Assembly: GCA_024704765.1 (NCBI GenBank)
Contig: JAKMXF010000011.1
Span: 62,001 to 126,000 of the forward strand
From: Oopsacas minuta
Taxonomy: Eukaryota; Animalia; Porifera
Length of the DNA stretch: 64,000 nucleotides
Reading direction: 5' to 3'
Shown here: positions 1 to 64,000 of the stretch, piece after piece
How the letters are laid out: every line of letters begins with the position of its first letter
Position numbering within the stretch: position 1 is the first letter of the stretch
Notes under the pieces: model-generated
Databases searched by the model: none
Told to the model about the DNA's origin: nothing
What the model saw: only the letters and a program-made list of their open reading frames with translations
Made by a program: the position numbers and the translations under genes

Positions 1-363
1 TTGAGATTCTGTTAGTGTAATAGAGTATGATAATACATAATTGAACCATCCAGACTATATCAATACATTAAAAAGGTGAATATATGTGTGTGTAATATAT
101 AACTAAATATATATGTCGCAGTGTAGAACAGTGGGATAGGTTGGTTTAGGGGGCTTTGGTTCAAAATTATGTGCCGGCGCTATCACTTCAAACTCAAATT
201 CGCATTATCAGGGATTATTGGGCATGGATCAGTAAATTTTTGGCTTTCTGTAAGTGCACAATACTAATTTACAATACTATTGAGTAAATTATATATAAAT
301 ATAATTAAACCATAATAACAAATTTCCTAACAGATCAATATCATTTTAAGAATGATTTCCGTC

Positions 364-2033
364 TCAAACAATCCTACACTTGCTAAAAGCAATCAATAAA
401 GCGAATAATGATAAATCGACTGATAAAAACACAAAATAATGTAGGAAAGTCTGCGAAAATAATTGTTCAATCTTTACTCGATATGCGTTATCAGAAATTT
501 TCACTATTCCAACTAGATTATATTCAGATTCTAACAGGAATTCGGTTTTTGGCAAAACATTCGATTTCTGAATTTTTGCCGTAGTATTTTTGCCTCCTTG
601 TAATTGCTTCTTTCTCCTTAATACTATTCAATTACTATGTTTTTGCAACATTGATTATGTTAAAGTGCAGTTTTAATGTTTGTTTTAAGGGATATTTCGT
701 TAGCTTTCTTTTTCTTTTTCATGTGTTAAGTGATAATAATTCTTGATTTCAAGTGGAATATAAATTGATCAAAAATGATAACTATTGTTCATTGTTTAGT
801 TATTATACCTAACATAATGATTTATGTTGGAGAGCAGAAACTCCGGTTTCGGATGTATCTTGAAAAGGATTTCAGTAGTAACAGGGATATGAATTGATGG
901 TAGAAATAGTGAATAATGCATATGAATTGATGGTAGAAATAGTGAAAAATGCAACATCATCAAGTATTGTGAACCATGGCGTAAAATCAAGAGTAGTCTG
1001 TTCAAAATTTCAGGAAATAGTGAATTCTCATTATGATTAAGGTACTGCCTGACTATAAATAGTATTACGATGGGCCAAATTTACAGACATATATACTACT
1101 AAAACGCGATTAATCTATAAACATATGTTAGGTGCTCCATTTGACTCTTTGTTAGAAAACGCTATCGTTTTCCCTTTTTATGTCCTAAATACAATATTGA
1201 TTCATCAAGTAAAAGATAAAAGGGATCAAATAGAGTTAGTGATACTACTATGAATCTTTGTAATGGTGCTAGTTTCTCTACTTGATGTCCGGTTTTCATC
1301 CTAATAGGAGAACATTATAGTATTTCAAAGATAGTGATATGAAAACTTGGATTTTAGTAGTTTGAGGGTGGTTTTATGTCGGATACTAATATCTTTGGTA
1401 GCTAATTGGGTACTATAGAAGATATTAGCGAAAACAGTTGAGATATGGACTAGTCTCATAAAGCATATTTTGAAAATACTTAAACAATAAATTCCAAAAT
1501 GTAAACGAAAATAAACCAAAAAGAATTATTAAGCGAAAAAGAATCACTTCCAAACTACTCAATTTCAAATTTCAGATCTCTTTCAATGAAAAAACAAAAT
1601 AACTCTGCAAATTTGGATGAAAAACAGATATTTTGAATGAGGCATTCCATGTTAATTCAAAGAGAAATATAATTCTCCTAAAAATATTTGGAATTTGCAT
1701 ATTACAACCTGTAGATCTTGTAATAATACCCTGAAACTTTGACATTTCAATCACTTCATAAAGTCAGGTTATGCCACTTTTGTATCCTGTTTTATTGTAT
1801 ATTTTAGATCCTAGAAACTTAATGCTTTTAGTTAAAACTTGATAATTATCAGGGCAGCAGTATTTGTTTGGATATTTTACCGCCTCCCTTGAAAATTTAT
1901 TTTTCTTCGGAGTGTCGGAAAATTTTCTACACATAGGTTTTTTGATTGGATTCAACCAAACTTGACCAAAAGTTAGTCTATTAGTAGAAATATAATACCT
2001 AGAAATTTTGTATACAACATTTTGTAATTCCAT
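364..2033 (-). pseudogene. Decayed, unidentified long coding sequence (probably from a mobile element or virus)
   Basis: Successive minus-strand frames read like one broken protein: ...KYPNKYCCPDNYQVL...LYEVIEMSKFQGIITRSTGCNMQIPNIFRRI...MKTGHQVEKLAPLQRFIVVSLTLFDPFYLLLDESILYLGH...DFTPWFTILDDVAFFTISTINSYPCYY.... Family not recognised. Confidence 0.3.
887..952. repeat. 33-bp tandem duplication (2 copies, 1 mismatch)
   Basis: atatgaattgatggtagaaatagtgaataatgc (887-919) followed by atatgaattgatggtagaaatagtgaaaaatgc (920-952). Confidence 0.9.
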
Positions 2034-2278
2034 CCTTATGTTTAAATGGAAAAGGTTGTTGATGATGGATAATCATGAACTTTCTTCTGGTATCAGTACA
2101 CATAGCATAGAGAGATCTGTGAAAGAATGGTCGTTGTATTAAGTATTTACTTAAGAGTTACTGATACGTATATATCAAATCAGAGCACATATTTAGCAAA
2201 TATTTGATATAGAAATGTCGTTTCGTACCCGGATTCTTATATATTTGCAGTACATAATGTTATGAATTCATGGAATTA

Positions 2279-2379
2279 CAGTCAACTCCGCTTAAACGGC
2301 ACGCATCGGTTCCAGCTCTTTTGTTCTGATTAAGCGGAGTTCTCGATAAACCGGTGTCCCAATGAAACAGAGTTAACTG
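2279..2379. mobile_element. 101-bp Tc1/mariner (pogo/Tigger-like) MITE
   Basis: TA|CAGTCAACTC...GAGTTAACTG|TA: imperfect TIRs with TA on both sides. Confidence 0.55.
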
Positions 2380-3081
2380 TACTGCGCAACCTAGAAATGA
2401 AGATACATAGGGATATTTATAATGATGTTGACTTAACGCGAGATTTTCATTAAGCACAACAAATGTATGTGAGCTTGGAAATTATATTTGCATTGACTCA
2501 ATTGTAGAACTTCGTTAATACGAACCTCATAATTGCCAACCATCCAGCGATCCATGGATTATCCCAGGATTTACCATGATATCGAGGAAAATATAGTATA
2601 TTTTTCGCAATTTCTGATAAAATGGTGAAAATTCATATTAGTTGCATATACAATTAGAAATGGAGGGAAATGTGGAAAATCTCTGGATGTGAAGATAATA
2701 TTTAGGATAATAGTTATATAGGGTTGGCAAGTATGGAACCTAGATAACGCGAACAGATTCTGACAGTCGCTTGTGTTGGTAAACTAATTTCCACTATATT
2801 AGTATTATTCGTTTTTTAAAGGGAAATTCAGAAAATGTGGTCTCTATGGTCCCTGCTGCAAGTCAATTTGTAAAATCAAATAATCGGGATTGAAAGTGAC
2901 ATAGTACAATTTGGAAATTGCAAAGTGCCACGTAACGATTTAATACAGAGGATGCCGGTTACAGGAACGCTTCATTTAAACAGATTTGGATGTAGGAACA
3001 AGATTATAGAAAGCTATTCTAATATCTACTGTATTTTATGCCAATTCTACAAACATAGCTGTATAAAAACCAATTAGACTA

Positions 3082-4403
3082 CTAACGGGTGAGCACTAAA
3101 TTTAGACATATTTTATATTCACCATAACAACGAGATATTTCCAAATTCATAAATCTTTGTTCAGCAATGCATTACTTGTATATAGATTTCAAATTCAAAC
3201 CATTTCAATTATTTTAGAACATGGCATCTGGAGATGGATCATTTGAAAGCGGCACAACGGCGACACATTATTGGACAAATTTTCGTTAAAATTATGAGCA
3301 TGGGATTTCTTATCCAGTTAAGCATTGTTTGGCGTTTGGAATCGCAAGATCTATTATCTACAACATTATTTCTACTATCAAGAATAGAGGAACCCTAAAC
3401 AGGAAGTTGGGTAGCGGTCGCAAGTCTGTCAAATGCCCAAGAGGCTCCGGTGATCTCTATTGTGCAAAATAAGCAATAAAATAGGAGTCTCCACCAGAAA
3501 AATGGCTCGAAAATTCGATATCTCTCAATCATATGTTCGTAAGATTATCAAAGAGAATGGCGCTACATGTCGTAAACATAAGCGAGTCCCAGATAGCAAA
3601 CCCGAACAAGAATTGAGGGCTAAGTCCAGGTTTCTAAAATTGCGGAGAGACTTTTCCCCCATCAAGCACAACTCAATTGTAATGGATCACGAATCGTATT
3701 TCGGACGAAAGGGTGACCATGTCAATGTCAATAAGGATTATTATATTTCAGAATCTGTCTCAGCCAAGTCTCTAAATCCTAGAGTCAGTTACATTCGTAA
3801 ATCCAATTACCTGCCTAAACCTTTAAATTGGTTAGCAATTTCGAAATAAGGAATATTGGAGCCATACTTGTGTCCTCGGAATCTTTCAGTTACTGGCGAA
3901 ATTTACCGAAATCAATGCGTAAAAAAGCATCTAATTCCTTTCATAGAAAGGTTTCATGATGAGGGTGAATATTACTTCTGGACTGATCTAGCAAGTAGCC
4001 ATTATGCGAAAGATATGCTTAAACTTCTTAAGATCTAAATATCCCATATGTTCCAAAATCCCTCATAATATACCCCATTAAGGCCAATTGAGGATTTATG
4101 GGGTTATTTGAAATCCAAAGTTTATGAAGGTGGGTGGGAAGCTAAATCCTTCAGAATGTTGAAGCAAAGGATTCGGAAATCAATTAGGCAAGTAGAATTT
4201 TCAATTGTCCAAAAGCTGTTTCAAGTATCAGGACGAATATCCGAAGATCTGCAGACAATGGCTCATTAGCAGCGATCCATTGAGTTCTAGCTAAATTAAA
4301 ATATAGTTAAACAAGTATGATCGAATTATGCAATACTCTGTTGATAATTGTTACATGCTCAACCAGGATGAAATTTTTTTAATTTTTAGTGCTCACCCGT
4401 TAG
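3082..4403 (+). mobile_element. Degenerate Tc1-like transposon (ITmD37E-like motifs), ~1.32 kb
   Basis: TIR ctaacgggtgagcactaaa at both ends, TA on the left and TT on the right. Broken transposase with HTH (GSGRK, VSTRKMARKFDISQSYVRKI), VMD(H)ESYF, FWTDLASSHYAK and RPIEDLWGYLKSKVYEGGWEA. The frameshift between the second D and the E prevents an exact spacing count. Confidence 0.9.
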
Positions 4404-6014
4404 TTTAAGAAGGTTCTTATAATTAGAACAAATGAAATTAGGGTGCATGACTAGTTCCTACTCCTAAAAACTCTTGTGCCTTCCTAAACTAGTCTTACCC
4501 AGTAACCCCAACCCAGAAAGTCGGGACACTAAAGGGCAAATGTACAAATTTACAGTTGAAAATATATAGGAATCTAAGGATATTGCTGCACAAAACATCA
4601 AAATTTTGCCATTATAGAGTTATTATTGATGATATATCACAATCCGCTACATCATGTCATAACCTCCGAATGAATGTATGTGACCACAGGCAGAATGATT
4701 AACCGGTAAATGGATTTCTACAAACATTCTTCCAATATTTCATCAATAAAACGAAACTAATTAAAAACTCATTTCATTATATTCAAAATTACTCCCATAC
4801 TATTTCTCTCAAAAAAGATAAAGAGAAATATCTGTTGAAAGATTTGCAGTATTATGGATATAAAAAAATAAAATTTAATAAAATAAAAACTGTTTTGAGG
4901 TTAATTCTGGTCCGAAGTAGACTTAAATTAGATAGCAAAACCAAGTTTAAGATAAGTTTTACCAAAACTAAGTATATAGTTAAGTTTAAGCAAAAACTAG
5001 GACAATGTTTAAGTTAAAGTTTTGTTAATACCACACCAGGTGTCATAAATGGGGAAGTGCCCCCCAAATCGTGTGAATTTTCATCATTTTCTGTTACTGC
5101 AAATATTATTCAGCTATTTGGAAAAACAGTTGATATATTTTTTGCCTCCGAATATTGCCCTCTGTGTTTCCCTTCTACCCTCTAAGCTTATACTTTGTAC
5201 TGTGTGTATTTGTGCTTTCACCTTTTGGGCTTAGAGTTAGGAGAAAAATCACGGTATTAGAACAAGTTAACTATGTTAAAAGTAGTGATATGAGTATATG
5301 TAAAATGAGAGATTCTAGTACAGGAGTTCCCATCCCTTGGCCTGCGAGGTCGTTTAAACTTGACTGCCGAATCGCTATGTACACATCATACAATTGTCAT
5401 GTTCCCAACTTCCAATATAGGTGCTTTAAATCTTATAAACGTCCTGGCCCTATTACCAAATTTTATCATCCATATAGTTAATAGAATGATGGTCTTGCTT
5501 TGCCCAACCACAGACTTCTTGAATACCCGAACTTTAAACTTGAATTTACGAATTTAGCATAGGCCGAAAACTCTACTGTGTCCCTACTGATAAATAGTAA
5601 TACGCTAATGCTTGATTCAGGAAATATTATTGTGGTATAGGAAGTAATATGCGACTTCCTATACCAGTCTAATGGTCATATTTGTCGAGGGAAATAAATT
5701 ATGGAATGTGAGTTATACTGTGTTCAAACATAGCCATAAATGGAAATAATGATCACGTAGGCCTGCGCTGGTTTTGTTGTTAAAATTATAGAAATCAATG
5801 CTAATAGAAAAGAAATTTTTTCGAAATACGTGAATTAATTGGTTGGCAGCAATAATTTAGCGAAATTAATCACTCTAAATCCTTATCTTTGACACCTTGT
5901 TGGGCTATAAATTTGATCTATTAGCGAATATTGAATTATAGAAAAATCTAATCCCGTTTCTATACAAACTGTATAAAAACAATGTTATGATAAGGTTGGC
6001 ACGTTTATGAGGTA

Positions 6015-6372
6015 CAGTAGAGACCGTGAATGATACAAGATTTGTCAATTTTCCATGTATAACTTGATAATCGTTGAAATTATCGTCAAATCAGGATTTC
6101 CCAATATAACTCTCATACCTAACCTCGCATAACTTTATAATTCATTTCGATATTATACCTCTAAGGATAATTGCGGAATTACCAAAGTGACAGTATATGG
6201 GCATGTTGCTGATAACGTCACATTGGTAAAAATATTCTAACGAGGAATATTACAAGGGTATGTAAATTTGGGTGTATATATAATATTGGTTATCCTGATT
6301 TGACAAGAATTCCTACAATAATCGAGGTAAAAGTGGATATTGACAAGCATCTGTCATCCATGGTCTCTACTG
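6015..6372. mobile_element. 358-bp pogo/Tigger-like MITE with ~85-bp imperfect TIRs
   Basis: TA|CAGTAGAGACCGTG...CATGGTCTCTACTG|TA. The TIR similarity extends to gtcaaatcaggat / atcctgatttgac. Confidence 0.75.
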
Positions 6373-6756
6373 TAACTCGGGAAGGTGGAAATTTATCATG
6401 ATATTGAAATTTTATTCCCTGTAGAAATGTTATTAGATCATCAAAATTTAAAATTAGGTAAAAGATCAGATGTATAGCTCTACATGAATCAAAGATAAGG
6501 TTTTAGAGTGATTAATTTGGCGTAAATCTTGATACTAAGCAAACAAATTTGCACATTTCGAAAATATTGTTTTGTATTGAAGACGTATTTCCACAATTTT
6601 GTAGCATATTCAATACCTGAAATAAAACTAATACATTTCAAATGTCTAAAGCTAACTGATATCGATAAATTAATAATAATAACTTATATGGAAGGGTGTA
6701 AAATCCCACAACTTACATACCACAAATATTTTCGATAAATTAATGTGACCTGCAGA

Positions 6757-6825
6757 CAGGGGAGTAGCTAGGGTAGGCATAAGAGGCTTTGCCGCACCCT
6801 TTGTGCGGCCCTAGCTGCGACTCGG
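6757..6825. mobile_element. Possible tiny hAT-type MITE (69 bp)
   Basis: Left end caggggagtagctaggg versus right end (reverse complement) ccgagtcgcagctaggg, 12/17 match. Flanking 8-mers cctgcaga / cctgcgaa match at 6/8. Confidence 0.4.
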
Positions 6826-9456
6826 CCTGCGAAGTCCATAAATATGACCTATAATTCGAAAATAAACACTTCCTTAGCCACACAGGAATATGTTCACATT
6901 CCAATCAGAGAAACCAATCTTATCAACTAAACTATTCTCCTTTGGCATTATATACAACATACAAACATTAAAAACATTGGCACATAGTTTAAACACAGCT
7001 TGAGAAGCCGTATTTCTTCCTAAACTAGTTTTGCGAAACAATATGATGAGATATCATGTTATATGCAATAGAAATGCAGACTTTAATACGCATATCTATT
7101 TGTCACAAATACAGACTCAAGCTATAAATATAATACATATTTCTCGAGATATGTGGTAATATGTATTTCAGTTGGCAATCTCGTTTTCAAGCTTTCTCGG
7201 GAAATACTTTACGATATAGTAAATAAGCCATGCTGGATTACAAGATATCAATACACAAGAATGTTTTCGGCCTAAGCTAATATCACCTTGAAATAGAAGT
7301 TGAAAGTCTGAGTACTCAATATATCTGTGGTCTAACATAATCAGGGTGACCGTATGTATTTGCGACCACAAACAGTTACATAGAATTAAATATTTTGCTA
7401 TTTCTACTATAATCAGGTAACCATTGAAATTGCGACTAAATAAATAGCATTTCATTTTACAACTGATACATTGCAGCAAACGTGGACACAGTTCAAAGGG
7501 AAATTTGTGTCGATATTCGTAATCAGCATAAGTTTCCTACTGTTGAACAAATTTGCCTAGCAACGCAAGAACTCAAGAATGTATCTACATTCCTTTCGAA
7601 TATTATATCCAAATCATATCCAATGACCCACGTTCGAAGCCGTTAGACAAGCTGAGTCTAGTTACACACGTTTTAAGAATCAGAAGATGTAAAGAAAAAT
7701 GCACTGTCATCATTTTGCGGTCACAATATTGGGTTACGAAATTGGAAATATTTCTTCGTGAAGTCCTTGGTTCAATAGCTCCCAAAATATATAGCGTAAC
7801 AATTCCCCTGCAAAATAACGAAATTGAAAGGAACCTGACAAAACTATTATAAGAAAATCAACAGGCTCGGGAGGACAAAAATAGTGTCTAAAGATAGTTT
7901 AGATGGTTAATATGTGTGTAAGTAAACTCAGAAAGCCTAGCGGCGTCGAACAAGGAGTTAACCGATTGTTAATGATTGCTAGGAAAAATTTTTCCAGATA
8001 TGTTGGCTACTTGAAAGACGGGAATTTTAGTTTGATTACGAAAATCACTATAAAAATTAAATACCATTGAAATTGTAGATTGTATATGAGTTTCCATGTA
8101 TAAATGATAATAAAGTAAACTTCCTTTATATCCTAGTCCGAGTTATCAAGAGTCCCGTGACAAAATAGTGATTATTTGCATCATAGCTTGAGGTTAATTT
8201 ATAAAAGGAAGAGGAAATATTGTGATGGGAAAACAGTAACTGGTGCATAATTACCCGAATAAATGTATTATTGATGTGCAACATTCACAAAAAACACATT
8301 TGTGGAAAAGTTCAGATTAAAGTGACGTCATCTGTAGCGTAATTGTCAAATATGTATAAAAATGGCCCATCTGTTAATCCATGTAAAACTCAAAAGATTG
8401 ATTCATACTAAAATGCAGGAATACCGAATGATCACAATATTTTCCCTATAAATTTGTTATACAAAGTTCGCACATTAATTTTGTCAATATCCTCATATAT
8501 CATATTTCAATGAAAACGCTCAGGAGACTAAAGAAATAGTTGGAAAATGTGATTAAAAATTTATCACCACCCTCTAGAAGAATATTTGTTAATATTTACG
8601 GTACATTAGATAATAATACAAATTAGGATAAAAGGTTCCCAAATCTTTTGAATTTTCAAAAATTGAAAAAATACATATAGTATACATTCAACTTTCCATA
8701 CCCTTGTAATTCACTATGATATGATTTCCTAGGAGGATTGCAAATAAAGCACATAAAAAAGACCAGATATGAGCATAATCAGGATAATGTCATATTGGCA
8801 AGAGATATCATACCAAAATGTATTTAAGGATATGGGAAATCGAATATATACTATACATTGGCCTTGCAGATTGAACACAATTGTATAAAAAATCGAGTTA
8901 TAAGTGGATTAGGACGAAACATGTGACATCTATGGTCTCTACGATATTTAAAATTTGGGTTCATTATCATGATAAATTTGTATATTATATACAAAAGGTT
9001 TTACATCACTTAGTATTTCAATATTTACATGATAGATCAATAATGAACATTCAAAATGGTTTCAAAGATGGAGCACTTTAGCACATATATGACGTCACAT
9101 CGAACTTAAAATGTTCCAAAATGTGTTTTTTGCTAACTGTTACATATCAAAAATACAAATATTCAGGTGAAATGTATCAGTTTCTTATTATCAGGATGAT
9201 AAAATTGCACATCAAAATGTATACGCATCCTTTGTTCCCCTGTCTAGCAAAAATTGACTCAGCGAGCTGGCCAGAGATTAGTAGGCTATCCCTCAATATA
9301 GGCGAATGAAATGATATACCTAATATAATCAGATCTCAGTTAGATATGAGCATGATTGTATATGGTAAAAAAAACAATCTAAATAGTGGAAAATAGCTCA
9401 AATTCCAAAAGATTATAGATAGCAAAAATTGTAACAACTAATATCTTTGAGATATA

Positions 9457-10798
9457 CAGGGTGCAACAAAAGTATTGTCGTCATTTTAATATACATTAAA
9501 TTCAAATACCACATTCGTATACAACCCTCGTAATTGATTTCTCTCAGTAAATATGTGTTTATACTACTTAGTTAAACTCGAGTGAAGTCAAATCTTACAT
9601 AAATATATTTTTGGAATTATTGTCGTCATTTTGAAAATTTCTGCTTAATGGTAGTGATATGAATGTCCAGGATTACGGATTATCTTTAAGATCTCAGGCA
9701 TTGAGGATGCTTGAAGCAGGAGAAACGCCTAAAAAGGTTGCTCAAGTGTGGAATGTCAATATTCGATCAGTTCAGAGATGGGGGCCTGGCGATAAATTGG
9801 GATTTTACATGGAATCGAAGCCTAAGTCTGGACGGCCGCCAAAAATTGATAGTGTGCGAAAATTGTCATCGCAAGTCTTTGGGGAAGAGAAGGCAATCTA
9901 CACGAAAGCTAGCTCTGAGATTAACGAGAAGAGGTTGTGATATCTCTCACACCTCTGTACATCGATATTTAAGAAGTCTCTAGGTACTACGCCATTTAAA
10001 ACGCCGAAAATGCCTCGATTGACCTTGAAAATGAAGAAAAACCGGATCGAATTTGAGCAGAAACACAAGGATTGGACTGTAGAAGATTGGAATAGAGTTC
10101 TGTAGTCGGATGGATCTCCATTCGAATTGTTTGCAACCCAAACAGACAGAATGACCGAGTTTAGAGCAAGGATTCTGGTTCAATTGAACCTTGCACAAAG
10201 ATAAAATTTCAGGCGAAAATTCACGTTTGGGGCATTGATGCCTCACCAAGCCCTATCTAAGCTGCATGTTATATCTCAGGGGCAAACTATTAATGGAGAG
10301 TACTATCGTACGAAGATTTTGGCTGGATCTTGCAAAGATGCGATCAATAGAACAGCAAAAAATGGATCGGTTTTACAGCGGGCCATGACTTCAAAGATGT
10401 CCGAGATAATTTTTATGCAGACGGGGCTCCCGCTCATACGGCCAAACTAACGCAAGAATGGTGCAAACTGAATCTTCCAGCGTTTTGGCAGTAAGCGGAG
10501 TGGCCTGGGAACTCACCTGACCTCAATCCCATTGAAAACTTATGGTCAATACTGAAAAACAAAGTAGAAGAGTTTGAGCAAGCAAGCACCGAGAATAACC
10601 TCATCAAAAATTTGGAAAAGGCATGGAGTGGTATTTCAGGAGATGTTTTGCAAAATATGGTCTCCAGTATGCCCAGGCGAGTAGCACTCGTATTAGAAAG
10701 ACAAGGATACTAAATTGGGAAGTAATAATGTAATAATTGTTGTATTTTGCCTACGTTTGATTCATTATATGAAACGATAATACTTTTGTTACACCCTG
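9457..10798 (+). mobile_element. Full-length degenerate Tc1-like transposon with D-x37-E spacing (1,342 bp)
   Basis: TA|CAGGGTGCAACAAAAGTATTGTCG ... CGATAATACTTTTGTTACACCCTG|TA. Transposase remnant at ~9659-10720 with KSGRPPK, VL*SDGSPF, and MQ(D)[40 protein letters not shown]. It carries several frameshifts and stops. Confidence 0.93.
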
Positions 10799-12149
10799 TA
10801 CAAATTATTTATTTCAGAACCGCACCAAAAACCCTGGGACATTTGATAAATCCATAACTTTAAATATTATGAGAGATTTCGTTTTGTTGATTCCCCATCA
10901 ATTGTATAAATACTTAGTGAAACTTCCAATAACTGCCCATCGATCTCAAGAAATCCCATATTTTAGTATTGTTGTTTGGGAAATATATTGTAGTAGGGCT
11001 GTTAAGCTCACATTTTTCAGGATAATGTACATTCTTCTTTAAAGGCATGAATGTTCCCCCATAACATCTAAATACCAAAAGGAGTAATTGTAGAGGTGAC
11101 AACAATTCAAAACGGCGTCTAACCCCAGTGTCGGACATTTTTACGTGCCTCTTTGCGACACATTCTGATAATCTTAATTCCTGTATACATACATTAGGTT
11201 TCTGTATTACGATTTGTAGGTTGATATTCCTATCAGTTTAAAATTCCATTCCTTTGAGTGGCCACTCGAGTATGCTTGCCAATATTCTTTGAAAGGGATC
11301 ATAGCCTATCTACTATATAATATAAAAATTCAAATCACTGTCTGTGTGGGTTATTGAAATTATGCTATTCTACTAAATATCAATTTAGGAAAGAATATAT
11401 ATTGAATTTAAATTATCTTGTTGGACATACAAAAATGTTATAATCAAATCCTGCATACCTATTTAACCCTATTTAACAAGTGTAAGCTAATCTCTGGGAT
11501 AATTTTGAAATGTTCACTAAAAGGTGAGAAAATAATATTAATCATAGGATCGATAAAATGATAAATCAGAGTATATATATTTAATTGAATGCATTGACCA
11601 ATTGAATTGCAGGCTACATCAATACCAATACAATACAGTGCTAAGTAAATCACATACACTCCGCCAGAACTAATATTATGCATTTAAGCCTATTGCAAAA
11701 CCCTACAATCTGATTGGGCGATAATACAGAGGGGCAAAATAAGTGAAGATATACAGATTAGAATATTCCAAATGTCAGGTGCACAACTATATGTCATTAA
11801 GAGTATACATGCATAATGTAGTCTTAATCTCCTATGGTGAGAACTGTAGAGCGAAAACATATATAAGTAGATATACTAAGTCAACGATTTCATAACTGAG
11901 CCACTATACTATGTAATAGTACATTAAAAATGGGTTGTTTTTGTGTGTATATGTATTTGTCCAGAATTAATCAGAAAATCCATGTCGTAAAAGCTCAAAA
12001 TTTCCACACATTGGTAATTTTGCCCTGCGATAATGATCTATTGGAGTTTCTTATAGGATAGTATAGGCATATATATACATGTATATTATGGAGTAAAACA
12101 CAAGTAAGATAATTTTGCTAAGTAAATATTTTGAGAAGATGCCTCCTTA

Positions 12150-13121
12150 AAGGAAACCAGAAATTAAGAGTGGGAAACGGTTTAGGATTGATGCTGAACG
12201 AAAGCGATGAGAACGGGATCACTAGACTGCTGAGCAGAGCAGATACCGTCTAGGCAAGCATACTGAACTCCAGTCTGCTATCTGAAAATGAGAATGTGAT
12301 AATTGCTAAACTTTCAGCGAAGCAAGGCTACCAGTATACTAATAGACTGTCCGAGACAGATCAGCAGACTGCAGTGTGTCTTGACACAATGAGAGCCCAC
12401 ACAAATATATGAAAGATTCTGAGACCGATGAACAACATGATAACCGCTTGGAACAAAGCGTTGAGTTATATCATAATTCTCTAATTTCCAAAATGTCTGC
12501 TAATTTACCCCGGTCTAACCCAGCCAGTGAAGATACTGACTAAATTGTAAACGAATTTCCAACGTGGTATGATATTCGTCTGCTCATTTTGTGGGTCAGC
12601 AAATGCTGTCACCTCATGAGATACTGACCTTCTTATGTAAGCCTCTAGCACATGTGCACACTATCGAGTTCCAGAAGCGGAGATTACCCCATGCATATAT
12701 ATTGTTATACTAACTGACTATAACAAAACAACGTGATCTGTCTCAGCATGATAGTATAGTATGCGCCGAGATACCAGATCCTGTTCTTCAGCCTATACTA
12801 TATAGCATTGTTAAACTTTGTATGGGCCAATGGTCGATGTGGTGTGGCAAAGAGAAACGCTCCTTGCACGCGTGACGGTAGTTGTTTTAAGAAGTTCCCC
12901 AAAAGATTCTCTGATGTGACAACTACTGAATCCATCTTCAGTCATGGGAAACAATATGTTGCATTCAGTCACGTCCAACATCCTTCCGGCTTTAAAGTAA
13001 TGATTAGTGGAGATTCCTCCTCTATATTCGGCCGACTATGGGTAAAAAATGTAAAGTATTGCAGAATTATTTGGAGTATATTACCCCTTGCAGTAGGACA
13101 TATCTGTCATGGATATGTCCT
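12150..13121 (+). mobile_element. Internally deleted Helitron remnant
   Basis: N-terminal charged repeats (RLSETDQQTAV.LDTMR) and a C-x2-C remnant (VCSFCGS). ORF 12808-13149 joins a Rep-region motif (GRCGVAKRNAPCTRDGSCFKKFPKRFSDVT) directly to the PIF1 helicase C-terminal motif (IFSHGKQYVAFSHVQHPSG...VKNV). A 10-bp-stem hairpin lies at 13095-13121. Boundaries are approximate. Confidence 0.75.
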
Positions 13122-15226
13122 GTACTTCCTCCTAACAGTCGGAACTTGAGCTAACCATACTTCTCTGAACAGAACTATAGAAGAGAAAGATATTGGCCAA
13201 TCCACTAAGCAACCTAAGCTTTGTGAATTTTATGATGACGAACACGATTCTATTCGGGATTCTCAATTCACAGAAACCCAAAAGGATAGATCTATGGTTG
13301 ATGTACTCTTTGATACGATTATTAGTAATCAAATCAATCTGACTGTAAATTTGTTAAATTTTACCATTTATATGCGTGTTAGGATTGTCAGTAGCCTTGG
13401 CTTAGATATTCTAATAATAGCAACCCGAAAACTTGTTAAGCAATCATTTGGTTAGTTGTTGAAAATACGACTACCAATTCCTTGAAACCAACTAATTGCT
13501 ACTCTTGATCCAAATATCTCAATAGTACTAGTATTATGTGATGGAAATTGATTATTCAGAACATTACCCCACGTAATATTTATATCATATGCATTAAGTT
13601 ACAAAACAAACTTTAATATAGGCAAACTACACGAACTCGTTTTACAAAATTCGAACTGAAGATGCTTGACCAATATAGAAATTTTGAGATAATTAAACGA
13701 TAAGATAACAACATTAGGTTAAATTATATTATGAAAAATTTCTATAAAAAAAATGTATTAACTGAAATATCTGTATTTGAGAAATACCAAGTCAAAATAC
13801 AAAATACTGAAACTCCACACTTCCCACTTCACCAATTGCTCAAGTCAACAGCAATACTACATTAGCAAGATCCATTATCAGGTAATGCTCTATTTGTATA
13901 CAAAGTTCGTTCCATAACCTGTTCGATCATATAAATCCAGCAGCACTCACAGCCACTTTCAGAGGTATTTGAGCTTCTCCCCCTCCCCTAATTCCCAAAA
14001 GAGGTATGAAGAGAATAGGTGCAGCGGGGTTGCATTACAATTTCGTAAAATTCATTTGTAACTGGATATCCTCTCGGTAAGTACCTGGGCATTCACTACA
14101 TTTATTAGTTACATTTCGATACTTAACATTCTTACTTGAGTTCGAATGCATTATTATTATTCTTTTAAATTTAGAACCTGGAGGCGCTGAAGCATATAAG
14201 CTCGAACAAAAAAAATTAGTATAATCTTCTATTTGAGCTCAATATGCTTGTGCAAAATAGTATTTACCGTTATATTAGGTCCACATCATGAGGAAATACG
14301 CAAATTATTGAATAAGAGACAGGCACATCACACATATTTATAATTTGATTTATATATGTAGTAATGTATATTTACTCATACATTTAAATATTGCAAGATC
14401 ATCATATATTTAATTAATTTGATCTATTATATCAAACATTGACGCAAATGTAGTGCAATTTAAATCTACAAACTAGAGCAATTACAGCGTGAAGAAATTT
14501 AAGAAGGCGAACAAATAAATTGTTTATAACTAGAAGCACGCAGGCGCCGAGCTACCCAGATCTTAGAGTGAATTTATACACCCAAGGGCTGTGGGCCTGA
14601 GAGCGGATACTGAAGTGTTCGCAACTGCGTAGTTGCGAGCAAGCGAAGCATGCTTGTTTTACAAATTGATGATTTATCGGAAGGAAAGTTTTCATTTGTA
14701 GTCCTAGTTGAAGAGAAATATCTAAGAAAGAGGATCAAGGTCTACTATGATTTACAAATTTCGATGTTGAGATGAATATGTTTTACTAATGAAAGAATTT
14801 TCATTGGGAGGGAATCAGGGAGAATTTTTACAAGTCTTTTGATGATGGGGAAGGTTCTATTCGCCTAGCTATGGATGAACATATACATATTTATTAGCTC
14901 CTTGATTCCAAACACCGAATAACATCTTACAAGCTCGAAAATCGAGATTCGATAGTATACTTAAAGGGCAGAGGGCATATTTAGAGATTTTCAGAAAAAA
15001 CTACACATTTCTTCACAAATCAGTAGGAAGTCGATGTAGTTTCTTAAGCTATTAGGAACCAACGAAAGGTCTGGCGACTAGTATTCTGATAATCTAATCA
15101 AAGGTATATTCATCTTTCTCTCAATGTATAATCATACAAGATTTCAGAGGAAATGGATTGATATATAGACAGACATTTCAAAATTGGGTAAAATACTGAT
15201 TTAATGCATGTAAAATACAAACTTAC

Positions 15227-15456
15227 TTGATTATCCGTGTGTCTTTCGTAGCTGTGTGGAGTCTTGGTTGAACATATGTCCAATATCCCATATTTTTTGG
15301 CTCTTCCTGAACCCATTTTAATGATGCATTCGGATATTTTTCAAACTCTGTTATTAGCAGATCATATGGAAATGGAGCAATCTGTTCAACAACGATAATT
15401 GGAACCATTTCAGTTAGGCCCCGTTGTTCGCGTTCCTTTGTTAGCTCATAGTATAT
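15227..15456 (-). CDS. OGDH: 2-oxoglutarate dehydrogenase E1, next coding exon (230 bp, phase 0/2)
   Basis: Translates IYYELTKEREQRGLTEMVPIIVVEQIAPFPYDLLITEFEKYPNASLKWVQEEPKNMGYWTYVQPRLHTATKDTRII(K), matching 'VYYDL..R...EQ.APFP.D...W.QEEPKNMG.W.YV.PR'. Acceptor tttttcttttag|ATA and donor AA|gtaagt. Joins in frame to the 45033-45185 exon as CSGK-IYYEL. Confidence 0.96.
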
Positions 15457-16972
15457 CTAAAAGAAAAATTACATTTCATCTCTCACTCTTCATAAGCATA
15501 TACAAACGTCGCCTAATAGATGCAAGATGTAATAGGAAATTGAGTAATTTGGATCAGTGATAATGGTGTATATGAATATGAGTAAAAGTGGTCACTACAT
15601 TGTAGAAAGAGTACACGAATAACCTATTGAATGTGTTGAATAATTTTAGTACAAAACGTTTTGGACACTTAAGCAAAGAATTAAGCTGGGAGAAAAAATT
15701 TGACGAAAACCAACAGGAATACGATAAGTTGGTAGCTGTTGAATTGAGATAATAAACTATACTGTTAAAACGCAATTGATATGTATGTATATAATATATA
15801 TACATATTATTATGCCAAGAAATGATGAAGAAACTGGAGGGCCCATAGAGAAGATATTGGCAGACAGGGGTATTTTAGGCCTGGCTTGGACAAGTTCGAG
15901 CCTTGGACGAAAGTTCATACCTATGACGAAATTATGGGGTCATTGTGACCGTTTGGAATACTCGAAAAATAACATTTTTAAGCACTGCTAAGCCAATATA
16001 CATGATAAAAGTCTGAAATTTGTATCACAAGTGCCTCTCAATATGTTAAATGTCCTGACGTTATCACTTGGACCAAATTAAACCTCATCTTGAAATTATT
16101 ATGTTATCATGATTGCACGAAATATCCAAATTTTCCGAATTTCACTATTTTTGAGATTTTCAAGATGCTCGAGTCACCAAGTTCCCAGATTACAAAGCAA
16201 AACCACGTGACAGCTCCAGTATTACCACATAAGTCCATTAAATGGAATTTGGATGGGCCATGGGTAACAACAAATTTAAATTTCATCTAAAATTTACCTC
16301 AAGGCACGTAGTCCAAGTATATCCAGGCGCGTAGCCACCAAAACATTGACAAATTTAGATGTTTAGTACTCATGCTTAAACAAGGCGCAAAGCTCAATGG
16401 TACGTCCGCCCGTCCCGCAGTAACCTATCAAGCGAAGTGCGCTAGTATATAGTAATAATTGTGCAGAGACAATGATGATTTACTGGAATATTCGGGACTG
16501 TTATTAATTTCTTCAGTCTAAAATTAAACAAATCTTGAGATCACAAGTTAATAATTAAAAAAGGCAATTTGGTATGTAATTCTACGAATGCCATCATAGG
16601 GTTACTTATGCACCAGTGAACGGTTGTTTTCAGGTGCCCAAGTCCGGACTAAGGGTCTGGATTTCTACAGCAATCGATAAGAGTTTTCCAACGAAGTGGG
16701 ACATTTAACAACTAGACGTATCATACTACACTGGTGACAAGAGCCCTAAATATAGAGGTGATAACATCTGATGACAACAACATATCCTCACTCAACTTAT
16801 GAATCATCACAATTAATGTGTCGATAAATTGCTGATAATATCATATATCACTATATCTTCATGTATCAGTTGCATTTTTCACAATTTACATTCGAAAAGA
16901 ATGCCACTTAAGAAATTCATAATTCCCTGAAATGATTCTAGTGAAAGGTTTTGTTAGGTTATGGTAATACTA

Positions 16973-18299
16973 CGGGCGTTCAATAAGTAGTCGTTATCAC
17001 ATTGTAATTCTAAATTTTTTTAGTATAATTGTGCATTCAGTGATGGAGCTTCTCAAAGTATTCCCCTTCGTACTGTAAAACCAATTTGGGCCTTTTTATC
17101 CAATTGAAAAATACTTTTTTGTAGTCTTCGGTTGGTACACCTTTCATATACTGGAAAATCGCTGATCCTATCTGAGCTCGACTCTCGAATTTCCTGCCTG
17201 ATAGATGTTTCTTTAGCTTTGGAAAAACCCAAAAGTCACAGGGAGCTAGATCTGGCGAGTAGGGAGGGTGATCTAGTTCCACAATCTTCATAGCTTCTAA
17301 CTTTTCTCTAACCAGCTTTGTCTTGTGCGGTCGGGCGTTATCATGCAATATTCGCAATCCACGAGTTCCAGTCCTTGGCCGTCGATTTGGTAGAATTTTT
17401 CAACCTCTGTTACACACTCATTGGTGTAGAAGGAGCCTGTTATTGTTTGGTATTTGGCGACACAAATCTGGCACACTGGACCATTAGAATAAAAAAATAT
17501 ACAGCACATAACCTTCGGGTCCCGAGAGTCATGTTGAGGGATCATTGGTGGGTCCTGTCCTTTTGCCACCCATACTTTGTTTGCTTCTTTTATAAAGGCT
17601 CAGAATAACGTACCCAAGTTTCGTCACCTGTTACTATTTCAAATAACCTTCTGGAGTCAGCTCGATCAAACTCAGAAAGCAATTTAGTAGAGCATTGGAC
17701 CCTCTTTGCATTCTGGGCCTGAATTAGTAAATGCTGTACCCATCGAGCACATATCTTTCCGAATTTCATATTATCATGTACAATAGCTTGAACAGTTCTC
17801 ATTGAGATCCCAACCGCATCAACTATCTCCACAAGCGTGATATGAGGGCCTTCTTCAAGTAACGCGGATACCTCAAGGATATTTTGTCACTGGCGCTGGA
17901 AACTGTCTCCCTATTCTTGCCCCATCTTCAATGGACACTCTACCATCACGAAAGCGTCTAGCCCCATCAACAACAGTGGAATATGGGAGTGCTGTATCCT
18001 TATAAACTTCCTCTAAATCTTTGTGGACATCTGTTGGTGAAATTTTGAGCAGTGTTCTGATCTTCACATATACTCTCTGCTCAATTTTGAAATCTGTACT
18101 TTTTGAAGCCATTAAAAATGTTACTATAATAAACTGTCAAAATGTAAATAGGTACAATATTAGACGAGACATCAGAATCAGAACGCTTTGCATTATTGAA
18201 TTCACAAAGGATGGATAGTTATTAGAAAATTCAGTTTAATCTGGGTCGAAATATCCCGACTTACAAAATTCGGGATAACGACTACTTATTGAACGCTTG
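16973..18299 (-). mobile_element. Full-length degenerate mariner (DD34D), 1,327 bp
   Basis: TA|CGGGCGTTCAATAAGTAGTCGTTATC and its inverse ending ...GAACGCTTG|TA. Frameshifted transposase at 17037-18112 with IVTGDETWV, ILHDNARPH and HPPYSPDLAPCDFW; 34 residues counted between the second and third D. Confidence 0.96.
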
Positions 18300-18397
18300 T
18301 AGTAATTATAAAATTTGCATAAAATACGATTTGCTGATAGCCAGAGTCTACATTGCTTCACAGATAAACGACAAGTATTGGGAATATTTCTGATATA

Positions 18398-19755
18398 TAG
18401 GGTGAGCCGCGGGAAACCGGTTGAAACAAATTTTGTATAATTTCTAAACAAAAAAAGATTAGTCAATTTTGTAAAAAGTATATTAAGGTTTATAAAGTGA
18501 TATTTTAATTTTCATCTTGTAGAGTATCTATCTATTAATAATATGCTCGATCCAGTTCCCATTTAAAGATCTCACTTTTTTCAATCTCGTGAGGATATTT
18601 TCTGAGACTTTGTTCAGTGTTTCTGCCTTGATCCGTCTTATTGCCCAGCGAATGTTTCTCTTGAAGTCTTTGCTAGTCTCAGGGATAGGATTGGAGTAAA
18701 ACCTTGCTATTCAGGTATCCCCATAAATAAAAATCACATGGGTTTAGATCTGGGCTGTACGGTGGTCAAAAGAAATCACAGTTTCGTGAAATCAGCTGTT
18801 TGTCAAATTTCTCTCTAAGAAAGTCAATAACAACTTTAGCCATTGTAGGCGTGCGGTATCTTGTTGAAATGTTATACTACCAAGTTCCTTACGTCTTCTG
18901 AGAGTTGGAATGTAGTAGGACTTTAATATATCAAGATATCGGACACCATTCAGGGTCACTCTTGACCTTCATTATTTTCATAAAAACACGGACAATGATC
19001 CTCTTGGAGTCAACTGCACACCAGACAGTGACCTTTTCTTTTGTTAAAGGCTTACTATCAAGTAGATCTGGCTTTTCCTCACCTCAAATCCTCATGTTCT
19101 GTTTATTAACATATCCAGTAAGGTGAAAATGAGCCCCGTCACTCCAGTCAATATTCCCGATGCCAATTTCCTCCTTCTCAACCTTCGCTACGATAAGCTT
19201 TGCAAGAGTCAATCTCTTCTCTTTTTGGACAATAGATTGCTTCTGTAGGACCTGTATCATATATGAGAAGAGATTGAGATCATATTCAAGAATCCTCCTA
19301 ACTGTTGTCCTGGACAGTTCAAGTTCTCTTGAAAGCCTCCTTGATGAACGATGAAGTGAATCCGAAAGTTACCGCTTCAATTTTTCGATGTTATTGGGGG
19401 TCCTCATCGTCTGGCATGGTCCTGGCATAGCTGTATCAACTATAGTACGATTCTCCTCAAACCTCTTGACAATATTTTTGATGGTATCTGGTATAGGAGC
19501 AGTTCTAGAGTTATAGAATCTTCTAAATCTTCTCTGCGTTGTAACTATGGAACCATGATTTTTATAGTACCATTTTAAGACATTAGTCCTTCCTTCCAGT
19601 TTCAGCCTTGTCATAACTTCGTATTGATCTAATTGTTAATTAAACACAAAATAGCATTCTTCTTGCTAAAAAATGAAATGTTGACAATCGGAAAAGGACA
19701 TAAGTGGCTGAGTTATGATCATTCTATTTCAATCGATTTCCCGTGTCCCACCCTG
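18398..19755 (-). mobile_element. Degenerate rosa/DD41D-like Tc1/mariner element, 1,358 bp
   Basis: TIRs tagggtgagccgcgggaaaccggttgaaac / cagggtgggacacgggaaatcgattgaaat, with TA on the left and TG on the right. N-terminus ...SIVTTQRRFRRFYN..., then GAHFHLTGYVNKQNMRI and FQQD...LISRNCDFF*PPYSPDLNPCDFYLWGYL. Spacing is about 41, but a frameshift falls in this segment. Confidence 0.88.
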
Positions 19756-19988
19756 TGTATTCTTTAATTTATACATTAAAACACAATCGATATCGCATGT
19801 ATAACCACGGTGTATGAAAAAATGTTTATATCTTTGCGTGACCAGAATTGTTCGAATATGCTGGAAGACGAGGCGGGATTATATTTGAAATTATGGAGGT
19901 GACTGGGAAAATTAGAGTAATGGACGAAAGTACACTACTATGACGAAATATGGAGTAACTGTAAATTTCAAAATTCAAAATCACATTA

Positions 19989-22278
19989 CACAGGTCAACA
20001 AAATTTAACTTCATTTTCTCACTAAGTATTAGATTGACATTTCTAAGCTAGTTTTTTAAGCTGAATTCAAATCTGCTTTCAGATTCTTTCCAGCACGTCC
20101 AGTTTTTTCCCATCTACAAGTCAACGATTTTTATGTATTTCTTAAATTTTTCCTGTTATTTTATGGTACTGGCTGTCTTTTTGTCTTCTTACATGATACC
20201 CATCTGAAATAAATTAACGTTTCGATGTTTTAGATTAATGCCAAGATAATATCAATTATTATTCTAGCTCTTACATATAATTATTCACATTCATGCATGT
20301 ATCAACTACTCAAAAACTAAGGGGAAATACATATCCATCTAGAAGTATAAAGGTAGCTAACTAAATTAAAAGTGTTGAGAGTATGACTTCCTTTTATATA
20401 TCTTGTTGGGATTATCTCTGAAGAGCCTCCAACAGTAATCGGACATCATGCCCTCATTCCAGAAACCTTGGTATCGGGTTTCCATCTCCTGTATGTCTTG
20501 GTGGAATCTCTCACCCTGTTCATCACTTACAGCACCAAGGTTCTCAGGGAAAAAATCAAGGTGAGAGTGCAAGAAGTGAAGTTTTAGCGACATGCGACAA
20601 CCCATCTTCTCGTATGCGTTAAGCAAGGTTTCCACTCCTTCTCTGTAGTTGGACGACTTCTTGTTGCCCAAAAAGTTTTCACAAACCCATTTGAAAGAAT
20701 TCCAAGCACTCATTTCTAATTCGGATAATGTCTTCTCGAAATCTGGATCTTTGAATACTTGTCTGATTTTTGGTCCTACAAATACTCCCTCTTTTAACTT
20801 TGCCTCGCTTAGTTTCGGAAATTTGCCTACCAAATGCAGACATCCTGCTGAATTTGTTTTGCCCATTGTTTTAACGAATGTTTTCATTAATCCAAGTTTA
20901 ATATGAAGTGGGGGTAAGAAAACTTTGTTTGGATCTACCAATAGCGAATGCTGTAAATTGGTTTTCCCCACTTCATAGGTTCTCTTCGGCCAATCACATT
21001 TTTTATAATGTTCGCCAGTTGCTCGGCTGTCCCATAGACATAGGAAACAACAATACTTTGTAAAACCTTGTTGCAAGCCCATCAATAGCCCGATTATCTT
21101 AAGATCACCGCAGATATTCCATATATGTGTGCTATACTGTATTGCCTCCAAAACTTCCTGCAAATTGACGAAGGTCTCTTTGAGATAGACGGAGTGAGCA
21201 ATTGGAACGCCAGGCTTTAGATCTCCGTTATGCAACAGAACAGCTTTCAAACTGCGTTTTGACGAGTCGATGAAAAGGCGCCAATCGGAGGAAGAATGTT
21301 CTTGTAATAGGTTTGCATAGAGTCCTTCGATATCATTACAATAGCACAGTGGACTATCAGTGGTGTAGTATTGAGCGAGATCGAAATTTCGCTTGCGATA
21401 GTGGGATACTAGGACATCTTTGTCGAGTAGGTTTTTCTGTTTGAGCCTGGATGCAAGGAGTTCAGCTTTGTCTTTAGATAAATCTAGATCCCTGACCAGG
21501 TCATTCAATTCTCCCTGTGTAAATGTTTGTGGCTCTAGTAATTCATCTTCCGGGACATAATTAGCATCTGTAGAATCTGCATGAACATCTTTCACCATAT
21601 CAGACCCGATTATAATTTGCTGTGGCTTGGGAATTGGGATTGGAATGAGATGTCGCGTAGAATTGGCCTGCGAGCAGAATCCAAGTCTGGGTAAATAAGA
21701 GCGTGCTTATTCTTGGCTGAGAATCCTGTAATGTTGATAAGGCAAAAGTAACAATCATCAGGGTGATTTTTCTCTTCCCTCCAGACAATGGGTATTGCAA
21801 ATGGCATTGAAACTTTCCTTTTGTTCAACCAATCACGTAGTCCACTTGAACAAGAAGTACATATAACATGTGGTGCCCACGACTTGTCTTGGTCACCAAG
21901 TGGACATTCGAAGTACAATTTGTATGTGTTCTTTAATTGATTTGTGATTGGTCGTCATTGTGATTTTACGCAAAAAAGACCACAAACGTAACAGAAATTG
22001 TCGGGATGAGTTCTACAACTACGATGCATGTTTATAATTTGATTTGCTTGAATTCAAATAAGTAAAGTCATTTATATTCCAGATAATTGAATCAAAATAG
22101 GCATGCTCATATAGCAATTTAGTAACTAGGTAATACTATACTATTGACAAAATGGATATTGGATTTCAGAATAACTAGGCGTGCTAGAGAAATTCTGATT
22201 GCAGATTCGAGTTCAGCATTCAAAAGTATGCTAAGATAAATGTATGTGATCTCTGATGAGAAATCTTGTTGAGTTGTG
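19989..22278 (-). mobile_element. Full-length Chapaev3-like (CMC superfamily) DNA transposon, 2,290 bp
   Basis: TTA|CACAGGTCAACAAAATTT ... AAATCTTGTTGAGTTGTG|TTA: CAC/GTG termini, TIRs matching at 15/18, and an identical 3-bp TTA TSD. CAC termini with a TWA TSD are what I recall for Chapaev3. Confidence 0.85.
20366..22029 (-). pseudogene. Near-intact Chapaev3-like transposase (one stop, one frameshift)
   Basis: MHRSCRTHPDNFCYVCG...(TGA)...GDQDKSWAPHVICTSC...VWREEKNHPDDCYFC, then a frameshift near 21600 into the 410-aa ORF with RLFIDSSKRSLKAVLLHNG, ICGDLK, CFLCLWDSR, PPLHIKLGL and SDEQGERFHQDI. Confidence 0.9.
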
Positions 22279-22589
22279 TTATCGAACACTGCTCAGCCAT
22301 TATAATTGATAAAATTTATCATATAGAAACCTCAATATTACCAATTTGTGAACATCATGATTACAACTAAATGTAATATCACCATGGAATCGTCAGGTTT
22401 TGATGAATGTACAATAATCCAATTATAGGATTTCGAAATTTGGAAAAGTTATGGAACACTAAGTTCCGAGATTGATAATAAGCCAAACAAGAGTAGAGCT
22501 AGTGTCACTCCCGAAACCATTTAATACAAATATAAGACTAAGAGAAAATGGCTCAGCTATTATTTAACCTCGAGGCACATAGTGTATAG

Positions 22590-22941
22590 CAGGGGTGGGC
22601 ACAAAAGTTAGCTTCAGGCCGCCTGAAATTTGGAAGACTTGAGGATGTTTCTACTACCATGATTATATAAGAGTGTAATTGCAATTAAATATTTACTTGA
22701 ATTACAAAGCCGTTACAGAAAGGTAGGTAATTACTGATGAATAAAATATACTGATCCCAAGTCAATGAAGGCTACAGGTGTCAGAAAAACACACCTTTAA
22801 CTTTCATTGACTTGAGATGGGTATGTTTTAAAAGGGTATGAATTTGGGCCGCATTCATGCCCTTTTCAAACGAACCACGAAGGCCACATAAATTAAGCGA
22901 GCGGGTTTCATGCCGCGCGGGCCGAACCTTGCCCACATGTG
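22590..22941. mobile_element. 352-bp hAT (Buster/Charlie-type) MITE
   Basis: Perfect 8-bp TSD GTGTATAG at 22582-22589 and 22942-22949, with a central TA. Ends are CAGGGGTGGGCA / TGCCCACATGTG. Confidence 0.85.
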
Positions 22942-25900
22942 GTGTATAGTATTTCCCGCAGGGGAGCAAACAAAGTATTAAGAAGCTAGCGAATGGAACC
23001 TAAGCTCTCTCCGTGGAATGATGTGTGAATTATATGGCCGCAGAGACCTAGAAATCAAAATAAGCTGATCATATTTCTATGTTAGGATGTCTAGAATTGA
23101 TTGATAAAGAATAATCCACTGGGGCTGACAGTTGGAATAATGGGAAACCTTTGGCCTGGCTCGGAGAGGAATAAATTTGAATAAATTTTAACATTTTTGG
23201 ATTTGCAAAACAAAATTATTCAACGGGGCTTAACCAACATGCTAGATAGATGGTTGATATTTGAATCATAGAGGCCATACATAGTGATTTATAACTTGAT
23301 GTTACACTAAATGGTATACAAATCATGAAGTTATGGTGCCATCATGTTTGCACAAAATTGAAAATTCCCAAATTTCGAAATTTCTGCTTAGTCCTGGGGC
23401 GTTCAGAAAAATAGGGAACATGCGCTTTAATTTGTATATGATAAATTTGAAATACGAACTTCTCAATGGTTCAAGGTGTTTGGCTCGAAACGACAAAAAG
23501 TGAACTTAATGTTAAATATGGCTCATATTTCTGATAAAATTTAGAAATATTTTGACAGAAAGAAATAAAGTAATTGAAAAATTATAATACAAGTATTTAC
23601 ATCAGTTTGACCAACAATCATGCAATTCCTCTGTTATCAAACGTGTACCCTAGTCTATGGTGTTATTTCAAAATGATAAATAAACTCTACCATCAGAACA
23701 CTACTCGCAGATTCCATTACAGTATCTTTCGTGAAATATTTATAGCAGGAAAAATTTAAGTTTTAAGAAAAGTTGACTTTTGCACTTCGGTGAAATGAGT
23801 CGGAGACTTTCCTTGCTCTTATGATAAATACTATTACATCCAATGTATATGATGTTTGTAATTTGTCAATCGGATATTGCTTTTAGCATTATCTAGCTCC
23901 AGAAGAAGCAATTTATTAAAATCTTCATGTAAATTCCCATTCTAGTTGAACGAAACAACAGTATAATTTTCAGATTTTCGAGATTTTGGAGGCCGCTGGT
24001 ACTTACAATAATTATATCGAAAAAATGTGGTGTAAAATATGTTTCAATATTATATTTTTAACTATAGTATATTTAGATATTTTCTAGCTGCATACAATGA
24101 TATTTAGATCATATTTGAGTGAACTGATAGCGTATTAAATATATTCACTTTAAGCAAGATTTAGCTTTTATAAGTAATATACCAAATTGACTGAACCACA
24201 AGAAATATTATAAAACTGATATCTGGAATATTAAACGCAGTTATTCTCTATATATAAATGTTTGTATAGCAACAATTGATCGAAGAACCGGGAAGACCCC
24301 CAGGGCTGATTTTGGCATACAGGGGTATTTTACGACTGGCTCGGATAATTTCGAGTCTTGGATGAATATTCAAACCAATGACGAAATTATGATTCCATTG
24401 TAACCTTTTTAGATTTTCGAAATATCACATTTTGTACTACTGCTCAGCAAATATACATGATAGATGGTTGAGATTTGAATCATATGTATTCATAAGCCAC
24501 ACTTTCTGACGTCATGATTCTGATATTTGCTAACTCATCATGGAATTATCACGCCATTATGATTCTACAAAACTGTAAATATTCTAACTTTCAAATAATT
24601 TTAAAATTTCACAATACTCGAGATACAATGTGGCCAGTTCACTAACCTAAAGCTACTAACTGCTCCAGTGTTATCCCAGAAGGCCAATATATCGAAATGG
24701 ATGGTACCTGGATAATAAAAATTATAATTTCCGGAAAGAAGTATCTTTGAGGCAGGTAGTGCTGAGTATAATACTCGGCACCGTTGCTGCCCTAACCATA
24801 AATTTACTTATTTATCGTATAAGCTAACTTGATGCACTAAGCTATCACTCAGCTACATAGCAAGCGAAGCAAGCTAAAATACATACTCACTATATATAAT
24901 ATCTTACGCATTGGAATGCTATGACCGATCGCGTTACAAATATCACTTGTACGCAATTGATAATTTCTGTCATATTTGTGTAAAGAAGAAGAATTCTGGA
25001 CAAGTTGAAGTCTCTGCATTCCCAAGAATCAGGGAAAGAACAGTTACTGGATGTATGTAATTTAGATACCGAGGACGAAAGATCTCTCTGTTGGTATCCT
25101 CAGAAAATTTGCAAAGGTTCTTGTAGTTCTCAAAGACGATCTGGAAAAAGTGAGGGAGTTTGACGGCCACCAAAGATTGGTATCCTAGGAACCAATAAAA
25201 TGCGTCTCAATGGCGGTCATGAAAATATTAACTGTAGGTCAGTAAATGCATCATAGTACATACTGTCATCCATCAATACATCCAAAATTGAATTTTGAGA
25301 AAGGTGATCAATCACAAATTTCGACAAAGTCAGAGCAGAGTACAAGGATTGCACAGCCAGTGATAAATAGATGTCAGAGATGTTTGGCTGTTGCTATTGT
25401 TGGAAATCATTGCAATAGGTCTAGTGCTATTGAAAACGCTATACAAATGTTGGAAAATAGATATTTCATACGAGGTAAGTGACAGTTAAAATTTAAAGAT
25501 TTTATTATTGATCTATGCTGTAGAGTGTAGATCAACACTTGTTCCAGGTTGTTGAAAATGTATTAAGAAAAAGAGCGGTGAAACAAAAATCTGTCATTGA
25601 AGTGTTTACAAGTGAGAATATTAAAAGGGTGATAGGGTAGCCAGCTTTTCTCCAACAGCGGTTAGTACATCGGCTCTGATACTATTGGCCAAGAGCCTCA
25701 ATAGCTGACAAAAATTGCATATGATTTGCCAGTTTCTCAAATAACATTGAATAAAACTACCTTCCGCGCTGGAAACAATAGGTCCTCTAAAAAGTACTGC
25801 AGATTTTTAAGCGTCTGCTAATGTTGAACTGTAACAAAAAGTAAACAGCAGTATGTTAATTATGAAGATAGGTATTTATTTTATATATATTATAGCAGTC

Positions 25901-26447
25901 AGAACCTGATTTTTAAATATTCCTCCCTTAAGGTACCTCATCAGACTAGAATTAGGTGACAAATATAGTGTGCTGTACTGACTTACCGAGACTTTTGAGA
26001 CGTGCGGAAGAGTTGAGAGGCATTAATCCAGGCTTGCTTCGTTGAGGATGTGACCATGGACAGGGGTTGTTGAAAGTTGTATTACTACCAGCATATAGAA
26101 TTGATATATTTGACTCCGCTGTTTCATCGTAGCAGTATGTGAAGCAGCAGAAACTCGTATAAATCATAGTAAGATATTCTCCTACTATGAGTAGTTACTT
26201 TAATTTGTTGTATGCGATGAATTAGCCCAACTTCTAAAAGAGATCTTACTCGGGCGTATTTCGCCTCGAGGCGAATTTGTGATATTAGTCCACAATCCTC
26301 GATTAAGCCACATTGAAAAATATTGTAGAGGGTTGTCTAATGAGGTCTTGGTACTCATTTATGTATGATTCAAATTCGTTTCTCATAGCTATTATAATAG
26401 TTACATTAATAGGAATATATGAACAATTAATCTCAATTCTACATGTA

Positions 26448-27777
26448 TTAGGGCGTTCAATAAGTATTGCGAGTGATATCATAGAATATGACACAAACAC
26501 TATACACACTAACTCACTATATTATTTATTCAAAGTAATCCCCTCCTGCGGATACACAAAGTTTTAACCTTTCCACCCACTTGTAAACACATTTCTGTAC
26601 TCTTCTTCGGGGATGGATTTAAAGTACTGGTACAGGCCCGTTCCGAGTGCCTGTAATGTGTTAAAATCTTTGCCTTGGAGGTAGATTTTAAGCTTGGGAA
26701 TAGCCAAAAATCACACGGAGCTAGGTCTGGTGAGTATAGTGGATGGGGAAGTTATTCTAGCCCTTCTACATCCAAGAAATTTTTGGAAAGCTTAGCTGTA
26801 TGGGGAACTGGCGTTATCAATTGAAATTTTCATTCCTCGAGTTCCGGTTTTCGGGCGGTACTATTCTATATTTTTATCAAATTTGGAAGCACTTGCTCTG
26901 TAAAGAAAGTAGCAGTAACAGCCTTGCCACTCTCACAAGGTAATTGCAAGATAATTCCATGACTACTGAAGAAGATGGTATGCATAATCTTAGGTTTTCT
27001 GAAGTCGGACCTAGGAATTTTCGCCGGTTGTTGGTCGCCCCTCACCCATGATCGCTTCTTATACTTGCTGTATGGTGTTTAATAGTACACCCACGTCTCG
27101 TCACCAGTAATAATCTCTGTTAGGCGTCTAGAATCGCAGTTCTCATAAGTTTCCAAGAGTTTCTTGGCAATTTTCAGTCGTACCAACCTTTGATTCTCAC
27201 TGAGCTTATGCAGGAGCCATTTCCCACAAATCGATCGGTAGCCAAGCTCAGTCGTCAGAATTGTATGAATAGTTCCCGATGAAATCTCTATACTTTGTTC
27301 TAACTGGTTAATAGTAATGCACTTGTCTTCCATGACCATACTTTCAATGAGTGCGATATTCTCTGAAGTAGTGGCGGATACCGGTCTTCCAGATCGAGGC
27401 AAATCTGTGACATCAGCATCACCAGATCTAAAATGGGCAGCCCATCGCTCTACAGTAGATCTGGAAAGGCAATCCACGCACAATATCTCCTGTAACTCGC
27501 TGAAGATCTGTACGAGCTGGATCTTGAGTATTGTGCGAAACTCTATGTAAGCTCGCCATTTGAGGTTGAAATTATCCTTTGAAGCCATAAATTCAACAGT
27601 GGGTATAATTTGACTACACGTAACTATCCCAAAAATTCATAAATTGTATTGAATAGACTTGAAACTTTCAATATATGGAGTTTAACTATATCGGCTTATA
27701 ATATATGAAAGTTAGATATATTACTTGACTAATTCCTAAGATATATCATGACCCGCAAGACTTATTGAACGCCCTGA
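26448..27777 (-). mobile_element. Full-length degenerate mariner (DD34D type), 1,330 bp
   Basis: TA|T(T/C)AGGGCGTTCAATAAGT TIRs with TA on both sides. The 169-aa ORF 27079-27588 (RSGRPVS, GKWLLHKL, IITGDETWVYY) is followed by broken frames ending SPDLAPCDFWLFPKLK. Confidence 0.94.
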
Positions 27778-29169
27778 TATCTGTAAATCAGAAATGAATC
27801 TCAGAATCAATTATGATGCTCAAAACTAGTGTGTAAACTCTGGATTGACTAGCTGTTAATCATAAATAATGGGATGAGAGCTAGTTGGTAGGATTATAAC
27901 TCTCTAATCTAACTCCCAAACTACAACTCGTATGTCTTCATCCACTATTGTCCCAGTCTGCTGAACTTCAAAGCCGGAAAATATTCGGCATGAACGATAA
28001 GAGGCCTCATATTGAAGCTCTCCTGATTCATTTAATTAATTTCAGTAGTGGGCAATCTACGCCGAGGGTTACATTTCTTCCGCCCTTGGATCAAACATTT
28101 ATTATAGAATTTAGTGAATATTGGAAGCTTACGTATATGTTCAGTGTTCATTTAGACAAGAAATATATACATTATTTCCGATTTGCAAACGGCATATACT
28201 TGAGAATACGGTCCAAGTGAGGAAGATAGCCGGCGTTCGGGCATTTCAATAGGATTTCAAATGGTACTTCATATTCCAACGGCAAACAATACCGGGTATA
28301 TATATAAAAGGAATTTGAACTATACAGTAGACCTCATAATGGGTACTCGACTTAAGATGTACACTTGATTAATACGTGTATTTATCCAAAACGGATCAAT
28401 CAATTATAATAATTGATAGGAAGAATTTTCGGCTAAGGCTTACTAATTTGAGTTTCCGAGGGGGTACGTCACATCCGAGTCATCTTTACAACAGTGAATT
28501 ACATCAAGAAGTCCATCGCCAGGAATTTCAAACAAATTATCAAGAAATGACGATGGAATTTCATAGGGCATTTCGCTATACAAAGAAGCTGAAGGAAAAG
28601 CAATATGACATTTTGCCAATTTGTATAATCTTCCTAGTCCCTTCAGATGGAACACTGGGAATTAAGAATCATAGCAGAGAATATTACACACAGTAATCAA
28701 ATTACCATGTCAAAGCTAATATACTTGTTACTGCGCAGACAACTACGTGACGGGCCAGTAGTGAAAAGTTGTCTTTATGATTCTTTATATTGTTTCTTAC
28801 AAGTAAATATTACCAAAACATTGGTTATCAAAAAATATATATTTTCTATCACAATATCTTCTTTTATTATTCAACTGTTCAGTGTTGTGAGAACCATATC
28901 TCGTTAAACCAAAGTTCTTCTGCGGTGGTGTATTACATGGGTTCATCAATTTCAAAGTTAAAATTACGTAAATTTTGTATACTTGTACTTCGTGCTCTAT
29001 AGATATTATTCTTACGAATATGCGTGCCTGACATAAATCTGCACTTTTCTATCTAAGTGGTGGGGGAAAGGTATGTTAGCCCGAAGAACGTAAAAGGAAG
29101 GAATAGAAAATCAATTAACCTAAAATTACTGAGAGCTTGTTAGCTACAATCAATCAATTGCAATAATTA

Positions 29170-30991
29170 CAAAGGCCTACAAAAATGTTATATTGCAGTT
29201 GTTTATATTTTGATCACTGAATTAGACTAATTTAGGTGCGCTGATTCTGAATATCTATTCAGTTATTTCTTATCACTTCAGGTCTTTTCACAACCATATA
29301 GCTACATTTTCAGAAAAATTTCCTACTTTTGCCAAAAATTCATCATGATTCCATATTACAACAATAACATATATACATAGTATATATATTCAAATAGTCT
29401 TATTTGCTAATTGGTTTTTAACTAGTCTGTTATCCTTTTTTGTTGATAGGTCGAAAAGAAAACGTTTCAATTCGTCAGACATTTTTGTTATAATCGTGGT
29501 TCTATACTCCGAAACCTCGGATGTAGAATATTACTGAATTTGTGAATAAAGCTTACCATGTGTATTTCAAAGTTAAGCTGGGCGACCAAGACAAATGTTG
29601 GGTACCTCATAAGGTCTGTAAATCTTGTGTAGAATTATTGAGGCCTTGGAGTAAGGGGAAAGAGAAACGCTTCCCTTTCGGGATTCCTATGATTTGGAGA
29701 GAAACAAAAAAATCATTTCGATGATTGTTATTTCTGCATGGCAAATGTTATGGGTTGCAAAAAGAGTAACAGACACTTGCTTAATTACCCAAATTTAGAA
29801 TCTGCTATTCGACCAGTCCCTCATTGTAGTGATCTACCTGTACCAATATTCACAGAGTTTCTCGTACTCTATAATGATGAAGATGGTGCCAATTCGGAAG
29901 AAGTCAATGATCATGACTGTGAATATGATGTTGATTTTCAAGGTCCTTCCTTGAGCCTTCTCTCTTTAACCAAGCGGAATTGAATGATTTAATTCGTGAC
30001 CGTGACCTCTCGAAAGAATCTTCTGAGTTACTTGCATCTAGATTGAAAGAAAAGAATCTACTCCATCAAGTAACAAAGGTAACATTAATCGTTACAGGGA
30101 GCAAGAGCTTCAACAGTATTTCTGCGAAAAGAATGGTTTGGTGTTTGTCCAAATGTTGAGGGTCTTCTACTAGCAATGGGAGTTCTGAACTACAATCCAA
30201 GTGACTGGAGGCTGTTCATTGACAGCTCCAAAAGGAGTCTGAAATGTGTACTACTCCATAATGGAAATATATTCGGTTCAATTCCTATTGGATATTCAGT
30301 TAAACTCAAAGAGGAGTACAATAATGTGAAAGAGATATTAGAGATTATTAACTACTCTGCACATGATTGGGTCATCTGTGTTGATCTCAAAATGGTCAAC
30401 TTTCTATCAGGACAACAATCTGGGTTCACTAAGTACCCCTGTGTTTCTTTGTTATTGGAACAGTAGGGATAGGAACCAGCATTGGATAATGGAAAAGTGG
30501 CCTCCGAGAGAATGTTTGAAAGTTGGGGACAAAAATGTAATTAATAACCCTCTGGTACATACAAATAAAATAATCCTACCTCCTCTCCACATTAAGCTTG
30601 GTTCAATGAAGCAATTCACCAAAGCACTGGATGAAGACAGATATTGTTTCTAGTACATCCGAAATTATTTTCCAGACATCAGTGAAGAGAAGAAAAAGGC
30701 AGGGATATTTGAAGGTCCATAGATTCGCAAGTTACTTAGAGACAACAGCTTCAAAGATTCAATGAACAAGGAAGAGAAGAGAGCGTGGCAGGCTTTCTCT
30801 AATGTCGTTTCTAATTTCCTTGGTAATAAAAAGGCATCCAATTACAAAGAACTAGTCACAGAGTTAGTCGACAGCTATCATGCTCTTGGCTGTAATATGA
30901 GTATGAAAATTCATTATTTGAGAGACCATCTTGATAGATTTCCGGATAATCTAGGTGATATCAGTGAAGAACAAGGTGAACGATTCCATAC
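29170..30991 (+). mobile_element. 3'-truncated Chapaev3-like element
   Basis: The left end TTA|CAAAGGCCTACAAAAATG resembles the other copies. Broken ORFs carry KLGDQDKCWVPHKVCKSC, RLFIDSSKRSLKCVLLHNG, PPLHIKLG and SEEQGERFH, after which similarity stops abruptly. Confidence 0.85.
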
Positions 30992-30999
30992 CTAAGTTT

Positions 31000-32117
31000 C
31001 TAAAAGATAATCATCACAAGCCTCGAAGTACGAGCTGATTAGTTAAAACGTGTCTACAGACTAATATTTGATCTTAAAGCCATTACTCTGGATCACTAAC
31101 TTCTGACGTTTTGGTATAGATTGCCTATAAGGTTCAAACTCGGGTTGTATAGAATCCCAAATAGAGAGAAGGGTTTCTTCAAGTCCACTAATATTACGAG
31201 GAGGGTTCAAATCGATCTGATGTTTGATTCAAGCCCACAAATTTTCGATCGGGTTAGATCTGGGCTACAAGCAGGCCATTCCATACGAAATATATTATGG
31301 CATTCACGGAAAGTCTGAGCAACGTTAGACGTGTGCTTTTGATCGTTGCCTTCCTGAAAGACCCAACTGTCAGGGTACAATAGCTGAGCTTGTGTATCAG
31401 ACACACGTTTAGGATGTTCGTATATAATTCTCCGATGAGGTTCTCCCAAAAAACATTCAACGGAGAGGTCACAAGAGCAGAATTGCTCACCAAACATGTG
31501 ATTTCGATTACATTTGTTGCTTTGCTTGACCGGTAGTTGGCCTCCTTTGCACCACAGCCTTAATCTGCCATCTGCTAGCCAAATTGACATCTCATCGCTA
31601 AAAACAACTCGCTCCAAATCAGTTTGTTTGTTATGCTTAGCCCACAATACTCTTTGTTGTTTGTGTTAATCCGTTAGCATAGGAATACTCCCTGCAACTT
31701 TGTGAGTGTACTCTCTCCTCTGTAATTCCTTCCCAACCGTCTCATGGGATAAACTTTTCTGGTGAAGATGATTGAATCGGCTAGCCAATTTTCGTATGGA
31801 CATCTTGCGATTCTGATTTGCCAAGATTACATGAGATCTGGCATCGTTCACATGTCACCGCCCAGAAAAATTATAGCTAATATGCGAAAACAGTGCTCCT
31901 GGGATAGCTGTACGCTGATGTATTTCGCTACCACTTGTAACCCCCGCATCGGAAAATTTGCCGATGAGGTCTCCTCGTTTTAACTCCATTATATTGATTA
32001 CGAATTCGACACAAAAGACAAATATAAGGCAAAATCTGATATTGTAACGGTCTATGAGAATATAGCAGAAATTGTTGGGAATATGTATTGTAAGTGACAG
32101 AATGATAGTTGTTCGTG
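31000..32117 (-). mobile_element. Tc1 (DD34E-type) fragment
   Basis: MSIRKLASRF, VVFSDEMSI, WVFQEGNDQKHTS and MEWPACSPDL motifs. A possible terminus TA|CACGAACAAC lies at 32117; the other end was not found. Boundaries are approximate. Confidence 0.8.
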
Positions 32118-32508
32118 TATTCTAGAATCAATCAATTAATGGTAACATGATATACATGTATAAATGAATCAGAAAACAAATGCGTTTCATATCTAACAAT
32201 AGCAAAAGAAATAATCCTGAAAATATATACATTAAAACGAAAGTCTCAATTTCATCTTGACAGACCGTAAATAGATCCCATTAGATGTATTCTGAAAGCA
32301 AAAATATAATCATTACTCATTACAGAGTTAGAACATCTGAGCATTTATAAGACATTATTCAGGCAGGCAGCAGAGGAATCTTAAGATGGAAATATTTTGT
32401 AGGTATAAAATGTGTGTATTCTCAAATACCAATAGCAAATAAATTATTCTCAATGTCTACAATAGAATTATACAACTACAAATATATTCCTCCTATGTGA
32501 ATATTGAG

Positions 32509-35500
32509 TAGGGGGAACGGAAAATGCAAAGATCACATTTGTATACTGGAACTATAATATTATTAGTTGTATTGTGTTTGTAATAATTCTGCAAATTTTG
32601 AGCTCATATAAATACCCCTTCCTTAGCAGTTTTTCATTTTGTATCTGTCTTAATAGTTCATATTCATACTCATAAGGAAATTGACTCAAATATGATACAG
32701 GAATCCCAAAGATATTTATGAGACTTGATAAACACTTTGTAGTGAACTATAATTGTTGTGATTCATTACAAAATTTACTACTTTTCAGATTGATACTGCT
32801 TTATACTTATTATAGCTTTATTATTGCTCTAATTTAGTTCTATATCTTCATAATTTATATGGCATATGCACCAAATAGGACGCGTCAACATAGACACATC
32901 CAATTTTATCCCCAGCGGTATTGCCTGTTAATCAGCTTCTAACAGGGAGAGATATATGTAAATATATATTTTAAGTGTAAACAAGATTAAGAAGATCATG
33001 GATTAATCCCCAACGGGAGATTGCTTCTATTCCATATATCATAGAGAAAGTTAGTGGGGTCGCAGATCAGTTAGGTGGATGGGATTGGAAGGGCGAGGAA
33101 AATATTGCCCGATGGGTATTGGAAACCTGCATCTCTGCCCATTATATCTAAAAAGGGTGTCGTTAAAGCTATGAAGGCTCTCTAGTCTAAAGCAACTAAC
33201 ATTATTCGTTGTACTCCTGAGGAACGAAGAAAACTCATGAGAATTACGAAGAATTTGTATCTGACCGTTTAGATTTCCTTTTTGATATTTGCCCATGCAA
33301 ATGTAAACATATCAATTGCGATGATGTTAAGTGTTATAACTTACTTTGTGTTGAGATTCATCTCCTTTGTGGTTGTGCTCACAAAGTGCCTAGACGAGAG
33401 TTATCATTTCTCTTTAACCAGAGAACCGACAGAAAGATGTACATAGGCGGTATTGATATCCACACCTCAACGATATTGTCGAAAATAGAGCAAAGAAAAA
33501 TTTCCCTCAAAGAAAGAATTGAATTGAAAATAAAGAAAGAGAAAGTTGAAGCCGAGTCGTACAACTATTTCCAAATTGAGGATATAGAAGAAACGGATAC
33601 TCAGAACGATGTTGAACATGTTAATACGAATTCTAAACCTTTGTCAAAATCATTATCACTTCGAAATACACAGACAATCCCAAATATAGCTATGGCTGCC
33701 TATCGATGTGGAGTTTCTAATCGAGCTACAGCTGCGATTGCTACAGGCACTCTAATAGATTTCGGACTTATAACACCAGAAGATCAAAGTCTTAGGACAG
33801 ACAAGAATAAGGTGGCAAGAGCACGCCAAAAGTATGGAAATCAAATACAACACAAAGAAATGGTAGAAGTAATTGATGTTACAGGTATCTATTTTGATGG
33901 AAGGGACGATAAAGCACTTTCAAGTATAACCATCAATGGTAAATGTCGTACTCAAACTTCAGTTGAGGAACATATTGTTGTGATTGATCAAAAGAGTAGG
34001 TATCTTTTCCATACAACTCCTGAATCTGGTCACAGAATCAATATCGCTTCATCAATATATGCCCATCTCCAAAAAAATGGATTGAGAAAGAGAAATTCTA
34101 TTAGTAGGTTGTGATGGTACGAATGTAAATGTAGGTTGGAAGAATGGGTCTATTGTTAACTTGGAAAGAATGCTTGATAGAGAATTACAATGGGCGGTTT
34201 GTCTGCTCCATACTAATGAACTGCCCCTGAGACACTTGTTTAAATATTTTGACGGGAAAACTAGCGGGTCGAATTCATTTAGTGGCCCAATCAGCAAATC
34301 ACTGAAAACAAACTCTCTAAGATTCCTGTAGTAAAGTTTGAGCCAATAATTTATAATGAGTTCCCTGAGATGACAAAAGAGCTGATAGACGATCTTAGCA
34401 CTGATCAGGGTTATCTCTATAGGATTTGCCAAGCATGTTTACGGGATAATTTTCCAGAGGATCTAGAGCTACTCGAACCAGGTCCAATTTGCCATTCCAG
34501 ATGGCTTACCCTAGCATGTAGAATTGTCCGCGTGTATATGTTAACAATAAAACCATTTACGAGTTGAAACGACTTATGATTATTGTGAATAATTTATATG
34601 CACCATCCTGGTTTTATATTAAAAATCATTATAAATTTACAGACAGACCAAACAATTTATTGTGGATGCTTAAGCACCTCACATACTTGAGTCCCACTGA
34701 ACTAGAGGTAGCGAAGAAAGTATTTCAAAGAAATGCTTTCTTTTCACATCTAGAAAATGTTTTGCTATCTATCTTATGCGATGATGAACCTAGGATACGA
34801 ATTGAAGCTGTGAAACGTTTATTGGATTTGCGAGATAATCAACTTAGTTTGGCAGTTGGTGGTAAGGATGATTTGCCAAGGGTTGATATTTGTGGAAAAC
34901 TTATTAGCACTAATGAAACAGTAATGCCAAAAAATATTAGATCTTTCAAGTCCTAAAATTAAACTTTAAAGCACAACTATATACCGAATTGTTTACCTGG
35001 GATATTAATGTCATCAGCGAGCCACCTTTAATACGCAATATGACAGAAAACGAATTAAAAACATTCACGCTACCCCCTTTCCATGCCTAATTATATGTGT
35101 CACAACCAACCAGTTTGACGAGCAGTAAAAGTTGTGACCGAGGCACCTAAGAGTGTTTGTGGTGAAGATAACCGTGATGGATTCATCCGTCAGAGACTAA
35201 AATCAAGAAGACTTATGCCCTAACTGATTCGAAACAAGATTTTTGTTTTCATTTCTCTTAAGTCCGAAAGCCAATTCTTAAATATAGTTTGATTGTATTT
35301 GAAGTTGTATTTTTTAATGAATTATACAACGAATGATTTGAACAATTTCTAACTACAGTAGAACCTTTTGAAGCGAGGAAATTGGGCGCCCCAAAATTTC
35401 ATCTTCCGCATCTCCGCTTTGTGATGATGACTTAATTTCCATGAAAATTAATGTAGTTGAAACCTATTTTACGTCCCGAATCGGAAGGATCCAAACATTC

Positions 35501-36036
35501 TTTGAAAATTTCAGCTCATTTGTATTAGTTCTTGCTTACCAGTTTTATTTGCTTGGAGTTGGACAATAAGCAAAAATACATCCCCATCCATAATTTAACA
35601 TTATATAACTTTTTTAAATGAAGTGAATTTCATTTTGGGATTATAATATATTGGTTGTTCTGATATGCACAAACATTCTTGTAAAATTTCAGCTTATTTG
35701 TAGGTTCTTGCTTACCAGTTATTTGCTTTGAACAGTATATGTGATTAATGCAATCCTTTCCAAACTATACATATTTTGTAATTTAGCTTATTTTGATTTC
35801 GTGGTGAATTCAAATTAACAAAATTGATATAATGAATTCCTGTATCATATTTGAGTCAACTCCCTTATGAGCATGAGTAAGCACTATTAAGACAGGTACA
35901 ATATGAATAAACTGCTAAGGAAGGGGTATTTCAAATGAGCTCAAATTTTTGCAGAATTATTAACTAACATAATCCAAACAATAATACTATAGTTCCAGTA
36001 TAGAATTGAGATCTTTACATTTTCCAGTTCGCCCTA
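32509..36036 (+). mobile_element. hAT-superfamily (hATm-like) transposon, copy 1, 3,528 bp, transposase pseudogene ~32859-35250
   Basis: TAGGG...CCCTA termini, ~200-bp imperfect TIRs, and a perfect 8-bp TSD ATATTGAG (32501-32508, 36037-36044). Broken transposase with GVSNRATAAIA, IYFDGRDDK, GCDGTNVNVG, QWAVCLLHTNELPLRHLF, HSRWLTLACR and NAFFSHLENVLLS. Confidence 0.9.
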
Positions 36037-36869
36037 ATATTGAGGCATTTAATCAATCTTTGGTCCAAAATTGTAATACCAACCATTGCTTGAATCTATA
36101 TAATGCTATAATTTAAGCAATATCAATCAAATTGAGGGACTGTTGAGGTAGAACTTGTAAAATCGTATTTAAAGACAATTTACATTGTCGATTTGTGCAT
36201 ACCAAAACATTTTGAATGTTGTCTAAATTATCTTAACCATACCAATATTTATGTGTAATGGCGGTAGCACTGATGCATCGGTCGTAACATGGCCCCAGTT
36301 GCCCAACTATGAATTTTGGTAATCGAAATTAACCAAAGGCTATAATAGAAGTGGGGACAATTGCGTAAATAAATTTCTTTTCATTGAAAGGTAACTATCT
36401 ACGCTTATTATAAATTTACATAATAATTTGATCATATCATAGAATATTCTAGAACAATAATTATGTGCTCCATACAATACATTATCTTCCAATCAATTTA
36501 ACTTGTTCACAGAATATAATATGACTGTTTGAAGTGTACCAATCAATTCATTGCCCTCTTGCACATGCCCCTATTTTCAGTAGAAAAATAGAAAAATCGT
36601 AAATTAATTACATCATGGGGTTACTGCTGAACCTATTGTGTATTATAAGGTATTTGCAATATTTCATCTCTCTGACTGATAGAAATGATAGTTATAGAGC
36701 TCTAGCGAGGGATAATTGGTGGTTGAGGCGGAGGTACCAAATCTGTACAAGGCCTATCACTATACAGGGGATCCAATATCTATTGACCTGCCAATTGGCC
36801 CGTATTATCCACGCCTTATTTATAATCCGTGGGGTCCAGGGACCTAAGACTGGACCTAGGAGACCCTAT

Positions 36870-38579
36870 ATTTCTATTTGTAAGAACAGGAAGAGAAAGA
36901 TATATCGAGGCAAGATAGAAATCGATCGGCATTAAGGAAAACAGAACTGATACTAAATGGTGGGCAGAGTTTGACTAGTGACAACGAATAATATGATTGA
37001 GAAAATGAAAGATCCTGAAAAAAGTGCTGAGCATAATGAAATTCAGCGCAAAGGAAAAGCTGAGAGTATGAAGGATCTTGATAAGCGTGTTGATCATTAA
37101 AATGCAAGCTAACGAATCTTATCGAGTAGCAAACAATTCAATCGCAATTAATTCCTCAACTGACTTATCCAAAACAATATCTGTACGAAAGATACGACCT
37201 CAAGTTGTAATAGCAGCAACTTGTAATCTTTCTACCACTGAAATCTTTAAACAACATAAAATTGAGTTTCAGAGGAGTGGAGTAATTTGGTAGATACCAC
37301 GGATAATATTGATATTATCGTAAAACATAACAATATTCCTAGCATTGATCATTCGGTGTAGAGTAAAAAAAATAGAAAACTGTGCTGATTCTGTTGTGAT
37401 AACGACAATATTCCTGAAGACTTTGGATAGTAATGTCTTTAAGGAAATAGACCAATGGGATGAGACAAAGGATGAACTTCGCATTAACTCTGGTTGTTGG
37501 AAAGTCTTTTGATGTTTAATGAAAACATTAAATGAGGTGTAGGAATTTATGGATCGAAAATACCCCTAATAAGATCATTTTACAACGATGCAAGCCTAAG
37601 ATGATTGTGTATATATAGTAGAATACATTAGTAAAGAACAACCTGGCATGTCTGAGTTACTGATAGAGGCAATATTGTATCAAAAAGCAGATGACAATAA
37701 TCAAGGAGAGACTTAGGAGATGAGCGAATAAGTTTCAGAACTCCAGTAAAGTTTCAGCCCAGGAGGTCTCATATCATATCCCAAGTCTTCCTCTCTCCAA
37801 ATGTAGCTGGGTTAATGTTTAATTAACTCTAATCCGGCTCAAAAACATGGTAGAATTTAAATCAAGGCAAGTGTTACAAAGGATGGCTGATGACTCAAGT
37901 GATGTTCTTAAGTCACATTTACTGGAACACCTCATGCAGCGAACTGATGAATTAGAGGACATTCCTTGAGCAAAATCTGCCCAATGTATGATTTCCAATC
38001 GGGTGAAAGAATGACTAAATATAATCCTAAATTAATCAGGAAAACTCTGATGATAAGCCAAATCCTCTTATTGACAACCGCCTTCTTGTTTAAACTGAAG
38101 GATTCTAGGTATATGATACTCCGCCGTAGAGCGAATGTGATCGCTTTCGTAAGTATAATGTAATGCAAAAAGTTACCCTTTATAGAGAACAGTTAAAGTC
38201 ATACTTTGCTTAGAGGGTTGATTACATTGATTTCAAATCTATTCATGAGACTAAAATTGATGTTATTAGACAAAATAGGTCTTGTTTTGAAAGCAAGAAG
38301 CAGACTTCTATAAACGAGGCTATGGATCTCTTAAAAGACGTACAACCTGATCAGATAAACTCTGATGGAATTGCTGTAGAGGAGAAAGTGCACAATGAAG
38401 GTGTAACTGTAGCTGAGGATATAGACGAATGGATGGAAAATCAAAGAAAGCAATCTTGAAATATGGATCCGCCTATAATTCTCGTTCAGGAGGACCTTCA
38501 ACATCCTTAATAGAATGCGCACTGGTGAGTTTGGTGTAATGTGTCGCCAATGGAAATCGATTCAACATAAATTCTACAT
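36870..38579 (+). pseudogene. Helitron RepHel remnant, 5' part (N-terminal and Rep-distal regions)
   Basis: Frameshifted motifs: RKIRPQVVIAATCNL (~37190), YIVEYISKEQPGMSELL (37612-37662), KFQNSSKVSAQEVSYHIPSLPLSKCS, QRTDELEDI and LYREQLKSYFA*R. These follow the order seen in Helitron RepHel proteins. The left boundary is approximate. Confidence 0.75.
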
Positions 38580-41500
38580 TAGGGCGAACTGGAAAATGTA
38601 AAGATCTCAATTCTATACTGGAACTATAGTATTATTGTTTGGATTATGTTAGTTAATAATTCTGCAAAAATTTGAGCTCATTTGAAATACCCCTTCCTTA
38701 GCAGTTTATTCATATTGTACCTGTCTTAATAGTGCTTACTCATGCTCATAAGGGAGTTGACTCAAATATGATACAGGAATTCATTATATCAATTTTGTTA
38801 ATTTGAATTCACCACGAAATCAAAATAAGCTAAATTACAAAATATGTATAGTTTGGAAAGGATTGCATTAATCACATATACTGTTCAAAGCAAATAACTG
38901 GTAAGCAAGAACCTACAAATAAGCTGAAATTTTACAAGAATGTTTGTGCATATCAGAACAACCAATATATTATAATCCCAAAATGAAATTCACTTCATTT
39001 AAAAAAGTTATATAATGTTAAATTATGGATGGGGATGTATTTTTGCTTATTGTCCAACTCCAAGCAAATAAAACTGGTAAGCAAGAACTAATACAAATGA
39101 GCTGAAATTTTCAAAGAATGTTTGGATCCTTCCGATTCGGGACGTAAAATAGGTTTCAACTACATTAATTTTCATGGAAATTAAGTCATCATCACAAAGC
39201 GGAGATGCGGAAGATGAAATTTTGGGGCGCCCAATTTCCTCGCTTCAAAAGGTTCTACTGTAGTTAGAAATTGTTCAAATCATTCGTTGTATAATTCATT
39301 AAAAAATACAACTTCAAATACAATCAAACTATATTTAAGAATTGGCTTTCGGACTTAAGAGAAATGAAAACAAAAATCTTGTTTCGAATCAGTTAGGGCA
39401 TAAGTCTTCTTGATTTTAGTCTCTGACGGATGAATCCATCACGGTTATCTTCACCACAAACACTCTTAGGTGCCTCGGTCACAACTTTTACTGCTCGTCA
39501 AACTGGTTGGTTGTGACACATATAATTAGGCATGGAAAGGGGGTAGCGTGAATGTTTTTAATTCGTTTTCTGTCATATTGCGTATTAAAGGTGGCTCGCT
39601 GATGACATTAATATCCCAGGTAAACAATTCGGTATATAGTTGTGCTTTAAAGTTTAATTTTAGGACTTGAAAGATCTAATATTTTTTGGCATTACTGTTT
39701 CATTAGTGCTAATAAGTTTTCCACAAATATCAACCCTTGGCAAATCATCCTTACCACCAACTGCCAAACTAAGTTGATTATCTCGCAAATCCAATAAACG
39801 TTTCACAGCTTCAATTCGTATCCTAGGTTCATCATCGCATAAGATAGATAGCAAAACATTTTCTAGATGTGAAAAGAAAGCATTTCTTTGAAATACTTTC
39901 TTCGCTACCTCTAGTTCAGTGGGACTCAAGTATGTGAGGTGCTTAAGCATCCACAATAAATTGTTTGGTCTGTCTGTAAATTTATAATGATTTTTAATAT
40001 AAAACCAGGATGGTGCATATAAATTATTCACAATAATCATAAGTCGTTTCAACTCGTAAATGGTTTTATTGTTAACATATACACGCGGACAATTCTACAT
40101 GCTAGGGTAAGCCATCTGGAATGGCAAATTGGACCTGGTTCGAGTAGCTCTAGATCCTCTGGAAAATTATCCCGTAAACATGCTTGGCAAATCCTATAGA
40201 GATAACCCTGATCAGTGCTAAGATCGTCTATCAGCTCTTTTGTCATCTCAGGGAACTCATTATAAATTATTGGCTCAAACTTTACTACAGGAATCTTAGA
40301 GAGTTTGTTTTCAGTGATTTGCTGATTGGGCCACTAAATGAATTCGACCCGCTAGTTTTCCCGTCAAAATATTTAAACAAGTGTCTCAGGGGCAGTTCAT
40401 TAGTATGGAGCAGACAAACCGCCCATTGTAATTCTCTATCAAGCATTCTTTCCAAGTTAACAATAGACCCATTCTTCCAACCTACATTTACATTCGTACC
40501 ATCACAACCTACTAATAGAATTTCTCTTTCTCAATCCATTTTTTTGGAGATGGGCATATATTGATGAAGCGATATTGATTCTGTGACCAGATTCAGGAGT
40601 TGTATGGAAAAGATACCTACTCTTTTGATCAATCACAACAATATGTTCCTCAACTGAAGTTTGAGTACGACATTTACCATTGATGGTTATACTTGAAAGT
40701 GCTTTATCGTCCCTTCCATCAAAATAGATACCTGTAACATCAATTACTTCTACCATTTCTTTGTGTTGTATTTGATTTCCATACTTTTGGCGTGCTCTTG
40801 CCACCTTATTCTTGTCTGTCCTAAGACTTTGATCTTCTGGTGTTATAAGTCCGAAATCTATTAGAGTGCCTGTAGCAATCGCAGCTGTAGCTCGATTAGA
40901 AACTCCACATCGATAGGCAGCCATAGCTATATTTGGGATTGTCTGTGTATTTCGAAGTGATAATGATTTTGACAAAGGTTTAGAATTCGTATTAACATGT
41001 TCAACATCGTTCTGAGTATCCGTTTCTTCTATATCCTCAATTTGGAAATAGTTGTACGACTCGGCTTCAACTTTCTCTTTCTTTATTTTCAATTCAATTC
41101 TTTCTTTGAGGGAAATTTTTCTTTGCTCTATTTTCGACAATATCGTTGAGGTGTGGATATCAATACCGCCTATGTACATCTTTCTGTCGGTTCTCTGGTT
41201 AAAGAGAAATGATAACTCTCGTCTAGGCACTTTGTGAGCACAACCACAAAGGAGATGAATCTCAACACAAAGTAAGTTATAACACTTAACATCATCGCAA
41301 TTGATATGTTTACATTTGCATGGGCAAATATCAAAAAGGAAATCTAAACGGTCAGATACAAATTCTTCGTAATTCTCATGAGTTTTCTTCGTTCCTCAGG
41401 AGTACAACGAATAATGTTAGTTGCTTTAGACTAGAGAGCCTTCATAGCTTTAACGACACCCTTTTTAGATATAATGGGCAGAGATGCAGGTTTCCAATAC

Positions 41501-42108
41501 CCATCGGGCAATATTTTCCTCGCCCTTCCAATCCCATCCACCTAACTGATCTGCGACCCCACTAACTTTCTCTATGATATATGGAATAGAAGCAATCTCC
41601 CGTTGGGGATTAATCCATGATCTTCTTAATCTTGTTTACACTTAAAATATATATTTACATATATCTCTCCCTGTTAGAAGCTGATTAACAGGCAATACCG
41701 CTGGGGATAAAATTGGATGTGTCTATGTTGACGCGTCCTATTTGGTGCATATGCCATATAAATTATGAAGATATAGAACTAAATTAGAGCAATAATAAAG
41801 CTATAATAAGTATAAAGCAGTATCAATCTGAAAAGTAGTAAATTTTGTAATGAATCACAACAATTATAGTTCACTACAAAGTGTTTATCAAGTCTCATAA
41901 ATATCTTTGGGATTCCTGTATCATATTTGAGTCAATTTCCTTATGAGTATGAATATGAACTATTAAGACAGATACAAAATGAAAAACTGCTAAGGAAGGG
42001 GTATTTATATGAGCTCAAAATTTGCAGAATTATTACAAACACAATACAACTAATAATATTATAGTTCCAGTATACAAATGAGGTTTTTCCATTTTTTGGT
42101 TCACCCTA
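38580..42108 (-). mobile_element. hATm-like transposon, copy 2, inverted relative to copy 1
   Basis: Reverse complement of copy 1 with a constant coordinate sum of 74,616 for every ORF pair and both arm ends, so there is no net indel. All six-frame ORF translations are identical. Only the outer 28 bp (42081-42108) differ. Flanking 8-mers TTCTACAT / TTATTCAT match at 6/8. Confidence 0.92.
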
Positions 42109-43500
42109 TTATTCATGCACACCTTAACTGCTCCTAGCTCAAGGATAACAAATAACTTCCGATCTATCATCCATTGGAGGAGGCTCTAGAGTTGTAAGAG
42201 TACTGTAATCAGAGCCTTGTATGAAGGGTAGACAAGATATTTTAACTCATTACCTAGTACTAGTCGAGATCCTATTAAGGTGCTATTAACAGCCCACAAA
42301 GTCAAAGCAGCACTTAATAGCCGTGGTATGATATTCAAATCTGCTTTTGCTTTACATGCAACGAAGTTTATTGGTGAAATGCCTATTCTTGCCGGGAATG
42401 TATTGAATTCTCTATAGAGTAAAGTATTGGCATTAAAATTAATCATAATCGATGAGATATCCATGGTAGGTAGTAAAGTATCATATGAAATTATAGTTGA
42501 TTGGAAGCAACATTTGGCACACCTCTCCGTTTTGGTGGTATTTCCATCATTTATGCCGGCGAGTTCCACTAAGTACGCCCGTGAAAGATAGATATATCTT
42601 TCAAGTACAAATACAAAAGATGATTCAGTAGTTGGCCCATACCTTTGGAACGAGTTATCATTTATGAAGCTTACTGAAATAATGAGACAGAAAGATTATA
42701 AAGAGTTTGCAGCTGCTATAAATCATTATGCTAACTTAATATAACCATGAATGATATCAATCCTTTCAATAATATACAAATTGGAAAATACTCATTAGAT
42801 AAACTTCATCCTAAGTATATCCAATTCTTGAGTAGTAATGATAGTATTACTGCCCATAACAAGTATATTCTTAATGCAATGGATACTGAAGGTTGGGAAC
42901 CTACAGCAATTGATTCTTTATTAGGTGATGCCATTGGAGAGTAAACTGAGAAGGTGAGAGATAAAATAAAACAGCTAAAAGTCTCCGACTCGCAGGGAGA
43001 GCCATATGAAATGAATCTAAAGGTATTAGCTAGATACATAAGGACTATAAACAATGATACTTCAAATGGGACTTGAATGGAGCAAGAGGTATCCTCCGGA
43101 GAATAGAGTATGGAACTAAGAATGATACTTAAGAACGCTTTCCCCGTATCCTTGGTGGAATTTGTCGATCCAACAGTTAGGTAGCGAGACAATTCAAAAA
43201 GTCATTACCTTCGAAATAGTACAATCCTAAAGCACTGGACTCCCCTTGGATTTGAAAATAGACATTTTTACAAAGGAAAAGGAGTGATTTGTTATTAGAA
43301 TTGTTAGGAAACAATTTTGTTTCATTGTAGCTAAAGTTTTCACTATTAATCAGAATCAAAATGATAATAATGAATACGTAGTTGTCCATATAGATCGATT
43401 CAGGTCTCGTAATGTATTATGCACTGCCCCTTAGTAGAGCAAAATCTGCTTCTGCTCATAGATTGTAGCTACAAAATTTCAGTTAAAGATCTCGCTGTTT
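42109..43500 (+). pseudogene. Helitron PIF1-family helicase remnant, 3' part
   Basis: Walker A remnant GGGSRV(G)KSTVIRALYE (~42176), KVLLTA, Walker B LIIIDEISMVG (42442-42471), FGGISII.AG, LTEIMRQKD, LNGARG, VRKQF and LSRAKS, all in the expected order. Confidence 0.9.
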
Positions 43501-45032
43501 GAGAACTTAAACGATTGAATAAATAATGTCATATTTTAAGGTCAATATCATCAAAAAGTAAATTCACTGCCCAAACGGAGTGCCTGGAAATTTACTGTCT
43601 CGTTTGGTGTCTAGGTGTTCTACTTATTCCAATTGAAAATTATACATACTTCAAGATCTGATTATATACTAACTTTATGAACTACATCAAATTATATCAA
43701 AGTAACGAACCTCACCAGATTACAACAAAGTTGGTTAACAACACTAACAATGTACATTCAACTGGGTATACAAACTAAAGACAGTTTTGTCTACAGTGTT
43801 TAATGAAATAGATATATTTGTATTATAAACTACATCAAATTATAACAAGGCATCACTAACAAGCTAAATTCAATAGATCTTGAAGTATCTGCAGTAGATA
43901 TAACTTTTGATATAAAGAACTAGTAACTAAGTTTAATATAGGTTGAAGCAAACAAGGTTCTGTTCATGATTATTTTAGTTACTAAAAACCTGTTGAAAGT
44001 TGACTAGCTACTACCATTGGCTTAGAGTCTAGAAAGTTAAACTAATTATAGTTGATTGAAAATAATCCCTGGAGTTTACTTACTGTTCATTAGATTTAAT
44101 TTGTCCTTTTACATCCGATTTGTTAATTTACGGCCATAAATGAAGTTTCTGGATGCCTAATAATCAGAAAATATCTAAAAAGCACATGCCCTAGGCTTTT
44201 GAAGGAAGATTTTGACTTTTGTGTAACACATCACGTTCGAGTAGTAAGCGACCGTTACAGTGTGTACCTTACAGTAGTTTTAGGTTATCAGGCGGCATAA
44301 TGCAATGAATATTCTTTTTGTAGTTCACATTTCAAGCTTTTGCCACTAAACACATTTTGTTAATATGATGAAATATGTTTCGAAATATTCGTAATTGGTT
44401 TATAGGGTGATTTAGATATAATTGACCTGTGGTAATTCGGCCCCACTATATTAACTTACTTTAAGATATACTATATTGTAGGAATGAACTTACAATGAAA
44501 TTAATAAGGAAATTCACTTGATTCATAGCAAAGCATTTCAAAGCTTACTGAAGATCAACGATCAAAAAATCAAAGCAATGTGGAGAAAGTTGCGTTGAAT
44601 CAATTGAACGTAAATTCTTATAATGGGATGTGCAAAATAAAAAAAAGGGTAAGTCAAATACCTAATATTGGACAGATTGATGTTATTCATTTCGGTTTGT
44701 CACGCTGCTGTTACTTGAGCTGAGTTACATCCAAGGTCTCAAACACAAAAAAACCTTGCACATGCTAACTGATTAACTTCGACTTTGGCTGCATTGAGAA
44801 TAAGAATACACTTATATCATAATAATTCACATACGCATTTATCGAGTTAACCATCGAAGGGCACACAAGGTTGTGGATCTTGTCTCTTCCACTAAGTGTA
44901 CATATCGTATGTGCTAACGGATTTATTAGTATCAACTCCATCATTTAGACTATATTAAAGTGATATGTATTAAGAGGAATCAGATAAATATGTATAAATA
45001 AAATAAAATAAAAATAGAATAAATACAACAAC

Positions 45033-45185
45033 CTTTCCTGAACAAAGTATAATGTACTGGACTTCATGTGAAGGTAGAGTATTACTAGGAATAATTCGTT
45101 GAAAAGAACTAGGAGATGTAATCTGATCAATATTGCTAACTGCTTGTGGATGCCTTAGTAGGCTTTTTGGCGTACATATTATCAA
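45033..45185 (-). CDS. OGDH: 2-oxoglutarate dehydrogenase E1, internal coding exon (51 aa, phase 0/0)
   Basis: Translates LIICTPKSLLRHPQAVSNIDQITSPSSFQRIIPSNTLPSHEVQYIILCSGK, matching the OGDH/SucA C-terminal motifs 'TPKSLLRHP' and 'LCSGK'. Acceptor ctttcttttag|TTG and donor AAG|gttgtt on the minus strand. Confidence 0.95.
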
Positions 45186-45386
45186 CTAAAAGAAAGATTA
45201 ACAGTTAGAACCAACTTCAAATTAGTGATTCAAACAGATAATTAATAGATATGAGTATCAATAAGATTTGAACAGACAAATGATCTATTTAACATAATAA
45301 ATTCAATATACAAAAAAACTTGCCATTAATACAGGGCAAGTCGTGACCATCGTTATATACGGCTATTCCACTATTCATAATTTCAT

Positions 45387-46371
45387 AAACCATGGATTAC
45401 TTGGAGTTCACTAAATTTGATATCCAATAATATTATTCAGAGAAATACAAAATAAATGTATTATTGTTAGTAAATAATCAACACAAGCTAAATCATCCGA
45501 CGAGTCCTAGGTCGAAATGACGTTATCTGAATGGCTTAAACGAGAATATGTCGAAAAAATGAGCGATTTTACAAGCTCTGTCAAATGATTAATATCGCTT
45601 CGTTGACTCTAGAATTAACACAAAATGATTTAAGCATTATTTCATTCTAAATATCAAAAGATTATCTTAATAAAGTTCTCAGGTTTCAGACTTATAATAG
45701 TGAGCATGGATGACACATTTCTACAGATATTCACCTATAACTTGACAAACTTAAATTTTATGATCAAAGGTCTTGCAAATCTATCATACATACTCGATTC
45801 TCATACACTGATAATACATATTGATATGATATGTCCAAGGATTATTGCACACTCATCAATACTACCATATATGGTCACTCTAAGATTGCATCATAATTGT
45901 CAGAGATATAATATAAAAAAGTATTATATGCGTATGGGAAGTCTGGTTTATACGATATGATCGCAAGATTATTGACCATAAAATTTAAGTTTGTCAAGCT
46001 ATTAGGTGAATATTAGCAGAGAAGTGCATCCATGCTCACTATTATAACTCTGGAATCTGATAACCATATTATTGCAATTTTTTGATATTTTGTATGCAGA
46101 CATAATTAGATCATTTGATGTTAATTCTAGAATTGACGAGCGATATTGAGACTGACAGAGCTTGGAACATGGAACATTTTTAACAAAATATTCACGTTTG
46201 AGCCAATTAGATGACGTCATTTTGACCTGGCACTTGTCGGAAGACATGACTTGTGTCATTTATTAACTAACAATAATACATAAATTAGAGCCAAAATGTA
46301 CTAATTTTGTATTATCGTGAAAAATATTATTTCCTCTTAAAATTTAATGGACATAAAGTAATCCATGGTTT
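45387..46371. repeat. Foldback-type element with ~400-bp imperfect inverted arms (~985 bp)
   Basis: aaaccatggattactt at 45387 versus aagtaatccatggttt ending at 46371. Internal blocks pair throughout, e.g. aatagtgagcatggatg / catccatgctcactatt and cttgacaaacttaaattttatg / cataaaatttaagtttgtcaag. Confidence 0.8.
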
Positions 46372-46860
46372 CGAAAAGAAGTATGGATTTTATATCGAAG
46401 GCCACGGGCTAGTGAAGAACGAACAAAATATAAGTTGATGTTTCATCACAGTATTTCATTCAGATTAGGGGAAATGATTGTCGAATGTTGTATTTAGAGT
46501 TAATAAATTTATAGGTTGGTTGTAAAAGTCAGATAATTTGAAGATATTCTGAGGGAATCTCAGGAACGCTTGAGTGATGAAAATGGAGAATACTTATTGA
46601 GTGGCAATTAAGAATTTAACAACTCGCTCAAAAAGGCTGCGCTGGCAATGGATGCATTCCTTATAGTGAATTTAGCACTACAATACGGGATAAATTTGTC
46701 ACTAAGTGCCTCGAAAAAGTGTTCATTCCTACTCTATGTGAAAATAGTTAGAAAACCGAGTATGTCCAACTTGTTCAGATCAGGATACTGAATGTTGCAA
46801 TACAATAGAAAAATTAAGTGAATTCAAGAATGCGTAGCACTAATCTACTAAATGCATATA

Positions 46861-48135
46861 CAGGGTGGCTTCTAAATTCTGTCCCATGTAAAACCATTAT
46901 TTATCAATATATATATATAGCGTGGTACTGATATTCATTGTTCTAATTTATGATTCAGAGACAAAACATATTTCGCGAAATTTATTCAATATAGCATTTG
47001 TATTACACGTGTAATTCTATCTGGCAAGGCCTGATTAGCAGCACGGAGGGTTTTTGGGGAATTTTATTCCACTCTTGGCAAAGTTTCCTCTTCAGTGACT
47101 TGATACTTGTGTGAGAGTTAACACAAGCTTTCGTCTCGAGAATTGACCACACAGAATAATCCATGGGATTCAGATCAGGACTGTAAGGAGGCCATTCTTC
47201 CTTGGTTATAAAACCAGGAAAATTGTCATGTAACCACGACTCGGTGACATTAGAAGTGTGTGCTGGCGCCCGTCTTGCTGGAAAACAAATGAAGTATCTC
47301 CGAACATATCTCGGCCTATATTCTTCAATACTGGGTCCAAAACCATTTATCGATAATTAATTGAATTGATTATTACTCTTTGTGGTACAAAAACCAATGG
47401 TACCCGGCCCATTTTTGATACCCCTGCCCAAAACCATCACCGACTTAGGGTTCTGTATTCTGCTAACATATCAGAACTTCTCGTCAACTTTGGAAGGAGA
47501 CGATGCAGGTATACAATCATTTTGTACGTTGGTTGCATCCTGGATAGTGAATATTTTCTCATCTGAAAATAATATTTATTCAAGATTCTCAATAGCGTAC
47601 CTTTGCATCTTGCACCCTTTTTTCCTTTTACCAATTGAGAAAGGAAGTGTACCTTCTTACGCTTGGATAAACTCATCCCTAAATCCCTTTTCACAATTTT
47701 AGTCATTGCACATCTTGATACTACAAGATTTACTTATGGAACGTCTAGGATTTCGGCGAATTCGCTGGGCGATGACTTTCCCTAAGCTGGGTGGTTATTG
47801 AGCACGGACGCCCTGATCTCGCCCTATCTTCAACTCTTCCGGTATCCTTGTATCGCCTAATAGTGCGGTACACAAATTTCCTTTTGTTTAGAGGGAGTTT
47901 CAGGATCTTCAAAATTTCCCTTGAAGAATGTCCTTTTGTAAATAATTCCACAATTGCCGATCTCTCACGTCCCATCACTGATAAAGTTGGAATTTCTCTA
48001 CAATTGTACTCTGAAACTGTATATTTATGTTAAATACAGTATAATAAGGTAAACTAATAAGATATATCTAATAGCAGAGACTCAGCATGGAAATGGTTCC
48101 TATAAATCATGGGACAGAACTTAAAAGCCACCTTG
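46861..48135 (-). mobile_element. Full-length degenerate maT (DD37D) transposon, 1,275 bp
   Basis: TA|CAGGGTGGCTTCTAAATTCTGTCCCATG and inverse CATGGGACAGAACTTAAAAGCCACCTTG|TG. Motifs RSGRP, then FQQDG(fs)APAHTSNVTESWLHDNFPGFITKEEWPPYSPDLNPMDYSVW, giving D-x37-D. Confidence 0.93.
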
Positions 48136-48260
48136 TGGTAAAACAAATGCATGATAATACGAATTACATATTCTTACAATAATAGTGTCCTGAGACAGAA
48201 TTGCTCCAAAACTATTGTATTTCAAGGATCACAATGCAAATACAAGTTTAGTATGGACAT

Positions 48261-48575
48261 CAGGGATTTTTCGAGATGATTTGAGGGGGGGAGCAAAATG
48301 CCCCCGCCCCCTGAGCTATGGTCAATTTTCACTGGTAAAATTTTGAATTATTGGGAAACTAGAAAAATCAATGATTGAAGTGGTATGATTATCAAAAATA
48401 TACTGATTAGAATTCATTGCTCGCGACAAAATTATCAATTCATGTGTTAGTGGTATTAGAAATACTTGCAGCAATGACATGAATCTAAGTAATGTACTTT
48501 AGCTCCAAACAATGCCTGCCTCTAATTCATAAAACATTGATTAGTACCTCCTGAAAAATTCTCCTAAAACCCCTG
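48261..48575. mobile_element. Possible hAT-like MITE (~315 bp)
   Basis: cagggatttttcgaga versus reverse-complement end caggggttttaggaga, with an internal ggggggagcaaaatgccccc motif. No convincing TSD. Confidence 0.35.
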
Positions 48576-49424
48576 AACATCACATGTAGTCCGGTCAATC
48601 TAGTCAAAGTTTGGGATGAATCCTGAAGTAGAATATACACACACATTTTCCAAGATTAATACTTGCAATTTGTAAAAAGGCTATGAAAATCCATCATCAA
48701 CAATATGCCCCTTTCAATTGGAACCATCAGACACATTTTGAATACTGAAATCCCATATAACGGCTTCAGGATAAACCGAAACGAATATTTATCTAGATAT
48801 TCGTGAATAGCAATAAATTTCAAGTAGTATGACTTCTCACTCGAATATGTATATTTTCCTGGTATTGCAGGAATGTGGTGACATTCGATCCTCAAATCTT
48901 GTGCCAACCCACTAGCGTGACTCCTTGTTAGACGCCACTAAGCTAACTGAGTCTAGTGTTATACATATTGGTACTCTAAATTGCTTTTAACCGATATAGT
49001 TGTAACATCTACCGCCGCCTACAAATCTCTTATTACTCTACACAAATTTCTAACAAATAGATAATGTCATAGTATGGTTTTTGAGAAATAATTACTACAA
49101 ATGAATAATCTATCATCAATATGTATATCACGATATTTAGTATGTTAAGCCATAGCCTACTAAATACTCAGCCCAAACAGTAACTTCTGTATCTTGTAAC
49201 AGGGGTTATTAGTTGATCATATTGACCAACCATTCTACTTCTTGAAATTTCTGATTTTTAATCAATCAACTTATTTAAATTCAGCATAATAGATATATGT
49301 AAATATAAAAATTTTGACTGACATACTCTAGTTACTAGTAATGATAGTCAATCGCATACCTATTGTAATTTTATAATGCATATACGCTTCTGCTCACTAT
49401 TAGCCTGTATATTGTATCTCTCTG

Positions 49425-52120
49425 ATGCCAAGTGCCTATTTACCCCAGGTTGTACAAGTAATTAATACACAGATGACATGGTGCATATATTCAGGATGCC
49501 AGAGAATCCATCTGGGCTTAAACAGGCCTGGATAAGCGCTCTTCACATTGAGGATATTGATGGTCTCAAGGTCGTTAATGTATGATCAAGCATTTCAGTG
49601 AAGATGTTGAGTACTTTCATAAGGTTCCAATGGTGACTGTACTTTAGCTAGTGTACCTAGCGATAAACTTAGGCCGAAAGAAGTAAGCAATTCCGGGTTG
49701 TCACCTTGTTGTCCCTCATATGATTCATCAACATCGACAAGCAAACGTACTCGTTGTATAATAAATTAAAAGAGAAAGAAATGTTGAATCAAACCATTCA
49801 GCTTAGTCAAAAATCTGAGAGTGGAGCCAAACACAAGTTCATAATTATAAAATTGATAGGACCTGTAAGCTAAGTTGAAATTTATTGTGTTACCAGACAA
49901 TTGGTTAATATGGCAAACTGACAATTCTTGAGATTCTTCCCCGCCTTGTTGACAAACTATTTTAGTGGATGTATAACTAGAAGTAATTCATTTTTATCTG
50001 TATCAGCCTGGTACTATAGACAAAGTAACCTTCTTCGCTTAATTCAATTTATGATATTCGACAAATTGATTCATTATTGTATCAAATTTCCTCAAAATCT
50101 GTATCTGATGATCATCATACTAAATTACATTCATTTCATATTCCTCGTACCAAATAACACATAGAGATTATAATTGATTTAGCTAGCAAAGAGGATCCTC
50201 AGTTATCGCCAAGCTCCAATTTATCCTCCGTCAATTAGATAATATATTTATTCCAAAAGAACAGGCAAAGGTACAATATATTTACTCAAGTCTTTTCAAT
50301 TGAGACTCATCTCATTTTCCAGCATGTTATGTATATCTCTAGGGTTTAGATTGTCTTTCTCTACGGTATGTTCAGACATTAAATACATTGTATACTTCGT
50401 TTGGCATTGAAAACGATTTCTCTACCTATCTTACCCAAGCTATTTTTTCCTTCAGTTCATTGGAGAGAATGTTATAGTTCAAATGGATAAAATACACGTT
50501 AAATCTCATATTACAAATAAAGAGGACCAAACCAGAAATGTGTTCGCGGTAATGGTATCTAGCTTACAAATGAAATGCTCTTTATTACAATATTATTACA
50601 ATGTGGTTCTGTTTCCGCAGAAATATATTTCCCATCATCAAAGTGTATCATTGATATTGAGAATTGTGGTTTACGTATACGGGTAATTTCAACTAATAAT
50701 TATTCTTTGAACCTAAATCTTTCCAACCATTTTCTCTGACTGGCAAATTGGAAACTAGGGTCCCTCACCCATTTGATCCTACTAGATTTCTTCTCGTCAC
50801 ATTCGATTTTGTTCATATTAAAAAGTATTCGGAATAATTTGTTGAATTAGAAGATTTTGATAAGACAATGTATTTCCCCAAGATTGAAGATTTTGAGATT
50901 TTGATAAATGCCAGTACCACCTCTGTCTCCATTCAGCATCTTTTCAGCTCTGAAAGAAGAAATATAGCGAAACTGGCACATCAGTTAACAGTGATAGCTT
51001 GTTTTCCTCTAGTATAGAAAGACAAAATGTCAGATTGATCCTGAAGCTTCTGAATGATCTGGCACTATCCGCTCTTGAGATTCAAAATGAAAACGTTGTG
51101 AAGAATATCATGAAAATACTCTCTACGTTAGTTAAAATCGTTCTTACTCTGTGGAAAATATTGCAAACCCTTCTAAAGAATCCGTTTAAATGACAATCTC
51201 TCAATACACTTGATCTTACACTATGAGCATAAATATATATGAGCTAGCATAGTATATTGGATAGATGCTGACAGTCCTTACATAGTAGTTCTGGTAAATT
51301 GGGTAAGTATACGCATACTAGTTTGAGACACGCTTGTATTGCGTTAGAACAGATAACAAACTATCTACCTGAGTCATATGAATTTTCTTATGTTTCATCT
51401 GCATTTCTGGAAACAGACCCGTTGGAACATCATTTTGGACTCTATTTAGTGAGGGCTGGTTCGAATTATCATATTTCCTATATTCAAATTCTCGAATTCG
51501 AGCCTTGTCTTAAGCTCTCTAACATTCTAAAAATGATTCCTGATCAACAGGACTCTTCCTAATCCATACATACTTTTGTCAAATCTTTTACTACACCTTT
51601 TATTATCTCTAGTGATGACCAAATAGTTATTGGGCCTTATCTTGATGGAATTGGTGATATATCATCAATTGAATACACCCAGCAGACACTCCAGTCGTTA
51701 GCTTTTATCGAAGGTTATTCGGTGAATAAATTCTTAATATGGTTTCAAGAATGCAGATTGTTCACTGATACGCTAACTTCTAATAAAGAATTTATTCCTG
51801 ATTCAATTTCTCAATTCAAGATCTTCAATTAGCAAATCGAGGGGGACTCAAGTATCCATCTGAGCCTGTTCTTAGCTCTGTCATTACTCTGTGGAAGATT
51901 CTGTTTGCTATTGAGGACAATGATCATTTGGCGAATCGACTTGTGCACGATCCATTAGTTGATGAGCTCACATTAATATACAGGGAAGATGATGCAAGTA
52001 TTGATATCTGGAAATCAAACTGTTATATCTGTAATGTTACTAGATGGGATATCTTACGTAAACATATTTTTACTACTGCTAATTACTTGCCAACAAGATT
52101 AAGAACTATAATTCACTTGT
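49425..52120 (+). pseudogene. P-element/THAP9-like transposase remnant
   Basis: Degenerate THAP domain (GCTSN...VHIFRMPENP...AWISAL...KHFSED) followed by QMDKIHVK, VFAVMVSSL, HPFDPTR...FDFVH, SSIERQNV and ETDPLEHHFGLY...GSNYHIS. Many stops and frameshifts; termini not found. Confidence 0.82.
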
Positions 52121-52389
52121 AACTTCTTTATTTATAGAAAAAAGTAAACTGAAAAGTTCTCATAATTGTGGAGTGTATGTGATATAATTGTAATTGTATG
52201 TATTTACATTTATTATGTATGTTGATTCGGTTATTGTTCAATATCCATTAGTTCTAATGAACTTCATTCAAATAGAAGTTCAATATCTTAGTTGAGTACA
52301 AGCGAGGAATTATAAATAATAATTGAGTTTACATTTGATTCGGGGGCTGCATTTGGTAGAATTATCCCAACTGTCACTTGTTAGAATAA

Positions 52390-55300
52390 CACTGGCAACA
52401 AGTATTTTGGTGTCTTGTGAGTTTAACATTTTTTGGGTACATCACAGGTGAACAAAAAATATTTCTATCTCTTGGCTCAGATTGTTGGAGTGTTTTTAGG
52501 GTATATCGGGGTTGCTGTATCGAAAATACTATTAGTTTTGCTGAATTGGCTCTAGTTTTCTAGATATTACACAACCTTAAATATTAAGGTAATACTACAA
52601 ATATTTTCGGTTTGTATGTTAATATCAACATTTACAACTATTTGTCCACAACATAGAACTTTTATGGATTCAAAACGCATTAGACCCTGTTGCCTCAATG
52701 ATCCTGATGTCTTTTGCTATATTTGTGGTGAATATATGACAAAGGACATCGTTTTAATATTAGAGATGTCACCAAAATAGCTTATCAGGTTTACTTTGAT
52801 ATTAAGTTAGGCGATCAGGATAAGTCATGGAGCCCTCACAAAGTGTGCAAATATTGCACAGAAACCCTCCGCCTATGGACCCAAGGAAAAGCAAATCCAT
52901 AAAGTTTGGGATACCAATGGTTTGGCGAGAGCCCAAGAACCATCACGATGACTGCTACTTCTGCATGATCAACATGTCTGGATGGAACCGGCAGAAAAAG
53001 AATTCGTGGCATTATCCTGACATACATTCTGCAAGACGCCCAATTCCACACCGCAGCGAAATTCAAGTGCCTGCTTTTACGTTCTTACCTGATACTGCGT
53101 TTACTGAGGCAATTGATGAATCGTCGGACAGCGCTTACTGCAGCAATAGCTGTAATAAGTTGTACAGATAAATAAAGTGGAGCCTTTCACACAGGGGCAG
53201 CTCAACGACTTAGTGAGAGACTTAAGCTTGTCAAAAGATGCTTCAGAGATCCTGGCTTCCCGTCTCAGTGAACACCATGTTCTCCACAGTGAAGCTAAGA
53301 TAACTTATTACCGACGCAAAGGCGAAGAACTTATTCGCTATTTCAGTGAAGAAGGCGGTTTCTGGTTTTGTAATAACATCCCAGGACTTCCCTCAGCAAT
53401 GGGACTGTCCCAATACAATCCAAATGGGTGGTGTTTATTTATCGACAGCTCTAAACGGAGTCTAAAGTGCGTGTTGTTGCATAATGGTAACAAATTTGCC
53501 TGTGTCCCGATCTGCCATTCAGTAATCTTGAAAGAGCACTATGCAACTGTAAAGATAGTTCTACAAAAGCTGTGTTATGATGAACATAACTGGATGGCGT
53601 GTGCGGACTTGAAAATGGTCAATATCCTGGTAGGACAGCAAAGTGGTTACACTAAATTCCCATGCTTTCTTTGTTTGTGGGACAGCAGAGTGGATGAGGT
53701 GCCCTGGGAATAGAAGAACTGGCCAGTTCGTCAAAAGACTGCCGTGGGGGAAAAGAATATCATTAACGAGCCACTAGTTAGTCGTGACCGTATCATCCTA
53801 TCACCACTACATATCAAGTTGGGAATGATGAAACAATTCGTAAAGGCATTGAACAAAGATGGTACCTGTTTCGACTACCTCTGCTCAGTATATCGTGGTC
53901 TGAGTATCGAAAAACTTAAGGCAGGAATTTTTGATGGGCCACAAATCAGAAAACTGATATAAGATGAAGAATTCGCCTCACACATGACTGGAGTTGAGGC
54001 TGCCGTGTGGTATTCCTTTGTCGATGTTGTAAAGGAATTATTAGGCAACACCAAAGTGGCTAACTACCAGAATCTGGTCAAAGGCATGCTCAAGAACTTC
54101 CACAGTCTGGGAACCAGAAGAGCATAAAACTTCACTATCTCTATAGCCATTTAGAGAGATTCCCTGAAAATCTTGGTGATTTAAGCAAGGAACAGAGCGA
54201 GCGATTCCACCAAGACATCAGGACTATGGAGAAACGGTACCAAGGAAGATGGGACGCTCACATGTTGGCAGATTACTGTTGGAGCCTTATGCGTGATTGC
54301 CCCCAAGAACCTCACAAGAGGAATTCGTATAAGAGAACATTCGTTCGTGATTGATAAGTATCCAGGTTATATTATATCTCAAATTATCTGCTTATTACGT
54401 ACGTTCAATTCTAGTTATAAAGTAATACATACATACCATATGGTATCAGTGAACACAGATTCACGAATGCTGAAAACATAATTTTACAATATCACGAAAA
54501 GTAAAACCAAATAACCAGAACTAGTGCCATTTTCGAACTCAGTGACCCCGAATTACCCTAGAAATAGTCTCAACTTATCAGCCAAGAAAATGTTGTTGGC
54601 CAGTGTATTTGTCCGTAGATTCGAAAAATGCCCTCAGCTTTGGTCAATCAGCTCTTGTTCTTGAAATATGTGCAGGATTGAGTTAAACTAATTAATTCCT
54701 ATAATATATACATATACGAGTATATATATGTTAAGAATTTGTTGCCATTAGCATAAACGTTATCACAAGAGTAATAATGCATACAGAAAATTCCGTAAAC
54801 GGTAGAAACAATCAATCAAAGTTTAAAAAGCGTCGTTTCCGGGACATCCTTGAGTGAGATTTACCTGGACAATGTCGCTGAAGACGCCAGCAATAATCTC
54901 CCATCATGTGAATATCCCACCTTCCCTGGTACCACACTTCCGTTACCCTGATGTCTTGATGGAACCTTTCTCCTTGTTCTTCACTTAGGTCACCAAGGTT
55001 TTCGAGGAAATGATCTAAATCGTTATGGAGGTAATGAACCTTGATGCTCATCTTACAGCCAAGATTATTGAATTTCGAGAGCATGTTGTCTACTAATTGA
55101 GCGTCATATTTTGCTTTGTTTTTTCCCAAAAAAGTTTTGTGTAACAAATACAAATGCGACCAAGCTCCAGATTCAGTGCCATTCATTCATGGAACTAATA
55201 AAACATGTGTCTTTACTTAGCTTTCTGATGTTGGAACCACCAAATATTCCAGCTTTGGGCTTTTCAGTGTTAAGTTCAAGAAATGAAGTGCATTGATAAT

Positions 55301-56833
55301 GGAAGCAGGAAGCATCTTTATTTAGAGCTTTGATTAATTATTTCATGAGGCCCAGTTTGATATGCAGTGGTGGAAGAATCATCTTTTCCCAATTTGTCAT
55401 CAGAGGTTTGTTAATGAAGTTTATTTTTCCCACTACCATATTCTCTCTCAAGGGCCAATCTTTTCTCGTCCAGTGGTCATTTCTTGTTCTGCTATCCCAA
55501 AGACAAAGGAAGCCTGGGTATTTTGTGAAGTCACTTTGCTGTCGAAGGAGGAAATTAACCATCTTTAAGTCAACACAAATCACAAATTGATGAACATGAA
55601 ATTTCAGTTTCTCCAAAACCAGTTTGATTGGCCTATACTCCTCCTTCATACTGGTTGAGCTACCAATTAGAATAGAGGCATAATTATTCCCATTATGGAG
55701 CAAAACACATATCAAACTCCTAGTAGAACTGTCGATTACAAGGCTCCATTCATTTGGCCTGTATTCTAGTATCCACATTTCTCCTAAAAGATCTCCAACA
55801 TCATTGCACCAAACTAGACTGTTTTCGTGGGAAAAGTAAGGCAGTAAAGACTGTTCTCTGTTACGATAATATGCAATCTTGTTTCTAGGATGAAGTAAAT
55901 TTTTGTTATTCAACCTGGATGCCAGTTCGAGATCCCTGATCTGATCATTCAGTTCGAATTGATCAAAACATTGGAGGACCATAGGTGAAATGCCTTCAAA
56001 ATCGCTATCACTCGAAATAACTTCTGCTTCAAGGAAAATATCTGAATCATTTAGATGAAGCTTCGAAGCCGAATGGATACCTGATCTGAAACTTGGAACA
56101 GGTCGTCTCGCTGACTCTAGGTCAGGATATGTCCAATTACTCTTAAGCTTGCAATTGATGCCTTTGATGCTAACAATGCAGAAGCAACAATCATCATAAT
56201 GGTTTTTTGGAACCCTCCAAACCATTGGTATACCAAACTTCAGACTTCCCCTCTTACAAACAACCCATTGTCGCAGATACTCCAAACAAGTTTTACATAC
56301 TATATGCGGGACCCATAGTTTATCTTGATCTCCAAGACTGACTCTAAAAATGTAAGATATGCCTCCTTTACAAAGTCAGAAATAGGTTTTTGCTGTTCTC
56401 TCATAGTATAGCTACCGCAAATATAGCAGAATACATTTAGGTTATTCAAACAACTTCTTCGACCGAAGCTATACAATACAACACTAACTACTTAGTATTT
56501 GAAATGGAAATCAAAATTGTATGACAACAATTATATCCAAAATATTAAGCATGCATGAAATGGTTCTAGAATAAATGAAAGATGCAATATTTCAAGACTA
56601 AAGTCAGGCACAAATTGTTTCGATTTACTAAAGAATCATGATTTAATTAGGGTCACATCCCAAATTAAGCCTACATTAAAGGCGAATCAGTATTTAAGGA
56701 AATATATTCAAATTCAAAAACTAGAGCTGAAGCAGGAAAATCAATGGTAGTATTGAAATCAGCAAATCAAGTGTACTCTAAAATAGGGCAAAATTCTGAG
56801 TCACCAAAACTTTTTCAGTTCTGTTGGGCTGTA
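52390..56833 (-). mobile_element. Chapaev3-like element (outer copy; ~2.28 kb after removing the nested copy)
   Basis: TAA|CACTGGCAACAAG ... CTGTTGGGCTGTA|TAA with the same TAA on both sides. Transposase remnants are at 55338-56285 (315 aa) and 54812-55186. Its 3' subterminal motif continues across the nested insertion (gggta[cat..tat]ttgtccgtagattcgaaaaatgcc). Confidence 0.8.
52443..54605 (+). mobile_element. Chapaev3-like element (inner copy, 2,163 bp) inserted in the outer copy's terminal region
   Basis: CAT|CACAGGTGAACAAAA ... TGTTGTTGGCCAGTG|TAT with long subterminal similarity (cttggct...agggta...cgaaaat). Broken ORFs carry GDQDKSW, VWREPKNHHDDCYFC, FIDSSKRSLKCVLLHNG, PLHIKLG and ERFHQDI. 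Confidence 0.85.
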
Positions 56834-57061
56834 TAATTAGTGTATCCATATAATATCGGTCAATTTTTATGTATTCTCAATTAATTATTCGATATTCACA
56901 ATCCATTAAATCCACATCTAGTCACTACCATTTCTGAAATGTGATTCTTTGTTAAATAAACAACTATCTTGTTTTTAACTGTGACTTCACGTATGAAACG
57001 TATACACAAACTTCCAAATAGGGTAAAATTCATATCTTAGCTGTTGTAAAATATTATTGTC

Positions 57062-58650
57062 ATGGAATACACATTGGATGAATACAAGCGCAGTGTTGGC
57101 AGAATTTTTACAACTCAAGATGGTAACAAATATATTAAATCAAAAGAAGAGGGCAGTTTTGTGTATCTTCGGTGTGTGTTGTTTAGACGTGGGTGTAAGG
57201 GTTCTAGCAAACTTAATCACGAAACCAATTTCATCATGCCTTTGAATTTGCAAAATCATAATGTCGAAATGTATCAAACAAAAGTTTACCAATTGAAACA
57301 ACATGCAAAACTATGGCCGCGAGTTCACCAAATAAACTTCGAAGAGTTTTTGACGATGTTACAAGAAATGATCCGTGTGTAAGTGATATCTGCTTTACAG
57401 AATGCGAGTCACCCCTCTATCGAGCGAGACGAAAAGTACAACCGAAAATTCCGTTTACAGCTTCCGAGTTTGTTGCTATGTTTCCAACAACAACATTCGG
57501 AAAATATTATAAATATAGCGTATCGAGAAGTGAACAAACAGGTGTGATCTATTTTTCAGGGCAGATGCATACATTTTTGGACGAGGTGACCAATGTTCAA
57601 TTTGATGGAACATTTTTCCCATTTCAACTCAATTCTCTCAGCTCTGGACAATATTTGTTTCAGGTGAAGACATACTCTACCAGCTGTACATAGTTTAATA
57701 AACATCCAAGACCCAGGAATTATATCAAGCAGTATTGGAAAGTATCTTTATTAATGTTCCACAATTTTGGCCATCAGTGACTATGTCAAGTTGAGAACCA
57801 GCAGCAAGAAATGCTTTTAAGGTAGTGTTCCCTCAAGCGAGAATTTACAGCTGCTGGTTTCATTATACCCAGTGAATTTGGGCAAATCACAAAATTTGTT
57901 CTTATCCAAAGTTTTGGAGATAATCCAGAAGTACTGCTTACATAAAACAATTAATGGCAATCTCGTTTTTGCCAGCTCTCCTAATAACTCCCATTTTCAA
58001 CTTTCTTCTAATTCCAGTCATAGAAAATACTGAGAAATCAAAGTTGGAAAACTTAAGAACTATTGCAAAAACATTGGATCAATCAAATAACTCCGGGGAA
58101 CTTTCTATTTATGAAATCAAAATCGCTATAAATAATGAGAGAGAGAGAGCTATCATTCTAAATTAAATTAATCGTGAGAACCAATTATCCAAGGATATGG
58201 ACGTTCATGGCAACTCTAAATGAAATAATACAAAATACAGATAATGTCATAGGACGTTTACGGAGGGAAGAGATATCAGCAGACCACGAAAAAACAAAAT
58301 ATAAAAAATGAAGAACGTAGGATTATTCGCAAACAAAAGTTGTCTTGTGGAGACTACAACACGATGGAATTCCTGAAAGCGATTAGCAATACAATTGGCA
58401 ACATAAATTCCCAAGAGAACATATTTCATCAAGTGATTCTGATTATTCTGACGAAGAAAATGTTGAGGCAACTGGAGAAATTTCCAAGTGCATTATTTGT
58501 CTTGCGCCTCGTACAAAAACATGGATCTTCATGCCGTGTAGACATGCCAACTGCTGTACGAAGTGTAGCAAATCAATTGAAGAACTAGGACGCCCTTGTC
58601 CAGTGTGCCGTTCGTTAATCGAAACACGCTTTTAAATATTCACTAGTTAA
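57062..58650 (+). pseudogene. MULE DDE transposase remnant with FLYWCH-like N-terminus and C-terminal C3HC4 RING finger
   Basis: YLRCVLFRRGCKG...; QFDGTF (~57598); EPAARNAFK..FPQARIYSCWFHYTQ (CWFH at 57852-57863); ESYHSKL (~58145); then KCIICLAPRTKTWIFMPCRHANCCTKCSKSIEELGRPCPVCRS (RING at 58489-58611). Confidence 0.88.
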
Positions 58651-61600
58651 TAACATCTAATGTATGATTTTTCATGAATATAATTATTTCATCTTCAATT
58701 AATTATATTATTACTATATTTCCAGATATATCATTAAAGCTATCATTTATCCTCACGTATATATATTTAATACATAAAAATTCATGAAAAATAATACCCG
58801 ATATACTTAGTTGAAACTAAAAATAATACACATAAACACTGATACCAAAGGAAATTTATTCAAAATTTCTAAAAGTGACAGTCGGTTGAAAATACATTCT
58901 AATAAGTGAAAATCAATTGAAAATACACTCTATCAAGTGACAGTTGGGAAATTATAACAAATGACAGTCTCAAAATTCTGACAAATGATTGCACCTCTTT
59001 TGAATAGATATTTAAGACAACAACAGATTTCCCCAATATCAGCTAATAACGCATCCCTGGTAGTTATACTGTTAGGCCATATATTTATTAGGCTATTGTT
59101 AAGCGCTACTAAAATGCATAATATAGAATTTTGATAGTCAAGTAACTATACATCATGGTCAAATGCAGAAAATAAATTCGCTTAGGATGAGGGAATATAC
59201 AAATGCTTTTACTGGAACCTCTGTGTATTATGAAAAACTATTGCCTGTGTGAGACTTTATCCAATATAATGACTAGTATTTGTAAGAAATATTCGAAAAA
59301 TTAAAAGAAATTAGGAAAAAGTATGGCTTTGTTTTAGCGTTATCACACAAAACAAGCAGTCATCTGTGTATAAGTGATCGTAGTACTAATTAGCTCAGGG
59401 TCAAACCCTAGAGACTGGACTAATAGAAAGAAACATTATATCTAGCTATAGAATTATTAGTAAAATTAGGGCGAGGGAATCCTAGGACAACATTGACATA
59501 ATTTCAGCACTTGTTCTAAGGATGTTGGTACAAATGGATCAAATATGACGAGATATCATAACGAGCGAGAGAAAATTATAGCTTGTCAAACCGCTAGATA
59601 TCTTCTAGGAAAACATAGCACTGTATTCAGGGATTTTTTGAGAATGGGCTGGCAAGTATTTAGCTTGGATAAAGTTTGGGATTGGAGTCTTGATAATTGA
59701 ATAGGATCTGACTGATAACTATAATACAAATAAGAGCAAGCAAGGAAAATCTAACAAAAAATGGTATCAGATAAAATATATAGAAATTATTAAGACATTT
59801 GTAAGCAGCAAAATACTTTTGGTTGCTGAAGGTTAAAATAAATAAAGTTAAACCATATATTGCAAAACATTGATGTTTGTGCTAAAATATGCATCAATCA
59901 CTTGGTGTAATCAGTACGGGAGTTAGGGGAGAGGATAGGGCGAGACAAGGGCGCAGAACCCAGACAATGGGGTACAAAGAGCATTTGGTATCTGGGGCGA
60001 AGCATGATTTTGACACTCCATTTTAATCACATTCCAACAAGTTATCAATATGCAAGGTAATTTCACAAATGTGGCGGACACAATTTCCCTGAATAAACCA
60101 TGGGGCTAGAAATGTGCTCAGAAACTTGTGAATAAAATTTACCACCATACTCAAGTAGAAGTGCAGTTAGCATTTCCTCTTTGGGCTTGTAACTGTGGTT
60201 GCTAGCGACCCAAATAATCCGGAGATGGAATGTTTTTCCACTAATCCACTGGTTGCTGACAGTATCCCTGGGGTTGCCAGCACCCGTAGAAACCTCATAG
60301 CTACGTCTATGCCCTCAAGAAGAATTTCTGAGTATAATTTACCTAATTGACTATGAAACTAGTTAGAATAGTTAGGATAATTTGTAACTTAAAAGTATTA
60401 GTATATAATAATATTGTGAAAAATTATACAAAATATGCCAACGAAAAGATCAACTGATTACGGTAGAAGTTTTACGATCGCATTGAAAAAGTACAGTAAA
60501 ATTGATTACTTCGGTTTAACAAATTACAGCACCAAAAACAAGATTGTGGCACCTTATTGACGTCATAAAATCAAACATTTCCCAGACGTATTCGGCGGTT
60601 AATAATCTTTTCGCACATTTTTACAAATTCTTTGAAAATATGTTGAAATTTCGCTTCGAATGTTTCTCAGGGGTCATCGAGTATATAGACTCGAATTTTG
60701 ACATTTTCAAATCTCTTACTCAAAGATTAATCTTATGCTTAATCATATTCTTTACCTTTCGGTAATATTTCAAAAAGATGCAAGAGATTTCGTTTCAAAA
60801 GTTAGACAAGGGGTCGCTTAAGGATAATAAGTCGGGATCATATACATATGAATCCTTGGATCCATTGGATCCAATCCTGTGTGTTCCTGCGGTCTCATGC
60901 ACAAACATTGCATCGGTGGGCATATTCTGTAAAAGTGAACAGTAGAGGTGCTAGATTCACAAGATATACACTGTCAAAATGAAACTGAGACCATAGTGTA
61001 ATTGTGTTTATTTTCAGAAATTTTTCATTTCATATGGTTAAATATGAAAAGCATTTGTTTTCTAATTTATTTATACAGGTATATTAAGTTACCATTAGTG
61101 AATTGATTCTAGAATACATGAACAACCTTTATATATTTAATAAAGTTTCTATATCAATATAAAGTAAAAAATATTCTCCACCACCTCCCGGCCCCCCTAG
61201 TATTAAGTATATTTTGTAGAGGAACTAAATAGCTGATTAGCTGTCAATTGAAGTCAATTAAAATTGTACACTTAAAGAGGCGGGGTGTAATTATAGAAGT
61301 TCGAAATCTATGTATGTGTATAAAAATAACAGTACTTCCAAAATGTTCAAAGCAGTACCATTTCAGAATGCATATTAAGCAATGTAAAATAGCTCACTTG
61401 TTTCTCATCCGACATTTCCCCGAGAATTGGGACGAAGGACGGTAATATATCAGTATTTTTATAAGCCACTTAATAAGTAAAATATTTCAAACATTTGATC
61501 ATCCCATCGCATTATCTATAGGATTAACATAATGAATTTTTCATATATCCAAATAGTAAATCCCATTTGTATAACCTATGGACAAAGAATAATCCATAAA

Positions 61601-64000
61601 TTTGGAAAATAGAACTAAAATCTTCCCGGAAGGTGTACAAAATTTGGGTTTGGGTTTGGTTTTACAAGGCATTGTTCTGCAAGAAAGTAGATATCAATTG
61701 ATGTATATATAGCACGAGTTTGAATTAGCAAGGCTAAAATATGTATAATGATCCATTAATTCTCAATATTTGGAATCTCAAACTTTTAAACGCTGTATAA
61801 TCAAAATGCAACAGTCATTACAATAATCCAAAATGTGTTTTTGAGGTTTTCTAGTATGATGAATTCGAATATTCACATTAGAAAAAGACTAGAGTTCATG
61901 AAATTTGATTCTATTCCCACATATCGTGCCACTGCAGAATGTGAATTATAGGAATATGTATTGTCCAAAGTGGAATTGGACATAATTAGATATTTTTGAA
62001 CATTTTAGTGTATTTTGCATAAGTTGTATAAACTTCGGACCTGTTCGGAATATCAAGGATCGGATTAACAATGATTGGATAGCTAAGATCAACTCTACTA
62101 CGAAAATGTACCCATACAAACAAAAATATACCAAAGGTATGCAGAATAACTCTAATTAGTGATAAGACGGTTAAAATGAATTTCGAGATAAGACCAATTT
62201 CAAACGCTAACTAATATTAACGCAGATCTACGGTATTATTTAAAAGCACATAATCTATGTTGTACAAATGTATGTATGTGCAAATATACATAATTGATCT
62301 AGACCAGACAATTTCATGTATGAAATACATTGAAACAAGTGCAAGGGAAAAATCTTTGGGAAATCATTGCCACAGTTATGCCCCAATCGCGCATCATCGT
62401 TGTCACTGGATTAAAAGCAAAGTAAATGTTTGGGCCAACAGGATTAGATTATCTAAGAATGAGAAATACCGAACGCTATAAAAGTATTTGAACCTGGAAA
62501 CATGTCCTCACTGTCAATATATTCAAACCTAATTGATTACAAATGATTTCAGCATTACTTGCCATCTATAAAGTATAAGGCCGAAATAATTTTCTAAATA
62601 TTGATGACAAATTACTGAGATAAAAAATGTTTTGTGTCATTACGAGTAATAGTGCCACTGCATGCTACACTAGATAAATAAATATTGCATATAAGAACAG
62701 AGAGAGCAAAAAAAACGCCCAGCAACTGTGGTGGAATCATGATTTCCATAGAATTATAATACAAGATGAGAATCTAAATACAAAGAGAATCTCTGGCTAC
62801 GAAACTGGAACTGTGTGCTTGAAATACTTTGGAACCCCAATGAACAAAAGAAGAATCAACAAATGTGAATCTAAATAATGTCCACGGGAGTAAAGTTAAA
62901 CGAATTGATACAGAATGTTCGAATTCAATAACTTAAAGCAAGATTAAACTTCAAATATATTTGATATCAATACTAGGGTATTAGAATGTTTCAAAAACCA
63001 GATCGAGATCCTCTTTGAGGATCGGAAGAGGATGGTAGATATAATTGAAAAGTATATCAGGAACGGGATAGGATTGATAATTTTCTGAAAAGATCCGATC
63101 CTTTCAATATCAGAAAAGTAGCAGTGGTATATTCTTAACTAAGCCTAAATAACGATTTTAATGATCCAGGATACAAATACAAATGATGATTAGAGTAATC
63201 ATCCATAGTAGAAACTTTTTTTTCGAAATAATCAGTTGTTTAACTTTAAGGAATTCCCAGATTGTAAACAATGTGGGATTTAAACATATTCCCAACGTTT
63301 TACTTTAATCATTCGCTTGCAATGATTGTATATAGAATTATAATTGTGATTTATACTACTAAAAATTGAATATAGAAGAATTGCTCAAACGCCTAAATAG
63401 AATCCCCTAAATATACATTGTACAACTTTTTGAAATGATGTAAAGTCCATATATGTTAAATATATAGAAAAACATGCTATCACTCGAAAAGTACTGCAAT
63501 AATAATCAAACTATTCAAATGCACTTCGAAAAGGGACCTTCAAATGGAGGATCGTAAATTGAATCGTGATAGGATCGTAGATGCATTCAGAAAGTAGGAC
63601 CGGAACTGGAAAGCTTATAATAATTTCAGACATATCAGGATTGAGATCTATATCCATTTTTGAGGTTTGTCTAATGCCTCATCAATAACAAATACATATT
63701 TTAGAAAGTATATCAAAAAGTTAAGTAAATTCTCAGAATGGGTCAATATTCTATGGCGGCTCATCCCACTAGCTAGCCCTGCTTGAAACGAGAAAGGTGA
63801 TATGAACGACTCCTACATAATAAGTTAATTTGTTTTTCAACTAAGCCAAATTTAAGTTATTTTTCTTCCAAATTTAAGCTTACAATTTTGCAGTCTGTAA
63901 ACAGGTTGCGTATCCTGAGTGTTATTAGGGAAAGCAATCTATTAATGAAGCAACATATGGGTAAATATGTAGTTCAGCTGCCTATCTTTAAGTAGGATTG

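Follow-up and report, generated by a model that had tools for sequence, protein, structure and literature searches.

Ectopic gene conversion between neighbouring Alu copies was reported by Kass (1995) and by Aleshin and Zhi (2010), both reviewed in PMC6598467; conversion between nearby transposon copies can replace an old copy by a younger one, and its rates are raised within 10 kb (PMC6598467). For Tc1, a 'continuous exchange of sequence information' was reported by Fischer (2003, cited in PMC3878927), and the copying of transposon interiors from ectopic templates during gap repair is documented (PMC3878927). The locus described below contains two inverted hAT-like copies in a glass sponge, which were compared with these systems, with sex-chromosome palindromes and with template switching in short inverted repeats.

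Structure of the inverted pair

The sequence is that of Oopsacas minuta (glass sponge), assembly GCA_024704765.1, contig JAKMXF010000011.1; coordinates are positions in the window, i.e., the whole stretch of 64,000 nucleotides that was analysed. The assembly was built with SPAdes 3.9 (k up to 99) from Illumina and Canu-corrected PacBio reads, followed by SSPACE, Pilon and GapFiller (PMC10280926). The arm identity of 100% given here is that of the sequence as assembled; hybrid SPAdes plus Pilon can flatten about 99% identity to 100%.

An inverted repeat was detected by window scan at 32521-36043 / 38573-42095. An earlier note on this DNA had described mismatch-free reverse-complementary arms and called for their exact alignment; base by base, 32536-36038 against 42080-38578 gave 0 mismatches in 3,503 bp, comprising 3,501 bp of element and two chance matches in the flank (AT). 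The outer ends, described as unlike, indeed differ by 7 substitutions and 1 indel (32509-32535 against 42081-42108); the contrast of 0/3503 in the tract vs 7/27 at the outer end has a Fisher p of 7e-16, and at the inner edges of the arms 0 differences were counted over the last 28 bp. The spacer length was likewise reproduced, and the element's own terminal inverted repeats (ca. 200 bp), estimated at roughly 85% alike, are 87% alike. The features of the pair are:

32501-32508, + strand: left target-site duplication of copy 1, ATATTGAG, equal to 36037-36044; fits the hAT pattern nTnnnnAn
32509-36036, + strand: copy 1, 3,528-bp hAT-like element, probable donor; ends TAGGG...CCCTA, perfect 8-bp duplication
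32509-32535, + strand: outer 27 bp of copy 1, unlike copy 2; 5/27 positions private against the other family copies
32536-36038, + strand: left arm of the identity tract, 3,503 bp long; reverse-complemented 38578-42080 aligns to it without a mismatch
33221-35087, + strand: broken transposase frame in five frame pieces; stop-to-stop pieces match the ~750-aa family A1
36037-36044, + strand: right duplication of copy 1, ATATTGAG, the same 8 bp as on the left
36037-38579, no strand: spacer between the arms, 2,543 bp, unique, without similarity to the element or to other loci
38572-38579, + strand: inner flank of copy 2, TTCTACAT, 6/8 against the outer flank
38578-42080, - strand: right arm of the identity tract, reverse complement of the left arm
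38580-42108, - strand: copy 2, 3,529 bp, chimera, probable recipient; 28 bp of another lineage plus 3,501 bp equal to copy 1
39529-41395, - strand: mirror broken transposase frame, identical by position to 33221-35087
42081-42108, - strand: outer 28 bp of copy 2, hAT-type terminus of a different, more diverged lineage; 7/26 scorable positions private
42109-42116, + strand: outer flank of copy 2, TTATTCAT, 6/8 against the inner flank

Copy 2 is a chimera joined in homologous register. Its outer 28 bp are a genuine family terminus with 0 copy-1-specific bases, more private than the rate of the other termini predicts (7/26, p = 0.003); from base 29 on, every copy-1-specific base is present. None of the private positions at the outer end of copy 1 is common to copy 2. 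The flanks of the two copies diverge from the first or third base beyond the element on both sides, and in the flank comparison no flanking DNA of copy 1 was found transferred to copy 2. The 5'-end divergence of copy 1, raised in bases 1-27, is still raised in bases 29-100, so its terminus looks native to the shared body. Terminal hypermutation was rejected on the same observation, family termini evolving about 1.7 times faster than the body anyway; the excess was treated as a lineage feature.

The duplication of copy 1 is perfect, as had been read by eye, and the flanks of copy 2, read as a decayed duplication (TTCTACAT / TTATTCAT), match at 6/8. A 6/8 flank match has a chance probability of 0.7-0.8%, rising to about 5% with the hAT target pattern nTnnnnAn taken into account; other family copies have duplications of 7/8-8/8, and in all six insertion sites the second base is T and the seventh A, i.e., the nTnnnnAn preference. 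A paralogous empty site for either insertion was sought in the window and the compared loci, and none was found. Since the duplication of copy 1 is direct and perfect, swapped target duplications (inversion between the twins) were rejected, and the spacer has not been flipped an odd number of times.

The pair had been placed inside an intron; this was not borne out by the NCBI annotation, which has no gene spanning window positions 23437-46179 and does show a spanning gene at a different locus. Around the pair no host genes were found, transposon debris only. The spacer holds a 127-aa NCBI gene model (38011-38459); a Pfam search of the spacer was blank, and exact look-up of a spacer ORF returned no independent assembly of the locus.

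Element family and timing of the copying

The transposase, called dead beforehand, is broken into at least five frame pieces that are identical in both arms; matches of the pieces to the ~750-aa family A1 gave hhalign E values of 1e-45 and 2e-31. Among the lineage-private frameshifts, one base is inserted near 34078 and one is deleted near 35076. NCBI annotates the gene model P0001 at these two arms only. Pfam gave no family, the hAT dimerisation domain included, for the ORF pieces of the window or for five full-length ~750-aa relatives, and a profile search of PDB sequences with the transposase was blank; the classification of the transposase came from structure comparison. An AlphaFold2 model of the relative P0022 (mean pLDDT 81) was used: Hermes transposase chains take all six top places among its Foldseek matches in PDB (E 4e-5 to 2e-4, probability 1.0; ca. 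550 aligned columns; TM 0.41-0.47, target-normalised, a moderate value), with the P element transposase ranked below them. The Hermes-like fold has an RNase-H-type core interrupted by an insertion domain. The ends are of YARNG type, all copies beginning TAGGG except for TAGGA at two 3' ends; the family terminus TAGGGCGAACTG resembles hobo/Hermes-type ends. Assignment of the element as hAT-like is thus supported by target duplication, ends and the Hermes-like predicted fold, and not by Pfam.

The family sample consisted of six copies, all bearing gene models: the pair and four other full-length copies in the O. minuta assembly, which is a sample and not a whole-genome census. Identity of the four others with the pair, and among themselves, is 90.6-93.4%, in a star-like pattern; judged from these sequences, the identity of the pair is exceptional within the sampled family. 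Many dispersed copies of about 100% identity, which the earlier note had named as evidence against its reading, were sought among annotated proteins and loci, and nothing above 93.4% was found; a recent burst of identical copies was rejected on the same result.

The common body of the pair carries 128 private substitutions in 3431 positions (3.7%) vs 4.2-5.1% in the other copies; their even spread over codon positions (20:12:16) indicates neutral decay. Both arms carry all 128 substitutions and the private 1-bp indels, so the copying came after the decay: on the aligned sequences, an already decayed copy was duplicated onto a second site late. If the assembly is exact, the lack of any difference over 3,503 bp puts the age of the copying at no more than about 1.1% of that of the family burst. 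Every sampled copy, in all five O. minuta lineages (gene-model-bearing copies only), has private frameshifts of its own, and therefore no active source was seen. Relatives on ENA contigs are only 83% identical and probably belong to another species; in the related genome ENA ERZ25071281, there are young copies whose ends are identical, and nested self-insertions.

Origin of the chimeric copy

The explanation preferred, which is held to be probable with appreciable room for others, is that an older resident at the copy-2 site was rewritten from copy 1 by DNA repair, a known process. An older hAT-like relative, full-length or internally deleted, would have resided there, 2.5 kb off and in opposite orientation; the family would have been immobile and copy 1 decayed long before the event. 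A break or gap in the resident would then have been mended with copy 1 as template, by ectopic gene conversion within the chromosome or by synthesis-dependent gap repair, and template switching may have taken part; about base 29 through the inner end of the resident would have been replaced, and its outer 28 bp and own flanks retained. Gap repair prefers cis templates. To our knowledge, hAT excision does not leave element ends behind, unlike P-element excision; no active family transposase was seen here, and the break may therefore have had a cause other than a transposase.

The core of the previous inference, that one arm overwrote the other, is supported by the diverged family, the shared private changes and the chimeric in-register end, its intron setting being dropped. 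The two insertions may have been independent, as it assumed, or one may stem from the other by an ancient local hop with later conversion. From the structure of the product we infer a repair pathway and a number of events, one or several; a single event accounts for the data no less well than continuing palindrome-type homogenisation. A resident element probably existed at the copy-2 site, and the transfer probably ran from copy 1 to copy 2. The resident is indicated by two observations, the 28-bp end and the 6/8 flank match (the latter arising by chance in about 5% of cases with the hAT preference). Were the whole resident as diverged as this end (about 27% private), it would recombine inefficiently with copy 1 by ordinary homologous recombination, and the overwriting would require repair that is primed at short blocks of conserved sequence. 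At the inner end, the identity extends through the final base; the tract therefore runs to within about 13 bp of the end, or the resident matched already.

Another origin, considered rather unlikely, is an ancient local hop while the family was active, followed by repeated arm-to-arm conversion from which only the outer edges escaped and drifted. hAT-type elements hop locally, which favours it, the inverted arms lie near each other and stay identical as far as homology extends, and both outer termini exceed the body in divergence from the family consensus (5/27 and 7/26 vs about 4%) in a family whose termini are generally faster (~1.7 times); however, no escape is seen at the inner edges (0 differences in the last 28 bp), the outer ends have no derived base in common where common origin predicts some, 8 differences in 27 bp were counted vs about 2-5 expected since the burst, and more than one conversion event is shown by nothing here. 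An assembly effect, i.e., arms that are similar and not identical, or a copy 2 interior mis-threaded through a collapsed graph edge twice, is regarded as unlikely. Copies diverged by 7-9% share too few 99-mers for collapse; the arms are therefore really about 99% identical or better, and the chimera stands either way. The same assembly preserved a single-base difference in another inverted repeat (L007, 2124-2714 / 5400-5991), about 400 bp beside each arm edge are difference-free, though paired reads could restore differences there, and 7 clustered substitutions at ca. 186x coverage are unlike the long-read error pattern; set against this are the hybrid SPAdes procedure (k up to 99) with Pilon, which is blind deep inside a 3.5-kb repeat, and the end of the identity exactly at the expected branching of graph paths. 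A fold-back or chimeric-read artefact was rejected, spacer and both flanks being unique and copy 2 having its own terminus.

Recent trans-mobilisation was given little credence: the transposase of another element would have moved copy 1 a short way, to a site adjoining the end of an older relative, and a later deletion between the homologous ends would have left a hybrid terminus and mismatched flanks. Three steps are needed, conversion taking one fewer; a fresh insertion should have the copy 1 terminus and a perfect duplication, no intact or active copy is among those sampled in O. minuta, and the copies found elsewhere reach 93.4% identity at most. Local hopping would account for the closeness and the perfect identity, the flanks on either side of copy 2 conform to the hAT target pattern, which suits an origin from two insertions, and the family can be active, as the young copies in ENA ERZ25071281 indicate. 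Sister-chromatid or reversed-ends alternative transposition was rejected on geometry: it should duplicate or delete DNA of the flanks, and none is duplicated. It is also improbable that recurrent conversion keeps the 3.5-kb inverted repeat, with a genome-wide inverted-twin-hAT tendency in O. minuta, and that the twins might be maintained by long hairpin RNAs, formed by read-through transcripts, that silence the family.

Comparison with known systems

Rewriting of copy 2 by repair is an event of known kind and reveals no new mechanism. It would be a clean, datable case of a dead DNA transposon rewritten from its neighbour in an early-branching animal, and would mean that inverted repeats lying close together exchange sequence in a glass sponge and that copy-to-copy identity is an unsafe clock for transposon age in the O. 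minuta genome. For annotators, "young-looking" O. minuta twins need end, flank and read-level checks before recent activity is inferred, the last of these on account of the graph-based assembly.

Human and primate sex-chromosome palindromes are alike in their long inverted arms, unique spacer, identity far above age and sharp drop at the boundary; against the palindrome criterion of >99.9% arm identity, 3,503 bp at 100% and a 2,543-bp spacer were found, as assembled. Their arms are duplication-born and carry genes under selection, whereas here two transposon copies with different flanks are paired; recurrent conversion was shown there by cross-species comparison, and here one locus in one assembly is at hand. 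Template switching in short imperfect inverted repeats (PMC8604942) similarly homogenises arms by copying; the process described there acts on quasi-palindromes of tens of bases with short spacers, in contrast to 3.5-kb arms 2.5 kb apart.

The Alu conversions concern 300-bp SINEs and here 3.5-kb DNA transposons of a glass sponge are involved, with a tract that takes in 99% of the element and a 'before' state that is deduced from the product; alike are the old resident that takes the sequence of another copy and keeps its own position and flanks, the mosaic of diagnostic bases and the strongest effect within 10 kb (PMC6598467). In gap repair of P elements and Tc1 by synthesis-dependent strand annealing (PMC3878927), the interior likewise comes from another copy and the recipient flanks stay, the chimera being in homologous register and the templates nearby in cis.

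Structure, setting and classification of the pair

A repeat search of the window gave an inverted repeat, 32521-36043 / 38573-42095, formed by two decayed hAT-like copies:

Copy 1: 32509-36036, strand +, perfect ATATTGAG duplication on both sides
Copy 2: 38580-42108, strand -, flanks TTCTACAT and TTATTCAT, matching 6/8

Sequence 32536-36038 was compared base by base with 42080-38578: 0 mismatches over 3,503 bp (3,501 bp of element plus two flank bases, 'AT', agreeing by chance); the outer 27/28 bp differed by 7 substitutions and 1 indel (tract 0/3503 vs. outer end 7/27, Fisher p = 7e-16). The spacer between the copies was 2,543 bp; the ~200-bp terminal inverted repeats of the element were 87% alike, and its coding region was broken into at least 5 frame pieces. 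The earlier note had described reverse-complementary arms, contrasting outer ends, separate target duplications (that of copy 2 decayed), imperfect terminal repeats and a dead transposase; this description is accurate and the observation is real.

Its placement of the pair inside an intron is unsupported, since NCBI annotation of 23437-46179 holds short transposon-like gene models only and no gene spanning the pair (the same annotation does list a spanning host gene at L008, another locus of the family), ORFs near the pair matched only Tc1/mariner-type HTH and DDE_3 models (spacer ORFs: no match), and O. minuta introns average 341 bp (PMC10280926). Tc1/mariner HTH and DDE_3 fragments were located at 27082-31665, and the pair is surrounded by transposon debris. 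The right flank of copy 2 (42440-42470, +) encodes 'IDEISMV', a motif comparable to the Walker B box in PIF1/Helitron helicases; 45456-46281 (~830 bp) is self-reverse-complementary at ~76% identity and resembles a foldback or hairpin element that has decayed.

The ORF pieces (33221-35087) are members of a ~750-aa protein family with 725 relatives at E <= 0.001; neither they nor full-length relatives matched any Pfam model, and PDB sequences searched with a profile likewise gave no match. For an AlphaFold2 model of the relative P0022 (model m7bfcc177c0a6, mean pLDDT 81), the six best PDB fold matches were all Hermes hAT transposase (E 4e-5 to 2e-4; ~550 aligned columns; TM 0.41-0.47 by target), P element transposase being ranked below. 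The label 'hAT-like' is justified by the predicted Hermes-like fold together with 8-bp duplications of the nTnnnnAn pattern and TAGGG termini, and the family looks like a divergent hAT-like branch missed by current sequence models. Copies of the family were also seen in a related genome, ENA ERZ25071281 (L003: 72-1700, 4188-7562; L004: 2594-4060, 4062-5943), where it looks young (first ~80 bp read at each L003 end identical; same ORF on two contigs); a full copy there abuts an inverted partial copy, which suggests nested self-insertion.

Family comparison and the ends of copy 2

Protein searches with the ORF pieces matched further O. minuta gene models, and four additional full-length copies were obtained from their loci:

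L005: full-length family copy with nested insertion
L006: full-length family copy with nested insertion
L007: 11346-14874, full-length family copy
L008: full-length family copy with nested insertion

The nested insertions are other transposons (L005 2390-3988, L006 7025-9339, L008 5808-7126; three of the four copies), with relatives 92-96% identical in the window at 29173-30989, 19982-22282 and 16965-18296. They were taken out before pairwise identity was determined. The five lineages were 90.6-93.4% identical and star-like; copies 1 and 2 were 99.8% identical overall and 100% in the body (the element minus its outer 27/28 bp), so that only the pair is ~100% identical among the five lineages sampled.

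Substitutions confined to one lineage, scored at positions where three or all four of the other lineages agree, were counted as private: 128/3431 (3.7%) in the shared sequence of the pair, 4.2-5.1% in the other copies. In the coding region they were even across codon positions in every lineage (pair 20:12:16, p = 0.37), and thus built up without selection, as expected of resident dead copies. Each lineage had its own 1-2-bp indels, those of the pair including a 1-bp insertion near 34078, which gives the first frame break, and a 1-bp deletion near 35076. Since both arms carry all private changes of their lineage, decay for nearly the whole family age preceded occupation of the two sites. As the 3,503 bp hold 0 differences, no more than ~1% of the time since the family burst has passed since duplication; the share is somewhat larger if the assembly hid a few differences.

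The terminal sequence is well conserved in other copies. The first 27 bp of copy 1 hold 5 private changes; in the first 28 bp of copy 2, 7/26 scorable positions are private and 0 are common to copy 1, and from base 29 on every copy-1-specific base is present, the join being in exact homologous register. By these bases copy 2 is chimeric, with the outermost end taken from another family member and the body from copy 1. The switch interval lies within ~5 bp, just before the block TATACTGGAACTA, kept in nearly all termini sampled. Divergence in the terminus of copy 2 exceeds that of other termini (p = 0.003 vs. their 7.5% rate), and the flanks of copy 2 match 6/8 (other copies 7/8-8/8), which together suggests an older resident at this site. 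Private divergence of copy 1 was 18% in bases 1-27, 10% in bases 29-100, then down to ~4%; because it stays raised past base 27, this terminus looks native to the shared body, and copy 1 is the likely donor. Relative to the other family copies, the first ~100 bp of the pair's lineage (32509-32608) were ~3x more diverged than the remainder of the element (12/98 private vs. ~3.4%).

Assembly and exactness of the identity

In a de Bruijn graph a repeat longer than k is a single edge, crossed twice by the contig path, and small variants are removable as bulges, so that arms with a true identity of ~99% may appear in the assembly as '100%'. Ordinary family members, 7-9% apart, cannot be merged in this way, and the chimera remains whatever the exact identity. 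Window 28437-39956 is 100% identical to locus L001, the site of NCBI gene model P0001, which places the window on O. minuta contig JAKMXF010000011.1 (GCA_024704765.1) at about 62001-126000. The assembly was made with SPAdes 3.9 (--careful, k = 21-99) from Illumina reads and PacBio reads corrected with Canu; SSPACE, Pilon and GapFiller were then applied, and coverage was ~186x (PMC10280926). An inverted repeat at L007 (JAKMXF010000327.1, 2124-2714 / 5400-5991; ~585 bp, 99.3% identity, isolated SNP and one homopolymer indel) was used as single-point calibration: the isolated single-base difference, >180 bp from any other, was retained, at a site reachable by paired reads anchored outside the repeat, and so tells little about sequence far inside a 3.5-kb arm. 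Within ~400 bp adjoining either arm edge of the pair no difference was found. We conclude that arm identity of at least ~99% is real, the literal 100% being as printed in the assembly.

Origin of the pair and known systems

The simplest account is repair of a resident from copy 1. A relative of the element would already have been present at the copy-2 site; it would have broken, or lost its interior, and been repaired on the inverted template of copy 1, 2.5 kb away, by ectopic gene conversion or by gap repair through synthesis-dependent strand annealing, keeping its outer 28 bp and own flanks. The very narrow switch interval, beside only 28 bp of poor homology, would be more in keeping with a repair end that used the conserved block TATACTGGAACTA to prime on copy 1 than with a long heteroduplex. 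The inner ends agree down to the final base, and two readings fit: a tract running to within ~13 bp of the end, or a resident that was already the same in that part.

An ancient local hop followed by continuing palindrome-like conversion, the outer edges alone escaping, is possible, but the inner edges are without any escape and no derived base is common to the outer ends. A further rival has the dead copy mobilised recently and then joined to a neighbouring old terminus by deletion; it requires additional steps, and none of the O. minuta copies examined looked active or young. A fold-back artefact was ruled out by the unique spacer and flanks, inversion with swapped duplications by the direct and perfect duplication of copy 1, and alternative transposition by the lack of a duplicated flank.

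Overwriting of one arm by the other through conversion or repair, the main proposal of the earlier note, is the best-supported explanation, and comparison with the other family copies strengthens it; the support is for overwriting as such, not for its recurrence ('palindrome-type'). Such a mechanism is known, not new: younger Alu copies replace old ones, conversion being enriched at <10 kb between copies (PMC6598467), and ectopic templates supply the interiors of P and Tc1 elements (PMC3878927).
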